A stretch of 58,872 nt of DNA from a virus (Duplodnaviria > Caudoviricetes): positions 1 to 58,872 of IMG/VR virus record IMGVR_UViG_3300032896_000005. One strand, given 5' to 3'. The notes under the pieces were generated by a model. That model was not told the DNA's origin, did not search any database, and saw only the letters and a list, made by a program, of their open reading frames with translations. The translations under genes were made by a program, and so were the position numbers. The stretch's first letter is position 1; each line of letters opens with the position of its first letter. Below are positions 1 through 58,872 of this stretch, piece after piece.

Positions 1-500
1 ACGGCGTAGGTGGGCCATTCGGCGGCGAGGGCGGAGCGGCTCATCCGGTAGCTGCGCCAGGTGAGGAGCCCCCCTTGCCCTTTGTTTTCCCTGGCGACGT
101 TTTCCCACACGACGACTTTCCGGAGGAGTGATTCGACGGCGGAGCTGTTGCTGACGCCGGCGACGTGGAGGTCGTCGGAGAAACGCTGGTGCATGCTGTC
201 GTTCATGGTGGCGCGGGATTCGGGGGCGACCCCTCGGGTGACACGACAGCGGATGGCGGTCCCGGAGCGGATGCAGGCGGTGAGGGTGTGCTGCCCGGCG
301 GCGATGTTCCCGTTCCAGTCGAACGTGACGCCGCCTTCCCCGTTTTCGAGGTACCGGCCGGCTTTCATGTCGTCCATGAGGAGTTTGACGCGCCATTCGC
401 GGATGGGGCGGTTGAGTTTGTTGTCGTCGAGGTATTTCTGGGCGAGTTGGGGGGTGATCGTCTCGGTGATGTGAGTGACGAACGGTTGGGTTTCCGACAT
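1..500 (-). CDS. ParB-like/DGQHR-type protein, truncated at the window edge
   Basis: Hand translation from ATG 500: MSETQPF...ITPQLAQKYLDDNKLNRPIREWRVKLLMDDMKAGRY...FDWNGNIAAGQHTL (DGQHR-like motif). Not in the ORF track because no stop lies in the window. Confidence 0.7.
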   Translation of the reverse strand, partial: MSETQPFVTHITETITPQLAQKYLDDNKLNRPIREWRVKLLMDDMKAGRYLENGEGGVTFDWNGNIAAGQHTLTACIRSGTAIRCRVTRGVAPESRATMNDSMHQRFSDDLHVAGVSNSSAVESLLRKVVVWENVARENKGQGGLLTWRSYRMSRSALAAEWPTYA

Positions 501-536
501 GGGAGGGAATCTAGACGAATGTCATGTTGATGTCAA
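501..536 (-). promoter_or_regulatory. Sigma70-type leaderless promoter
   Basis: Minus strand TTGACA-N17-TAGATT-N7-ATG(500). Confidence 0.75.
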
Positions 537-590
537 GTCGGTGTCGGTGTTGGGGGGTGGTTAGATGGGGGGGAAGGGTGGTGACGGCAG

Positions 591-905
591 GTGGGTGTGA
601 AGCTGACGCCGGCGGAGGCGCGGGAGATGCGGGTGCTGCGGGCGGCCGGGTTGTATTCGTTCGCGGCGCTGGCTGAGTTGTATGACGTCGCGGTGTCGAC
701 GGCGGAGCGGGTGGTGCACGGGCGGACGTTCCCGGAGGCGGGGGGGCCGGTGGAGCCGCCGGGGATGCGGGCGTGCTGGACGCGGCGGCGTCATCCTGAT
801 CATGGGGACGCGTCGATGTACGCGCGGGGGTGCCGGTGTGATAGGTGTTCGGAGGCGAACCGGGTGCGGTGCCGGGAGTGGAGGGCGCAGCGTGGATCTG
901 GGTGA
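591..905 (+). CDS. Small HTH DNA-binding protein with C-terminal Cys cluster
   Basis: KLTPAEAREMR...AALAELYDVAVSTAERVVHGRT HTH pattern; HG...Y..GCRCDRC motif. Confidence 0.6.
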   Translation: MGVKLTPAEAREMRVLRAAGLYSFAALAELYDVAVSTAERVVHGRTFPEAGGPVEPPGMRACWTRRRHPDHGDASMYARGCRCDRCSEANRVRCREWRAQRGSG

Positions 906-1335
906 GGTCGCGGGGTTCACGGGGTCACGGGAAGGGCTGACTAGTTTCCAGCGGGGGAACCTGCTGGGGTTGCTGTCGGAGCTGCGTCCCCGGGTGCTGC
1001 ATCACGGTGATTGCGTCGGCGCGGATGTGGAGGCGCATCTGTTCTGTGTTGCGTTGCGGGTGCGGGTGCGGATCCACCCGCCGGCTGATGACCGGCTGCG
1101 GGCGTTCTGCTCGTTCATCGGGTCGGGGGTGGAGATGATTGAGGACGCGAAGCCGTATTTGGTGCGGAACCGGGACATTGTGGATGAGTGTGATTATCTG
1201 ATCGGCTGCCCGGGTGGGGTGGAGGTGCGTCGTTCGGGGTCGTGGGCGACGATCCGTTATGCGCGTGAGCTGGGGAAACCTGTTTTTGTTTTGTATCCGG
1301 ACGGGCGGGTTGACAGTCCGGGCGGGTGTCGCTAG
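892..1335 (+). CDS. SLOG/DprA-like nucleotide-binding protein
   Basis: GFTGSR, HHGDCVGAD, RNRDIVD, SGSWATIRYA...KPV motifs; GTG at 892. Confidence 0.7.
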   Translation: MDLGEVAGFTGSREGLTSFQRGNLLGLLSELRPRVLHHGDCVGADVEAHLFCVALRVRVRIHPPADDRLRAFCSFIGSGVEMIEDAKPYLVRNRDIVDECDYLIGCPGGVEVRRSGSWATIRYARELGKPVFVLYPDGRVDSPGGCR

Positions 1336-1454
1336 TGTTCTGGGCGTGGCCGGCGGGATGTGTTCCCTGGTTGCGAGATAACCCCCCCGGGGATATTGAT
1401 GATCGTCTTTATCCTTGGGGGGTTTCCCGTTCATCAAACGTGAAAGAGGAAACA

Positions 1455-2447
1455 GTGAGAATCAGCAGGAGAATCCTTACCGGCCTGGGTGCTTTCACCC
1501 TTGTCGTGGGGGCAGCCGGCGCGGTGTCGGGGACGGCGGATGCTGCTGTCTCGCATCCCGTCGTGAGGGTCACGGTGGCTCCGGCTCCGTTCACGAACGA
1601 CACCGCCGGCGAGGCGGGGATCCTCATCTCCCAGGATAATCACACGCATTACCGGTATGTGGGGTCGGGGACGGTCGCGGCGACGGTGCTGTCGTCGCTT
1701 AACGACGTGACGGGTTCAGGCGCGTCGACGGTGATCCTGGACGGCGCTGAGGGTCAGGAGCTGTGCGACCCGAACACGGGTCTGGTCGCGCAGGACGGGA
1801 TGTTCTACGACCAGTCCAACGGGAAGTGGTACGTCGCGTACGCGTACGGGGTGTTCAACTCGACTGCGGTGGACGACGACACGGATGTGTGCGCGTCCGG
1901 GGGGCTCCTCGCGACCATCACGGAGAACGGGTCGTCGGCTCCGACGCTGACGAACGCTACCCCGTCTGTCCCGGCTGGTGACAGCCCGGCGGGAGCTAAC
2001 CGGGTGTACTCGGATGGGATCATCCCGATCACGGTGTCCAACGGCAATAAGGTGGACACGAGTGTGTACTTCAACGCGAACTCCCGGGTGAAGGACAAGT
2101 CGATTCAGTTCGCGGTCGCGGACACGACGACCGGGTGGGCGCGCACTGACACTGTGCCGGTGAACCAGGGGCGCAGGTCGGTGTCTCCGGAGTTCTGGGA
2201 GACGGGCGCTGGGGCGTTCACGGATAACATCACGACGAACGCGTTCGACGCGATCTCCCCGATCAACCTGTCGGGGGTGACGGTGAACTACTACTCGTCG
2301 GACAAGCCGGCGTACCCGATTTACACGGCGACCCCGTACTACGGGACGGGCGGTCTCGTCGCGGTGTCGGCGACGAACGGCACGGCGACGCTCACCCCGG
2401 TGGAGGTTTCGACGAGTTCGTTCAATCTTACGGAGTCCGAAGGGTAA
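1455..2447 (+). CDS. Exported Ser/Thr-rich beta protein (moron-like)
   Basis: SD GAGGA then GTG; signal peptide RISRR + hydrophobic stretch + ADA/AA; followed by a terminator. Confidence 0.7.
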   Translation: MRISRRILTGLGAFTLVVGAAGAVSGTADAAVSHPVVRVTVAPAPFTNDTAGEAGILISQDNHTHYRYVGSGTVAATVLSSLNDVTGSGASTVILDGAEGQELCDPNTGLVAQDGMFYDQSNGKWYVAYAYGVFNSTAVDDDTDVCASGGLLATITENGSSAPTLTNATPSVPAGDSPAGANRVYSDGIIPITVSNGNKVDTSVYFNANSRVKDKSIQFAVADTTTGWARTDTVPVNQGRRSVSPEFWETGAGAFTDNITTNAFDAISPINLSGVTVNYYSSDKPAYPIYTATPYYGTGGLVAVSATNGTATLTPVEVSTSSFNLTESEG

Positions 2448-2469
2448 GTTAAGCTCTTCGGTTCGGCTG

Positions 2470-2520
2470 GCCGCCCGGGAAAAAATGGTCCCCCCGTTTT
2501 TTCCCGGGCGGCTCTTTTCT
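2470..2520 (+). terminator. Intrinsic terminator
   Basis: GCCGCCCGGGAAAAAATGG / CCGTTTTTTCCCGGGCGGC stem followed by TCTTTTCT. Confidence 0.8.
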
Positions 2521-2577
2521 ATGAGAAGGAGACGATGATGGTGTATGAGATGATCGTGAACGTGAAGAAGGATGAGG

Positions 2578-2751
2578 ATGACAATGGTGAATGGTGACAC
2601 CCCCCCGAACCCGGGGTCGGATGAGGCTTCCGCTCTCGGCTGCAAATGCGCGGTGATGGATAACAATCACGGGAAGTACCCTCCGTTCTCCCCGAACGGC
2701 TGGTGGATCACGGAGGGGTGCCCTGTCCACGCTCCGATGGAAGGAAAGTGA
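2578..2751 (+). CDS. Small Cys/His phage protein
   Basis: PNPGSDEA..LGCKCAVMDNNHG...WWITEGCPVH; its TGA overlaps the GTG of the next gene. Confidence 0.6.
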   Translation: MTMVNGDTPPNPGSDEASALGCKCAVMDNNHGKYPPFSPNGWWITEGCPVHAPMEGK

Positions 2752-4031
2752 AATTGCGCGTCACAGTCACGGGTCTCGGCTACCTCGGCCTGGTCCACGC
2801 CGCTGCTTTGGCGGAGATGGGGAATCATGTGGTGGGGATGGACAACGATGAGGAGCGGATGCGTCTCATCGAGGGGGGGGTGACGCCGTTTCATGAGCCG
2901 GAGCTGGCGGAGCTGGTCGAGGATCATGTGCGGACGGGGCAGCTGCGGTTCACGTCGGATGTCGCGGAGGTCGGGAAGTACGCGAATGTGCATTTCCTCT
3001 GCGTGGGAACCCCGGTGAACGATGACGGGGAGGTGAACTTGGATTACCTGTTCGACGCGGTGCATGCTCTTGTCCCGCATCTGAAAGGGACGGGGAACCT
3101 TCTGGTGGGGAAGTCGACGACTCCGCCGGGGACCGCCGCGAAGCTGCGTGTGACAGCGCGGGCTGCCGCCCCGGCGGGGGTGGGGGTGGATGTGGCGTGG
3201 AACCCGGAGTTTCTCCGGGAGGGGACCGCCGTGCAGGATTCCCTGTACCCGTCACGTTTGGTTCTCGGGGTGGGCGGGAGGGACGCGGAGCGGGTCCTGC
3301 GGGAAGTCTACTCATATCTGATCGTCGCGCATACGCATGTGTCGGTGACGGACACCCGCACGGCGGAGCTGGCGAAACTTGCCAGCAACGCGTTCCTCGC
3401 AACGAAAATCTCGTTTATCAACGGGATCGCGCAGTACTGTGATGTGAACGGGGGGGATCCGCTGGGGGTCGCGGAGATCATGGGGTGGGATCATCGTATC
3501 GGCCGGCTGGGGATGCATCCAGGGTTGGGGTATGGGGGCGGGTGCCTCCCGAAGGATGTGGAGATGCTGACCCGCCTCGCGGATGATCATGGGGCGCGGC
3601 GGCTGGCGGGGTTGTTGAAGCAGGTGACGCGGATCAACGACTGGCGTCGGCAGCAGGTGCTTATCCTCGCTAAGAGTCTCCTCGGCGGGTTTGAGGGGAA
3701 GCGGGTGGCGGTGCTGGGGCTGGCGTTCAAGTCGGGGACGTCGGATATGCGAGAGTCGCCGGGGATGTACCTCGCTTACACTCTGATGTACGCCGGGGCG
3801 GAGGTGACCGTTTACGACCCTCATGCGGACAGCCCTGATTTCGTCAGCGGGAGGTCGGCGGAGGAGGCGATGGCGTGCACGGATCTGGTGATCGTCACGA
3901 CGAACGACCCGGCGTGGACGCAGATCAACCCGGCGGAGCTGGCCCCGGGGACGGTGATTGACTGCCGGTATGTGCTGGACCGGCGGAAGTGGGAGGCGGC
4001 GGAGTGGGATTACCATGAGGTGGGACGGTGA
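2748..4031 (+). CDS. ugd: UDP-glucose/GDP-mannose 6-dehydrogenase family
   Basis: GLGYLG Rossmann motif, CVGTP, KSTxPPGT, NPEFLREG, GYGGGCLPKD (catalytic Cys), GLAFK...DMRESP. Confidence 0.93.
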   Translation: MKLRVTVTGLGYLGLVHAAALAEMGNHVVGMDNDEERMRLIEGGVTPFHEPELAELVEDHVRTGQLRFTSDVAEVGKYANVHFLCVGTPVNDDGEVNLDYLFDAVHALVPHLKGTGNLLVGKSTTPPGTAAKLRVTARAAAPAGVGVDVAWNPEFLREGTAVQDSLYPSRLVLGVGGRDAERVLREVYSYLIVAHTHVSVTDTRTAELAKLASNAFLATKISFINGIAQYCDVNGGDPLGVAEIMGWDHRIGRLGMHPGLGYGGGCLPKDVEMLTRLADDHGARRLAGLLKQVTRINDWRRQQVLILAKSLLGGFEGKRVAVLGLAFKSGTSDMRESPGMYLAYTLMYAGAEVTVYDPHADSPDFVSGRSAEEAMACTDLVIVTTNDPAWTQINPAELAPGTVIDCRYVLDRRKWEAAEWDYHEVGR

Positions 4032-4222
4032 GCATGCCATGGGAGACGCCCCCGGGGGAGAGCGTGAAGTGGTTTATCGAGGAGATGGGAGCTGAGGTGA
4101 TCACGGAACTTGACGATGATGACGTCATCTCCTGCGACCCGTATGACCCGGAGGAGTGGGAGCGGGGTTACCCGCCCCGACGCCCGGAGATTACCGTCCC
4201 GGTGGACGGGAGGTACCTGTGA
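4028..4222 (+). CDS. Small acidic hypothetical protein
   Basis: GTGA overlaps at both ends. Confidence 0.55.
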   Translation: MSMPWETPPGESVKWFIEEMGAEVITELDDDDVISCDPYDPEEWERGYPPRRPEITVPVDGRYL

Positions 4223-4680
4223 GTAACTCGAAGAGGAGCATTTTCCCCTGCGACTGCCACGACTTCCACTTCCTGATCTTCGAATGGTTCCCCGAAGATA
4301 AGCACCTTGACCCTGAACTGTGGGTGCAGGCTTACCTTTCCGTCGGCGGGAAAGACTGGGATTCATGGAAGACCCGCCTCACAGCGATCTGGCGTGTCCT
4401 GCGGGGTCGGGAGACAAGCACCTATGAGGTTATCCTGCGGAGGGAACAAGTGATAAATCTCCGGAACGACCTCAACGACTATCTCACGACGGCGGGGGGA
4501 GGGTCGTGGCTTGACGATCTCGCGGGAGCAAGCGCTCACATCGGCTTGTCCGGTCCGAGTGTCTGCACTGCGCATATGCGGTTCATCCCCTGCGGGTCAT
4601 CGAAAACGGACTGTGTTATCTCCGACAAGCCGGAGGACGTTGAGCGTGTCAGGAAATTCCAGGGGGGAACGACGGTTTAA
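4219..4680 (+). CDS. Hypothetical protein
   Basis: GTG coupled to the upstream stop; SD GGAGG. Confidence 0.6.
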   Translation: MSNSKRSIFPCDCHDFHFLIFEWFPEDKHLDPELWVQAYLSVGGKDWDSWKTRLTAIWRVLRGRETSTYEVILRREQVINLRNDLNDYLTTAGGGSWLDDLAGASAHIGLSGPSVCTAHMRFIPCGSSKTDCVISDKPEDVERVRKFQGGTTV

Positions 4681-4687
4681 TCGTCGG

Positions 4688-5073
4688 GTGGCTCTGCTGT
4701 GGGTGCTTGTGATGGCGGCGATGGTCACGGTGTGGTTCGTCCCGCGCGGGGTGGGTGGGGGTGGGTGTGGTACGCGCTGGCGGCGGCGTTGTTCCTGTTC
4801 CTCAACTGGGTGTGGGATATCAGCTTTGACTGGGGGAAGATGTACCAGATGTCATTCGATTTCTCCGATCAGACCGCGAAGATGACCCCCCCGGATACCC
4901 GATGCTATTCAGTGGCGGTGATGAAACGCGGTTTCCCCCCGAGGCTGATCTGGGTGGTGGTCGTGAATGATCACGGGTCTCGGGTGTACATGGGCTGGTG
5001 TTTCTGGTCGCGGAGAACCCCGGATTTCCGGAAAGCGGTAACGCGGGGTATTCGACGCAGGCAAGTCGCCTGA
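4688..5073 (+). CDS. Small membrane protein(s), with an apparent frameshift in the G-rich tract near 4750
   Basis: Hydrophobic segment VALLWVLVMAAMVTVW in one frame continues as WVWYALAAALFLFLNW in another; ATGA overlap at 4882 suggests a second gene. Confidence 0.4.
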
Positions 5074-5088
5074 TATATCATTGGTTTT

Positions 5089-5709
5089 ATGTCGGCGACT
5101 ATTCCCGCTCATGTGATTCTGCGCGCTGATTTCCGTGATACGGTCCGTGAGACCCTCGCGTTGAATGAGGTTCTCGAACGGATCATCACGATTAAATCAT
5201 GGATGCCCGCAGGGGGGGATTTCCACGGTAAAGTCAGCCATTCCCCCCCGCCGTGGAACAGCAGCGCGGCGAACGCGATCCTTGATCTGCATTCCTGGTC
5301 CCGCCGCACGGAGATGACCGTGCGGCGGGACCTCGGCTTGCCCGCACGCCCCCGGGGGGGGTCGTCGGCTAACACCGGCTGCGCGTTGGGGAGTTTGACG
5401 CGGATGGCGGAGGCTCTCCCGGACCCTCAGGTCGGCTACTGCAAAACGTGGCTGTCAGGGTGGTGCCGGAAAAGCCAGGTGATCCTGGGGACGCAGGAGG
5501 CCGCTAAACGACTCCCCAGGGAGCTGGGGCAGTCGGAACCCGCATGCCCGTGGTGTAAACGGAAAACTCTCCGGCAATTGGCTTTGGAGGGGGCTATCTT
5601 CTGCTGTGACCCGACATGCCATGATGATGATGGTAATCGGCCGAAAGCGCGGCTAGAATATTTCAGGGGCGAGTTGACGTTGCTTTGGCAGGATGGTGTG
5701 AGAACATAA
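5089..5709 (+). CDS. Hypothetical protein with C-terminal zinc ribbon
   Basis: CPWC...CCDPTC; leaderless-type TATCAT-N7-ATG upstream. Confidence 0.7.
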   Translation: MSATIPAHVILRADFRDTVRETLALNEVLERIITIKSWMPAGGDFHGKVSHSPPPWNSSAANAILDLHSWSRRTEMTVRRDLGLPARPRGGSSANTGCALGSLTRMAEALPDPQVGYCKTWLSGWCRKSQVILGTQEAAKRLPRELGQSEPACPWCKRKTLRQLALEGAIFCCDPTCHDDDGNRPKARLEYFRGELTLLWQDGVRT

Positions 5710-6287
5710 TGGTTCCGCAGTTGGGTGATATCGCCTGCTTGCAGATTTCCGGGCAGGTCGGGGAGCTTATCCGCGTCGGCCAGTGGCTGTGCGGGGACGG
5801 TTTCCGTAACTTTGAGCATTGCGAGATCTATGTGGGGCTCCCGGATGAGGAAGGCCCTCTTGGGTATACGCTGGGCGCTTATCCGGGGGGCGCTGCTCTC
5901 GTTCCGGTCCCTGAGGATCAGGGTGGGTGGCTGTGGTCCGCCGGCAGTGTTAAGCTGACGGATTCGCAGCGGGGGAAGATCGTCGAGACGGCTTTGTCGC
6001 TTAAAGGCACCCCGTACAGCGCCCTGGATTATTTCGCTATCGCGGCGCACCGGCTGCATATCCCTGATCCGGATGATGAGCTGCGGAAGTACATCGGGGA
6101 CAGCAAGCATATGATCTGCTCGCAGCTCGTCGATTACTGTTATCTGCAGGCGGGGGTGCATCTGTTCAATAACGGCCGGTGGCCGGGGTACGTCACCCCG
6201 GAGGACATCGCCAACGTGATCTCGCATCCGGGGAACATCATCTACGGGAAGGTGAAGAATGCCAGACCAGCGATGCGGATGCCGTAG
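5709..6287 (+). CDS. Permuted papain-like amidase (YiiX/YaeF-type NlpC/P60)
   Basis: GD...HCEIYVG precedes GTPY...ICSQLV, giving the His-before-Cys permuted order. Confidence 0.8.
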   Translation: MVPQLGDIACLQISGQVGELIRVGQWLCGDGFRNFEHCEIYVGLPDEEGPLGYTLGAYPGGAALVPVPEDQGGWLWSAGSVKLTDSQRGKIVETALSLKGTPYSALDYFAIAAHRLHIPDPDDELRKYIGDSKHMICSQLVDYCYLQAGVHLFNNGRWPGYVTPEDIANVISHPGNIIYGKVKNARPAMRMP

Positions 6288-6549
6288 AGGCTGGGCGGGG
6301 GTTTCGGAGGTTCCCGTTGACGGGAAGAACTGGCCTCTTGAGTTCGCCGCCAGGACGTTGGGCATCCCGGAGCGGGACCTTAGAGATCTCGTTCGTATCA
6401 TGGGGTTGTCGCCGACGGGGACGATGCCGATGGCTCAGTACCGGCGCTCCGGGAGGAACCCGCGTGTTTATGATGCGGCTAAGCTGGTCCGCCTGTATCA
6501 GCTGACACGGGAGCTGTCAGCAGAGTTGGGTACTCCGGACGGGGGTTAA
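6259..6549 (+). CDS. Putative HTH DNA-binding protein
   Basis: AARTLGIPERDLRDLVR...GRNPRVYD pattern. Confidence 0.55.
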   Translation: MPDQRCGCRRGWAGVSEVPVDGKNWPLEFAARTLGIPERDLRDLVRIMGLSPTGTMPMAQYRRSGRNPRVYDAAKLVRLYQLTRELSAELGTPDGG

Positions 6550-6766
6550 GCCCTTCCGTGTTATCCCAGACGACGATCATGACCCTGCGGGATGATGAAA
6601 ATGGCAGGGTGAGTTCATCATCAGGGTGATTCTCGCAGCCGCAGAGGTGATCAGGGAGAAGCTGGATCATCTGCCGGACGCAGTGCACGTCATCATGCTC
6701 GTCGTCTTGCCATCCCTCGGAGTCGAGGAATTCACGGAGCCATTCTTCGGGTGTGATAGTGGACAT
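6479..6766 (-). CDS. Hypothetical protein
   Basis: ATG with AAGGA upstream; fills the gap before TerL. Confidence 0.45.
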   Translation of the reverse strand: MSTITPEEWLREFLDSEGWQDDEHDDVHCVRQMIQLLPDHLCGCENHPDDELTLPFSSSRRVMIVVWDNTEGLNPRPEYPTLLTAPVSADTGGPA

Positions 6767-6830
6767 TTCCTTTAAATTCCGCTATATCTGACGTAAGGAC
6801 CATTGTGCCTTACGAAAATGTGGTGATGGT

Positions 6831-9800
6831 GTAGCGTACGATCTTCCAAGCGATTTCGATGACTGGCCCGACGCGGTTAAGAAGTACTTCATCGACGAGC
6901 TGCACAAGAAAATCCCTAAACCCCCCCGTCCATGGTACACCATGGCCCGCCCGAAGCAGCTTCCCCCCGACCATCCCAGGCATCATCTCCCGGATAAGAA
7001 CGGGTACCGCTGCCGGTGGGTTGACAAGGAAGGGGTGACGCACCTCTGCCAAGGGCAGGCTGACTGGTTCATCTGGCTTTTCATGGCAGGTCGGGGTTGC
7101 GTCGCCGGGGAGACTAGGATTTACCTTCCGATGGAGGGGCGGCATGAGCGAATTGACGTGCTTGCCCGTGCGGGGAGGCCGATCACGGTACTGTCGCTAA
7201 CGGAGGACGGGGCTCGGGCTGTTCGGACGGATGGCGCTCCGTTCGTCCGGGGAGCGGACCAGCTTTACCGGGTCAGCCTGGCTGACGGCAGCGTTATCAC
7301 TGTGACGGGTCGTCATCGCTTCCTGACCCCGCAAGGATGGCGGCGATTCGCTGACGTGCGCGTCGGACAGCTTCTAGCCGGCGGCGCTCCCGTTCCTCCG
7401 GAGGGAGGTTCCTCTTCCCTATCAGGGTTTCCCGCAGATGCGCGGCGTTGGAAGAATACAGTCGCAGATTCTCGATCCGGTTATCCGAGGTATCACCGTT
7501 ACGGTGGTCAACCACCTCAGTCGGAAGTAGATAACGACCAAGAAAATGCTCCATCACCAGACGGTGCTGACGCACATATCCAGATGATGTCGCATGCGGA
7601 TGACCGGGTGCCTTCACGAGAATGTACCCATCTTCATCTACAGAATAGCCTCCGCGCCAGAAGTAATTACGCTCCGGGCGGGCTTTCGCTTCCAGCCGTG
7701 GCAGGTCTAGCTCTACTAGACGCTGGCGAACTGTTTCCTCGTCGCAGTCTAGTATCTCAGCCATTTCACGACACGTCAGCTGCTGCGAGTGGAAATAACG
7801 CAGGCGTTCCTCGTCGAGGTAGAATCGACGGGCCTCTGACATCCGTTTCCGGGTGGCGGGAGTTTTCCGGTGACCGCGCAGTCGGACTCCGGCTCTCTGG
7901 AGGGCACGACCTACCGTCTGGTAGGAAACACCGAGCTGTTCTGCTAGATCTTTCAGATTCTCACCTGCCTGATAGCGCTCTATCAGTTCCGGGAGCAGCT
8001 CAGGAGGAACACGGGAAGACCCTGGCGACGGCATGTGCGGATGCTATCACGTGGGCGCGGGTGGCGGCTATAACTCCTGCTGGGATGGGATTGTTCTATG
8101 ACATGACAGTTCCCGGGGCGGAGAATTACGCCGCTGAGGGGCTGTGGAATCACAACTGCGGGAAAACCCTCGCCGGCGCTAACTGGATTATCGAGCAGGC
8201 CCTCACCTACCCCGGCACAAGATGGGCTGTCGTCGCGCCCACCTACGATCAGGTGCAGAACGTCTGCTTCGCCGCCGTTGACTCAGGGATACGCGCGCAG
8301 GCGCAACCCGGGGAGCTGGTTGATTACAACAAGAACAACATGCTCCTCACCATGAGCAACGGGAGTGAGATCAAGGGGTTCTCCGCTGAGAACCCGGAAC
8401 GCGTGAGAGGGTACAACCTCGCCGGCGCGTGGCTTGATGAGGTCGGCTCCTACCGGTATCGGAGTATCTGGGATGAGGTTCTCCAGCCTGCTCTCCGTAA
8501 AGGGGACCCTAAGGTCATCGTCACGACCACCCCCAGCGCTTCCCCGCTTTTGAAGGAATGGTACGAACGGTGGCTGTCCCACGCCAAGAAAGGCGAAACC
8601 TGCGATATCCACCTGACGTCGGCTGTTTTCAAGGAGAATGACACGCTCCCCCCGAAAAGGGTTGAGGATCTTGAACGGCAGTACGGCGGCACTAGGATCG
8701 GCCGTCAGGAGCTTGAGGGGGAGATGCTGGAGGACTTCGAAGGCGCTTTGTGGCGTCGGGAGTTCATCGAAGCGCACCGGGTGAAAGAATCCGGGTTCTT
8801 CCATGAGAACGGGAAACTGAAAACAGAATTGTTCTCCCGGATCGTCGTCGCGGTGGACCCGTCGATGACGTCCGGGGAACGGTCGGATGAGTCGGGGATC
8901 ATCATCGCCGGGCAGGGCACCGACAATGAGGCGTACATCATCGCTGACTGGTCCGTGAACGGCACCCCTGAGATGGTGATGGGCAGGGCCGTCGCCGCCT
9001 ACTACGAGTTCTACGCGGACTGCGTGGTGATGGAGGCGAACCAGGGCGGGGATTACCTCACGAAGGCTCTCCGCACCGCCGATCCGAACGTCCCCCCTCG
9101 TATTGTGCGGGCGTCGAAGGGGAAGCTGATCCGCGCGCAGCCGGTGTCGATGCTCGCGGAGCAGGGTCGCCTGCATCATATCGGGACGTTTCAGAAGCTG
9201 GAGGATCAGCTCTGCTTGGCGGCGGGGACGCTGATCACGGTTCCTGCCGGTAAGATCCCTATTGAGTCTGTGATCGCCGGCGAAAAAGTTTTGACGCGGA
9301 AAGGATGGCGTTCCGTCACCTCTGTTTCCTGCACAGGCGTCCGGGGAACAGTGGAAATCGAGACTGGTATCGGGAATCTCGTGTGCACTCCGGACCATCC
9401 TGTATTCGTCGAAGAAATAGGGTGGGTAGAGGCTGGTTTTCTTCGTCCGGGTGATAAACTTGTTACGTGCCTAGAAAAATTGTCTGACCTTACGTCGAGT
9501 TCAACGGCGAGAAGTATTTCCTTGAGAACACCGGATATTACCGGGCAAGTCGTTCTAGAGGAAGACGGATCTTGCACCGTGATATCTGGGAAGACGCCTA
9601 CGGGCCTATCCCTGACGGATATCACATTCACCATAAAGACCATGATAAGGGTCACAACTGGCTCTCCAATCTCGTTGCGGTCACCCCTTCTGACCATGTT
9701 CGCGCCCACGGGGTACGCGGAGCATGGGCGTTCGCTGGATAATCACAGGCATCCCTCGCCCGGGGAATCTGGTAACGTCGAAAGTCCGTCGGGCCTCTTC

Positions 9801-10388
9801 CTACGGGCAGGGCGTGCGCAGCGTGTGGAAATGAAATCTTCACTTACCGAGCCGATATTGCAAAGTACTGTGGTAGAAAGTGTGCGAAACAAGCGCAATA
9901 TCGTAGAGCCTGTCTACGATCTGACAGTTGAAGACGCACACGAGTTCTTCGCCAACGGGGTGCTTGTGCATAACTGCATGATGACGCCGGAGCAGGACCG
10001 GCTGCGTCATGATGACCGCGCCGACGCGATGATCTGGGCTGTCAGCGAGTTGCGGGGGATCACGGACGGGTCATGGTCGGAGGCGTACGGGTGGGTGTAC
10101 TGCAATTCGTGCGGGCACGGGTTCGCGCGGTTGCACCGGAAATGCCCGAAATGCGGGCATAACATTGACCCTGCGGGGGATTCTTCGTCGCGGAGCCCGG
10201 GGAGCTGGGCGTCAGCGTACATGAACTATTGCAAGAAATGCGGGAGTAATTTCAGTTTCCGGGAGAAGGAATGCCCGAATTGCAGTCCGCCGCCGGGGGC
10301 GTCCCTGGCGTTGGTGGGGCAGTACACGGGGAAGCAGAACTGGCTGACGTTCAAGCAGAACAACTGGCTGACGGGACGAAAATTCTAG
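6831..10388 (+). CDS. terL: Terminase large subunit precursor with two inteins (first in-frame ATG at 6942; protein-like frame extends to ~6831)
   Basis: Spliced Walker A GRG/CGKT, Walker B AWLDE, TTTP coupling motif, nuclease motifs VAVDP, DESG, EANQGG, HDDRADA. Confidence 0.93.
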   Translation, partial: VAYDLPSDFDDWPDAVKKYFIDELHKKIPKPPRPWYTMARPKQLPPDHPRHHLPDKNGYRCRWVDKEGVTHLCQGQADWFIWLFMAGRGCVAGETRIYLPMEGRHERIDVLARAGRPITVLSLTEDGARAVRTDGAPFVRGADQLYRVSLADGSVITVTGRHRFLTPQGWRRFADVRVGQLLAGGAPVPPEGGSSSLSGFPADARRWKNTVADSRSGYPRYHRYGGQPPQSEVDNDQENAPSPDGADAHIQMMSHADDRVPSRECTHLHLQNSLRARSNYAPGGLSLPAVAGLALLDAGELFPRRSLVSQPFHDTSAAASGNNAGVPRRGRIDGPLTSVSGWREFSGDRAVGLRLSGGHDLPSGRKHRAVLLDLSDSHLPDSALSVPGAAQEEHGKTLATACADAITWARVAAITPAGMGLFYDMTVPGAENYAAEGLWNHNCGKTLAGANWIIEQALTYPGTRWAVVAPTYDQVQNVCFAAVDSGIRAQAQPGELVDYNKNNMLLTMSNGSEIKGFSAENPERVRGYNLAGAWLDEVGSYRYRSIWDEVLQPALRKGDPKVIVTTTPSASPLLKEWYERWLSHAKKGETCDIHLTSAVFKENDTLPPKRVEDLERQYGGTRIGRQELEGEMLEDFEGALWRREFIEAHRVKESGFFHENGKLKTELFSRIVVAVDPSMTSGERSDESGIIIAGQGTDNEAYIIADWSVNGTPEMVMGRAVAAYYEFYADCVVMEANQGGDYLTKALRTADPNVPPRIVRASKGKLIRAQPVSMLAEQGRLHHIGTFQKLEDQLCLAAGTLITVPAGKIPIESVIAGEKVLTRKGWRSVTSVSCTGVRGTVEIETGIGNLVCTPDHPVFVEEIGWVEAGFLRPGDKLVTCLEKLSDLTSSSTARSISLRTPDITGQVVLEEDGSCTVISGKTPTGLSLTDITFTIKTMIRVTTGSPISLRSPLLTMFAPTGYAEHGRSLDNHRHPSPGESGNVESPSGLFLRAGRAQRVEMKSSLTEPILQSTVVESVRNKRNIVEPVYDLTVEDAHEFFANGVLVHNCMMTPEQDRLRHDDRADAMIWAVSELRGITDGSWSEAYGWVYCNSCGHGFARLHRKCPKCGHNIDPAGDSSSRSPGSWASAYMNYCKKCGSNFSFREKECPNCSPPPGASLALVGQYTGKQNWLTFKQNNWLTGRKF
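7098..8156 (+). mobile_element. Intein 1 (353 aa) inserted in the TerL Walker A motif
   Basis: Begins CVAGETRI; block B TGRHRF; ends YDMTVPGAENYAAEGLWNHN followed by Cys. Confidence 0.92.
7297..8034 (-). CDS. HNH homing endonuclease with N-terminal HTH repeats, antisense within intein 1
   Basis: WRGG...DGY...HP.A...YVRQHRLVME..LGRYL...EVVDHRNGD..DNRIENL; leaderless TGaTAGCAT-N6-ATG. Confidence 0.9.
   Translation of the reverse strand: MPSPGSSRVPPELLPELIERYQAGENLKDLAEQLGVSYQTVGRALQRAGVRLRGHRKTPATRKRMSEARRFYLDEERLRYFHSQQLTCREMAEILDCDEETVRQRLVELDLPRLEAKARPERNYFWRGGYSVDEDGYILVKAPGHPHATSSGYVRQHRLVMEHFLGRYLLPTEVVDHRNGDTSDNRIENLRLYSSNAAHLRETLIGKRNLPPEERERRRLEAVRRARQRIAAILAGSGSDDDPSQ
9213..9974 (+). 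mobile_element. Intein 2 (254 aa) in the TerL nuclease domain
   Basis: Begins CLAAGTLI; block B CTPDHPV; ends VYDLTVEDAHEFFANGVLVHN followed by Cys. Confidence 0.92.
9467..9931 (+). pseudogene. Decayed HNH endonuclease plus Zn finger in the -1 frame inside intein 2
   Basis: LHRDIWEDAYGPIPDGYHIHHKDHDKGHNWLSNL and CAACG...KYCGRKC; internal stops at 9485, 9740, 9773. Confidence 0.85.
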
Positions 10389-10503
10389 AGTGCGGCGCGG
10401 AGACGGTCATCATCGCTGACTGCGGGCGGATGAAACTTCGCTGTACACTCAAAGGTAAGCACAAGATGCATTTTGACGGGGCTTTCTCCAAGGAATGGCA
10501 GGA

Positions 10504-10746
10504 ATGGCCAGCCGACTTATACTGATTCCTGATGAAGGATTGTCCGAGGATGACAAGAGGGCTCTCCGCGCCAGGTTCGAGGATGACGCTTGCCGGTGGT
10601 GCGGCGGTCTCCATCAGCGGGAATGCCCGAGGGTGAAAAGGATCATTTTCAACCCTGCTGATGAACGGTCGGTGCGGGAGGTGGAGTTCTGGAATGATCT
10701 TGAGTGGGATCGGTCCGCTGTTTTGTGGCCGGAGGATCTGATCTGA
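10504..10746 (+). CDS. Small Cys/His protein
   Basis: CRWCGGLH..C; TGATG coupling to the next gene. Confidence 0.6.
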   Translation: MASRLILIPDEGLSEDDKRALRARFEDDACRWCGGLHQRECPRVKRIIFNPADERSVREVEFWNDLEWDRSAVLWPEDLI

Positions 10747-11003
10747 TGAAAACGCATGTCGGCCCTGCGGTTTCCCTCTCCGCGATCATCATCCGCGCCT
10801 GCTGGGTGTGCGGGGGGAAACGGGAGCTGGGGAAACCCTGCGGGGCCTGCGGATGCGCTGATCCTGCGGAGGTGACGGATCTTGGGGTGATCGCGTCTCA
10901 TCAGGGGTCCCGGTGGAAGCGGCTGAAATGGAATCTGTTCGGTTATCACGTCGCTCAGCGGCGGATAAGGAAAGCAAACAAGATGATGCTGAGGAAGGCG
11001 TGA
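10746..11003 (+). CDS. Small zinc-ribbon protein
   Basis: CWVC...CGAC. Confidence 0.6.
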   Translation: MKTHVGPAVSLSAIIIRACWVCGGKRELGKPCGACGCADPAEVTDLGVIASHQGSRWKRLKWNLFGYHVAQRRIRKANKMMLRKA

Positions 11004-11019
11004 TTGTCTGGCGAACAAT

Positions 11020-11703
11020 GTGAACGTGGTCAACCGGGGTTTCGAGTACATCTGCCAGTGGATGTCCGGGACCGCGACCACCGCCGGGTGGACTTACCCG
11101 ACCTATGTGGGGTGGGGCGGCGCGAACGGATACAACTCTGTGTCCACGGCTCTCCCCGCTTCTCAGCCGTCCACGGTGATCACCACGGGGCAATGGTCTG
11201 ACATCGCCCCGTATCAGGAATTCTCCGAGGCGCGTGTGGTTGGCACCGCGACGGTCACCGGCAACACAGTCGCCGCCGGGTCCGTCACCACTCAGGTGAC
11301 CGCCACTCTCACTGCTTCCACGGGGGAGTCTGTCGGGGAGTCTTTCCTGGCGTTCACCTCGACTAAGCCGTCTGCTTATATCGTCAGCAGCACTGTCGCC
11401 AGCGGGTCCGGATCGTTGACGATCACCACGAGCGCGGGCGCTAACGGCTATTACCAGCTTAACAATGAGGTAATTCAGGTTACCAACGTCGCGACGAGCG
11501 TGTGGACTATCACCCGCGCTCAGAACGGGTCGGTGGCGGGGACTGCTAAGTCCGGTGATGTGGTGACGTTGGGGAACGTCCCCGGCGCTGGTCCGGGTAA
11601 CCCGAATCACGCTGATTTGTTCGCGCATGCGGGTTTCACGCAGCTCGCGCTGAACTCCGGTGATTCCATTGCTTTCACGTGGGCGATTAACGTCACCAGC
11701 TAA
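11020..11703 (+). CDS. Putative virion structural protein, Ser/Thr-rich
   Basis: YVGWG...E.RV.GT and C-terminal LNSGDSIAFTW.I typical of phage tail/decoration proteins; true start may be CTG at 11008. Confidence 0.7.
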   Translation: MNVVNRGFEYICQWMSGTATTAGWTYPTYVGWGGANGYNSVSTALPASQPSTVITTGQWSDIAPYQEFSEARVVGTATVTGNTVAAGSVTTQVTATLTASTGESVGESFLAFTSTKPSAYIVSSTVASGSGSLTITTSAGANGYYQLNNEVIQVTNVATSVWTITRAQNGSVAGTAKSGDVVTLGNVPGAGPGNPNHADLFAHAGFTQLALNSGDSIAFTWAINVTS

Positions 11704-11722
11704 AAGGAAGGGGGAGAGACCC

Positions 11723-12316
11723 TTGAGTTTCGTGTACGGCACCAACGTTGAGCTGCTTTACAGTATGCCCGCGATCGGCGCGACCCTCGCCGCGACGGCT
11801 GTCACCTGCGTCAGCGGCACGTCAGCGACCGCCGCTCCTTTCCTGATGCCTCCTCTGCAGAACATCTGGTCCCCTTCGCAGATGCAGGGGAAATCGTTGA
11901 TGGTCGTCGCGAACGGCGGTTATGACGTCAGCGCTAACACGGGTAATAAGATCAGTCTCATCTTGGATTCCGCGTTGGCGACGACCGCTGCGAGCAGCGT
12001 CACGGTCGCGAGCACGGGGTCTAACACTTTCCCGACGTCGACGACGGGGGCGTGGGAGATTCAGTTGTGGATGTCGTGTGTTTCGACGGGCACTGTCTCA
12101 ACATGGTATCCGGGGGGGACTATGACATGCGGGCCGGGGAGCAGCAACGTCACCGCGTCGTCGACGTTCGTGTGGGGTTCGACTATCACCGCCGGGATCC
12201 CTCAGGTGGTGACTATCCCGACCACCGTTTCGTATTATGTGGATTTGTATTCGCAGTGGGCGACCGCGCCGACCGCTTTCGTGGTGTCCACGTTCCAAGT
12301 TTACGCGATGAACTAA
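11723..12316 (+). CDS. Putative virion structural protein, Ser/Thr-rich
   Basis: TTG after a purine-rich SD; beta-strand S/T/G/V composition. Confidence 0.65.
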   Translation: MSFVYGTNVELLYSMPAIGATLAATAVTCVSGTSATAAPFLMPPLQNIWSPSQMQGKSLMVVANGGYDVSANTGNKISLILDSALATTAASSVTVASTGSNTFPTSTTGAWEIQLWMSCVSTGTVSTWYPGGTMTCGPGSSNVTASSTFVWGSTITAGIPQVVTIPTTVSYYVDLYSQWATAPTAFVVSTFQVYAMN

Positions 12317-12357
12317 ACGGGAATCCGGGGAACCGCGTAGTTTAACACGGAGGGTTT

Positions 12358-14574
12358 ATGGCTGTCGCCTTTGACGCTGTAGGCCCTTCCTCATCGGGAG
12401 CTGGCAACACCAGCTCCGCGTCGCTCACCTACACGCACACCGCTGTGGGCAGCGGCGTGGCTTTGGTCGCCGGCTGCGCGGTCGGCGTGATCGGCGACGG
12501 CGGTTATACGGTGACCGCCACCTGCGATGGCGTTTCGATGACGGCGCTGACCGCGATCATCCACGCGGACGGGGAGCCTGACGGGTTCATTCAGGTGTTC
12601 GGGTTGCCGGATATCGCTTCGGGTGCGCACACGATCGTTTTCACGGCGTCCGGGGGGACGCCCGTGTCGTTGTCGGGGGGGTCGGTGTCGTTCACCGGCG
12701 CGGACCTGGTTTCCCCATTCGGCACGTCGGCCACCGCCTTCGGCGACAGCGCTTCCGCTTCCGCTTCGATCACGGCTTCTTCTAGTTCAAGCCAGATTTT
12801 CGCGATGGTCGGCGACGGGTCCGGGTCAGCTTCCGGCTGGGGTGCCACCGCGACTTCCCGGTGGGTGAATAACGAGTCGACGGGATCCGGCTGCGGCAGC
12901 AGCGAGGGTGCGTCGGTCGCGGCGACGGGCGTCTCGCAGACGATCACCGATTCGATCACCTCTGATTTCTGGGCGCTTGCGCTGGTTGAGGTCAAAGCGC
13001 CGTCCGTTCCGTTTCCGAGCTGGCATGCGCGGTTCTCCCCGTCGCATCTGACCCGGTACCGTCACGGTCATTTCGGGTCTGCCCCCCGGCAGACCCCGTA
13101 TACGGCGTCTGTTGCCGGGTATGTTCCGCAGCAGTACGCGGAGACGCTCGCCGGGGAGATCGTCTCCGCCGCCGTCGTTCAGAACGGCATCAGCCGGACG
13201 GTGGTTTCCCTGCTGACTGCCGGGGGGGTTGTCACACGCAACCTCACCCGGGTCCTGGCTGCCGCGCTGACGGCGGCCGGGGTTGTCTCCCGGGGTGCTG
13301 TCAGGTTCTTTCCCGCGCAGCTCGCCGTGACGGCTTCCGCTGTCGTCCCCCGAATCCGGGTTGCGTCGCTGATCGCGCAGGCTGCTGTTTACCCGGCAGC
13401 CGCGAAGACGGCAGGCCGGGTTCTCGCGGGGGCCGTCGTGATGTATTCGACGGTGACCCGTGATGTTTCACGGGGCATCACGGGTGCGGCGGCGGTCTCG
13501 GGGTCTGCGGGGAGGTTCATCAGCAGAGTTTTGACTGCGGTCGTCGCGGTGCCTGTCATGGTGGTGTTGCAGAAGTTCAGGCGGCTGCTCCTAACCGCCC
13601 TGACGGCTGTTGAGGGCACTGTCATCCGTCAGACGGGGAAAACCCTGTCCGGTGCTGCGGCGGGCGCTGTGGGGGTTCTCCGGCAGGCTGGACGGGGGTG
13701 CTCAGCGTCATTGGCGGTTGGCGTGGGGTTTACCCGGGGGGTTCTGCGGGCTGTCGCCGGCGGGGTTGCTGTTGTCGCGGGGTTGCTGACGAGCAGCGCT
13801 GTCACGCATTATCTCACGGTGGCGGGGGAGCTGGTGGTTTCGGCTGTCACCCGGAATCTCATTTCCAAAGGCATCGCCGCTCAGATAGCGGCTGCTGCGG
13901 TCGCTATCAGGAATATCAGCAGGACAGTCGCGGCTGCCGCCGTCACCGCCCCGTACATTATCAGGAATGTCACTCGTTCTTTCACAGCGCCTATTGCAGC
14001 CGCCGCGTCGACGGGTGTCATTAAAGCTCACTTGATTGTTTTGCAGGCTATCGCCGCTGTTAACGGGGTCATGACTCGCAGGGTACTTCCTAATATGATC
14101 GCGGCGGTTATAATGGGTGGTGTAGTCACCCGGAGCGTGAGTCGTGCGATCCAGGGTACATTCGTAGCAGCTGGACAGACGCTGCGGCGAACGGGTCGGG
14201 TGCTACCAACGGCCGCCACGGTCGCGGTGACGTATTCGAAGTTGCCGGGGAAGCTTCTGAACGCCCCCGCCGTCACCACTGTCGTCGTCTCCCGCGCCCT
14301 CGGGGAATTCATCAGCGCATCCGCGACGGTCATCGTGTCGGCTGTTACGAGAGCCGCGCATTTCCTGCGTTTCACTACGCTGGCAGCGGTCCCGTCGGCT
14401 GTGACGACTGTCAGCGGGAAACTTTACCAGGTCGTTCTCACCACGATCATGAACGTCACCCCTTCCGTTATCACGTCGTTTTTCTCCGGCGGACGGGAAA
14501 TCATCATGAGATACGGGGTTCTGACCACCGGCTGGGTGACGGGTGGTATCCGCCGGAACTGGAAGAACGGCTGA
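12358..14574 (+). CDS. Large putative structural protein with N-terminal beta domain and ~21-aa repeats
   Basis: 738-aa ORF with SD; recurring R..SR.L/I.(A/G)..AV units from about aa 270. Confidence 0.7.
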   Translation: MAVAFDAVGPSSSGAGNTSSASLTYTHTAVGSGVALVAGCAVGVIGDGGYTVTATCDGVSMTALTAIIHADGEPDGFIQVFGLPDIASGAHTIVFTASGGTPVSLSGGSVSFTGADLVSPFGTSATAFGDSASASASITASSSSSQIFAMVGDGSGSASGWGATATSRWVNNESTGSGCGSSEGASVAATGVSQTITDSITSDFWALALVEVKAPSVPFPSWHARFSPSHLTRYRHGHFGSAPRQTPYTASVAGYVPQQYAETLAGEIVSAAVVQNGISRTVVSLLTAGGVVTRNLTRVLAAALTAAGVVSRGAVRFFPAQLAVTASAVVPRIRVASLIAQAAVYPAAAKTAGRVLAGAVVMYSTVTRDVSRGITGAAAVSGSAGRFISRVLTAVVAVPVMVVLQKFRRLLLTALTAVEGTVIRQTGKTLSGAAAGAVGVLRQAGRGCSASLAVGVGFTRGVLRAVAGGVAVVAGLLTSSAVTHYLTVAGELVVSAVTRNLISKGIAAQIAAAAVAIRNISRTVAAAAVTAPYIIRNVTRSFTAPIAAAASTGVIKAHLIVLQAIAAVNGVMTRRVLPNMIAAVIMGGVVTRSVSRAIQGTFVAAGQTLRRTGRVLPTAATVAVTYSKLPGKLLNAPAVTTVVVSRALGEFISASATVIVSAVTRAAHFLRFTTLAAVPSAVTTVSGKLYQVVLTTIMNVTPSVITSFFSGGREIIMRYGVLTTGWVTGGIRRNWKNG

Positions 14575-14711
14575 CGGATAGTATTCTTATAATCACAGCG
14601 GATATCCCCATGCCCGCTTGCTGATAGGGGACTGTGGCTGATTACGTTGGTTGGACCGCCGGCATGCTGGAAACCCGCTGGGAATCACTCCTACTTTACC
14701 TAAGGTGGACT

Positions 14712-15047
14712 ATGGGCTATTCGACTGTCACCATTTCCCATTTGTCGACGGAGTACGTCCTCGTCCCGGTCGCCGCGACGAAGGAAGGTTCCTCCTATAA
14801 CCCTACGGGGGATGTCGTGACGATGGCGTTCATGCCGAACGCGGTGCAGCAGCCCGGTGTTTCCGATTGGCAGACGGCATCATGGGACACCGACACGTCG
14901 GACATCCTTTACCCGTACAGCGTGAAATGTCTCGTCGGGCCGGCGGGGGTTATCACTTTGGTTCAGGGGAGTTACAGCATTTACGTGAAAATCGTGGATA
15001 ACCCGGAGACGCCTGTGCTGAGCTGCGGGCAGCTGGTTATAAGTTGA
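14712..15047 (+). CDS. Ig-like/BppU-N-like structural protein (alternative start 14634)
   Basis: DW.TASW...CLVGP..V.L..G.Y..YVKI.DNPETPV pattern. Confidence 0.65.
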   Translation: MGYSTVTISHLSTEYVLVPVAATKEGSSYNPTGDVVTMAFMPNAVQQPGVSDWQTASWDTDTSDILYPYSVKCLVGPAGVITLVQGSYSIYVKIVDNPETPVLSCGQLVIS

Positions 15048-15057
15048 GGGAGCGTTT

Positions 15058-18000
15058 ATGGTCACGAAAACCCGCGTCGCGTTGGCGTTGAAGGCTGTGC
15101 CGGGGACGAGGGGCAGCATCGCGCCGCAGGCGTCGGGGTACGGGCGGATCAGCCCGGTGCAGTCGGAGGCGTATTTCAACAATCCGTACCGGAACACTTA
15201 CGGGCCTTTCCTGCCGCGTAACCCTGCGGTGTTCTCGGATGGCGCGTTCGGGCCTATGCCGCCTATCCAGCCGGTGCCGGTGGATCAGCCGCCTTCGGGG
15301 GGGATGTTCCCGGATCCGCGTTGGTGGCAGTACACGCAAGGGTGGAACCTCCCGACCCCGCCTGGGACCGAGGGACTGAAACTGGCGTCGTTTGATCAGC
15401 TGAAAACATTGTCGGAGAAGTACTCGGTCGCGCGTGCGTGCATCACTTTGCGGATCGATGAGATCCTCGGCCTCGGCTGGGAGATCGGGCTCACCAAGGA
15501 GGCTGCGAAGGCGTATCAGGGGGATCATCACGCTAACCGGGACGCGGGGGAGCGGATCGGGCGGCTGACGAAATTTTTCCGTCGCCCTGACCCTAATTAT
15601 TTCACGTTCAACTCGTTCCTGTCAGCGTGCCTTGAGGAAATTTTCGTTTACGACGCTCTCGCGCTGATCATGCGGCCGAAATTCGGGGAGCAGTTCGGGA
15701 TGGGCGGCCGGGGTCTCCTCGGGAGCGCTTTCGACAGTCTCCGTCTGGTGTCGGGGCCTACCATCCGTCCGTTGCTTGATTTGCACGGCGGTCATCCCGC
15801 CCCTCCGAACCCTGCTTTCCAGCAGTTCCTGTACGGGGTGCCGAGGAGTGATTACCCGACGATCATCGGCGGATACGATATTGATGATTCGGGGTTGGCG
15901 GGGTCTGAGTATAACAGTTTCAATATTGACGTGATGCGGTACGAGCCGTTGTGGACGCGGCGGGAGACACCGTATGGGTTCCCGCCGATTGAGCGGGCGC
16001 TCCTGCCGATTATCTCGGGGTTGCAGAAGCAGGAGTACCAGCTGGACTACTTCACCGAAGGGAGCGTCCCGGCGGTGTATATTTCGCCGGGGGACGCGAA
16101 TATCACCGCGACGCAGGTGAAGGAACTTCAGGATGCGCTGAACGGCATCGCGGGGGACCCCGCGTTCCACATGAAAGTTGTTGTTCTTCCCCCGGGGTCG
16201 AAGGTTGAGCCGCAGCGGCCGGTGGATTTGTCGGACGGGTTCGATCAGCTGATCATGACGCAGGTGTGCATGGCTTTCGATGTGCAGCCGATTGAACTTG
16301 GGATCCTCCCGAATATCGGCTCTGGGGGGGCGCAGGGGGCGTCAGCTTCCGCGATCCGCCTGGGTTCGCAGGAGGCCCGGGAGGTTAAGTCGCGGAAGTC
16401 AACGAAGCCGCTGCTGCATTATCTGACGGACATTTTCAATCATATTATCCAGGACACCTGCCATTGTGATGATCTGCAGTTCCAGTTCGAGGGCTTGGCG
16501 GATGACGAGGATAAGCAGGCGATCACGGAGCTGGGGGTTCAGCAGGTTCAGAACGGCATCGCGAGTATCGATGAGGTGAGGGACCGTCTGGATTTGGCTC
16601 CGTGGGGGTTGTCGGAGACAAGCGAGCCGGTGGTGTTCACCGCGCAGGGTCCGATCCCGTTCAGTATGGCCCCGCAGCTCATCGCGGCGATGCAGGGAGC
16701 CCAGCAGGGAGGTGCAGGGGGTGGGAATAACCGCACGCAGAGCACGAATTCAGGGCAGCGGACTGCTTCTTCTCGTTCCACTTCCAAGCAGCCGACGGTC
16801 CGGCAAGGTGGTCAGACGAAACCTAACGGTTCTCATCCGGCTCCGCTGTCCCCGCATCGGGAGTCCCTCACCCCTGCTCATTCGGCGGCGGGTGGTGCGG
16901 TCCAGTCATCCACTCCAAGAACGGGCGGTACCACTTCTCGTTCAAGTGTTGCTGGCTCCCGGAAGAAAGCGGTCGAGGCGGAGCTTTCCTCTCTAGGCAG
17001 GCATCTGCGTAAGGGCCGGGATATCAGCACATGGGAGCCGGCGCATATCACCCAGGGGACACTGGAGAATGTCACGGGGTTCCTCGCTGACGGGTATCTG
17101 ACGGACGTCGCCCTGCGTAAGGCGGGGGAACTGCACCTCGCCCAATTCGACGAAGAGGATCCTGTCATCAAAATTGAGCAGGACCCCCCGATGTGGCCCG
17201 GGTGGGCTCATGACCTCGCCATCGTCGACACCTACAAGGGGCTTGTCGCGGATGCGTTCAAGGCAGCGGACGTGACCGCATCTGAGTTGCGTCAGAAGGC
17301 CGCCAGCGGGCGCATGTTCGTGAGCGGGCCTACTTTGCGGGGTTTGATCTCCGATGGTGTCCGTGACACGTTCATGGAGGTTCTGAAGCCCCTGTGGGCG
17401 GAAGCCTACTCAGCCGGGTATGCGTCGGCGAAGTTCCTGGTGACGGGGGAGGAACCTGATTTCGGGACGATCAAGCGCGGCCCTAACCTGCAGAGCTTCT
17501 GTGAGACGGAAGGCGCGCATTGGCTGGATCAGATCAGCCGGACGGGGTTGAAGGACGTATCCGCCCGGATACCCGCCATCGCGCGGACTGAGGTTGCCCG
17601 TGCTATGAACGCAGGCGCGATTCAGGCGTACCGGGATAATAATGTTCAGTATAAGCATCTTCTGGTCGCGCCGGATGACACCTGTGATATTTGCAAGTCG
17701 GCTGAGGAGGAGGGGGATATCCCTCTTGACGCTATCTTCCCGTCCGGTGGTCTCGGCGGGCCTTTCCACCCGAATTGTCGTTGCGTCCCGGCTCCTGCGG
17801 GGGTCGATTTGATCCCTCCGCAGGCCGCTAAAGCTGAATGGGCTGATCTTCAGCCTGTTATGATGGGATTCCAGGGACCGATCCCTTTCGAAATGGAACC
17901 TCAGGTAATCAAAGTTCAGGAAGATGAACACACTCTCTGCTGGTTGCTCCTGAGAGCCCGTGATGAGGACGGGAAATACCGTTTCCTTCTTCAGCAGAGA

Positions 18001-19341
18001 GATGAGGGGACGTGGGGGATGCCCGGCGGGAAAGCGCATGTGGGGGAGAATCCGTGGCATGCGGCTGTGCGGGAAGCATCGGAGGAAGTCGGGGATCTCC
18101 CCGGGATGACACTCATCCGGAACTTCAACCATGTTGAGGATGACGGGATCACCAGGGCGTACGTGTATCTGTGCGAGACAACTTACTTCCGGCCGGAGCT
18201 GAACGGGGGGACCCCGGAGGAGACCCGGGGGACAGGCTGGTTCCGGCGTAAGGAAATTGATGATCTGAAACTCGCCGCTCCGTTCCATGAGGATTGGTTT
18301 GAAAGTGTTAAACTTAGGGATCATGTCACCAAACATCAGATTGTGACGGAAAATGGCGAACAACTCACTGTTTCTGACCCTGGCGAGCGGCTTTATCCTG
18401 CTGGTGCTCGGTGGCCTTACCCTCATCGGTCTGATGGCGCTGAAGAACCTCATTACGGCACTAATTACGTACCGGAACCCCCCGTCCAGGAGCCTTTGCG
18501 AGAATATGACGGGGGGGAGGACCCGGGGGAGTTCCCAGGGCGTCGCAGGCGTAATCAGGGACCAAAAACTCAGGTGGAGCAGCGCGGTGAACTCCCATCC
18601 GATACTGACGGCGGAGCTGAGTCTGGTCTCTCTAGCCCTGGGAGTTCAACTGGGGTGCCGCCGGCTCCTGGTGGCGCACGGAAAGCATCGCCTGTCCCGG
18701 TAGTCGGGATGAAACCGCCGATGGCCCCTAAGCCGGGTAACCCGAGGTCGGTGCCCCCGGTGGTGAATGATCCGGGGGACGCTGTTGAACGGTGGTCGGA
18801 TGACGATGAGTCGGATGTCATCGTCCCGGTGAAGACTAAGGGCGTCTCGGATTTCAATGATCCGAACCCGGTGGACGCTGAGCATGTGTATTTGCAGATG
18901 GCGAAGAATTTCCCTGCGGATGCTATTGAGTGGGTGCGCCGCGCGAGGTGGGTCGGCCCGGTGTGGGTGCCGTGGGATCGCGTTGACACCGATGACCGGG
19001 ATGAATGGGCGGCGTCGCATCAGCCGGAGAAGGTCAATGAGTTCGCCAGGTCGATAGAGGATCATGCAGGGCATGTCTCCCCGTCGATCATGGTGCAGGA
19101 GCCGAACAGCAACCGCGCTTTCATCGTGGACGGGCATCATCGTGCGCTGGCCCGGGAGAAACTCGGCCAGAAGGTGCTGGCTTATGTCGGTAATATTGAT
19201 CCTAAGGATCGTATGGCTGCGATGGAGGCTCACAGTAAGCAGATCCATCAGGGTTCAAACCCGGAGAACAAGGGTGAGAAATCGACTTCCACGGGTATTT
19301 TCTACACTGACGCGCAGCGTGAGGCTGCCAGCGGAGTGTAA
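15058..19341 (+). CDS. Portal protein fused to MuF, NUDIX hydrolase and ParB-like domains
   Basis: Portal motifs (RRETPYGFPPIE, YFTEGSVP, AFDVQPIELG, SIDEVR); MuF (IARTE, CDIC, HPNCRC); Nudix box GGKAHVGENPWHAAVREASEEVG; ParB IVDGHHR. Confidence 0.88.
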   Translation: MVTKTRVALALKAVPGTRGSIAPQASGYGRISPVQSEAYFNNPYRNTYGPFLPRNPAVFSDGAFGPMPPIQPVPVDQPPSGGMFPDPRWWQYTQGWNLPTPPGTEGLKLASFDQLKTLSEKYSVARACITLRIDEILGLGWEIGLTKEAAKAYQGDHHANRDAGERIGRLTKFFRRPDPNYFTFNSFLSACLEEIFVYDALALIMRPKFGEQFGMGGRGLLGSAFDSLRLVSGPTIRPLLDLHGGHPAPPNPAFQQFLYGVPRSDYPTIIGGYDIDDSGLAGSEYNSFNIDVMRYEPLWTRRETPYGFPPIERALLPIISGLQKQEYQLDYFTEGSVPAVYISPGDANITATQVKELQDALNGIAGDPAFHMKVVVLPPGSKVEPQRPVDLSDGFDQLIMTQVCMAFDVQPIELGILPNIGSGGAQGASASAIRLGSQEAREVKSRKSTKPLLHYLTDIFNHIIQDTCHCDDLQFQFEGLADDEDKQAITELGVQQVQNGIASIDEVRDRLDLAPWGLSETSEPVVFTAQGPIPFSMAPQLIAAMQGAQQGGAGGGNNRTQSTNSGQRTASSRSTSKQPTVRQGGQTKPNGSHPAPLSPHRESLTPAHSAAGGAVQSSTPRTGGTTSRSSVAGSRKKAVEAELSSLGRHLRKGRDISTWEPAHITQGTLENVTGFLADGYLTDVALRKAGELHLAQFDEEDPVIKIEQDPPMWPGWAHDLAIVDTYKGLVADAFKAADVTASELRQKAASGRMFVSGPTLRGLISDGVRDTFMEVLKPLWAEAYSAGYASAKFLVTGEEPDFGTIKRGPNLQSFCETEGAHWLDQISRTGLKDVSARIPAIARTEVARAMNAGAIQAYRDNNVQYKHLLVAPDDTCDICKSAEEEGDIPLDAIFPSGGLGGPFHPNCRCVPAPAGVDLIPPQAAKAEWADLQPVMMGFQGPIPFEMEPQVIKVQEDEHTLCWLLLRARDEDGKYRFLLQQRDEGTWGMPGGKAHVGENPWHAAVREASEEVGDLPGMTLIRNFNHVEDDGITRAYVYLCETTYFRPELNGGTPEETRGTGWFRRKEIDDLKLAAPFHEDWFESVKLRDHVTKHQIVTENGEQLTVSDPGERLYPAGARWPYPHRSDGAEEPHYGTNYVPEPPVQEPLREYDGGEDPGEFPGRRRRNQGPKTQVEQRGELPSDTDGGAESGLSSPGSSTGVPPAPGGARKASPVPVVGMKPPMAPKPGNPRSVPPVVNDPGDAVERWSDDDESDVIVPVKTKGVSDFNDPNPVDAEHVYLQMAKNFPADAIEWVRRARWVGPVWVPWDRVDTDDRDEWAASHQPEKVNEFARSIEDHAGHVSPSIMVQEPNSNRAFIVDGHHRALAREKLGQKVLAYVGNIDPKDRMAAMEAHSKQIHQGSNPENKGEKSTSTGIFYTDAQREAASGV

Positions 19342-20169
19342 ATGATCTGGGACACGTTCCTGTTCTTCAACGAACTCGACATGCTCGAATGCAGACTCAC
19401 CGAACTGCAAGACGTCGTGGACAAATTTGTGATCGTGGAAGCCCCCCTCACCTTCCAGGGCAGGCCGAAACCCCTGTATTACGCTGACAACAGGGAACGT
19501 TTCACCCCGTGGGAAGACAAGATCGTCCATGTTATCGCGGATGACCTTGACGACTGCGGGGTGGGAGACCGTGATGCTTCATTCCTCCGTGAGGCCGCCC
19601 AACGGGAAAATATCTCCCGGGGACTGCGGGACGCCGACCCTCGCGACATCATCCTGCTCGGGGATGTGGACGAGATCCCTATCCCGCAGGTGATCACCCC
19701 CAATATGTGGACGGGGGTCGCTTTGGGGATGTCCATGCACATGTTCGCGGTTGACTGGCTGCACCCTGAGGTGTGGCCGGCGACTGTCGTTCAGGTGATG
19801 TGCGGGATCACGAGTTTCCAGACGCTCAGGAACATGAAAACAGGGTGGCCGAGGATAGCGGATGCCGGGCATCATTTCACGTTCCTCGGCGGCCCGGATG
19901 CTATCCGCGTCAAAGTGGACGCTTACAGTCATGTTGAGTTGAGGCAGGGGATGCTGCGTCATCTGGATGAGGGGCATCTTTATGAGCAGGGGCTTGCTTT
20001 CGGGGTTTGGAGTGCGGATAAGATTGAGGTGCAGCAAACCCCGATTGATGTGGATGCCTCGTTTCCCCGGTGGGTGAGGGAACGTGAATGCCCGGAAAGC
20101 TGGTTTCGTCCTAGGACTTCAACCCGAGGGACAGGTAATGAGCACTCGAACTTACACGGCGTTCATTGA
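19342..20169 (+). CDS. GT17 (MGAT3-like beta-1,4-N-acetylglucosaminyltransferase family) glycosyltransferase
   Basis: D.FLFFNELDMLECRL.EL..VVDKFVIVEA..TF.G.PKPL, E..QR, DVDEIP, GHHF.F, AYSH.E. Confidence 0.85.
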   Translation: MIWDTFLFFNELDMLECRLTELQDVVDKFVIVEAPLTFQGRPKPLYYADNRERFTPWEDKIVHVIADDLDDCGVGDRDASFLREAAQRENISRGLRDADPRDIILLGDVDEIPIPQVITPNMWTGVALGMSMHMFAVDWLHPEVWPATVVQVMCGITSFQTLRNMKTGWPRIADAGHHFTFLGGPDAIRVKVDAYSHVELRQGMLRHLDEGHLYEQGLAFGVWSADKIEVQQTPIDVDASFPRWVRERECPESWFRPRTSTRGTGNEHSNLHGVH

Positions 20170-20295
20170 CGTCAAAGACCGCAGCCACCGTGATTCCAAG
20201 GCGGTGACGTTTAAGGTTAGGCGTCCGCGTCGATGGTGGTTTCTCTGGCTGTTTTAACGTACGATTTGGTTGAGATCTCAACTTTGAGGAGCAGT

Positions 20296-20640
20296 ATGGC
20301 TTTGACTATCACAAGCTGGGTTTTCGACCAGCCTGTTTACAACCCGGGTGCGACGATCACTTTGACTGTTAACTACACGTCAACGGACGGCACCAGCGCT
20401 AATGTTTCAAGTGGGGTTATGGTGACCGTGACGGACTCCGCTGGCTCCGCTACGGAGACGTCGGACGGGAGTGTCAACTTCCCTGATTTCGCGACTGCGG
20501 GAGCTGTTACTGCGGACCCGACGACTGTTTCGGTTTCGGATAACCGCACTCCTGCGGGTGCGTGGACTCAGGTTTCCAACACCTTGTCGGGGAGCGCGGC
20601 TCCGTTCACTGGGGTTGCTGTTTTCACTTCGGTAGCTTAA
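20296..20640 (+). CDS. Ser/Thr-rich Ig-like small protein
   Basis: SD GAGGAG; FDQPVYNPGATITLTVNY. Confidence 0.65.
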   Translation: MALTITSWVFDQPVYNPGATITLTVNYTSTDGTSANVSSGVMVTVTDSAGSATETSDGSVNFPDFATAGAVTADPTTVSVSDNRTPAGAWTQVSNTLSGSAAPFTGVAVFTSVA

Positions 20641-20650
20641 CGGGAGGTGT

Positions 20651-20941
20651 GTGGAGAGCATCAAGTCAGCGGAGACCCCTGAACTCTCCACACATCACTC
20701 TCCTATCGGCCATGAAGGCGTCTGGCATTCCAGGCATCCGCCTAAGCAGCTCCCAGCTTATTTGCAGAACGTGCGCAACGCCCTCATGAGAGCCGGGCAT
20801 GATGAAGGATCGGCTCATGCCATGGCCCTGTCCGCCCTCCGCAGATGGGCGGAGGGCGGCGGGCATGTCACTCCTGAGGTGCAGGCTGCTTCCCGGAACG
20901 CTCTTGAGGAATTCGAGAAACTGCAGGCGCACCATGAGTAA
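20651..20941 (+). CDS. Hypothetical phage protein
   Basis: SD GGAGG; helical ORF. Confidence 0.6.
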   Translation: MESIKSAETPELSTHHSPIGHEGVWHSRHPPKQLPAYLQNVRNALMRAGHDEGSAHAMALSALRRWAEGGGHVTPEVQAASRNALEEFEKLQAHHE

Positions 20942-21167
20942 AAAGAAGAAACTTTCCAAAAAATTCCGCAAAAAGCATGAGCGAGCCCAGATTCTTCTCA
21001 CAAAACTCGCAGGAGTACTTGACCAACTCGATTCCGATAAGATATCAATAGAACTAACGTCAGGCGTAGTCTGCTCAAAATACGGTTACGTGCTCCCGTT
21101 CAGGACCGGCTGGGCTGTTCGGATGATGATTGATCCCGGGTATGAGCTGGATGATGACGAGTTCTGA
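20934..21167 (+). CDS. Hypothetical protein with basic N-terminus
   Basis: ATG overlaps the end of the upstream gene. Confidence 0.5.
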   Translation: MSKKKKLSKKFRKKHERAQILLTKLAGVLDQLDSDKISIELTSGVVCSKYGYVLPFRTGWAVRMMIDPGYELDDDEF

Positions 21168-21841
21168 AGGTACCCGATAGCCGCTTGCAAGAACTGCGTG
21201 TTGTCCTTAAACAAGCCTAGCGCGACGTTACATTGGTGACAGAGCAGCCCCCGAGGGTGGCCGTCATCGTGGTTGTGGTCCAGACGAAGCTTTTTCCCGG
21301 TCGACTCTTCTTCAGTGGTACCGCAGATAGCGCAACGATTGCGTTGTTTATCTCCGAACACTGCACGAAAATGTCGATAGTGTTTCCAGCAAACGCCTGA
21401 TTTAGCGCTTCGTCGTTCGCAATCGACCACCGCACATGACGCTACTGGCAGTAGGATCATTTTGATGTTCGGGTCCCCGTGGATTTTCCAGCGCTGGTAG
21501 TGCATATGGCACATTCCCCGACATTCGATTGGATTGCGACAATAGCCGCTCTCGCCAAGTCGTACCGAGCATAGTTTACGAGAGCGTGGTTGTCGAGGCG
21601 GCAGTTCCAGGCTTTCGTACTTGCACCAGCGAGAGTAGTGCGCAGGGCAAAGTCCGAGGCTCCTTACTGGTTTCTCGCATCCATCCGCCCGGCAAGTCGT
21701 GTTTATGTAACCCGCCGGTGGTCGACGGGTAATTTTCAGCGGATCGCCATGCCGTCGCCAACGCTGATAATGCTTCTCGCACCAGCCTTTAATCTTAGCC
21801 AATTTGTCGCAGTCTACAACACTGCAAAACTCGCTTGTCAT
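21086..21841 (-). CDS. Endonuclease VII-type HNH homing endonuclease with four Cys/His repeats
   Basis: CAICG...LDHNH..G.PRGLLC..CN.ALG.F.DN; C....C......G.C..HY repeats; leaderless TATAAT-N6-ATG. Confidence 0.88.
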   Translation of the reverse strand: MTSEFCSVVDCDKLAKIKGWCEKHYQRWRRHGDPLKITRRPPAGYINTTCRADGCEKPVRSLGLCPAHYSRWCKYESLELPPRQPRSRKLCSVRLGESGYCRNPIECRGMCHMHYQRWKIHGDPNIKMILLPVASCAVVDCERRSAKSGVCWKHYRHFRAVFGDKQRNRCAICGTTEEESTGKKLRLDHNHDDGHPRGLLCHQCNVALGLFKDNTQFLQAAIGYLQNSSSSSSYPGSIIIRTAQPVLNGST

Positions 21842-21866
21842 AGTCTAATTATATTAGAGGAGTCAT

Positions 21867-24638
21867 GTGGCCGCAACCCTAACAGACGCCGGGGAGCTGA
21901 CTTACGTCGCCTTCAATATCGAGAAGGTGGAAAGTACAGACGATGGCGATCTAATCGTCGTAGGGAAAGCCAGCGACGGCGGCTTGGACAGCGACCAGCA
22001 AATCGTAGACCCGACTTGGATGGCCAAGGCTGTTCAGGAATGGCTTACCACCGGCGGCAACATCAGGGAAAGTCATAACCCCCAGCGGCCTGTCGGCAAG
22101 GGCATCGAGGCGAACACTGACGATTCCGGGGCTACCTGGGTGCGGTCGTTGGTCGTCGATCCCCTCTCCCAGAAGCTTGTCTCCAAAGGTGTGCTTACAG
22201 CTTACTCCGTGGGTATTGCTCGCCCCACTATCGTCCGTGACGGCACCGCCCCCGGCGGCCGAATCACGGCCGGTGAGTTGGTTGAAATTTCACTCGTCGA
22301 TCGGCCGGCTAATAAGCGTTGTGGTATTCAGCTGGTGAAGTCGGTTGATGGTGTCGCGGAGTTCTCCGGTGAGGTTTTCGGGGCTGAGGAAGATATCGCT
22401 AAGGCTTTGGGTGTTGACATCTCTAAGTCCGCGATCACGCCGTCTTCCAGCGCGGATGCGGTTACGTGGACTGATGTGATCATGTCAAGTCCTGATATGA
22501 GCGTCACTTTCACACCTAATGATCTGATGAAGATCATGCAGAACAAGTTTGTTGAGAAGCATTACGATGAGCTGGCTTTCCAGGCTGTCGCCGACGCTGA
22601 AGTTGAGACGTTGAAGTCGGCGGGTGTTGAGAAGGATCATCGGGAGTTCAGCGCCGAGCAGCGTCGCCATGAGGCAAGCGCCGGCCACAGCTTGCCGGAC
22701 GGGTCGTATCCGATTCCGGATAAAGACGCCCTTCGTCGCGCGGCGATTCTTGCGCGTAGCGGGCATGGGAATGTATCCGCTGCGCGGGCACTAATTGCGA
22801 GGAGAGCGAGGGAACTCGGTGTGGCGAACCCACTCGACAGTAACGATTCCGAGAAGACAGTTGATGTTATCGAGACGGTTAAGGAAGCCGACCCGGTTGT
22901 CACTAAGGACCCGGCTGACGGTGACGGACCCGGCCCGGTTGATCAGAAGATGCCGAAGAAGAAGAAGGGGAAGAAGCTTCCTCCGTGGCTGAACCAGAAC
23001 AAGGCTGATACGCCTGATGCGCCTGTTAAGGGTGATGACGCGGATGGTGACGCTCCCGCTGAGGGTGATGAGGTGGCGGAGAAGTGCATGCCGTCCGGCA
23101 CCCCGCAGTCCACGTCTGGGGCTAAGGACGCCGCTCCGATGAAGGAGATCCCGAACACGGGCATGGCTCCTGAGTCGCCGATGCCGGCTGGGCGGAAGAC
23201 CCCGGACACGAAGACTTACGGGGGGAATCCGGAGACTGCGGCGATGCTGCGGTTCAAGACGATCGGGATTGACGCTGACCTGGGGCGGCTGCATGATCTG
23301 ACGTGCCCGGCGTATCACCCGGATGATGTCGCTAAGTATCATCCGTACGCTGATTTCCAGTCTGTTGTGGATACGGGGGTGTGGCAGCGGAAGGCGATTG
23401 ACGCTGCGTGCGGGCCTTTGCAGAAGGCTATGCAGATGACGGAGATCTGGCAGGCCGCTGAGACTCTGAAGGGTGCCAGTGAGGGTGAGCTGAATGATTT
23501 CCGTTTGGAGATGCATAAGGCTTTCCGGGACGCTAACCCCGGCCCTACCAGTTACCCGTCTCCGGGGTGCATCACCCCGAATGGGTATAACCGCCCGTTG
23601 ATCACGGATGGGCATGCTGCTTCGTCTCCCGGTCACAGCGGTCCTAATTCGAGTGCGGACGTCGCTTCGGGGCCGGTGATGGGCGCGAGTGGTTTTGATC
23701 GTCCGCCGTTGTCTGCGGGGCATCAGACGCCTTCCCCTTCGTTCATGAAGGGTGGGTTCGAGTACCCGAAGACGCCGGGGGTTCCGACGTCTATCCCGTA
23801 TGCGTATTTGGAGAAGGAGAAGGCTCGTCGGGCTTTGAGCATGATGCATGATCATCTCGCGCATGCTTTCCCGCTCGCTTGCCCGATGCTCGCGCAGGAT
23901 GCGTATCGTCCGGAGGGGACCCCGGTGTTGCCTTCGACTGAGGGGATCGGGAAGAGCGAGGATGTCGCCGTGATTCCCGTTGAGGCGACGGTGAAGGTTG
24001 AGGATGTTTCCGGGGACTTCCTGGAGAAGGCTAAGAAGAAGATGCGGAAGAAGCTCGGGAAGAAAGTCCTGTCCGGGAAGATGACGGTTGACGAGGCTCG
24101 CAGTCGGCTGGGCCGGAATGTTTCGCAGAAGGCGGCGGAGCTGGAGCAGCGGGCGCAGATAGACGCTGTTTCGGAGCGGGTCGCGAAGGGGCTTATGAGT
24201 GTTGATGATGCTCGCGCTCAGTTCGGGTTGCCGCCGTTGGTTAAGTCGGATGAGCCGGAGGTTGTTAAGGCCGCGACTGTTCATGAGGGTGTCGTTGTCA
24301 GTAGTGACGCGGAGATCATGAAGTCGGCTGTCACTGAGGCGCTGACCCCGCTTATCGCGAGGATGCAGGAGCTTGAGGCTTTCAAGGCGCAGTCGGATGA
24401 GCGTTTCGAGAAGCTCGCCAACATCGCCGACCCCACCACAGACGCTTTCACCGGGATCGCTTTGAACCCGGTGAAGAAGGCTGCACGCCCGGCGGGTGTG
24501 CCGTCGCAGGCTGAGATCGCGGAGCGTACTCAGCAGATGATGATCAGGCAGCTTCAGCGGACTGCTTCGATCAGCGATAATCCCGCTGAAAGAGAAGCGG
24601 CTTGGGCTGCTTTGCAGAAGTATCAGACTATTGACTAG
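21867..24638 (+). CDS. Prohead protease (HK97-like fold) with scaffold-like extension
   Basis: GKAS...LDSDQQIVD, NIRESH (His), AYSVG (Ser), EISLVDRPAN; PDGSYPI domain; charged helical C-terminus. Confidence 0.85.
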   Translation: MAATLTDAGELTYVAFNIEKVESTDDGDLIVVGKASDGGLDSDQQIVDPTWMAKAVQEWLTTGGNIRESHNPQRPVGKGIEANTDDSGATWVRSLVVDPLSQKLVSKGVLTAYSVGIARPTIVRDGTAPGGRITAGELVEISLVDRPANKRCGIQLVKSVDGVAEFSGEVFGAEEDIAKALGVDISKSAITPSSSADAVTWTDVIMSSPDMSVTFTPNDLMKIMQNKFVEKHYDELAFQAVADAEVETLKSAGVEKDHREFSAEQRRHEASAGHSLPDGSYPIPDKDALRRAAILARSGHGNVSAARALIARRARELGVANPLDSNDSEKTVDVIETVKEADPVVTKDPADGDGPGPVDQKMPKKKKGKKLPPWLNQNKADTPDAPVKGDDADGDAPAEGDEVAEKCMPSGTPQSTSGAKDAAPMKEIPNTGMAPESPMPAGRKTPDTKTYGGNPETAAMLRFKTIGIDADLGRLHDLTCPAYHPDDVAKYHPYADFQSVVDTGVWQRKAIDAACGPLQKAMQMTEIWQAAETLKGASEGELNDFRLEMHKAFRDANPGPTSYPSPGCITPNGYNRPLITDGHAASSPGHSGPNSSADVASGPVMGASGFDRPPLSAGHQTPSPSFMKGGFEYPKTPGVPTSIPYAYLEKEKARRALSMMHDHLAHAFPLACPMLAQDAYRPEGTPVLPSTEGIGKSEDVAVIPVEATVKVEDVSGDFLEKAKKKMRKKLGKKVLSGKMTVDEARSRLGRNVSQKAAELEQRAQIDAVSERVAKGLMSVDDARAQFGLPPLVKSDEPEVVKAATVHEGVVVSSDAEIMKSAVTEALTPLIARMQELEAFKAQSDERFEKLANIADPTTDAFTGIALNPVKKAARPAGVPSQAEIAERTQQMMIRQLQRTASISDNPAEREAAWAALQKYQTID

Positions 24639-24668
24639 TACGCTCCTATTTTTTTGATTGGAGGCTGT

Positions 24669-26561
24669 GTGGCGGATATTCTATCTGCTGAAGAGGCTGC
24701 ACCCCAGATGGGGAATGCTGGTCTCGGTGGTGTCCAGGCAGCCAACGCTGCGACCGCTCGCCGGTCGTCTTATGAGGGTATGTTCACCAGTAAGGCGAAG
24801 ACTCTCGTTAAGGGCGCTGGGCATGTTTCGAATGGCGGTGTCCCGCTGAATGATGTTGATCATTCTGGTCAGATTTTGACGAAGGCGCATCAGGCGATCT
24901 TGAATACCCGCACTTCGACGGTGCAGGGTACGTGGGACACTGAGAATGTTGTTAACGGGATCGCGCCGGAGTTCTGGGCGCAGCGTGGTGCGCCGTTGAA
25001 GTCGCAGGCGATCACGGACGCTAACATCCGTAAGAGCTTCACCGCCGGCAACCTCGGGTATTCCGGCGTCCCGTACGGTCTTGTTCCCTATGATCTTCTG
25101 GCCCCGTCCCGGCTGATCTACCCGGTTTACACTCTTTTCCGTAATAAGTTCCCTCGTCCTGCGGGTCAGGGCGCTGCGCGTGAAGTTCGTGGTCTGCTGG
25201 GTATCAGCGGGTCTCAGACTGGCGGGCAGGGGATTCTGGACATTTCCACGACTGAGCTGGTTGGTTCTAACAAGAACTTCACCGCTCAGGGGAACTGGCC
25301 GTTGAACATCCCCCAGTCGGGAAGCCAGACTGAGTACAAGCTGACCGTCCCTTACCGGTTCTTCGGGTTGAGTGAGTCTCTCACCTGGTTGGCTCAGTTT
25401 GAGTCGCAGGGGTTCGAGGATATTTCCGCTCTGGCTAATCTTGTGCTTTTGCAGGAGATGATGCTGGGTGAGGAGTACCAGATGATCGCGGGTTCCTCGC
25501 AGAACCTCGCCGCTCCCGCCGCTCCCACTCTGACTGCCCGTACTGCGGGCGCTAACGAAACCGCTTTGACCGGGTACACCAGCTCCGTCGCCGTTAAGGT
25601 GACCGCGTTGAACTACTTCGGGGAAAGCCTCGTCAGCGCGGCCAGTTCTAACACGACTGTCTCTGCGGGGCAGGTTGTCGACGTTACGATTTCCCCGGTT
25701 GCGGGTGCGCAGCAGTACAACTTTTACGTTCAGAACAACAACACCGGCAGCTACTACCTTCAGGCGGGGACTTCCGTTCAGGCCGGGGTTTCCTATGCGG
25801 GTAACCAGACAGCGAACAGCGTCGGCGGTCTGCGGTTCACTCTTCAGGGTGCAATCGCCCTCTCGACGAACAGCGTCGCCGCTCCGACCGTTGACTCCGG
25901 CACCGGCGGGAGCAACCGTATGGAAGGTCTCATCCCGACCCTGACCGGTCTTTCCGCGACCGGCTCCGGCCCTTACAGCAATGTCGGGTTCGAGTCGAGC
26001 AACGTGTGGAAGGGCGGGTACGTCAACCAGTCCGTTGGGACTCACCTGTCCACTAACGCTATCTTCACCGCGTTGGACGCCCTGTGGGAGAACAACGGGA
26101 TGAACAACGTTTCCCCGGGTGTGTACAAGGCTGACCCGTCCGAGATCGTCGCTGACGGTGGCGATTTGATGCGGCTGGCTAACGACATGCTTTTGCAGGG
26201 GAACGCTCTTAACTATCTGCTTAACATCAGCCAGGACCAGATCTCTGGTATTAGGGCTGGCGCTGCGGTTGCTGAGTTCGTGAACCCGGTGACCCGCAGC
26301 ACGGTTAAGCTGACTGTCCACCCGTGGTTGTCTCAGGGCACCGCTTTGCTGATGAGCTACCAGCTCCCGCAGACGTGGAGTCATGTTGACAATGCGTGGG
26401 AAATGACCGTCGTGCAGGATTACGTCAGTGTCGCATGGCCGGTTATTGACGCCACCTTCCGCTATTCCATCTTTTTGCTCGGCACTCTCATCGCGCACGC
26501 TCCGTTCTACTCGGGGATTCTGCAGGGTCTTCAGGTATCGGACGTGACCCCATATTCTTAG
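24669..26561 (+). CDS. Major capsid protein with inserted FN3/Ig-like segment
   Basis: Follows the protease; SD GGAGG; insertion APAAPTL...VTALNYFGES...YNFYV. Confidence 0.8.
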   Translation: MADILSAEEAAPQMGNAGLGGVQAANAATARRSSYEGMFTSKAKTLVKGAGHVSNGGVPLNDVDHSGQILTKAHQAILNTRTSTVQGTWDTENVVNGIAPEFWAQRGAPLKSQAITDANIRKSFTAGNLGYSGVPYGLVPYDLLAPSRLIYPVYTLFRNKFPRPAGQGAAREVRGLLGISGSQTGGQGILDISTTELVGSNKNFTAQGNWPLNIPQSGSQTEYKLTVPYRFFGLSESLTWLAQFESQGFEDISALANLVLLQEMMLGEEYQMIAGSSQNLAAPAAPTLTARTAGANETALTGYTSSVAVKVTALNYFGESLVSAASSNTTVSAGQVVDVTISPVAGAQQYNFYVQNNNTGSYYLQAGTSVQAGVSYAGNQTANSVGGLRFTLQGAIALSTNSVAAPTVDSGTGGSNRMEGLIPTLTGLSATGSGPYSNVGFESSNVWKGGYVNQSVGTHLSTNAIFTALDALWENNGMNNVSPGVYKADPSEIVADGGDLMRLANDMLLQGNALNYLLNISQDQISGIRAGAAVAEFVNPVTRSTVKLTVHPWLSQGTALLMSYQLPQTWSHVDNAWEMTVVQDYVSVAWPVIDATFRYSIFLLGTLIAHAPFYSGILQGLQVSDVTPYS

Positions 26562-26619
26562 TCTGTGAGCTGCGGAAACGCGGTTTTGGCACGGAATTGC
26601 TTCATAGACTTGGAAGCGG

Positions 26620-26669
26620 TAGACTTTCTCTCGGGGTGAGGAAACACCTTGCCCCGAGAGGAGTCACCA
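26620..26669 (+). promoter_or_regulatory. RBS-sequestering hairpin with overlapping -10 box
   Basis: GACTTTCTCTCGGGG pairs with CCCCGAGAGGAGTC and covers SD GAGGAG; TAGACT at 26620. Confidence 0.65.
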
Positions 26670-27428
26670 GTGGGAACTAGCGAAGGTGCCCGCAAGGGCC
26701 ACACCCCGGAGTCTGACGCTAAGCGTCGTGAGGCTATGCGGCGTAAGTGGGCGGACCCGGAGTACCGGGCTAAGCGGGCGGCTCTGGAGCAAACACCAGA
26801 GATGAAGGCTGCGCGTTCAAATGCGATGCGGGTCACGAATAATGATCCCGAAAAACGTGCACATCATTCCGCAGTGATGAAGAAAAAGTTCGCTTCCGAT
26901 GAAGAATATCGGGAGAAACACGCGGAGGGGCTTCGCAAGAGCTGGCAAAATACGGCCAATGCGGAGTTGCGCGCAGAAATCATGCGTCAGGCTTGGATAG
27001 ATAATCCAGACGCATTCGAGGGTAGTCTGCAAGCACTGCGAGATGAGGCACGATCGGAAACTGGTCGTGAGCGTCGGCGTAATTTGAGTGCATTGAGGGC
27101 CGCCACGAACCCGGTGACGCCTCATGAACATGCTGTAGCTCTAGTGCTGAATGAGTTGGAATTGCCATATTTCCTACATAAAGTGCTAGAAGGCAAAGAG
27201 ATGGACATCTACATCCCTTCCCATTGTCTTGATATTGAGATAGATGGCTCTAACCATACCGGTAAGGGCAGGGAACAGGATACTGCTCGTGATGCCTATC
27301 TTAAGGCGCGAGGCTATGATGTTCTGCGCCTACGGCACGGGATGATCGATAATGGCTCGTTTATTTCTAAGCTTCAGGATATTCTGAAGTTACACGCGGC
27401 GTGGCCGCATCAATCTCAAGGAAAATAA
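26670..27428 (+). CDS. DUF559/Vsr-like endonuclease with basic helical repeats (free-standing homing endonuclease)
   Basis: T.HE...DIY....IEIDG.NH...D..RDAYL...GYDVLR; repeated W.DPEYR-like units. Confidence 0.8.
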   Translation: MGTSEGARKGHTPESDAKRREAMRRKWADPEYRAKRAALEQTPEMKAARSNAMRVTNNDPEKRAHHSAVMKKKFASDEEYREKHAEGLRKSWQNTANAELRAEIMRQAWIDNPDAFEGSLQALRDEARSETGRERRRNLSALRAATNPVTPHEHAVALVLNELELPYFLHKVLEGKEMDIYIPSHCLDIEIDGSNHTGKGREQDTARDAYLKARGYDVLRLRHGMIDNGSFISKLQDILKLHAAWPHQSQGK

Positions 27429-27442
27429 GATAAGGAGAAAGT

Positions 27443-27766
27443 GTGGCCATCTCTGTCGCATGGCAGACTGTCGCAACAGGTATCACTACGAGTGCGGCTA
27501 CTGTTTACACCACCGCTGCGTCGACGGCGACGACCTATGGTTATTCCAGGGACCTCGTTGTGAATAACAGTGGTACCGCTACTGTTTTCATCGGCATCGG
27601 CGCTTCGAACGTCGCTACGTCGGTGGCGTCGTTCCAGGTTCCCTCTGGCGGGTCTTTGATCTTGACTCAGTGCCAGGTGCCGAATGGTGTTCCCGTCACC
27701 GCCATCGCGGGGGCTGGGACTACTTCCGTTTCTGTTGGTTACGCGACCAACGTCAACTTCTTCTAA
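27443..27766 (+). CDS. Ser/Thr-rich small structural protein
   Basis: SD AAGGAG; N.G..TVFIG motif shared with the next gene. Confidence 0.65.
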   Translation: MAISVAWQTVATGITTSAATVYTTAASTATTYGYSRDLVVNNSGTATVFIGIGASNVATSVASFQVPSGGSLILTQCQVPNGVPVTAIAGAGTTSVSVGYATNVNFF

Positions 27767-27775
27767 GGAGCCGTC

Positions 27776-28291
27776 GTGCCGAGTTTGGGAGCCGGTGTTG
27801 ACCAGCATGTCAACACCTCGCCGACCCCCACATGGGTGTTCACGCCCAATCCGGTCGGCGGTGCGTCTGTCAGATTGTACAATGAGGGGTCGCAGGTCGT
27901 TTATATCGGGGGCGCTAACGTGTCCCCGTATAACGGGGTGCCTCTTTACCCGGGGTGTCGTCCTGTTGAGTTCCAGAATGCGAACGGGACTATTTACACC
28001 TGTTCTAATGTGACGGGGCTTACCAGCGTCGCGACGTTGAGCGGGGCGTTGAACGCCGGGGTTACCGCTTTCACCACGTCTAGCTCCATCGCGACTATCA
28101 CGGCGGGGACGACGGTTGTCCTCGGCGGGACGAGCGGCGGTGAGGTTGTCTCGGTGACTGCCACCGGCGGCGCTACGACTACCACGTTCACTATCTCGAC
28201 GTCCACACTTTATGATCATAAGAATGCTGCTGTCGTGTATACGGCGTCGAGCACCCCGGGGCAGCTGCGGGTTACTGCTGGCGTCGTTTAA
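27776..28291 (+). CDS. Ser/Thr-rich structural protein
   Basis: SD AAGGAG; LYNEGSQVVYIGG motif. Confidence 0.65.
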   Translation: MPSLGAGVDQHVNTSPTPTWVFTPNPVGGASVRLYNEGSQVVYIGGANVSPYNGVPLYPGCRPVEFQNANGTIYTCSNVTGLTSVATLSGALNAGVTAFTTSSSIATITAGTTVVLGGTSGGEVVSVTATGGATTTTFTISTSTLYDHKNAAVVYTASSTPGQLRVTAGVV

Positions 28292-28313
28292 TTCTGCTAG
28301 GATTGTATGCATC

Positions 28314-29327
28314 GTGAAAATCTTTGTTACAGGCGTAGCGGGGTTCCTCGGCGCGCATATCGCCCGTGAGGGGATAGCACGCGGCTGGGTGGTCGCGGGT
28401 GTTGACTCTATGCTCGGGGGGGACGCTTCAAATGTCCCCCCCGAGGTTCACTGGCGTATCGCGGATTGCAATGACACGGAGAATTATGATTATCTTCTCC
28501 GGGATGTTGATGTGGTTTATCATTGCGCGGCGGCTCCTTATGAGGGACTGTCGGTTTTTTCTCCTCAGATGGTGTTCTCGAATACTTTGATGAGCACCGT
28601 CGCGTTGCTGCGCGCTGCGATCAACGCTAAAGTCAAACGGTTCGTTTTCTGTTCGTCGATGTCGCGGTACGGTGATCAGCAGGCTCCGTTCACTGAGGAT
28701 ATGCCGGCGAAGCCGGTGGATCCGTATGCTATCGCGAAGGTCGCGTCGGAGAACGTCACCCGGAATCTCTGTGAACTCCACGGGATGGAGTGGATCATCG
28801 TGATTCCGCATAACATTTACGGTCCAGGTCAAAGATATTATGATCCGTATCGTAATGTTGCGGGGATCATGATTAATCGTGTTCTGCTTGGGAAGCCCCC
28901 GATTGTTTACGGGACGGGCCAGCAGGTTCGGTCATTGTCATATATCGATGATGTGACAGGCCCGTTGCTTCAGCTTGCTACGGCTGATGTGGCGGGCGAG
29001 ATTTTCAATTTGGGGCCTGACTCGGAAGCTGAGGAGACCACGATCGTCAATCTCGCGCATCGGGTCAGATCGATTCTTGGGTGCGGGAGGGGGGAGTTGG
29101 AGCCGTTGTTCTTCCCGCCTCGCCCCGCTGAGGTGTTCGAGGCGCATTGCTCTGCGGTTAAGGCCCGTAAGGTTCTGGGGTATGAGCCGACGTGGACGTT
29201 GGACGCCGGGTTGGCTGCTTATGTGAATTGGGTTAAGCTCAGGGGCGCTCGCCCGTTCGAGTATCATCTCCCGCTTGAGATCATCACTGATAAGACCCCG
29301 AGAACGTGGTCAGAGAGACTTATGTGA
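28314..29327 (+). CDS. NAD-dependent nucleotide-sugar epimerase/dehydratase (extended SDR)
   Basis: TGVAGFLG, YHCAA, SSMSRYG, YAIAK (YxxxK), NIYGP. Confidence 0.9.
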   Translation: MKIFVTGVAGFLGAHIAREGIARGWVVAGVDSMLGGDASNVPPEVHWRIADCNDTENYDYLLRDVDVVYHCAAAPYEGLSVFSPQMVFSNTLMSTVALLRAAINAKVKRFVFCSSMSRYGDQQAPFTEDMPAKPVDPYAIAKVASENVTRNLCELHGMEWIIVIPHNIYGPGQRYYDPYRNVAGIMINRVLLGKPPIVYGTGQQVRSLSYIDDVTGPLLQLATADVAGEIFNLGPDSEAEETTIVNLAHRVRSILGCGRGELEPLFFPPRPAEVFEAHCSAVKARKVLGYEPTWTLDAGLAAYVNWVKLRGARPFEYHLPLEIITDKTPRTWSERLM

Positions 29328-29328
29328 C

Positions 29329-29904
29329 GTGTCATCTTCTGATAAATCGAGTTATTTCGACACTGACAAGGTAGAACCTCACGGGTACTTCCGGGAGTAC
29401 CTGAAACTCGCCGGGGAGATCGGCCCTCGGGGTCGGGTGTGCGAGGTGGGGGTGCAGAACGGGGAGTCGCTGCGGATGTGGCAGTCCCTGTTCCCCCTGG
29501 GTGAGGTGACCGGGATTGACTGCGATAAGAACGCGGTGTGGCCTGACGGCACCGTGAAGCTTATTATGGAGCAGAACGACCCGGACCTCATCGATGAGGT
29601 CGAGGGATTGTACGATCTCATCGTTGATGACGCCTCTCATGACGGCGGGCTGACGCAGCAGACGTGGTTCCTGCTGTGGCGGAAAGTGAAGCCGGGGGGG
29701 TATTACATCATCGAGGATTGGGTGGTCGCCCTGCGGTCGGATGAGCACTGGGGTGCCTGTTATGGGCCGTCGATGCTGAAGACAGCTGAGTCTTTCCTTA
29801 TGATGTTGGATTCGAGGACCGGTCAGATTGATGAGATCCGGTATCGGTACGGGCTGATTATCATCAGGAAGAACCCTGATTACATTGGGCGGGTTGATGT
29901 CTGA
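29329..29904 (+). CDS. Class I SAM-dependent methyltransferase (sugar O-methyltransferase-like)
   Basis: TDK...HGY, EVGVQNGESL, DLIVDDASH, KPGGYYIIED. Confidence 0.85.
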   Translation: MSSSDKSSYFDTDKVEPHGYFREYLKLAGEIGPRGRVCEVGVQNGESLRMWQSLFPLGEVTGIDCDKNAVWPDGTVKLIMEQNDPDLIDEVEGLYDLIVDDASHDGGLTQQTWFLLWRKVKPGGYYIIEDWVVALRSDEHWGACYGPSMLKTAESFLMMLDSRTGQIDEIRYRYGLIIIRKNPDYIGRVDV

Positions 29905-30529
29905 GCTGGTGTCGGTGGTGACGGCGACGTGGGGGCGTCCTAACGCGCTGCTGAATCATTGCATCCCGAGTGTTTTGCGGCAGTCGCACCGGCCGGTTGA
30001 GCATCTTATCGTGACGGACGGGTTTGACCCGGATTTGAGGGATGTGCTGATCGCGACGGGGTACACCGCTGACGGCACGGAAACGGCGGATGACGGGATC
30101 TATCGGCGGCTGGTGATGCTGGGGCGGAACTGGACCAGTAAAATCAGTGATCCTGGTATCGGGAGCGTCCCCCGGGCGGTCGGCGCTTGGATGGCGGCGG
30201 GGGAGTTCATCTGCTATTTCGATGATGATAATGATTTCCGCGCGGATCATATCGAGAAGCTTCTCGGGGTGATCCGTAATCAGGGTGTGGATATCGCGTT
30301 GTGCCCGTGGGCGGATCATCCGAACCCGGCTTCGTGCGTCGCTGACACGAACACTTTCCTGCACCGGGCGGATGTCCTGAAGTATGGGACGTGGCCGTTG
30401 TCGCCGTATAACGCGGATTACTGCCTGGTGCGGTCGTGGACTGATGATCATCATGTCCCGTGGGGTTTCCATGAGGAGCAGACGGTGGTTTTGAACCGTT
30501 TGAACGGCGGGAGGGGGGCTCGGGAATGA
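29897..30529 (+). CDS. GT2-family glycosyltransferase
   Basis: VSVVTATW.R, SVL.Q, YFDDDN (DxD). Confidence 0.85.
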   Translation: MSELVSVVTATWGRPNALLNHCIPSVLRQSHRPVEHLIVTDGFDPDLRDVLIATGYTADGTETADDGIYRRLVMLGRNWTSKISDPGIGSVPRAVGAWMAAGEFICYFDDDNDFRADHIEKLLGVIRNQGVDIALCPWADHPNPASCVADTNTFLHRADVLKYGTWPLSPYNADYCLVRSWTDDHHVPWGFHEEQTVVLNRLNGGRGARE

Positions 30530-31530
30530 TCACGGTTGTCGTCCCGACGATCCGTGAGGACTGCATCAAACGGTGGCTCACGGAATGGGAAGAAGACCTT
30601 CACGACACCCGCGTCATCATCGTGGAGGACAACCCGACGAAGACGTTCCAGATTTCAGGGGTTGAGCATTACGCGTGGGAGGACATCGACAGGGACCTCA
30701 GGGGGGATTCCTGGGTGATCCCGAGGAGAAGCTCCGCGTGCCGCTCGTACGGGTTCCTGAAGGCCCTGGAAGGCCCTTGTGAGGCGATCTGGACGCTTGA
30801 CGACGACTGCTACCCGGAAACCGGCGTTCGAGGGCGGTACCTGGGCGCTTACACGGCCCAGCTGGGTTACAGCACCCCGGATGACCGGTGGTTCAACACG
30901 ATCCATCACAGCGGCCTGCATCCGAGGGGGTACCCGTACGGGATCCGGGGGCAGGTTAAGCCGGTGATGGTTCATCATGGGCTGTGGTCGAACATCCCTG
31001 ACCTTGACGGGGTGACGCAGCTCGCCAACCCTGATTTCCGGCTCCCCCCGACGACAGCCCCTGAGGTTGTCCCCTATGGGAAGTTCCTTCCGTTCTGCAT
31101 CATGAACGTCGGGTTCCGGAGGGAATTCACCCCCGCCTTGTACATGCTCCTGATGGGGAAGGATAAGGGTCTGGTCCCGTGGGGGTTCGACCGGTTCGAT
31201 GATATCTGGGCGGGGTTGTTCGTGAAGAAAATCGCGGATCACCTCGGGATGACGGTGACTTCCGGGTATCCGGGTATTCATCATTCGAAGGCGAGCGACC
31301 CGCATCGGAACGTTGAATTGGAAGCTGCGGGGATGAGCGCGCATGAGGGGTTCTGGGAGTACATTTCCGGGGTGCGGCTGACGGGTGACAGTGTGAGTGA
31401 ATGCTATGCTGAGCTTGCGCACGCGGTTTGGGGATCGCCTGTCCCCCCGCCTGCGGGGCGTAGTGATTACTGGTTTAAATTGAGTGATGCCATGCGTATT
31501 TGGAATCGTCTTGTCAAGGAACGCCTGTGA
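30526..31530 (+). CDS. RGP / UDP-arabinopyranose mutase-like protein (GT75)
   Basis: VPTIR, SSACRSYGF, TLDDDC, WFNT, RGYPY, HGLWSNIPDLD, C.MN..F.RE, RFDDIWAG, K.I.DHLG, HSKAS, matching plant RGP motifs. Confidence 0.85.
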   Translation: MITVVVPTIREDCIKRWLTEWEEDLHDTRVIIVEDNPTKTFQISGVEHYAWEDIDRDLRGDSWVIPRRSSACRSYGFLKALEGPCEAIWTLDDDCYPETGVRGRYLGAYTAQLGYSTPDDRWFNTIHHSGLHPRGYPYGIRGQVKPVMVHHGLWSNIPDLDGVTQLANPDFRLPPTTAPEVVPYGKFLPFCIMNVGFRREFTPALYMLLMGKDKGLVPWGFDRFDDIWAGLFVKKIADHLGMTVTSGYPGIHHSKASDPHRNVELEAAGMSAHEGFWEYISGVRLTGDSVSECYAELAHAVWGSPVPPPAGRSDYWFKLSDAMRIWNRLVKERL

Positions 31531-32228
31531 ATATGATCGTCATTGTCCCTACCAGGTCCCGTCCGGAGCAGTGCGCCCGGCTTATCAAATCGTTCGAGGA
31601 GACGACGGACACCGCGAGTTTGCTGTTCGTCATCGACGGGGATGATGAATCGTATGAGGGGTTCGACTGGCATGGGCATCGTTGCGCGGAGCTGAACCCG
31701 CGTGGGTCATTGACGCAGAAGCTGAACAACACGGTGAAGAACATCATTGATGATTATGATGAGATAATGTGGCAGGGTGATGATAACGAGTTCATCACCC
31801 CTCATTGGGATACGAGGCTTCTCGAAGCCCGGGAGGAATGGGGTTCCGGGTGGTTGTACCCGAATAACGGGCGACGTTCGGATGTCCCGGAGTCCTGGAC
31901 GGTCAGCAGTGACGTTGTGGAGGCTGTCGGCTGGTACGCGAACCCTGTCCTCGGGCATTATTACATTGATAACTCGGTGGCGGAGATCGGGAAGAGAGCC
32001 GGGTTGATCCGGTGGGTTCCTGATGTGCAGATCAGGCATCATCATTACTCGGTGGACCCGGACGCGGAATATGATGATTTGTACCGGGAGACGGAGAAAC
32101 GTTTCGGGGGGTCTGATCTGCAGATTTATCAGCAGTGGCAGAAGTCGCCGCAGGTGACCGGGATTGTGTCGTCGCTGCGCCGGAAGTTCAACCCCGATGT
32201 GAACTGGATCCTTTCCCGGGTAAGATGA
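31527..32228 (+). CDS. GT-A fold (GT2-like) glycosyltransferase
   Basis: IVPTRSRP, FVIDGDD, GDD...T..WD, HYYIDN, HHH. Confidence 0.75.
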   Translation: MNMIVIVPTRSRPEQCARLIKSFEETTDTASLLFVIDGDDESYEGFDWHGHRCAELNPRGSLTQKLNNTVKNIIDDYDEIMWQGDDNEFITPHWDTRLLEAREEWGSGWLYPNNGRRSDVPESWTVSSDVVEAVGWYANPVLGHYYIDNSVAEIGKRAGLIRWVPDVQIRHHHYSVDPDAEYDDLYRETEKRFGGSDLQIYQQWQKSPQVTGIVSSLRRKFNPDVNWILSRVR

Positions 32229-32268
32229 AAATTAGAATTTGCGATCCTTCCGGAGGGAGGTTCAATAT

Positions 32269-32577
32269 ATGGGTCTCAACATGGGTCAGTGGCAGATAGC
32301 GGGGACCGTCGCGACCACCGTTTGCACTTTGAATATCCCCCCGGGGCCGTACAATATAGCGATGTACAATGTTAACACCGCTGTGACGTTTTACATGGGG
32401 GTGGGTACGTCGTCGACGACCGCCCCGCCTGGGTTGAGCACGAACAGCGGGATGGTGATGCATTCCATCCCGACGTACTGGAATGGGTATCAGGGGGCGT
32501 CGGGGGGTTTTTTGTGGGTGATCGCGAGTACCGCCCCGTCGTCGTTCAATTATATTTTGGATACGCAGCAGAGGTGA
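32269..32577 (+). CDS. Small Ser/Thr-rich protein
   Basis: SD GGAGG. Confidence 0.6.
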   Translation: MGLNMGQWQIAGTVATTVCTLNIPPGPYNIAMYNVNTAVTFYMGVGTSSTTAPPGLSTNSGMVMHSIPTYWNGYQGASGGFLWVIASTAPSSFNYILDTQQR

Positions 32578-32578
32578 T

Positions 32579-32926
32579 ATGCCTAGGATTAACCTGCCCC
32601 CCGGCTGCGCCGGCTTCGCAGATGGTGATAAGAAGTATTATGCTGACAAGCCGGGCGGGTTCGTGAATCTTGACGAGGTTAAGGACGCGAACGCACTGCG
32701 GAAGTTGAAGAATCAGGATTACGCCAGCGCCGGTCTTGTCGACGCCGGACCGGAGAAGCTGTTCGTTCATAAGGCCCGCAAGCCGGGTATGTGGTGTCGA
32801 CGGTGCAATCGGATTTGGCATGCCTGGGCGCGTACCTGTAATAAATGCGGCGACGAAACGATTTCCGAGCTAGAATTGGAAGCGCCACCTTTCCCGAAGG
32901 ACATACACGGGGGTATGATTCCTTGA
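32579..32926 (+). CDS. Zinc-ribbon hypothetical protein
   Basis: SD GAGGTG; CRRC...CNKCG. Confidence 0.65.
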   Translation: MPRINLPPGCAGFADGDKKYYADKPGGFVNLDEVKDANALRKLKNQDYASAGLVDAGPEKLFVHKARKPGMWCRRCNRIWHAWARTCNKCGDETISELELEAPPFPKDIHGGMIP

Positions 32927-33126
32927 CAGAGGCCGGGGAGTTCGAGTTCGACTGCACGATCACCAAAGCGGTCAACCCGGTTTCCTATCAGGAAGTCGAG
33001 TTGACACCCCCGGTCAGGATCTCCACCTGGGAGCAATACGATCTGTTCTACGACAGGTGGGAGCGGTTCTGCCGGGATGCCGCTGACCGGGGTGTGGACC
33101 TTCGGATGGCGCGGTTTACCCTGTAA
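32923..33126 (+). CDS. Hypothetical protein
   Basis: TTGA overlap with the upstream stop. Confidence 0.5.
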   Translation: MTEAGEFEFDCTITKAVNPVSYQEVELTPPVRISTWEQYDLFYDRWERFCRDAADRGVDLRMARFTL

Positions 33127-33127
33127 A

Positions 33128-33525
33128 TGGGAGCAGCCCCGCAGTTGCGAAATGCGGGGCTGCTGCCAGGGGAAGGGATGGCTGTCATTTCCGTGGGTGT
33201 ACTCGACCCACCTGCAGCATGACAGCCGTACGGGCGGAAGGGCCGCATCCGCTCCCTCCGGCTCCGGGAGGGTCCCGACTGCTGGTGAAACCGGGACGTC
33301 TGTGACCTATGTCTATCACGGACGGGGGATTCCCGGTGTCAGCTAGTCAGGCACGTTTGACAGGGTGACCCCGCCTGGCAGGTGCGCCCTCCCCGTAAAT
33401 GACTCGGATCATGGGGCGTCCTTCCGGCGGGTCAAGCGTCCGGTGGGGACCAGGCGGGGTCGGGGGTTCCTGCCGGTGGCAGGAGATGGTGGGGTCGTCC
33501 GCACGACAGGATCATCCTCCCCCAA
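33128..33525 (+). ncRNA. Candidate large structured non-coding RNA, family not recognised
   Basis: About ten consecutive or nested helices; G-U pairs favour the + strand; no credible ORF. Confidence 0.6.
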
Positions 33526-33600
33526 CAACCAAGGAAAACAGGGATCATGGGATGCCCTTAACGCACATAATCAAAGCGATTTGATCGTGCGGACGACAGC

Positions 33601-33777
33601 TTATTCAAAATCTATGCGGAGTTCCACTTCACCGTCATAACACTGCGCTGCGACGACGGTCGCGTGGATGATGGTCCGGAGAAGGTCCGTGTCGGGGGAG
33701 GTGTTCCCGAGGATCGCCTTGGCGAGGCGTAGTTCCTCGTCACGACGGATGGGGTACCGGTCGGGGGCTCCCATCAC
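33601..33777 (-). CDS. Small hypothetical protein
   Basis: Hand translation MGAPDRYPIRRDEELRLAKAILG...IDFE; coupled to the upstream minus-strand gene. Confidence 0.5.
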   Translation of the reverse strand: MMGAPDRYPIRRDEELRLAKAILGNTSPDTDLLRTIIHATVVAAQCYDGEVELRIDFE

Positions 33778-33941
33778 TGTTCGATTTCCGTCGTGTCGAA
33801 CGCGACGTACCCGTGATTCCCGTCGCTGTCGTCGTGGTCCGAGACGTAGAAGCGGGTGAGGATCTCCTCCCCGTACTCGTCGCGGATCTCATGGTTTTGC
33901 GGGAGCTGAAGAAGCTCCGCGACTGCCTCTCGAACCAGCAT
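33774..33941 (-). CDS. Small acidic hypothetical protein
   Basis: MLVREAVAELLQLP...; upstream TTGACA-N18-TAGGGT promoter. Confidence 0.55.
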   Translation of the reverse strand: MLVREAVAELLQLPQNHEIRDEYGEEILTRFYVSDHDDSDGNHGYVAFDTTEIEQ

Positions 33942-34043
33942 GTGTCCCGTCCCTTTTCCCATTTGACCCTCCGACCCTACCCGTGGGCCGGTACCCCTGT
34001 CAAACACATCCGGCGGGGGTTGTATTCCCAGGAAGGAAAGCAG

Positions 34044-34613
34044 ATGACATTGTACGGCCGCTCAGATCTTATGAGCGTATCAGTTCCCGTTTCGTCCGGA
34101 GGGTGCGGCAAAACCCACACTCGACCCGTCCGCAACGGAGCCCCAGCCCGTGACTTCCGTCTCGACTGCCCAGGCTGCGAGGCGTTCCTCAAAGGCGGCG
34201 GGCGGACTGTCCTGACCACTGTACCAGGAGACAAGGAGAACGGCATCCCGTCGTCGCAGAAACGGGTCGCGGACATGGACCCCTGCTGGGGCGGCAGCCC
34301 GGAGTCGGTGCCGGAGACACCTGATGAGAAGCAGTACACGAGCAGGCGGAACAAGCTCGGCGCGGAGCAGCTGGAGTGGGTTCGGGCGTTGGCGGCTGCG
34401 AAGCAGGCGGGGATCGAGATCCCTGAGATGGCGATGGAGATGCTGTCACGTCGGCTTCCGGGGGTTGTGGCGGGTGAGGTTGTCCGTAATGAGCTGAGCG
34501 TCCCGGAGTACTCCCTTGATGATCTCTCGACGGAGAAGCTGAAGCAGATGTGCAAGGAGCAGGGTTTGCCGTCGAACGGGACCCGCGCGAAGCTTATCGA
34601 GCGTTTGAGTTAA
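34044..34613 (+). CDS. Protein with C-terminal SAP domain
   Basis: LDDLSTEKLKQMCKEQGLPSNGTRAKLIERL; SD GGAAGGA. Confidence 0.75.
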   Translation: MTLYGRSDLMSVSVPVSSGGCGKTHTRPVRNGAPARDFRLDCPGCEAFLKGGGRTVLTTVPGDKENGIPSSQKRVADMDPCWGGSPESVPETPDEKQYTSRRNKLGAEQLEWVRALAAAKQAGIEIPEMAMEMLSRRLPGVVAGEVVRNELSVPEYSLDDLSTEKLKQMCKEQGLPSNGTRAKLIERLS

Positions 34614-34621
34614 AGAGGCAT

Positions 34622-34825
34622 GTGAGCAGAGCCGCCGGTTTGTGCAGGAGATGCGGGGGGCCGAAGAGAGGCCGGGCGGCGAGGGTCGCCGCGCCTATAG
34701 CTCAATGCAACAAATGTGGAGACGATATCTGTGCCCGTCATGCTTGCTGGGTCGGAGATTTCTATATTTGCACGAAGTGTAATCGTGCGATGGGTAGACG
34801 CGTTCCCGATTCTTACAGAGACTGA
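34622..34825 (+). CDS. Small Cys-rich zinc-finger protein
   Basis: CRRC, CNKC, CARH, CTKC. Confidence 0.55.
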   Translation: MSRAAGLCRRCGGPKRGRAARVAAPIAQCNKCGDDICARHACWVGDFYICTKCNRAMGRRVPDSYRD

Positions 34826-35445
34826 GCAAACTCGTAGGTATCCTCCACTTGTGTTAGAACTGTATTGAGATCTGGACAGTTGATCCATTCACTTACACGC
34901 CAGCCGCCGTGATAGTAGGGAAATGTCGCTGCTCCGTAAATTTTGTTGCATATGCCTTGGATGATAGCTTCATCTGCTACTGTGCCTGGTTGATGCCATA
35001 CCATCTGACCTTGGATTTCCTTACCTGTGTATTTGAAAAACCGAATGTTGCTGTAATGGATGTTCATGCCAGGGCGACTCGTGCTGTAGCCGATTTTTAG
35101 TACGTCGCCGTAAGTCGTTGCGTAAAGGTAACCGTCACCTTTACGGTGCCAGGGATGTTTATCGCGTCGCATGGCTAGAAATTCTGCGGTCTCAGCCATG
35201 CGCGTTGCTGCTGCTGCTTGACGACAAGTATCACATTGTGTGGAGGTACCTGCCTTCAAGCTTTCCCAGCGAACATTCAACGGGTTATCACATAGTTCAC
35301 AGTTGCACGGGACCCACCAACTGCTATAGATCACAGGGGTCCCGTCTGCTTTGTGTCGTTTTCGATCGGGTACGCGAAATGGCGGCCCTGTCACACGAAG
35401 ATGCCCGTAGTTTGGTTGCGGCGCAGGTACTTTCAACGCTCTCAC
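34813..35445 (-). CDS. Free-standing GIY-YIG (T5orf172-like) endonuclease with N-terminal Cys domain
   Basis: YGHLRV...CNCELC...V....L..G....C..C; GYLY...LKIGYS...E...EW; promoter TTGACA-N16-TAAGCT-N7-GTG(35445). Confidence 0.75.
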   Translation of the reverse strand: MRALKVPAPQPNYGHLRVTGPPFRVPDRKRHKADGTPVIYSSWWVPCNCELCDNPLNVRWESLKAGTSTQCDTCRQAAAATRMAETAEFLAMRRDKHPWHRKGDGYLYATTYGDVLKIGYSTSRPGMNIHYSNIRFFKYTGKEIQGQMVWHQPGTVADEAIIQGICNKIYGAATFPYYHGGWRVSEWINCPDLNTVLTQVEDTYEFAQSL

Positions 35446-35480
35446 GCGAGTGAGCTTACCCGGATTGGAGGTGATGTCAA

Positions 35481-36483
35481 ATGACCACACCTGTGGTTCC
35501 TGTCGGATTGAGTCCGTATATCTCCCCTTTGACTCTGCAGCAAGCACCGACAGGTATATTAAATAGATTTCACGACGATCCCCGCGACGAGTTCCATCTC
35601 GTTCGACCCTGCGGCGAATAACGCCGAGTTGTGGAACATGTGCGGCCGGGCGACGTCCATGGTCGATCAGTTCTGCAATCAGCTGCTCCGCGCGACGATT
35701 GACGTTGAGGTGATGCGGGGACCTGATTTCCGGGTGACGGTCGGCCCGCAGGCTGGGGGGCAGTCGCAGACTCCCTATTGGGGGAACGCGGGGTCGAACG
35801 CCCGGCTGATCATGTCCCGGTGGCCGGTGCTGGCGGTGAACAGCGTCGCGGTGTGCCCTAACAACCTGTGGCCGAGGTCATGGTCGACGATCCCCACGGG
35901 TTACGCGGAGCCGGAGCTGCCCCCCTACGGGATTTACAATTCGGTGGCCCCCGCTGATGACGCGTACGGGGGGCAGGCGGTTATCGTCGCGCCGGGGTAC
36001 ATTAACCGGAATTACGGGCGTAACGGGTATGTCATTCAAGTGACTTACATGAATGGGTGGCCGCATACGACGTTGACGGAGCCGGCGACGGCGGGGACGA
36101 CCACGTTGAGTGTGACGGACACGACGGGGTGGGCTCTGACTGATTACGCGGGGGTGATCACGGGGGCTACGGGGACGATCCGGGATGCGGGGCAGCAGGA
36201 GGTCGCGCATTGCAGCAGCGCGTCGACTACCTCCGGCCCGGGGACGCTCACGTTGAGTTCCCCCACGACGTATCAGCATGAGACCGGGACGGTTTTCACT
36301 ACTTTGCCGGCGGCGGTGGAGCAGGCGTGTATTTTGTTCTGCTGCGCGCAGGCTCTGGTGCGTGGCGCGACTTCAACGACGATTCATTCGATTGGGGGTC
36401 ATGCGGCTTCGTCGGGGATGGACATTGTTGATCTGAACACTGAAGCCGAGGTGCTTTTGCATCCCTTTAAACGGACTATCTGA
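35481..36483 (+). CDS. Putative head-tail adaptor protein, with a frame break at 35556-35565
   Basis: SD GGAGGTG + ATG 35481 (MTTP...APTGI) joins the +1 frame (DFTTIP...RATSMVDQFCNQ...LPAAVEQAC...LLHPFKR). Confidence 0.75.
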
Positions 36484-36992
36484 TGGCGAAGAAGAAGCAT
36501 CATGAGTCGGCTGCGCATATCGCGGCCCGGAAACGACGGGAGGCGCAGCGGCGTGCTTTGCGTGAGGCGGAGCGTAAGAAGCTCCGGGCGGCGCGTGAGG
36601 CGGCCAGGAGACGACGGGATGCTATCCGGAGAGCGGACCGTGAGGCGGCTCGTCGTCGTCGCCGGGCGATTGAGAAGGTGCTGCGGGAGGAAGCGCGTCT
36701 GCGGCGGGATGAGCTGCGTCGGCTGGCGCGTGAATTGGCGCGGGAGAAACGGGACGCGGAACGGAGATTGCTCCGGGCTCAGGCGCGTGCTCTGCTGCGG
36801 CAGAAATATCTGACCCGGATGGTTTTGTCTGCGAACGGCACGTGGGTGTGGACGCGGGTTTCGGGGCCTTCTTATAACCAGCTGTCGCGGGCGGTGGCTG
36901 GGCAGAAGGCTTATTATCCGAGTTACGCGCGGAGGAATCTGAGTAGTTCCAAGGCGCAGAAGGCGTGGCCTTCCTGGTCGTCTTCGTCCTAA
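36483..36992 (+). CDS. Arg/Ala/Glu-rich highly charged helical protein
   Basis: TGATG coupling; ~90 aa of R/E/A helix. Confidence 0.65.
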   Translation: MAKKKHHESAAHIAARKRREAQRRALREAERKKLRAAREAARRRRDAIRRADREAARRRRRAIEKVLREEARLRRDELRRLARELAREKRDAERRLLRAQARALLRQKYLTRMVLSANGTWVWTRVSGPSYNQLSRAVAGQKAYYPSYARRNLSSSKAQKAWPSWSSSS

Positions 36993-37021
36993 TGGACTTT
37001 CCCCCGTAAAAATGATATAAA
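36993..37021 (+). promoter_or_regulatory. Sigma70-type promoter for the tail genes
   Basis: TGGACT-N17-TATAAA with TGn extension. Confidence 0.55.
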
Positions 37022-37039
37022 TCTGAGGAGAGTATTTTC

Positions 37040-37558
37040 ATGCCGATTGTGACTGTGCAGTCGTATCTTCTCAGTCTCCTCGATCAGCTTCCCCTCCCTT
37101 ACGGGATGCCGAACGCGAACGCTTTCATCACCCCCCCCGACCCGTATGTGCAAGCCCGTGTCCCGGCTATTTACATTTGGCCGTCGGACGGTGAGGAGAA
37201 CCGGTCGTCGGAGCTGGGGGGGACTGTCCCGAGGAACTCCGGGGTGGGTACCCCTTCGGGGACGAAGGGGATGCTGCACCGGGTTGATATTTACATTACG
37301 TGGACAGGCGCGGTGAATTCAGGGTCGCAGCAGGACCCTTATTTCCCTGCGGTTGTTGATGCGGTGATGTTCGCTTTGCGGTTCGCTCAGCCGAACCCGG
37401 CGTATTTGACGGACCCTAACACTAATTTGACTTCGACGGTTTACAATACCGGCGAGACGCAGCGCTATCGTCTGGGTGTGGAAGCTTTGGATGATGAGCG
37501 GTTTTTGCGGTATGACACGCTCCTGACTGTGAGCGTGTGGGAAATTATGAACGCGTAA
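37040..37558 (+). CDS. Putative tail terminator/completion protein
   Basis: Size and position immediately before the tail tube; SD GAGGAG. Confidence 0.6.
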   Translation: MPIVTVQSYLLSLLDQLPLPYGMPNANAFITPPDPYVQARVPAIYIWPSDGEENRSSELGGTVPRNSGVGTPSGTKGMLHRVDIYITWTGAVNSGSQQDPYFPAVVDAVMFALRFAQPNPAYLTDPNTNLTSTVYNTGETQRYRLGVEALDDERFLRYDTLLTVSVWEIMNA

Positions 37559-37567
37559 AGGAGATGT

Positions 37568-38923
37568 GTGGCGCTTGGCGGGCCTAACATTTATCCGAGC
37601 GTACTCAGCTGGCTGGGTATCGCTCGGGAACTGACGGGTGGCGTCCCGGTTCTCCCGACGTACACTCAGCCTTTGGATCAGGGTTCCTTTGAGCCTGAGG
37701 ACACCCCTAAGTTCCTTCAGGACAAGGCTATCCGTGGTGCGATGACGGACTTGTTCTACGAGACGCTCGGGGTTGAGTCCGCGACGTTCTCGTTCGGCGG
37801 CCCTAACTTCCTCGACACTCACGGGTATTTCTTCGATAACGTCTTCGGGGACCTTTCAACGACGTCGGCGTCTCTGGCGACTCCGGGTACGGCGGCTTCC
37901 GCGCTGGCGGTGGGGGCTATCGCGGCGACGCTCGCGAGCGCTATCCCCGTCGGGTGGACGGTCGGGACTGCGTTGCAGCTCGGCACCGCCGCTACAAGCA
38001 ACACCCCGGGCTGCTATTCGAATGAGGTTGTGATCGTCAGCAGCACCACCCCGGCGTCTGTCGTCACGTTCGCTAACACTCCTTTGCGGTTCACCCACTC
38101 GACCAGCCTTGTCGCCGGGTCGCAGGTGTTCAATATCGCGACCGGCCCTTACACGCATCGTTTCGCGGCTTTGAACTCGCAGCTGGGGTACGGGGGGGCG
38201 TTCGGCGCTCAGCCGCCTACGCATACGTTCACTGATGTCACGAACATTGTTAACACGTTCACGAACAGCACTTACGGGACGTCCCCGACTAACACGTACG
38301 GCGCTCGGTACTATCCGTTCTCCTGCTTGAAGAACATTGATTTCGCGGGGAACGCTGAGCAGCTCCTCGGGATCAAGATGGCGGGGGATTCGTGGTTGTC
38401 GGTGCCGTGGCCGTCTGGGTCTTCCCCGACGTTGAACGTCACGGGAGCACGGCCGATTCCTAACTGGAACTCGACGGTTACAACGGTCGGCCCTTCAGGG
38501 CAGACGATCGCGACGGACGTCGGGGAGTTCTCCGTCAGCTTTAAGCGGCAGACGCAGGTGTACTGGACGGTTCAGGGCAGCCAGACTCCGTTCGTCATCG
38601 CCCGTGGTCCTTTGACGATGGACGGGACTATCCAGTATGACCCGACGAATAATGAGTTCCCTCTGGATTACATGCTGTTGAACGCGCAGGCTCCGATGAC
38701 GATCACCTGCTCGAACACGGGGATCCCGAACTCCGGGTCTGCTTTCACGTTGACGTTCACTGGGTCTCAGGTTGCGAACATTAAGTCGAAGATTATGCGG
38801 TCGAAGGCTCTCATCGGGTACGGGAACACGTTCGAAGGTGTAGCGAACAGTGTTGACATCGGCGGCTCCGGTGGTCTCGGCCCGGGGACTATCACTTTGG
38901 TCAACGGGATCCCCACCTATTAA
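37568..38923 (+). CDS. Major tail tube protein
   Basis: WLGIARE...G.P N-terminus; precedes the frameshifting chaperone pair; S/T-rich insertion. Confidence 0.78.
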   Translation: MALGGPNIYPSVLSWLGIARELTGGVPVLPTYTQPLDQGSFEPEDTPKFLQDKAIRGAMTDLFYETLGVESATFSFGGPNFLDTHGYFFDNVFGDLSTTSASLATPGTAASALAVGAIAATLASAIPVGWTVGTALQLGTAATSNTPGCYSNEVVIVSSTTPASVVTFANTPLRFTHSTSLVAGSQVFNIATGPYTHRFAALNSQLGYGGAFGAQPPTHTFTDVTNIVNTFTNSTYGTSPTNTYGARYYPFSCLKNIDFAGNAEQLLGIKMAGDSWLSVPWPSGSSPTLNVTGARPIPNWNSTVTTVGPSGQTIATDVGEFSVSFKRQTQVYWTVQGSQTPFVIARGPLTMDGTIQYDPTNNEFPLDYMLLNAQAPMTITCSNTGIPNSGSAFTLTFTGSQVANIKSKIMRSKALIGYGNTFEGVANSVDIGGSGGLGPGTITLVNGIPTY

Positions 38924-38970
38924 GGCGGGTTTACGTTTTGTCGAATACCAGGAAGGCTAAAGGGAAGCTA

Positions 38971-39611
38971 ATGGCTCGTGTTGAGCTGCCGTCAGGCGGC
39001 TGGGTTGAATACCGGGATCAGTTGAAGGCGATTGACCGGTTCGCTGTTCAGGATGCGGTGTTCCTTGAAGTGAAGGATGGTGTTAACCGGGCGGCGTTGG
39101 GGTTCGCGAATGATATCCGGAACGCCCTCCTGGGGCGGATCATCACCAGCTGGTCGTTCGGGACCCCGACGCCGGCTGACGCGAAGGACGTCGCGGCTGC
39201 TGATGTGGTTATCGGGAACGCTATGGACCTTGATGATTACAATGCTCTCGCGGATGCGGTTCAGCCGCTGGTGGATAAGGTTTCCGGGACGGTTAAGAAG
39301 GATAAAGCAGACCCAAAAAAGCTTTCCGGCAGCTGAGGGATGTTTTCATCTGGAAGCATATGATCAGCTCATCGGCGTGGGCTGATCATATTCAGGATGA
39401 CCCTGAGTTCAGGCAGCCTCCGTTCCCTGACGGGTTCCCGATGAAGATTCTTGTGTACGGGTATTTTGAGCGGAACTGGAATTGGCATCCACGTCAGGTG
39501 GATGAGCTTACACTGGAAGAGTTGGAGTGGCTTCCTGTTTATGATGATGCGGTTGGTGAGGCTGCTGAGTTCGTGCGGAAGCAGAGCCGGTTTCAGGACA
39601 GAAGAGAGTAG
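38971..39611 (+). CDS. Tail assembly chaperone G (to 39336) and G-T fusion via -1 frameshift
   Basis: A_AAA_AAG slippery heptamer at 39315-39321; -1 frame open to 39611. Confidence 0.85.
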
Positions 39612-39624
39612 CGTGATCGTGTAA

Positions 39625-40785
39625 ATGGCAAGGATCCTTTTTCATAGCTGCGCGCCTTGGGCTTGCTCGGGGTACGGGGTTGAGACTGCGATTTGGACGC
39701 AGGAACTTCAAAGGCTGGGGCATGAGGTTATCATCTCCACCTACTGGGGTATCCAGGGTGGCGCGACGATGTGGAACGGGATGACGATCCTCCCGGGGTA
39801 CGGCCCTAACTATTGTTCCACTTCCCTGTATCAGCATGCTAAGGCGTACAACCCGGATTTGATCATCACGTTGGGTGATGTGTGGGTGATGAACGCGGAT
39901 CTCCTGCGGGAGCTGCCGGTTGCGCATTGGCTTCCGTCTGATTGCCGGCCGATGTCTTTGGCGGACCGGGGGGTGGTTGACAGTTCGGGTGCTCAGCTGA
40001 TCGCGATGAGCGAGTTCGGGTTGGAGCGGTTCAAACGGGCTGGTTTTGATCCGGTGTATGTTCCTCATGCGATCGACACGGATGTGTTCCGGCCGTTGCC
40101 GAATCGGGGGGAGCTGCGTGAGGCGGCGGGGTTGCCGGAGGGCATGTTCGTGGTGGGGGTCAACCAGGCGAATAATGATGCGATCCGGAAGGCTTTGCCT
40201 GAGCAGATGCTGGCGTTCGCGAAGTTCGCTGAACAGCATCCTGGTGAGGTGATGCTGACGTTGCACACGGGGGTGCATCAGGAGGGCGGGCAGGATCTGG
40301 AGGCCGTCGCGGAGAACCTCGGGATTGTTGATTTGATCCGGATTGTGGATCAGTACCGGTACACGGCGGGGATGATCAGCCAGCCGGATTTGAATGAATG
40401 GTACAACGTTATTGATGTTTTGTCGCAGACGGTGTACGCGGAGGGTTTCGGGTTGCCGGTGATGGAGGCGCAGGCGGCGGGGACCCCGGTTATCACCACG
40501 GATGCGTCGTCGATGACGGAGATTAACCCTCATGGTATCCGGGTGGGGGGGCAGCCTTTCTGGAACGGGGTGCATAAGGGCTGGTGGGTTTCCCCGTCTG
40601 TGAGTGAGATCGCGGATGCTTATGAGCGGGCGTTCCAGGAGCGCGGGAATGTTGATTCCGGGAAACTCCGCAGGTTCGCTCGGGAATACTCGATTGACAG
40701 GGTTTCGGTGGAGTTCATGCAGCCGGCGGTTGAAACTCTCATCAAGAGGGTTGCGCATAAGGTGTCCAGGCCGTCGGAAGGTTAA
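39625..40785 (+). CDS. GT4-family (GT-B) glycosyltransferase
   Basis: SGYG, PHAID...F.P, RK, EGFGLPVMEAQAAGTPVI (ExFG...E). Confidence 0.9.
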   Translation: MARILFHSCAPWACSGYGVETAIWTQELQRLGHEVIISTYWGIQGGATMWNGMTILPGYGPNYCSTSLYQHAKAYNPDLIITLGDVWVMNADLLRELPVAHWLPSDCRPMSLADRGVVDSSGAQLIAMSEFGLERFKRAGFDPVYVPHAIDTDVFRPLPNRGELREAAGLPEGMFVVGVNQANNDAIRKALPEQMLAFAKFAEQHPGEVMLTLHTGVHQEGGQDLEAVAENLGIVDLIRIVDQYRYTAGMISQPDLNEWYNVIDVLSQTVYAEGFGLPVMEAQAAGTPVITTDASSMTEINPHGIRVGGQPFWNGVHKGWWVSPSVSEIADAYERAFQERGNVDSGKLRRFAREYSIDRVSVEFMQPAVETLIKRVAHKVSRPSEG

Positions 40786-40804
40786 CTGGTGAGGGGTGCG
40801 CGGG

Positions 40805-41290
40805 ATGGATTTGGGTGATCTCCCCGCGTATCTGAAGGCGTTGCAGGACGCCGCCGCGTCGGCGGTTGTCCCCGCTGCGAACGCGATGGCGGGGCAGGTG
40901 CAGGATCGGGTTCAGGCGCTTCTGCGGGAAACGTCGCATCCTCCGTTCACGTTCTTCAAGGCGGTCGCGGGTCGTCCCCCCGCTTATGCGTCGGGGAACC
41001 TTTCCCGGTCGGTTACGTTGACGCCTGCGTACGGGGCGGTGCGGGCGACTGCGGGTGTGGGGTCGCATTTGCGGTACAGCGCGTTGCAGGAGTTCGGCGG
41101 GTCCACTTGGCCGAATAACAGCCCTTGGATGCATTGGCGTAACCCGCATCCGTGGTGGAAGAGACGGGTGACTGTGCCTGAGCACCCGTATATGCGTCCT
41201 GCTGTGGAGCAGTGCATTTCCGATGGCAGTTTGACGCGTGTGAGTATGGATGCTTTTTATGACCGTATCCGTCCGTTCCTTAACAGGTGA
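40805..41290 (+). CDS. HK97 gp10-like neck/tail completion protein
   Basis: PP...SGNLSRS, Y...QEFG, HPYMRPA. Confidence 0.8.
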   Translation: MDLGDLPAYLKALQDAAASAVVPAANAMAGQVQDRVQALLRETSHPPFTFFKAVAGRPPAYASGNLSRSVTLTPAYGAVRATAGVGSHLRYSALQEFGGSTWPNNSPWMHWRNPHPWWKRRVTVPEHPYMRPAVEQCISDGSLTRVSMDAFYDRIRPFLNR

Positions 41291-41320
41291 CGGACGGTAC
41301 GGTCATTTTTCTTTTTCTTT
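41259..41320 (+). terminator. Intrinsic terminator overlapping the 3' end of the gp10-like gene
   Basis: ATGACCGTA(T)CCGTCCGT / ACGGACGGTACGGTCAT followed by TTTTCTTTTTCTTT. Confidence 0.75.
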
Positions 41321-41337
41321 GATTGGAGGTGGTCAGC

Positions 41338-44300
41338 GTGCCTGAGCTTCCCGGCGTATCAGAGGATTTCACCGCTGACGCCTCCGGTTACCTGGCAGCC
41401 ATTCAGCTGATGATTGATCGGACGAAAGATCTGATCGATGAGGTGAACCTGCTTCACGCTGCGATTGACGCTCTCCCTGATGTGAAGCAGGTTGAGATTG
41501 ACATCGCGGGTACCGCGATGGAGAGCATCGCGGCGATTAAGGAGGAGCTGGACTCTCTTGATAACCGCACGCTTGTCGTTAATGTCATCTACCGGAATAT
41601 CGGGGGGCCGGATAACGTCGCGGCTCGTGAGACCATCGATGAGACTGTTGATCTCACGGGGGGTGGGTCTGATCAGATCAGGGAGGACATTGACAGTCTT
41701 GACGAGATGACGCAGGCGGCGGATGAGAACGCTTCCGCGACTGATCTGATGTCGGCGGCGCAGGAGATCCTCGGGAATGTTCTGCGGGATAACTCTTTGA
41801 ATGCGCAGCAGCAGGCTGCTGCTTTGAAGAACGTCACGGCTGCGATGCGGGAAGCTCGCCTTGAAACAGCTGATGCTGTCGCTGCCGAGCAGAGTTTGAC
41901 TGCCTCCGCTGAGGAAGAGGCGACGGCGTTTTACGATAACCTCGCGTCGATCCACGGGCAGATCGAGGCGTTGGGGGAGCAGTCTGACGTTTCGGAGTTG
42001 AGCGCCGCCGCGATGGAAAGGGAGGCTCTCGCCGCTTACAACATGGAGCAGGCTCTCCGGTCGGCGCGGGCTGAGATCACGGATATCATCACGGCGGAGA
42101 ATGCGTACCGTGATTCTCTCGGGGAAGTGAATGAGGCGGAGGAGCAGGCTGCTGTTGATCAGATTGAGATGGCGAATTATCAGGAGCAGATAATTCAGAA
42201 GGCTGACAGCGCGACGGCTGCCATTCGGGAGCAGGCGGCTGCGCTGGAAGCGCTTGAAGCTGATTTGGGTGATGCTTCGGGGGCCGCCGAACGGTCTGCG
42301 GGGATCACCTTGTCCATGGTTAACGCTGACAAGCTTCTCGCGGCGACTGATCTTCTTCTCTCGCAGGCGAGTGACGCGTTGGCGTTGAAAGCTGGGGATG
42401 TCACTAATAACACGGATTTGATGGCTGACGCGGTTGTGAGAGCCGCCGGGGCTGTTATGGGGGGGCATGACGCTCTTGCTGTGATGACGTCGACGGCGGA
42501 GCAGGCGGCGACGGACACCGGCAACACGGGTCTCGCGATGCTGGCGTTGGCGTCCGCCGCGAAGAAGATGGGTGACAACGTAGGCGGTGTCACGATCCCG
42601 TTGGGTGCCGCCGCGTTCGGGATCACCGGCCTTGGCACTGCTATCCATCTGATCGTGATGGGGGTTTTCGAGTTCTCAGCTGTTTTCATCCCCGCGATGT
42701 TCGCTGCTGCAGCCGCCGCCTCCGTTCTGAATCAGGGGGCGATGGATGTTTACGATGGCCTGAAGGGGATGGAGATCGCGGGGGAGGCCCTCGGTCCTGT
42801 TTTCGGGAAAACTCAGGGTGACATGCTCGGCCTTGGGCATTCTCTGCAGGTCGCGCAGAACGCCGCTGACCCGGATGCTTATGAGCTGCTGGGTGAGGCG
42901 ATCATCGGGGTGAATGACGCGACCGGGAATCTTAATGATCAGCTGGGTGCCGTCACGCACACCTCCGGGACCGCCTCGGGTGGTATCAGCTCGTTCGGGC
43001 AGATGGGGTTGGCTGTCGGTAATATTCTTGAGAAGTTCGCCGCTGATATTGACATTGACTTGTCGACGGGGATGAAGCAGTTCACCGGGTTGCTTTCTGA
43101 TGGTGTTCAGGATCTAGTTGAGTTCGGGCAGATCCTCGGGAACATCGGCCATGCGATCTTGAATCTCGCGTCGGCGATGCCGGGGCTCGCTGAGATCATC
43201 CTGAAGCTGATCGACGGGTTCAGTGACCTGATCAAGATCATCTCTGAGCTGCCGCCGATGTTCCTCACTGTCATTTTCGGCATTGAGGAGGCGTACCGGT
43301 GGTCCGGTTTGCTGGTGGGTATTTTCGGTTTGGTCGGGCGGGCTATCGCTCTCGTCGGGACGCTCGGTATTCCCGTGTTCGCGAAGATCGGGATGAACTT
43401 CGGGGCGATGGTCGCGAATATCATCACCGGCGTCGCGGATATGGTTATCAATTTCGTCGCGATGGGGGAGAGGATCGGGGTTTTCGACGCGGACGTCGAC
43501 AGGGTGGCGACTGGTTTCGTCGGCGCTCTTGGGAATGCCGCTAGCTTCATGTCGGGGCCGTGGGGTGCGGCTGTCGGGTTGGGGGTGCTCGGGTTCGCCG
43601 CTCTTGCTGTGTGGGCGTTGCGGTCTACTGACGCGACGCAGCAGTTCATCGCGTCGACGCAGAAGGCTGTGCAGGCTGCGACGAACTTGGAGGCGTTGAA
43701 CGTCATCGGGCAGCAGCTTTCTGAGAACACCGCGAAGATCTCGCAGGCGCAGACTCAGCTTAATCAGGCTCTTACTTTCACGGTGGGCAGCAGCGCCGGG
43801 GTGGAGTCCCGTTATGTGGGGCAGAGTCAGGCTGTCACCCAGCTGCGGGGGAACATTCAGATCCTGACGGATAACCAGCAGCAGCTTTACCAGCAGTCCA
43901 CGAATGTTATTTCCGGGGCGGAGCAGATCAGTAAGGCGTACGGGGTTAGTTTCGTCGCGGCGTTGGGGATGGCTGACGCAGCGAACGTGAAGCTGGTTAA
44001 CGGGATCAGCGGGAATTCGAAGGCTGCGGAGGAAGCGCGGATTCAGATTCAGGGGCTTGTGCAGGGTTACGAGTCGATGAACCAGTCGGGGAGCGCCTTG
44101 TCGAACAGCATGGAAGCTGTTTCCGTGGAGGCGCAGATTCAGGGGTCGAAGGTTTCCCAGTTGAATTCTGCGTGGGATTCGTTCATGAGCATGGCGACGA
44201 GCCTTACGGGGTCTTTCAGCCAGATTAACCTTGATTTGACGCAGATGGGGAATATCGCCCCTGCTGTCGGGGACAAGATTCAGGCGTTCAAAGGCGCGAC

Positions 44301-46200
44301 TGGGTTGAGTGTCTCCCAGATCGCGGAGTCCCTGAAGTCGTTCTCGGGGACTTCAGCTCAGGTGTGGCAGGCGTACAACCAGTCTTTGAGTGAGGCGGAG
44401 ACATTCACCGATAACCTTCGTACCGCGTCGACGACGGGGGTTGTGTCCGCGCAGCAGTACACGCAGGCTATCAGCGGTGTCGTTAACATGCTGTTGCCGT
44501 ACGCGAAAGATTCGTCGGCGGCGGCGGAGGAGCTTAGCGTTCTCGCGCAGGAAGCCGGGTACACCGGGAGTGAAAGCTTCTCCAGCTTGAAAAGCTGGGT
44601 GGATCAGACCGGCGGCTCCACAGTGAATTTGACCGGGCTGATTAACAATCTTACGGGGTCGCTGTCGAATGTTACGCAGGTCGCGAAGAACTTCGCGGGG
44701 ACCTTGCAGTCTGATGTGCTGTCGGCTATCGCGAATGCGGCTGTGGGGACGTCGGGGATCACGGGTTTGACGCAGAAGTACACGCAGTCGTTGCAGCAGA
44801 ACGGCGCTCAGGCTCCGCAGACGATGCAGGCTCAGCAGGCGTTGCAGAGCGCGATGGAGAAGCTCGGGTTCACGCAGACGGAAGCGCAGCAGACCACGAA
44901 TGAGCTTTCTGAGGCGTATGACCAGGACACCGGCGCGTCGAATAAGAACGCCGGGCAGACGAATCAGACGTCTCAGGCTCTGAAAGACATGAAAGAGGCT
45001 CTCGGGGTAACGGGTTCGCAGGCGGTTCAGGCGGCCGGGCAGACGAATCAGACGACGCAAGCTCAGAAAGACCTCAAGGAAGCTCTCGGGCAGGCTGGTT
45101 CGCAGGCGCAGGCGACGACGAACGGCCCGTTGAATTCGCTGAACCAGATGACTCAGAACATTCACCAGTGGACGATTCAGCTGGAGAACGCGATGAAGCA
45201 GTGGCCGGTGAATGAGTCGACGAAGGTGACGGTGACGGGCACCGGCGGCGCTAACATCCATTCGAGTATCCCCGGCGTCCCCAGCGGGAGCGTGTCCATC
45301 ACCAGCGGCGGGTATGTGTTCGCCGCCGGCGGGGTCGTCCCGGGTTATTCTCCGGGGCATGACACTATCCCCGCGATGCTGTCCCCGGGTGAGGGGATTT
45401 TGACTCCTGACGCTGTGCGGGCGATCGGCGGCGCGCAGACGATTCATAGTTTGAACGCGCAGCATTTCGCAGGCGGCGGGATCGCGTTGCCGAACGCTTC
45501 CGGGATGGCGTTCGGGATCCTCGGGGCGGGGGAGACGAGCATCACGGATGCTTTCAAGTCGGAGCTTACCTCGGTTATGAGCGTGATGCAGAATGATTAC
45601 AACAAGTACGCGCAGACAGCGTTCTCGGGGGTTTCCGGGACGGTCACAGGGTGGCTGACAGCGGCGTTGAAAGCGGACGGCGCTCCTATCTCCTGGCTTC
45701 CCGCTCTGGCGTGGCTGACGAACGCTGAATCATCAGGGAACCCGAACGCGGTTGACCCTATCTCGGTGGAAGGGGAGCATGCTGAGGGGCTTTTGCAGAC
45801 TTTGCCGTCGACGTTCTGGGCGTATGAGAACCCGAGTGTCCCGGGGGGTATTTTCAACCCTATCGCGAATGCTGCCGCTGCTATCCGGTACATCGAATCA
45901 ATGTACGGGTCCCCGTTCAACATCCCGGGGATTTTCGTTCATGACAAAGGCTACGACTCCGGGGGGTGGCTGATGCCTGGTTTGACGCTCGCGCATAACA
46001 ACACCGGGCAGCCGGAGCGGGTCATCGGCCCTAATGACACGGGGGATGGGGGGATCAATCATGTGCACGTGTATTTGGACGGGAAGCAGATTTGGGATAA
46101 TCAGCAGCGTCGCACCCTGCAGTATAACGCGCGGAATAACGGGGCGGGGAACATCACGGGGGCGTGGGCTCCTAACCGTCTGGGGAATAACACAAGGTGA
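41338..46200 (+). CDS. Tape measure protein with C-terminal lytic transglycosylase (SLT) domain
   Basis: ~1620-aa A/Q/S-rich helical ORF; D.IPAMLSPGE; ESSGNPNA...GLLQ...TF...NP.AN..AAIRY...YG. Confidence 0.92.
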   Translation: MPELPGVSEDFTADASGYLAAIQLMIDRTKDLIDEVNLLHAAIDALPDVKQVEIDIAGTAMESIAAIKEELDSLDNRTLVVNVIYRNIGGPDNVAARETIDETVDLTGGGSDQIREDIDSLDEMTQAADENASATDLMSAAQEILGNVLRDNSLNAQQQAAALKNVTAAMREARLETADAVAAEQSLTASAEEEATAFYDNLASIHGQIEALGEQSDVSELSAAAMEREALAAYNMEQALRSARAEITDIITAENAYRDSLGEVNEAEEQAAVDQIEMANYQEQIIQKADSATAAIREQAAALEALEADLGDASGAAERSAGITLSMVNADKLLAATDLLLSQASDALALKAGDVTNNTDLMADAVVRAAGAVMGGHDALAVMTSTAEQAATDTGNTGLAMLALASAAKKMGDNVGGVTIPLGAAAFGITGLGTAIHLIVMGVFEFSAVFIPAMFAAAAAASVLNQGAMDVYDGLKGMEIAGEALGPVFGKTQGDMLGLGHSLQVAQNAADPDAYELLGEAIIGVNDATGNLNDQLGAVTHTSGTASGGISSFGQMGLAVGNILEKFAADIDIDLSTGMKQFTGLLSDGVQDLVEFGQILGNIGHAILNLASAMPGLAEIILKLIDGFSDLIKIISELPPMFLTVIFGIEEAYRWSGLLVGIFGLVGRAIALVGTLGIPVFAKIGMNFGAMVANIITGVADMVINFVAMGERIGVFDADVDRVATGFVGALGNAASFMSGPWGAAVGLGVLGFAALAVWALRSTDATQQFIASTQKAVQAATNLEALNVIGQQLSENTAKISQAQTQLNQALTFTVGSSAGVESRYVGQSQAVTQLRGNIQILTDNQQQLYQQSTNVISGAEQISKAYGVSFVAALGMADAANVKLVNGISGNSKAAEEARIQIQGLVQGYESMNQSGSALSNSMEAVSVEAQIQGSKVSQLNSAWDSFMSMATSLTGSFSQINLDLTQMGNIAPAVGDKIQAFKGATGLSVSQIAESLKSFSGTSAQVWQAYNQSLSEAETFTDNLRTASTTGVVSAQQYTQAISGVVNMLLPYAKDSSAAAEELSVLAQEAGYTGSESFSSLKSWVDQTGGSTVNLTGLINNLTGSLSNVTQVAKNFAGTLQSDVLSAIANAAVGTSGITGLTQKYTQSLQQNGAQAPQTMQAQQALQSAMEKLGFTQTEAQQTTNELSEAYDQDTGASNKNAGQTNQTSQALKDMKEALGVTGSQAVQAAGQTNQTTQAQKDLKEALGQAGSQAQATTNGPLNSLNQMTQNIHQWTIQLENAMKQWPVNESTKVTVTGTGGANIHSSIPGVPSGSVSITSGGYVFAAGGVVPGYSPGHDTIPAMLSPGEGILTPDAVRAIGGAQTIHSLNAQHFAGGGIALPNASGMAFGILGAGETSITDAFKSELTSVMSVMQNDYNKYAQTAFSGVSGTVTGWLTAALKADGAPISWLPALAWLTNAESSGNPNAVDPISVEGEHAEGLLQTLPSTFWAYENPSVPGGIFNPIANAAAAIRYIESMYGSPFNIPGIFVHDKGYDSGGWLMPGLTLAHNNTGQPERVIGPNDTGDGGINHVHVYLDGKQIWDNQQRRTLQYNARNNGAGNITGAWAPNRLGNNTR

Positions 46201-46243
46201 ACGGGTTACGGATGATGTTCGGTTTCGGATTTAAGGGGTAATC

Positions 46244-46624
46244 ATGAGCATGCTCTGGTATGACGCGGCGGTCAACGCGGTCACCGGCAATGCGTCAGTG
46301 TCGCTGAACTCCGGGTTCATTAAGATTTACACGGGGTCCCAGCCAGCTTTGGACGGTTCCATCACGGGGACGCTGCTCGCCACGCTGACGTTGAACGCCA
46401 CCGCGTTCGGCGCGTCGTCAGGCGGCACCGCGACAGCTAACTCGATCACGTCGGGGACGGCGGGGAACACCGGCACCGCCGGGTATTTCGCGTTGGAAAC
46501 ATCCGGGGGGACCGTCGTCGGGACGGGAGTGTGCGGGACTTCCGGGCAGGATCTGAACCTTAACACCCTGTCGATTGTGTCCGGGGCGACTGTCTCCTGC
46601 TCCAGCCTCACGATCACAGGTTAA
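46244..46624 (+). CDS. Small tail structural protein
   Basis: IKIYTGSQP...LLATL.L...AF...GTAGYF pattern. Confidence 0.75.
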   Translation: MSMLWYDAAVNAVTGNASVSLNSGFIKIYTGSQPALDGSITGTLLATLTLNATAFGASSGGTATANSITSGTAGNTGTAGYFALETSGGTVVGTGVCGTSGQDLNLNTLSIVSGATVSCSSLTITG

Positions 46625-46640
46625 CCGGTAAGGCACGCCG

Positions 46641-49600
46641 ATGACCACGCACACCGGGGACGGCACCGCGCAGGACGGCACCGGCTCGTCGTTCACCGTC
46701 CCGGTCACCAGCAGCGCCGGGGAAACGCTGGTGGTGTGGGCGACGCAGTGGGTCACTTCCGACACGGCGATCCACCTTGAATCCATCACCGACACCGCCT
46801 CCAACACGTGGACGTACAGCACCGCGACGGCTAATCAGAACCCGCCGGCGAACGGCAGCTACGACAGCGGCGACACCCAGTACGGGTTCACCGCGATCGG
46901 GGTGTGCATCGGCGCGTCGGCTGTCACGTCCGTCACCGTCACCTTCTCCGGCTCCGGGGATTACGCTGAAGTTCAGGTGTCACGGTTCGCCAGCCTCCCC
47001 GCCGGGTCGGTGGTGCTGGGAGCCGCGTCGACGGGGACGCTAGCCCACGCGGTCACCAGCTACACCACGCCGTCGGTGACTGTCTCGTCCGGGTCGTCTG
47101 TGCTCGTGCTGGTGAACACCAGTTTCCTCAACGGGGAGTGGACGGGGGCGTCCTCCGGCTACACGATCATCAGCTACACCGATTCCCTCGGCGCTTACAA
47201 TGTGGCGGCGACAGCGGGGACTATCTCGTGCACGCTCACCGCCGGCACAGCCGAGGACGTGCCCAGTTCCGCGATCATGGTCATCGGGTCTCCCGCTGTC
47301 ACATCCACAGGCGCGGTGAGCCTTGACCTTACCTTGTCCGGGACGGGTACCGTCGCTGACCCGGTGACGTCCACGGGAAGCCTGACGTTGAACGCCGCGT
47401 TGTCCGGGTCGGGGCTTGTCGCTGACCCGGTGACGTCCACGGGGGCTGTCACCCTCGGGTTGGCGGTGAGCGGATCCGCCAGCGTGCCGGTCCTTTCGCT
47501 CAATAACCTGGTCGCCGGGTCTGTCGTCAACGATTACGGTCTTGACAGCATCCCCTACACGGTCGGGACGACGGGTCTCACCACCGCGCTGGTCGCGTAC
47601 ATCGGGTGGGATGTCGCGCAGCAGGCGTACCAGTCGTCCGGGCACGCCCCCGCTGTGAACGTGACTGATTCCGCCGGGAATCTGTGGCGGCAGATCGGGA
47701 TCAGCACTCAGGCGACCGCCTCCCGGGGCGCGGTGTGGATCGCGGATAACCCCCGGCAGGTGAGCTGGGTGTCGGTCGCGGTGACAGGGTGGGCGAATTC
47801 AACCTCTTACATCCTCGCGGAGATGGATGACGTCCCGTCGTCGATGCAGGCGGTTTCCCTTGACTTCGTAAAGACGGTCAACTCGACTGCGTTCACAACA
47901 TCCCTGTCTCTTTCAGGGACGGCTTCCACCGCTGACATCATGTTCGGCCTGGTGACGACCGGGGGGGCGGGCGGCTCGCTGACAGTCCCCACTGGGTGGA
48001 CGGGTTTGACGGCGGTCACCTCAGGGATCCCCACGGGGGCGTCCACGTACGCGATGTGGATCCCGGGGACGACGGGGACGATCCCGGTGTTCAACCCGTC
48101 ATGGGCGAACAGCGTCCCGTCTGCGGGGATCATTGTGGGGTTGAAGGAAACATCATCCGCGCCGGCGCAGACGAACCCGAATATGCCGAATGTGACGATC
48201 GAGGCGGCGTTCGGGGCGTCCCCGGGGGATTTCACCCAGTCCGTTGATTACACCTGGTCGGTGGAGGGGGTCACGTGGACGGATATTTCCTCGCGGGGGT
48301 TCGGGAAAGGCGATGATTCCAACATCACGGTGAAGCGGGGTCGTCAGTATGAGCTTTCCCAGGAGGAAACCGGGGAGATCAACGTTCTCCTTGACAATCA
48401 TGATGGTGTGTTCACTTACGGGAACGCCTTGTCGCCTTATTACCCGGATATCACCCCGAACACCCCGTTGAGGGTCACAGCATGGTGGGATGGGGTGCAG
48501 TACCCGATCGCTTTCGGGTATGTGGAACGGTGGCCGTATGAGTGGCCGGAGTTGCCGCAGTGGGGGTTCGTTAACGTCGTCGCGGTGGACGCCTACGGCC
48601 CTTTGGCGAATACCAGTTTGCCGTCGTCGGTGATCGGGGAGGTCAGGCAGGCTTTCCCTTACTCGTATTTCACGACGGAGGAGCAGTATGAGTTCACGTC
48701 GCAGTCGCTGACACCCACGGAATCCCCGATCGACGCGAACGGTTTGATCGCGGTTAACTATGCGTTCGGGAATAACCGGTACGGCGCTTACCGGGATGGT
48801 TATGATCAGCCGGTGACGACGGGGCAGGCGTTGAATTTGCTGGGTGATGAGAACACCTGCCTCGGCGCGACGACGTACGGGGGGCAGGAAATTGAGGATA
48901 ACGGCCCGGGGATGTTCTATTTTGATCCGAACATCCCGACGAATTACAATAGCGGGGCTTTCTCGGCGGAGTTCTGGTTCGTGTGGGGGAACACGAACAC
49001 GTATTCCTGCCAGTTGATGTCAGCGTTCGGCGGGCCGTCGTCTTTCACCGCTTCCGCCCCGGAGACGAACGCGACGGTCGGGGGGGTTTTGTCGGTGGGG
49101 GTGAACACGGGGCTGGAGAACGCGGGGACTGTCCTCTCCGGGTTTTACTGCAATGGGGTGGAGTTGACGGATCAGACGTTCAACCAGACGACTTTCGCGC
49201 CGCAGCATTTCGTTCTGACAACCGGGCCGGGGGGGACGACGACGTATCTGAACGGGCAGACGACGGCGACGTTCCCGGTGTTGGGGACGATCCCGCAGAT
49301 CCGCGCGGTCTGCCTCGGCCCCGCCCGGTTCTCTTATGATGTTTCCGCCCTGGTTGTTTACAATGGATATAATTATATTGCGGGGCATTTCGCGTGGTAT
49401 GACTATGCGGTGACTGCGCAGCAGGTCGCGAATCATTATGAGGCGGGCATCGCGGGGTGGGCGGGGGTTGTCGCGCCGGGCCGGTACGCGCAGGCTCTCA
49501 CGTGGGGGAATCTGGGGTTGAAACGGGGCGGGACAGCGTGGTTCGGGGCGCATGGGACGGTGGAGGGAACGTATGTTTCCGAGGCGTACCAGTATGACGG

Positions 49601-50390
49601 GTCGTCCGCCGCTGATGTGATGAACCAGCTGGTGCAGACGGAAGGGGGACGGTGTTACACGCAGGGGAACGGCAGTGTCATTTACGTGTACCGGTGGTAT
49701 CTGTATAATCAGCCGGCGGTCGCGGTGTTCGGGGATAACGGGACGACGGAGATACCGTTCGAGCAGGATGAGTCGTTCTCGGTGGATAACCAGTTCCTTT
49801 TCAATGTGGTGTCCGCGACGCAGAACCGGGGTCCTAATCAGGATTTGAGTGTTCAGAACACGAATTATGAAAGTCAGCTTCAGTTTTTCCAGCGGTCCGG
49901 GTTGTCGTATCAGTCGTATGCGCTGCTGCCGTTTGATGTTTTCGATGCGGTGAACTGGGCGACGAAGAAGTACTGCGAGCCGCAGCAGCGTGTCGTGACG
50001 GTTGAGATTGATCTGTCGAAGGTCGCGTCGAAGTTCCCGGGTGCTTTCACGACGGTGCTGGGGTTGGAGTTGAATCAGACGGTGACGGTGAACCGCCGGC
50101 CGGTGGGGGGGCAGCCGTTCAGTGTGACGGGGGCGGTTCAGTCGATCGCGCATGACATCGGCCCGACGTACTGGCATACGACGCTGCAGATCGCTCCTTT
50201 GTTCCCGGAGAATCAGACGTTGTTCACGGACACGGCGGGGCAGAATTCCCCCAACACCCAGTATCTCAGCTGGTTATCGTTTCTTTCTTACCGGGCGGTA
50301 TGTCGTCATACATACCACGATAGCATTTCGGAAGGAGGTGGTAAAGTATGCCAATCCCACCGTCCACCTGGGCTTTCGCCGCACCGCTGA
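46641..50390 (+). CDS. Large tail tip/minor tail protein with LamG-like segment; natural end probably YLSW at 50273
   Basis: WTDIS...RGRQYEL...LDNHDG.F distal-tail motif; FSAEFWF...HFVLT...YLNG; three VTSTG..L.LSG repeats near 47300-47480. Confidence 0.8.
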   Translation: MTTHTGDGTAQDGTGSSFTVPVTSSAGETLVVWATQWVTSDTAIHLESITDTASNTWTYSTATANQNPPANGSYDSGDTQYGFTAIGVCIGASAVTSVTVTFSGSGDYAEVQVSRFASLPAGSVVLGAASTGTLAHAVTSYTTPSVTVSSGSSVLVLVNTSFLNGEWTGASSGYTIISYTDSLGAYNVAATAGTISCTLTAGTAEDVPSSAIMVIGSPAVTSTGAVSLDLTLSGTGTVADPVTSTGSLTLNAALSGSGLVADPVTSTGAVTLGLAVSGSASVPVLSLNNLVAGSVVNDYGLDSIPYTVGTTGLTTALVAYIGWDVAQQAYQSSGHAPAVNVTDSAGNLWRQIGISTQATASRGAVWIADNPRQVSWVSVAVTGWANSTSYILAEMDDVPSSMQAVSLDFVKTVNSTAFTTSLSLSGTASTADIMFGLVTTGGAGGSLTVPTGWTGLTAVTSGIPTGASTYAMWIPGTTGTIPVFNPSWANSVPSAGIIVGLKETSSAPAQTNPNMPNVTIEAAFGASPGDFTQSVDYTWSVEGVTWTDISSRGFGKGDDSNITVKRGRQYELSQEETGEINVLLDNHDGVFTYGNALSPYYPDITPNTPLRVTAWWDGVQYPIAFGYVERWPYEWPELPQWGFVNVVAVDAYGPLANTSLPSSVIGEVRQAFPYSYFTTEEQYEFTSQSLTPTESPIDANGLIAVNYAFGNNRYGAYRDGYDQPVTTGQALNLLGDENTCLGATTYGGQEIEDNGPGMFYFDPNIPTNYNSGAFSAEFWFVWGNTNTYSCQLMSAFGGPSSFTASAPETNATVGGVLSVGVNTGLENAGTVLSGFYCNGVELTDQTFNQTTFAPQHFVLTTGPGGTTTYLNGQTTATFPVLGTIPQIRAVCLGPARFSYDVSALVVYNGYNYIAGHFAWYDYAVTAQQVANHYEAGIAGWAGVVAPGRYAQALTWGNLGLKRGGTAWFGAHGTVEGTYVSEAYQYDGSSAADVMNQLVQTEGGRCYTQGNGSVIYVYRWYLYNQPAVAVFGDNGTTEIPFEQDESFSVDNQFLFNVVSATQNRGPNQDLSVQNTNYESQLQFFQRSGLSYQSYALLPFDVFDAVNWATKKYCEPQQRVVTVEIDLSKVASKFPGAFTTVLGLELNQTVTVNRRPVGGQPFSVTGAVQSIAHDIGPTYWHTTLQIAPLFPENQTLFTDTAGQNSPNTQYLSWLSFLSYRAVCRHTYHDSISEGGGKVCQSHRPPGLSPHR

Positions 50391-52211
50391 CTGCGCATCA
50401 AATAAATCAGGATTTGTATACGTATTTAAGACGGCTCGTATTTCGGGGCGAACGGGGTGATGTTCCACTCCAACCGCCCCCTCATGTGCGAAACCTACCA
50501 GGGCACCGCCGACACCGCCCCCGCGTCGAAAGCAGGGTCGTTCACCCTGCTGGGCGGGACGGACGGCGATGGCATCTCCATCATCGACACCGCCGCCTTG
50601 TACGGGGCCGGGTCGGACGGGCCGGGGCGGTTCGCCCGGTTCCGGTCGTCAGGGGCTATCGCCCCCGGCTCTGCGGGGGTCGCGGGGGAGCTGGGGGGAT
50701 GGCAGCTGATTTTCGCGAGCATGCCGTTCGGGACGTTCTCCGGCACCTCAAGCACCTACGGGGTGATGTGGAGTCTCGCCGCTGACGAGAACGCGACAGC
50801 GGTCGCCCTGACGGATATCGGGTGCATGCAGCCGGGGTCGACGGTGTACAACTGCTGCGGGTTCGCCGTTGACCTGATTCAGCGTACCCCGTCCGCGCCC
50901 AGCCAGATTTACTCCCCGGGTGTTTTCCTCGTCGACCCGAACAGCGACGCGAACACCATCACGGTGAACACGGCGTCGACGACGGGGGCGACCCCGAGGT
51001 TCTCCGAGATCTGGATGGCGGTGTGCAACGGGAACGGCGCGACGGCTTCCACGATCCCCGTCCCGATCAGCTCGGTGGGGACCGCGACGACGCTGACGTC
51101 CGCGACGCTTAACACGAGCATCGCGGGGACGTTCACCCTGCTGAACAACCCGCCGCTGCTGAACGTGCAGATTCAGTCGACCGGCGCGATCACCGCGAAC
51201 ACGATCACCCCGGTGCCGTTCACGGCGACGCCGCTGGTGGATAACTACTCGAAGTTCAATGTGAGCGCAAGCCAGTACACGGTGCCGTTGCCGGGGAATT
51301 ATCTTCTCCACGCGAATGTGATTTACGCGACGGACTGGGATGTCGGGCAGGGGGTGGTGGGGTTCTCCGTCGCGTCGAATGTTTACTGGGGCGGATCGTA
51401 TAATGCGACGCCGCCGGGGGCGCAGAACACGGGGATTTCCGTTACGAAGATCCTTGATCTGCATGCGGGGGATGTTGTTGAGGTGGTCACGGAGACGTCC
51501 ACGGCATCTCAGTTCGGGAACGCGAACGTTTCGCATTTCATCATGAGCTGGCTCACCCCGATTAACAGCGGCACGCAGGCGTGGACGCCGCCGGATGTGA
51601 CGGGTTTCCAGTTCATGGCGGGGAACCCGCCGGGGGTTAACCCTCCGGGGCAGACGGGGTTGGTCACGTTGTTCAATTCGAAGTTGGCGAATGACGTTAA
51701 TTTCCTGTTGAACCGCCCGTATTGCACGGTGCATCAGACGACTGCGCAGTCGGGGTTGTCGGTGGGGGCGTGGCATCCGGTGACGATGGGTTCGACGGTC
51801 GGGTTGGTGCACGGGGGTGTCGGGGATAATTACGCGGGATGGTCAACGGCGGGTAATCATTATGTTGCGCCGGTGAACGGCTGGTATCTCGCGGTCGCGG
51901 AGTATAACGCGGCGACGATCACGACGACGAATTCTTATAATATGATGATCGCGGGGTTTTCCGTGCCGACTTCCGGTGGGGTGACATCCCCGACGACGGG
52001 GGACGCCCCCCCGGATTGGTTTCAGCATATGCTCGTCGCGAACGGGTGGACCTACCCGACTGGGGTGACCGCGATGAATGTTTACTATCTGCTGGCGGGG
52101 GAGACGATCGCGCCGGTTGCGCAGTATCAGTCGGGGACCGCTTCGACGTGGGCGACGGATGTGTCGCATGGATTCGACAGTCATTTCAACGTCGTGTGGC
52201 TTTCAAATTAA
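50348..52211 (+). CDS. Minor tail protein with C1q-like domains, with a frame break at 50423-50441
   Basis: SD GAAGGAGGTG + ATG 50348 (MPIPPSTW...DLYTY) continues in the +1 frame (...FGANGVMFH...); YTVPLPGNY and YVAPVNGWY motifs. Confidence 0.75.
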
Positions 52212-52223
52212 GGGGCTGGTTGT

Positions 52224-54623
52224 GTAACGACGCCTTACGACCCGTACGCGAGTCCCACGTCCGCGTTGCCGTCCGCGACGCAGAATCAGATCCCCGGGCA
52301 GATCGTCGGGATCAACTCCTCCACGATCAACACCTCCGACATGAACATCGTGTCCGGGCAGGGGGCGGTTTACGGGTATTCGGGGCAGCCGGCGACGGGG
52401 AACCTTTACCTGGCGATCTCCGCGTCGGGGGGGGAGGACCAGTACGGGAACACGGTCTCGACCGGGCTGACGGCGTTGTCAGGGTCGGTGCAGGGGTTCA
52501 CGTTGGTCGGGTCGACGTTGGATGCGACGTCGACGTTGAACGGGACGCAGGTTCAGCAGGCGCAGATCCTCGCGCCGGGGATCAGCGGCGGCACTGCGGT
52601 GTCGATGACGTCGACGCTGACGAACACCGGCGGGCAGATCCTCGGGTACACGTCAGGGTCGTCGACGGCGACGTTCTCCACAGCGGGGACTTACTCGTGG
52701 ACGTGCCCGACTGGGATCACGTCGATTCAGGTGCAGTGCTGGGGGGCTGGCGCAGGCGGCGGCGGGGGTAACGAGACGTCGGGGGGGGAGTCCGGCGGCG
52801 GGGGGGAGTACGCGGCTGAGCCGTCGTTCGCGGTGACGCCGGGGAACGTTTACACGATCGTCGTCGGCGCTGCGGGCACCGGCGGCGCGACGGGGGTGCC
52901 GGGGACGAACGGCGGCGCGTCGAGTTTCTCCAACACGAACGGGCAGGGTCAGGGTGTCACCGCGAACGGGGGGGTCGCGGGGTTGTACGGCACTGCGGGG
53001 CAGGGGGGCAGCGGGTCGACTAACACGATTCATTTCGATGGCGGGAACGGCGTCGCGGTGACGGGGGATGAGGGGGGCTGCGGCGGCGGGGGGTCCGCGT
53101 CGCCTGCCGGTGAGGGGAACGCGGGGTTCGGGTCGACGGGTAACACGGGCGCTAACGGAGGCGCGGCGCTCGCCGGCGGGGGCGCTGGGGGCGCTGGGGG
53201 GAACACGTCGTCGAACGGGGTGTCGGGGACCGCGCCGGGCGGCGGCGGGGGTGGTGCGGGTAATGACGGGACGGAGACGTTCTCGGTTATCTACCAGACG
53301 AGCAGCACGTACTCGTATTACGGGAGCAACGCGAACGGGGACACCCCGAACGGGCTTGCTAATCATGATGGGCTTATGTATCAGGGGCAGCCTGGGACTA
53401 ACTCCGCGCAGGGGTATCAGTATTCGGTGTTCATCCTGCCGTATACGCAGATCCAGTCGGATTTGTCGGGGAAGTCGGTTTCGTCGGTGGCGTTGGGGGT
53501 GCGGGTCCTTCATGGTTATTATTCGACGTTGACTGTTCAGGTTTCGTATACGTCGCAGGGGTCTTTCGGGAACTCTCTTTCCTATCCTCCGCCGGGGTTC
53601 ACGTCGGTGACGACTTTCAACGCGAGTTCGATCCCGAATACGTATATCACGAATGTGGGGTTGGGGGGTGGTATCGGGGTTGCGTTGCAGAACGGGAACT
53701 GCAAGGCGATCGTTTTCGGGGATGGCGCTGTCAGCCCGTGGCAGGATTATTACGGGTATCTTGATTCGGGGGCGAACGGCGGGTATATCCCTCAGATTGA
53801 GGTGTATTACAGTGACGGGGGTGTCGCCTATGCGGGTAACGGCGCTGCGGGTCAGGTCACCCTGACTTATAATGCGGGGTCGTCTCCTGTGTACACGTTG
53901 TCGGTGTCGGCGGCGGCTAACACTGATTCGTACGGGAATCCTTATAATCCGGGTGTGACGAGCCCGCAGGTTACGGTGTCGGGGTCGCAGACGGCGTCGA
54001 CTACCCCGTCGACGGTGAGTAACACTCTGGCGACGTCGGCGGCGGTCGCGGCGAACAGCGCGGGGACGTTGATCGCGACGAACGCGCAGGGGTTCACTGG
54101 GCATATCCCGTTGGCGTTGTCGGATGTGACGTTGAACGCGCAGACGGGGACGGTCGCGTCGGCGTTGTCGAAGTCTTACACGATCCCGGCTAATGATCCT
54201 CAGTTGGGGACTATGTACCGGTTGACGGCGTGGGGGGATTTCCATTCTGCGACGTCGGGGAACGGGCAGCTGCGGTGGCAGGTGAATGTGGGGTCGACGA
54301 GCGTCGCGTCGATTACCCTCGCCGGCGCTGGGATGCTGTCCGCCACGTTCTATGAGTGGTTCGCGATTTCCGTTATCCAGTGGAACACGGTGGGGTCCGG
54401 CGGGAATGTGGTGTGCGGGCTGCAGGTGAACGCGAGCGAGTTCAACTCGCTGTTGTCGCAGGGTAATACTTACACAACATATGGCATGGCCGGAGGGTCG
54501 AGTCTTAACGCTGTGAGTTCTGCGGGTGCTAATACTTATCAGCTTTTGGGTGGGTGGAGTAACACGTCGTCGGGGCAGACGGTGCGCTGTTTCGGAAGCA
54601 CGCTCGAAAGAATCGGGCCTTAG
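52224..54623 (+). CDS. Glycine-rich tail fibre protein (first standard start TTG 52266)
   Basis: W.CP.G...I.V.CWGAG.GGG glycine-rich domain; frame open from 52212. Confidence 0.8.
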   Translation, partial: VTTPYDPYASPTSALPSATQNQIPGQIVGINSSTINTSDMNIVSGQGAVYGYSGQPATGNLYLAISASGGEDQYGNTVSTGLTALSGSVQGFTLVGSTLDATSTLNGTQVQQAQILAPGISGGTAVSMTSTLTNTGGQILGYTSGSSTATFSTAGTYSWTCPTGITSIQVQCWGAGAGGGGGNETSGGESGGGGEYAAEPSFAVTPGNVYTIVVGAAGTGGATGVPGTNGGASSFSNTNGQGQGVTANGGVAGLYGTAGQGGSGSTNTIHFDGGNGVAVTGDEGGCGGGGSASPAGEGNAGFGSTGNTGANGGAALAGGGAGGAGGNTSSNGVSGTAPGGGGGGAGNDGTETFSVIYQTSSTYSYYGSNANGDTPNGLANHDGLMYQGQPGTNSAQGYQYSVFILPYTQIQSDLSGKSVSSVALGVRVLHGYYSTLTVQVSYTSQGSFGNSLSYPPPGFTSVTTFNASSIPNTYITNVGLGGGIGVALQNGNCKAIVFGDGAVSPWQDYYGYLDSGANGGYIPQIEVYYSDGGVAYAGNGAAGQVTLTYNAGSSPVYTLSVSAAANTDSYGNPYNPGVTSPQVTVSGSQTASTTPSTVSNTLATSAAVAANSAGTLIATNAQGFTGHIPLALSDVTLNAQTGTVASALSKSYTIPANDPQLGTMYRLTAWGDFHSATSGNGQLRWQVNVGSTSVASITLAGAGMLSATFYEWFAISVIQWNTVGSGGNVVCGLQVNASEFNSLLSQGNTYTTYGMAGGSSLNAVSSAGANTYQLLGGWSNTSSGQTVRCFGSTLERIGP

Positions 54624-54639
54624 TTAAAGGAGAAAGATC

Positions 54640-54966
54640 ATGTCGACTATAGATGCTGTAATAGCACAGAATACAGCGAGCTATTCGGGGGATTTGCAGG
54701 TTTTGGTGACTTCACCCACGCAGACTGCCGGCACTTTCGCGCGTATCTCAATCTGGATGGACGGCGATTACAATGATGCTTATGGCGGAGGAACGTACCT
54801 TCTCGCAGGAGATGGATTGGACGGCAGCACTGTCGCCACTTTCAACTGGGGAAACGCCTATTGTTACGATTTGAGTCCGTCAACACAATACACGACCACT
54901 ATGTGGGGTGCTCCCGGGGCGGGTAACAATGTTACCGGCACTATTCTTGTAGAGCAATTTTCGTAG
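54640..54966 (+). CDS. Hypothetical protein with lower GC
   Basis: SD AAGGAG. Confidence 0.6.
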   Translation: MSTIDAVIAQNTASYSGDLQVLVTSPTQTAGTFARISIWMDGDYNDAYGGGTYLLAGDGLDGSTVATFNWGNAYCYDLSPSTQYTTTMWGAPGAGNNVTGTILVEQFS

Positions 54967-54978
54967 GGAGTTTTTATT

Positions 54979-55323
54979 ATGGCTGTTGGGCAGGCGTCTA
55001 ACTCAGGTCAGGTCGACATCAACCTTATCAACTATTCCGTCGCGCTGCGTGACCTGATGCAGAACATCGTCAACTTGTCCACGTGGATTAACGGGCAGGG
55101 GAACGGCCTCGCGTTCCTTGAGCAGCTCGGGTACTCCAGCGCGGCGGATGATGAGAACCCGGGGAGCGTCTCGGATGCGCAGATGGCGTTGAACTACATC
55201 GCGTATTTGAACACGGTCGCGGGATGCTATTACGGCACCGTGCAGCAGGGCGGCTCCGGCGGGACCGCCGCGACGTTCTTCAACTTCAACCAGGAACTTT
55301 CAGTTTTGTGGAATGGCCGTTAA
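54979..55323 (+). CDS. Hypothetical protein
   Basis: SD GGGAG. Confidence 0.65.
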   Translation: MAVGQASNSGQVDINLINYSVALRDLMQNIVNLSTWINGQGNGLAFLEQLGYSSAADDENPGSVSDAQMALNYIAYLNTVAGCYYGTVQQGGSGGTAATFFNFNQELSVLWNGR

Positions 55324-55359
55324 AACCTGATCCCTTCTAAGCCGGCGAGAGCGGGGAGT

Positions 55360-55617
55360 GTGCGTGATCTCAAGGAGAACACCTGGGAGAACATCAAATG
55401 GGTATCCCTCATCCTGTTCATCATCATCACGTTCGTGTTCATCATCTTCCTCACCCGATGGGATGTGAGTTCCTCCCAGCATGTGTGGTGCCAGGTGATC
55501 GACACCCTGAATAAAGCCCCAGCCCCGTCCGGGAACCCCGAGTCGAACCCGAGTCGCGCGTATGAGCAGGAACTCGCCCGGGAGTTCCTCGCGCTCAAGG
55601 GGCAGCTGGGATGCTAG
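55360..55617 (+). CDS. Single-TM membrane protein of the lysis region
   Basis: WVSLILFIIITFVFIIFL; ends QLGC. Confidence 0.65.
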   Translation: MRDLKENTWENIKWVSLILFIIITFVFIIFLTRWDVSSSQHVWCQVIDTLNKAPAPSGNPESNPSRAYEQELAREFLALKGQLGC

Positions 55618-55988
55618 AAACACTGATGTTCCATGTGTACCTGGCGCAGGCGTCCGCCCCGGGTGGGGGGTCCGGCGGTATCGTCACGATCGTGTACGTC
55701 CTGACCGGGATCAGTTTGATCATCGGGTTCGCGGTGGGGACTTATAAGTATATTCAGCGGCAGAAGCAGAAATGGACGGATGAGGGGATCACGCGGGAAC
55801 GTCAGGCGCAGGCGATGGCGGAGAACACCGCGCAGATGATGAGGAACACGGAGGCTATCGATAAGCTCACGTCGGAGTTCGGGAAGTTCGCGATGAGCGT
55901 CCGTGAGGAGATGAACGGCCTCGGCGCTCGGCTGGGGCGGCTGGAGAACTGGCGGCAGAAGCAAACCCCGGATCATTCAAGAGAGTAA
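55611..55988 (+). CDS. Single-TM coiled-coil membrane protein
   Basis: IVTIVYVLTGISLIIGFAVG followed by a heptad region. Confidence 0.65.
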   Translation: MLETLMFHVYLAQASAPGGGSGGIVTIVYVLTGISLIIGFAVGTYKYIQRQKQKWTDEGITRERQAQAMAENTAQMMRNTEAIDKLTSEFGKFAMSVREEMNGLGARLGRLENWRQKQTPDHSRE

Positions 55989-55997
55989 GGGAGTTGT

Positions 55998-56420
55998 GTG
56001 ACTGATGCGCATCAGCAGAAGGTAACCCACTCGTATATTTTGTATTACCCGGAGCATCCCGCCCGGGAAGACGACCCGCATTACCGTGACTTCGAAGAAT
56101 ACCGCAGGCGCACCAAAGATACGGCGAAATGCGCGGTGGGAGCGCATCGGGATGATTTCAGTGAATGCCACGGCGGGTTGGAGTTGCATCACGCGCATGT
56201 GGAGTTCAGCATGCAGAACGGGGTGGACCTGAAATGGCTGGAGAAAGACTACCCTGGGATCAGTGACCCTGATGAGGTGGGGGCGTGGGTGGAATCCGCT
56301 GTTAACCTCCAGTATCTGTGCGAATGGCATCATCGCGGTCAGGACGGGGTGCACGTCGCGACTCACAGTGATTTCGAGGCGTCCCGTTACGTGCGGGGCC
56401 TGATGAAGGGAAACCAGTGA
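55998..56420 (+). CDS. HNH-like His/Cys protein
   Basis: C...ELHH...NLQYLCEWHHRG..GVH. Confidence 0.6.
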   Translation: MTDAHQQKVTHSYILYYPEHPAREDDPHYRDFEEYRRRTKDTAKCAVGAHRDDFSECHGGLELHHAHVEFSMQNGVDLKWLEKDYPGISDPDEVGAWVESAVNLQYLCEWHHRGQDGVHVATHSDFEASRYVRGLMKGNQ

Positions 56421-56887
56421 AGCATCCTCATTTCGGTCACACCCTGACCGGGAAACCCGTCCATCTGCGCACCCATGATTTCCATCCGGCGGACACAGCC
56501 TACAGTAAATTCAATAAGCTGATCGCGTTGTGGATGTTTAAGAACGTGGGGACGATGACCGCGTTCTGGGTGACGTTGTTCCTGTGCCTCTGCGCTCTCC
56601 CGGCGGTGCTGTTCCAGATGCACATCATCGGCATCACGATAGTGTTCACCGGGTACGGGTTCTATCTGCTGCTGACGTGGGGTATCTCCACCACCTTCCA
56701 GGCGGTTATGCTCCCCGGCCTGATGGTGGGGCAGAATCTGCAGAATGAGGCGGCGGACGCCCGTGCGGAGAAGCAGTTCAATGACACTGAGGTGATTGTT
56801 GATAGACTGGATTTGAACACGCAAGGCGGCCTTCAGGTCATCGAGGATCATCTGAAGAAAATTGAGGCTCTCGTTAAAGGGGGTTAA
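56417..56887 (+). CDS. Two-TM membrane protein (DUF1003-like)
   Basis: VGTMTAFW...FQAVMLPGLMVGQN...DARA. Confidence 0.7.
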   Translation: MKHPHFGHTLTGKPVHLRTHDFHPADTAYSKFNKLIALWMFKNVGTMTAFWVTLFLCLCALPAVLFQMHIIGITIVFTGYGFYLLLTWGISTTFQAVMLPGLMVGQNLQNEAADARAEKQFNDTEVIVDRLDLNTQGGLQVIEDHLKKIEALVKGG

Positions 56888-56890
56888 TTG

Positions 56891-57049
56891 ATGCTGGCGA
56901 CGCGGACGGTTGAGGATATTGACAGGGATCTGGGTAATCTGCGGAACATCATCGCTGATTCGCTGCGCGGCGGCGACAAATGGAATGTTGCGTGGGAGCG
57001 TATCGATGAGCTGCTTGAGGAACGACAGAGAATCATCGGATTGAACTGA
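56891..57049 (+). CDS. Small hypothetical protein
   Basis: Hand translation MLATRTVEDID...IDELLEER. Confidence 0.5.
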   Translation: MLATRTVEDIDRDLGNLRNIIADSLRGGDKWNVAWERIDELLEERQRIIGLN

Positions 57050-57052
57050 GGC

Positions 57053-57937
57053 ATGATGAGCAACATCGTGATGTACGACAGTGTTTACAATGATCAGCTT
57101 CCCCCGGACGCGGAAGCGTACGCCGCCTATGCTGACGGGGGAGTCGGGGACCAGCCGAATTACAGTTGGGTGACGAAAACCTACCCGCACGCTGATGTCC
57201 TGTCAATCGCTGTTTTCCCCTCCGACGACGCGGACTGCCTTGACATCGAGCCGGGGGCGGCGGACCCGTCTGATGCGGAGGGCTGGTATCAGCGGCAGCT
57301 CACCCGGGGGGTGTACCGGCCGTGTTTCTACGCCAGCGCGTCGACGATGGAGTCAAGTCTGGTCCCGATCGTGCGGGCGATGGGGTTCCCGAGGGATCAG
57401 ATCCGCTTGTGGTCCGCGCATTACGGGGAGGGTCAGCATATCTGCGGGCCGGCGACGTGCAAGCTGACGTCAATCCCGATGGACGGCACCCAGTGGACGG
57501 ACGTCGCCTTGGGCCGGAGCGTGGACCAGTCGTTGCTCCTCCCTGATTTTTTCGCCCCCCGCCCGTCCCCGGACCCCCGTTACGGGCCTCCGCTGGGCCT
57601 GAGGGTGTTCGGGGGGCATACCACGGTGAAACTGTGGTGGGAGCCGCCTGCGCCCGTCTCAGGGCTCCCTGCGGCGTCGTGGTATCAGGTGTTCGTGTAT
57701 GAGGGGGACGTCGCTGAGGCAGCGACGCTGGTGAAATCCTATCCGAGGAAAGTCGGGAACGTCCTGGTGTACCAGGGGGGGTCGTTGACGCCGGGGAAAT
57801 TCTATATTGCGCATGTCATCGCCGGCGGCCCTAACGGGTCGAATCTGAAACCGTACACGTACGCGTCGGTTAACTTCGAGACGACCATCAAAGGCGCTGC
57901 GGGTGAACCATGGATACGACCTTCAAGGAGCGTGTGA
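57053..57937 (+). CDS. Endolysin: GH25/DUF1906-like glycoside hydrolase with FN3-like C-terminus
   Basis: MYDS, LDIE.G, P.FY.S, LWSAHY, TQWT...VD.S. Confidence 0.75.
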   Translation: MMSNIVMYDSVYNDQLPPDAEAYAAYADGGVGDQPNYSWVTKTYPHADVLSIAVFPSDDADCLDIEPGAADPSDAEGWYQRQLTRGVYRPCFYASASTMESSLVPIVRAMGFPRDQIRLWSAHYGEGQHICGPATCKLTSIPMDGTQWTDVALGRSVDQSLLLPDFFAPRPSPDPRYGPPLGLRVFGGHTTVKLWWEPPAPVSGLPAASWYQVFVYEGDVAEAATLVKSYPRKVGNVLVYQGGSLTPGKFYIAHVIAGGPNGSNLKPYTYASVNFETTIKGAAGEPWIRPSRSV

Positions 57938-58674
57938 CAGATTACAAGTTCGGATGTAACCCGGGGTATATCCCGGTCGGGTTGAAAGATCTCACCTGGT
58001 ATGTCGCGGGGGACCTCCCCCGCCCCCCCGTGTCCGTCGCGGTTCCCACGGTCCCTGCGGCTGCGGACGGCACCGCGTGGGGGATGGACGGGAATAACAC
58101 GTTCGGCGACTGCGGGGTGGCTGCGGTTAATCATGTGTTCATGGCGGCTGCGGCTGTCACGCAGGATGCCGGCAAGGAGGAATGGCCGTCTGATCAGGAT
58201 ATCGTTGATTATTACCTGACGTACACCGGCGGGCAGGACACGGGGGTGGTCCTCGCTGATTTCCTCGCCTACGTGAAGAAAACCGGGTTCTTCTCCCACA
58301 TTGTTCAGGGGTACGCGCCTGTCGCGGTGCATGACATCCCCACGTTGCAGTTCGTCGTGGACGCGTACACCGCCGCGTACACGGGGATTAAAGTCACCCA
58401 GGCGATGCAGGAGGCGTTTCAGGGTAAGCGCCCGTGGACGCTCCCTGATTTGTTCTCCCCCGTCGTCGGGGGGCATTGCATTCCGCTGGTCGGGTATGAT
58501 GATTCGTATTTGTACGCGGTCACCTGGGGGGCGGTGCAGCCGATCTCCTATGCGGCGTGGCATCACATCAGCGATGAGGCGTGGGCGGTCATCCCGGGGG
58601 AACTCGCCGGGGGTGACGGGCGGGGTGTCGATTTGACGGCTTTGCAGGCGGACCTTGCGAAGCTGAGCCGGTGA
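57910..58674 (+). CDS. Papain-like cysteine peptidase (putative second lysin)
   Basis: GN..FGDC, GGHCIPLVGYD, VTWG. Confidence 0.75.
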   Translation: MDTTFKERVTDYKFGCNPGYIPVGLKDLTWYVAGDLPRPPVSVAVPTVPAAADGTAWGMDGNNTFGDCGVAAVNHVFMAAAAVTQDAGKEEWPSDQDIVDYYLTYTGGQDTGVVLADFLAYVKKTGFFSHIVQGYAPVAVHDIPTLQFVVDAYTAAYTGIKVTQAMQEAFQGKRPWTLPDLFSPVVGGHCIPLVGYDDSYLYAVTWGAVQPISYAAWHHISDEAWAVIPGELAGGDGRGVDLTALQADLAKLSR

Positions 58675-58722
58675 ATGATAACGTCCGGAGTGTTTACCCT
58701 TTGGATGTTAGGAGCAAATTTT

Positions 58723-58872
58723 ATGTCCGGTATCATCGTTGAGATTAAAGATTACGAGCCCGGTCATCGTCGCATGGGCTCTTAGTGGGGGGCTGGCTGT
58801 TCTCCTCGGCGACGTGGTTCATATCAGCAGTGTGCAGGAGGCGGCGGTCACGACGATCCTCACCCGGCCTGG
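58723..58872 (+). CDS. Probable holin, partial, with a likely indel error near 58760
   Basis: MSGIIVEIKDYEP continues in the +1 frame as VIVAWALSGGLAVLLG. Confidence 0.5.

What the first reader, a model, noticed from the sequence alone, without database searches (positions are those of the whole stretch)
35481..35570. Candidate TTA-triggered ribosomal bypass in a head-tail gene, beside a homing endonuclease
Seen: strong SD + ATG 35481 reads MTTP...APTG-ATA(codon 26)-TTA(codon 27)-A-ATA-GAT. The rest of the protein (DFTTIP...) is in the +1 frame, which has a TAA at 35560, so a simple +1 slip fails. Skipping 7 nt between the two matched ATA codons gives APTGIDFTTIP, whereas reading TTA gives a 46-aa dead end. 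An antisense GIY-YIG-like endonuclease lies directly upstream. Known: T4 gene 60 bypassing uses matched take-off/landing codons and is linked to the adjacent MobA endonuclease; TTA is the rare bldA-dependent codon of streptomycetes; TTA-mediated bypassing has been proposed for the terminase of Streptomyces phage phiHau3. Inference: a mobile cassette of endonuclease plus micro-bypass that protects the cut site and may tie virion assembly to host tRNA-Leu(UAA) status.
Basis: partly seen in the sequence, partly recalled or inferred. Interest (0 to 1): 0.85.

Follow-up and report, generated by a model that had tools for sequence, protein, structure and literature searches.

The report
TTA-led coding gap in phage adaptor gene
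A phage head-to-tail adaptor gene is interrupted by seven extra bases that start with the very rare codon TTA, and many related phages carry similar short TTA-led interruptions, often next to homing endonuclease genes, so ribosomes most likely hop over them.

Summary
ATG 35481 opens 26 codons that end in ATA. TTA, A and ATA follow, and the rest of the gene lies in the +1 frame. Uninterrupted homologues, up to 94% identical, read APTGIDFTTIP straight across the junction. The 7 bases stand unchanged in contigs of three wetland runs.

The feature recurs. 16 of 71 evaluable unique relatives carry gaps of 4-16 nt in the same N-terminal stretch. 14 of 15 distinct gaps begin with TTA and one begins with TAG. 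Lengths fall in all three frame classes, and the in-frame gaps hold stops. 7 of 15 have synonymous take-off and landing codons.

TTA is the rarest sense codon here, 4 of 14,297. The 120 tRNA genes found in relatives include no Leu-UAA.

Endonuclease genes or remnants lie directly upstream in 7 of 17 gapped loci and in none of the intact ones.

Best reading: UUA-triggered translational bypassing of the phiHau3 terminase kind, coupled to homing endonucleases as in T4 gene 60/mobA. There is no protein evidence. The host is unknown, so the bldA/Streptomyces link is not supported. The window's endonuclease family is unconfirmed.

The parts
34622..34825 (+). Small Cys-rich ORF (67 aa, GTG start behind AAGAGG), the conserved upstream neighbour of the adaptor gene. 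In endonuclease-free relatives it ends a few bases before the adaptor start.
   Evidence: L004 has the homologous 62-aa ORF at 2717-2905, followed by the adaptor at 2914. tblastn finds the ORF in 59 loci.
34813..35490 (-). Inserted ORF of 225 aa (P0122), a putative free-standing homing endonuclease. It has an N-terminal Cys cluster and a C-terminal Y-x-Y...KIG...E...EW pattern, and lies in a low-GC island.
   Evidence: GC is 0.465-0.56 in windows starting 34700-35500, against about 0.60-0.70 in most flanking windows. It is absent between the same two genes in L004 and in every other locus. There are 9 related clusters among 1.84 billion representatives. No curated family matches. The Atlas gives a lead to T5orf172/MUG113/GIY-YIG clusters at 0.91-0.92.
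35467..35471 (+). Shine-Dalgarno GGAGG, 9 nt before ATG 35481.
   Evidence: Similar GGTGATG-type leaders stand before the start codon in relatives.
35481..35558 (+). First coding segment: 26 codons, MTTPVVPVGLSPYISPLTLQQAPTGI, ending in the take-off codon ATA (35556-35558).
   Evidence: Compared with P0002's N-terminus it differs at 1 of 26 residues.
35559..35562 (+). Coding gap TTAA. TTA (35559-61) is the A-site codon at take-off. TAA (35560-62) closes the +1 frame.
   Evidence: The 7-nt insertion is seen in the alignment with 5 relatives. TTA is 4 of 14,297 codons, the rarest sense codon.
35563..35565 (+). Landing codon ATA, identical to the take-off codon and 7 nt downstream of it.
35566..36483 (+). 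Second coding segment: it resumes at GAT, runs 305 codons (DFTTIP...KRTI) and ends with the stop. It encodes a gp6-like head-to-tail adaptor with an inserted beta-barrel.
   Evidence: AF2 model pLDDT 84.3. VIA-align matches phage 812 neck 8q01_b (Z 8.6, 181 aligned), Mycofy1 head-to-tail 9lw9_C (Z 8.5) and GTA neck 6toa_D (Z 8.2). BFVD hits are 'Gp6 domain containing protein' (E 1.1e-6) and 'Head to tail adaptor' (E 4e-5).
35619..35621 (+). Frame-0 stop TAA. If TTA is read as Leu, translation ends here after 46 residues.

Best explanation
The gene encodes a head-to-tail adaptor and is made from two out-of-frame segments by translational bypassing. Ribosomes start at ATG 35481 and read 26 codons. 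They stall with peptidyl-tRNA-Ile on AUA (35556-58) in the P site, because the A-site codon UUA (35559-61) is the rarest codon of this phage and is decoded slowly or not at all. The peptidyl-tRNA unpairs, the mRNA slides 7 nt, and the tRNA re-pairs with the identical AUA (35563-65). Decoding resumes at GAU 35566 and gives the family-typical APTGI-DFTTIP junction and a 331-aa protein. Ribosomes that do read UUA end after 46 residues.

The gap is one of a family of TTA-led gaps found in the first 13-27 codons of this gene in related phages. The gap most likely persists because it breaks the target site of a homing endonuclease inserted just upstream, without changing a constrained protein sequence.

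Shown here: the anatomy, the recurrence, the rarity of TTA, the codon matching, and the association with endonucleases.

Inferred: the hop itself, its efficiency, and the protective role.
For: (1) Uninterrupted homologues encode APTGIDFTTIP across the junction.

(2) Recurrence. 87 related loci reduce to 74 unique gene bodies, of which 71 can be evaluated. 16 are interrupted in the same N-terminal stretch and 55 are intact. Among the 120 best protein clusters, 19 lack the N-terminal segment.

(3) Of 15 distinct gap sequences, 14 begin with TTA and one begins with TAG (binomial 8e-25 against 1/64).

(4) The displacements are 4, 4, 5, 6, 7 (six loci), 10 (three loci), 11, 12, 15 and 16 nt. Twelve loci shift +1, two shift +2, and three are in frame, each of the three with a stop inside the gap (TAG, TGA, TGA). 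No single frameshift or four-base reading covers all of these.

[quoted passage not shown] Four further gaps keep two of the three codon positions unchanged (ACA/TCA, ACT/GCC, GGT/AGC, TAT/TAA), and two have GAT/GGC.

(6) TTA is the rarest sense codon, 4 of 14,297 codons in long ORFs of the window and 5 of 21,534 in 74 homologue bodies. None of the 55 intact genes has TTA in its N-terminal coding part.

(7) The tRNA genes found in four relatives number 42, 35, 40 and 3. Their Leu anticodons are CAA, GAG and CAG only; none of the 120 is UAA, although Ile-UAU and Arg-UCU are present.

(8) The first segment keeps its start codon and open frame in all 17 gapped loci. Among loci gapped after the Asp codon it shows pS 0.49-0.82 against pN 0.09-0.40.

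(9) The gapped gene is the only adaptor copy in three complete genomes with terminal repeats (G001, G002, G007) and in the window.

(10) The 7 nt stand in contigs of three runs from three samples.

(11) Endonucleases. LAGLIDADG genes lie directly upstream in L024, L044 and L053. An endonuclease VII/HNH gene lies upstream in L033, remnants in L019 and L032, and the window has its own ORF. That makes 7 of 17 gapped loci, against 0 of 39 intact loci anchored by the Cys-rich ORF (Fisher 5e-4 on the earlier count of 5/13 against 0/39).

(12) Precedent. UUA-led inserts of 7 and 10 nt occur in three Streptomyces (pro)phage terminase genes, and a junction peptide was found in E. coli with UAA in place of UUA (PMC10732093: abstract, section 3.4 and passages read). 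The gene 60 bypass cassette travels with MobA, uses GAU/GAC or matched GGN codons, and has a stop or hungry A-site codon (10.1101/2022.08.31.505936: sections 12, 15, 16 read).
Against: There is no RNA, ribosome or protein evidence. Only DNA contigs were available, and no RNA run is listed.

In 8 of 15 distinct gaps the landing codon is not synonymous with the take-off codon, and two of these (L024, L058) pair poorly.

No recurrent stimulatory RNA structure was found. MFE z-scores over 17 sites range from -2.1 to +1.3. No internal Shine-Dalgarno sequence is evident.

For the window alone, a +1 shift after UUA is read (APTGIL-IDFTTIP) cannot be excluded.

TTA stands at conserved Leu positions in two distant relatives (L079, L081), so it is not unreadable everywhere.

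The host is unknown, and only half of this phage genome is in the window, so a phage or host tRNA-Leu(UAA) cannot be ruled out.

Endonuclease genes are common in these phages generally. One lies downstream of an intact adaptor gene in L013 and another at window 21086-21841. 10 of 17 gapped loci have none upstream.

The window's upstream ORF is not shown to be a nuclease.
Confidence: 0.65

Rival explanations
1. This would be a programmed +1 frameshift or four-base reading at UUA-A. UUA is read as Leu, the ribosome then shifts one base and continues at AUA GAU, giving APTGIL-IDFTTIP, two residues longer than the family.
For: For the window the arithmetic works: TTA at 35559-61, skip A at 35562, then ATA GAT. 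12 of 17 gapped loci are in the +1 class. One intact homologue (P0057) reads IDLPDW at this site, so extra residues can be tolerated here.
Against: It cannot explain the two +2 gaps (L024, L026) or the three in-frame gaps that contain stops (L044, L058, L078). The codon after TTA in frame 0 is not consistently rare. tRNA-Leu on UUA re-pairs poorly with UAA/UAG (inference). The synonymous take-off and landing pairs would be an unexplained coincidence. The junction is highly conserved in the family.
Confidence: 0.12
2. The gene would be expressed in two pieces or as a truncated protein. The 46-aa product of the first frame is discarded or acts alone, and the adaptor is started anew at TTG 35629 or ATG 35638 without its first ~50 residues.
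For: Gene callers annotate exactly this, a 281-aa protein from ATG 35638. 19 of 120 related clusters are called from internal starts. The first residues of the model are of low confidence; the first 10-residue block has pLDDT 56.
Against: The +1 frame opens exactly at the gap. The 22 codons between the gap and TTG 35629 (DFTTIPATSSISFDPAANNAEL...) are conserved with intact homologues. The first segment stays open, keeps its start codon, and shows fewer non-synonymous than synonymous differences in gapped loci. No Shine-Dalgarno sequence is visible before 35629/35638 (inspection only).
Confidence: 0.08
3. The allele would be defective. The 7 nt are a repair scar or an insertion spread by homing-endonuclease drive, and the phage survives by complementation in mixed infections.
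For: Endonuclease drive can spread costly alleles. Manning and Atkins discuss the MobA element as possibly mildly deleterious (section 12 read). Gapped and intact alleles coexist at over 90% identity; cluster 2 holds five proteins of 331-335 aa and two of 281 aa.
Against: Random scars would not begin with TTA in 14 of 15 cases or end in a synonymous codon in 7 of 15. Complete genomes carry the gapped gene as their only copy. The allele is present in three samples. The first segment is conserved.
Confidence: 0.07
4. The 7 extra bases would be a sequencing or assembly artefact.
For: The record is a metagenome assembly of about 50% completeness.
Against: JGI, Logan and ENA each hold an assembly carrying the same ORFs. 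Contigs of three runs from three samples cover the site with no difference. Analogous gaps occur in 16 other loci from other metagenomes.
Confidence: 0.01

Closest known systems
UUA-led coding gaps in the large terminase genes of Streptomyces phage phiHau3, prophage StrepC.1 and a S. catenulae prophage (proposed by Smith et al. 2013, known to me only through Antonov et al. 2023, PMC10732093: abstract, section 3.4 and passages read; supplements closed)
   Same: Short frame-breaking inserts of 7 or 10 nt have UUA at the 5' end. The flanks are contiguous in homologues. UUA is extremely rare. The junction is conserved, so extra residues are unlikely. A landing codon is invoked. Bypassing is the favoured reading.
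   Different: The gene is different (head-to-tail adaptor, not terminase). The phages are different: uncultured, about 130 kb, from wetland samples, with an unknown host. The site lies only 13-27 codons into the gene. There are far more cases (17 of 72 unique alleles against 3 of 100 ter genes). Lengths range from 4 to 16 nt and include +2 and in-frame gaps with stops. No conserved stem-loop or Shine-Dalgarno sequence was found. Homing endonucleases are associated, and the word 'homing' occurs 0 times in that paper. I could not see the phiHau3 take-off and landing codons, which are in the supplements.
T4 gene 60 bypass cassette with the MobA homing endonuclease (Manning and Atkins, bioRxiv 10.1101/2022.08.31.505936: abstract and sections 12, 15, 16 read; review PMC5009743: passages read)
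   Same: A non-coding insert sits in a highly conserved stretch of an essential phage gene, next to a free-standing endonuclease gene. [quoted passage not shown] The A-site codon is poorly decoded (a stop or a hungry codon). The gap is retained after the endonuclease is lost. Endonucleases of different families are found at the same site.
   Different: There is no sequence homology. The gap is 4-16 nt rather than 50 nt. No take-off stem-loop, gap Shine-Dalgarno sequence or dedicated nascent-peptide signal is evident. The trigger is a sense codon (TTA) in 14 of 15 distinct gaps. The gene is not split into two ORFs with added tails. Protection from cleavage is shown for MobA (as cited there) but is untested here.
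Hungry-codon and stop-codon hops in E. coli, and byp elements of Magnusiomyces mitochondria (known to me from the reference list and introduction of PMC10732093 and from recall)
   Same: Peptidyl-tRNA detaches when the A site is starved and re-pairs a few to tens of nucleotides downstream at a cognate or near-cognate codon. Third-base and larger mismatches are tolerated at landing.
   Different: The E. coli cases are low-level laboratory events or a mitochondrial system. Here the sites are natural, recurrent and needed for an essential virion protein.
+1 programmed frameshifting (prfB, Ty, influenza PA-X; recalled)
   Same: A slow A-site codon induces a change of frame.
   Different: Those shifts go to an overlapping codon and move by one base. 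Here the +1 frame is closed by TAA/TAG at the shift site, and the displacements cover all three frame classes.

Membership tests
UUA-triggered short translational bypass (phiHau3 terminase kind) | Short insert that breaks the frame and is absent from homologues whose flanks are contiguous | tested here: met
   There is a 7-nt insertion against 5 aligned relatives. Homologues read APTGIDFTTIP across the site.
UUA-triggered short translational bypass (phiHau3 terminase kind) | Insert begins with UUA, which is otherwise very rare in the genome | tested here: met
   TTA stands at 35559-61. It is 4 of 14,297 codons, the rarest sense codon. 14 of 15 distinct gaps in the family start with TTA.
UUA-triggered short translational bypass (phiHau3 terminase kind) | Landing codon that can pair with the take-off peptidyl-tRNA | tested here: met
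   The window has ATA/ATA. In the family, 7 of 15 distinct gaps are synonymous and 8 are not.
UUA-triggered short translational bypass (phiHau3 terminase kind) | 5' stem-loop and internal Shine-Dalgarno stimulators | tested here: inconclusive
   MFE folds of 17 sites give z-scores from -2.1 to +1.3 with no shared helix. No Shine-Dalgarno sequence is seen by eye.
UUA-triggered short translational bypass (phiHau3 terminase kind) | Trans-gap protein product (junction peptide) | not testable with these tools
   It needs mass spectrometry or a reporter.
UUA-triggered short translational bypass (phiHau3 terminase kind) | Host in which tRNA-Leu(UAA) is limiting (bldA-type) | not testable with these tools
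   The host is unknown. Indirect evidence only: no Leu-UAA among 120 phage tRNA genes of relatives.
T4 gene 60 / MobA bypass cassette | Homologous 50-nt gap in a topoisomerase gene, with take-off stem-loop, UAG and nascent-peptide signal | tested here: not met
   The gene is different, the gap is 7 nt, and no stem-loop is found. It is analogous, not a member.
T4 gene 60 / MobA bypass cassette | Gap lies beside a free-standing homing endonuclease gene | tested here: met
   The window has an inserted ORF at 34813-35490. In relatives, 6 further gapped loci have an endonuclease gene or remnant directly upstream.
T4 gene 60 / MobA bypass cassette | Gap protects the carrier genome from cleavage | not testable with these tools
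   It needs a cleavage assay.
GIY-YIG / T5orf172 homing endonuclease (the window's upstream ORF) | Match to a curated family model or a solved nuclease | tested here: inconclusive
   Pfam, PHROGs, NCBIfam and PDB sequences give no match for P0122. One of 9 relatives hits an 'HNH endonuclease' PHROG at 9.7e-4. The AF2 single-sequence model has pLDDT 35 and is unusable. The Atlas feature search lists T5orf172/MUG113/DUF723/GIY-YIG clusters at 0.91-0.92; this is a lead only.
gp6-like head-to-tail adaptor | Fold shared with solved or annotated adaptor/neck proteins over most of the chain | tested here: met
   VIA-align gives Z 8.2-8.6 over model range 1-306 to neck proteins of phage 812, Mycofy1 and GTA. 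BFVD lists 'Gp6 domain containing protein' at E 1.1e-6 and 'Head to tail adaptor' at 4e-5. Z near 8 is moderate. Pfam and PHROGs give no sequence match.
+1 programmed ribosomal frameshift | Shift to an overlapping codon in an open +1 frame with P-site re-pairing | tested here: not met
   The +1 frame has TAA at 35560-62. The family includes +2 and in-frame gaps. A shift after UUA is decoded remains possible for the window alone.

The most novel reading that the evidence does not exclude
In the unknown hosts of these ~130-kb phages UUA may be close to an unassigned, stop-like codon. Phages and their homing endonucleases would exploit this as a general trick: a few bases headed by TTA can be dropped into a conserved, endonuclease-targeted stretch of an essential gene and are skipped by the ribosome, acting as an intron at the level of translation. 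Different endonuclease families go with different gap positions. All three intact LAGLIDADG genes go with gaps after the Thr codon, the endonuclease VII/HNH gene with a gap after Asp, and the window's ORF with a gap after Ile. Gaps outlive the endonucleases. In two relatives TTA even stands where the adaptor's stop codon should be. The family would offer a natural series of 15 bypass sites that move the ribosome 4 to 16 nt.
Probability: 0.3. Interest if true: 0.9.

Novelty: new variant of a known kind. Interest (0 to 1): 0.8.

Why it matters
By the papers read here, natural translational bypassing is known from the T4 gene 60 lineage, from yeast mitochondrial byps and, as a partly tested proposal, from three Streptomyces (pro)phage terminase genes.

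This locus and its relatives add a second gene family, with 15 distinct natural TTA-led gaps. They vary in length, frame class, take-off codon and landing match. That is the kind of comparative series needed to work out what short hops require.

They also link the two known phage systems: the UUA trigger of phiHau3 and the endonuclease coupling of gene 60/mobA. This suggests that 'insert a skippable gap to immunise a conserved target site' is a recurrent strategy rather than a T4 curiosity.

For annotation there is a practical lesson. Gene callers cut these adaptors at internal starts (19 of the 120 best clusters), so such recoding is systematically hidden in metagenomes.

My four literature searches found no paper in the held library that describes UUA-led gaps in adaptor genes or ties UUA gaps to homing endonucleases.

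Tried and rejected
Searches that gave nothing:
- Nucleotide and protein searches of the phage collection with the locus found nothing.
- Pfam and PHROGs were blank for the adaptor and its neighbours, apart from a SAP domain in 33813-34613.
- The genome-contig scan gave one 4-kb contig of a Steroidobacteraceae MAG at 46% identity. This is too weak to name a host.
- Terminase tblastn gave only relatives under 40% identical, with mixed hosts.

Other TTA gaps elsewhere:
- Two scans of the window were noisy. By my inspection only 35559 had coding-looking sequence on both sides.
- A tblastn screen of neighbouring genes across the loci for frame-split matches found none. The largest gene counts were 83, 71, 52 and 33 loci. 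The screen cannot see short first segments, and my SAP query was out of frame.

Structures and folds:
- RNA folds showed no shared structure (the control was a mononucleotide shuffle only).
- The AF2 model of the upstream ORF without an alignment was useless, pLDDT 35.
- Foldseek against the PDB gave no match at E<=0.001 for the adaptor. The VIA-align second look and BFVD did.

Other checks:
- The window-against-L005 identity profile shows lower identity over 35480-35627 (0.66-0.73) than over the next 150 nt (0.83-0.93). Similar dips occur elsewhere, so I draw no co-conversion tract from it.
- The tree is the quick IQ-TREE search, because the careful one did not finish. L047 and L051 were left out as too short.
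- No RNA holder is listed among the sequencing runs.

Tool problems:
- The look-up of sequencing runs was unreachable three times before it answered.
- Supplements of PMC10732093, which hold the phiHau3 site sequences, were closed, so I could not compare take-off and landing codons.

Considered and rejected: a self-splicing intron (4-16 nt is too short), transcriptional slippage (there is no homopolymer), and a second intact adaptor copy (one search finds one copy per genome).
Full report
WHAT IS THERE

The window is a whole IMG/VR virus record of 58,872 bases, linear, about 50% complete. At 35467-35471 there is a GGAGG, and 9 nt later ATG 35481. Frame 0 reads MTTPVVPVGLSPYISPLTLQQAPTG, then ATA (35556-58), TTA (35559-61), AAT, AGA and on to TAA at 35619-21, 46 residues in all. 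The +1 frame is closed by TAA at 35560-62. It is then open from ATA (35563-65) and GAT (35566) to the stop at 36481-83.

The +1 reading (P0001, 306 aa) has 627 relatives at E<=1e-3 in the large protein collection. Full-length members are about 327-335 aa and read ...QQAPTGIDFTTIPA... without interruption. P0002 is 94% identical. A DNA alignment with five related loci shows a 7-column insertion in the window only. Its predicted junction APTGI-DFTTIP is what uninterrupted homologues encode.

IS IT REAL DNA?

Yes. The exact 46-aa and 281-aa ORFs are on record from JGI, Logan and ENA assemblies, with contigs of 58,872, 63,346 and 132,553 nt. Logan contigs of three runs from three wetland samples and studies cover the site with no differing letter and no gap:
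- X1, the whole stretch, possibly the source sample;
- X2, record 3, 35524-35695;
- X3, record 9, 35499-36100.

Contigs cannot show minor variants.

WHAT THE GENE IS

Pfam and PHROGs do not recognise the protein. An AlphaFold model built on 121 sequences has pLDDT 84.3. VIA-align matches neck and adaptor proteins over the whole chain:
- phage 812, 8q01_b, Z 8.6, 181 residues aligned;
- Mycofy1 head-to-tail interface, 9lw9_C, Z 8.5;
- GTA neck, 6toa_D, Z 8.2.

Residues 166-249 form an inserted beta-barrel. BFVD lists 'Gp6 domain containing protein' (E 1.1e-6 and weaker) and 'Head to tail adaptor' (E 4e-5). I read the protein as a gp6-like head-to-tail adaptor, with moderate confidence.

THE INTERRUPTION RECURS

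I collected 87 related loci. They reduce to 74 unique gene bodies. Three sit at contig edges, which leaves 71. In 16 of the 71 the N-terminal segment and the body are separated by a short insert. The other 55 are intact, and none of them has an in-frame TTA in its N-terminal coding part.

The gaps, written as take-off codon [gap, ending in the landing codon] resume codon, are:
- window: ATA[TTAAATA]GAT
- L015, L029, L033: GAT[TTAGGAC]
- L032: GAT[TTAGGGC]
- L017: GAT[TTAATCTGGC]
- L019: GAT[TTAATGCGAC]
- L027: GGT[TTACCTGAGC]
- L024: ACA[TTATCGAAATT]
- L025: ACA[TTAGGGCCCCCGGTCA]
- L026: ACT[TTACC]
- L044: ACA[TTATGAGAGACC]
- L053: ACT[TTAAGCC]
- L058: ACA[TTAGGGGCCTGAGCT]
- L034: TAT[TTAA]
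- L070: TAT[TTAC]
- L078: TCT[TAGTCC]

Three regularities stand out.

1. 14 of 15 distinct gaps begin with TTA and the last begins with the stop TAG (binomial 8e-25).
2. Displacements fall in all three frame classes. Twelve loci shift +1 and two shift +2 (L024, L026). Three are in frame (L044, L058, L078), and each of these holds a stop codon.
3. In 7 of 15 distinct gaps the codon just before the resume codon is synonymous with the take-off codon: ATA/ATA, GAT/GAC twice, ACT/ACC, ACA/ACC, TAT/TAC and TCT/TCC (binomial 1.5e-5 against 4/64). Of the eight others, four keep two of the three codon positions unchanged (ACA/TCA, ACT/GCC, GGT/AGC, TAT/TAA) and two have GAT/GGC, where a G-U pair in the middle position would keep pairing. 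L024 and L058 match poorly.

Independently, 19 of the 120 best protein clusters lack the N-terminal segment because gene callers started them downstream or in another frame. One cluster (P0057) reads IDLPDW in frame.

TTA IS SPECIAL HERE

In + strand ORFs of at least 200 aa in the window (selected by GC3-GC2, first 10 codons skipped), TTA is the rarest sense codon: 4 of 14,297, with ATA next at 19. A cruder gene set gave 10 of 17,380. In the 74 homologue bodies TTA occurs 5 times in 21,534 codons.

The window has no tRNA gene. Four relatives carry tRNA genes: 42, 35, 40 and 3 by ARAGORN. Their Leu anticodons are CAA, GAG and CAG only. None of the 120 is UAA, although Ile-UAU and Arg-UCU are present. 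A fifth relative (G001) has none.

THE GAPPED GENES LOOK FUNCTIONAL

In all 17 gapped loci the first segment keeps a start codon and an open frame up to the TTA, and the body frame runs on for 255-308 codons. Among the six loci gapped after the Asp codon, the first segment differs at pS 0.49-0.82 against pN 0.09-0.40. This assumes that the gap predates their divergence.

The gapped gene is the only adaptor copy in three complete genomes with terminal repeats (G001, G002, G007), in two partial ones, and in the window.

On a quick maximum-likelihood tree the gap label needs at least 12 changes, 8 of them forced by well-supported branches. Near-identical bodies can carry different gaps: L058 and L070 are at path lengths 0.041 and 0.040. 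A gapped gene can also sit among intact ones, as L019 does among L018, L021 and L023. The 5' end therefore turns over quickly, as expected if it is exchanged by recombination.

ENDONUCLEASES

In endonuclease-free relatives a small Cys-rich ORF ends a few bases before the adaptor start (L004).

In the window, 655 nt are inserted there. They have low GC (0.465-0.56 against about 0.60-0.70 in most flanking windows) and hold an antisense ORF of 225 aa (P0122). That ORF has only 9 related clusters among 1.84 billion representatives. It has no match in Pfam, PHROGs, NCBIfam or PDB sequences. The Atlas gives a feature-based lead to T5orf172/MUG113/DUF723/GIY-YIG clusters at 0.91-0.92. Its Y-x-Y...KIG...E...EW pattern resembles that family from my recollection only. 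The 'GIY-YIG-like' label is thus a lead, not a result.

In relatives, bona fide endonuclease genes occupy the same slot:
- LAGLIDADG genes in L024 and L044 (Pfam LAGLIDADG_3 at 25.0 and 23.4 bits against a cut-off of 22.5; phrog_4645 at 5e-28 and 9.7e-39) and in L053 (57% identical to the L024 protein);
- an endonuclease VII/HNH gene in L033 (phrog_3322, 2e-35);
- remnants in L019 and L032.

All six of these loci are gapped. With the window that makes 7 of 17 gapped loci. Among 39 intact loci anchored by the Cys-rich ORF there are none. Three of those have other inserts that are not recognisable nucleases. Fisher's test on the earlier count of 5/13 against 0/39 gives 5e-4.

All three intact LAGLIDADG genes go with gaps after the Thr codon. 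The endonuclease VII/HNH gene and its remnant go with gaps after the Asp codon.

Against over-reading: endonuclease genes are common in these phages. One lies downstream of the intact adaptor in L013 and another downstream of the gapped adaptor in L034. An Endonuclease_7 gene lies at window 21086-21841. Ten gapped loci have no endonuclease upstream.

MECHANISM

The joint pattern is what bypassing predicts: a poorly decodable first codon, any displacement, stops tolerated inside the gap, frequent synonymous take-off and landing codons, and a restored conserved junction.

In the window, peptidyl-tRNA-Ile on AUA would face UUA in the A site. It would unpair, re-pair 7 nt on at the second AUA, and decoding would resume at GAU. 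An adaptor is needed in few copies per virion (general knowledge of tailed phages), so a modest efficiency could suffice.

What is shown is the sequence anatomy and its comparative statistics. The hop, its efficiency and any stimulators are inferred. I found no shared RNA structure. For the window alone, a +1 shift after UUA is read cannot be excluded.

COMPARISON WITH WHAT IS KNOWN

UUA-led inserts of 10 nt (two in phiHau3) and 7 nt (StrepC.1 and a S. catenulae prophage) in terminase genes were proposed to be bypassed. A junction peptide was found in E. coli with UAA in place of UUA. Only 3 of 100 ter genes carry such inserts (PMC10732093: abstract, section 3.4 and passages read; supplements closed).

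The T4 gene 60 cassette travels with the MobA endonuclease, disrupts its recognition site, and survives loss of the endonuclease. It is found with VSR or GIY-YIG endonucleases instead, uses matched GGN or GAU/GAC codons, and has a stop or a hungry AGG in the A site (10.1101/2022.08.31.505936: abstract and sections 12, 15, 16 read).

The present family works like the first and is organised like the second, but it is a member of neither by homology. My searches found no paper on UUA gaps in adaptor genes or on their link to homing endonucleases.

WHAT REMAINS OPEN

The host is unknown. The samples are wetland metagenomes, the best cultured terminase relatives are under 40% identical with mixed hosts, and there is one weak MAG hit.

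Two distant relatives use TTA at conserved Leu positions. In two others TTA stands exactly where relatives have the adaptor's stop codon, overlapping the next gene's ATG. This hints that UUA can act stop-like in some hosts, but it is unexplained.

VERDICT

This is a new variant of a known kind of recoding, with an unusually rich comparative series, and it still awaits protein-level proof.

Noticed in passing
L045:3883; L056:3232; L005:1291: TTA stands where the adaptor's stop codon lies in close relatives. L045 has ATC TTA TG.. against GTG TAA TG in L040. L056 has TGG TTA TGG against TGG TAG in L060 and L083. In both, TTATG overlaps an ATG, which in L045 is the next gene's start (MPIV). In L005 TTA is the last sense codon. 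If TTA were read as Leu, the ORFs would run on about 50-80 codons out of register.
   Followed up: partly
L119 (G002 31000-46000), L120, L121, L122, L123: Relatives carry tRNA genes (42, 35, 40 and 3 by ARAGORN), most of them in large arrays that cover nearly all amino acids. None has a Leu-UAA or Leu-UAG anticodon. The complete relative G001 has no tRNA gene at all.
   Followed up: partly
window 6942-10388 (+): The large terminase gene (Terminase_6N and Terminase_6C) carries an intein (Intein_splicing 8.6e-23, Hint domains) after the nuclease domain, and a zinc ribbon near the C-terminus.
   Followed up: no
window 21086-21841 (-): A second free-standing endonuclease gene: Endonuclease_7 (5.9e-18) behind a repeated Cys motif that is also found in the LAGLIDADG genes of L024 and L044.
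   Followed up: no
window 2703-4031, 28212-29327, 30526-31530, 39625-40785 (+): Sugar-nucleotide and glycosylation genes sit inside the phage: UDP-glucose/GDP-mannose dehydrogenase, NAD-dependent epimerase/dehydratase, a reversibly glycosylated polypeptide homologue, and a group 1 glycosyltransferase among the structural genes.
   Followed up: no
window 34622-34825 (+) and 33813-34613 (+): A conserved 62-67-aa ORF with eight Cys precedes the adaptor gene in most relatives (59 loci by tblastn). The gene before it ends in a SAP domain (4.6e-7).
   Followed up: partly
L013:2962-3400; L034:3866-4600: HNH endonuclease genes lie directly downstream of the adaptor gene, in one intact locus (L013) and one gapped locus (L034). 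The adaptor gene is flanked by homing sites on both sides.
   Followed up: partly
P0057 (protein only, no DNA held): An uninterrupted homologue reads APTGIDLPDWTTIP, three extra residues at the gap site beginning with Leu. It could be an in-frame, stop-free version of the same kind of insert.
   Followed up: no
L003:3375-3929; L086:2367-2927: Two distant intact relatives have an extra ORF of 184-186 aa between the Cys-rich ORF and the adaptor. It gives only weak PHROG matches (unknown function; major tail protein at 2.6e-3) and is not a recognisable nuclease.
   Followed up: partly
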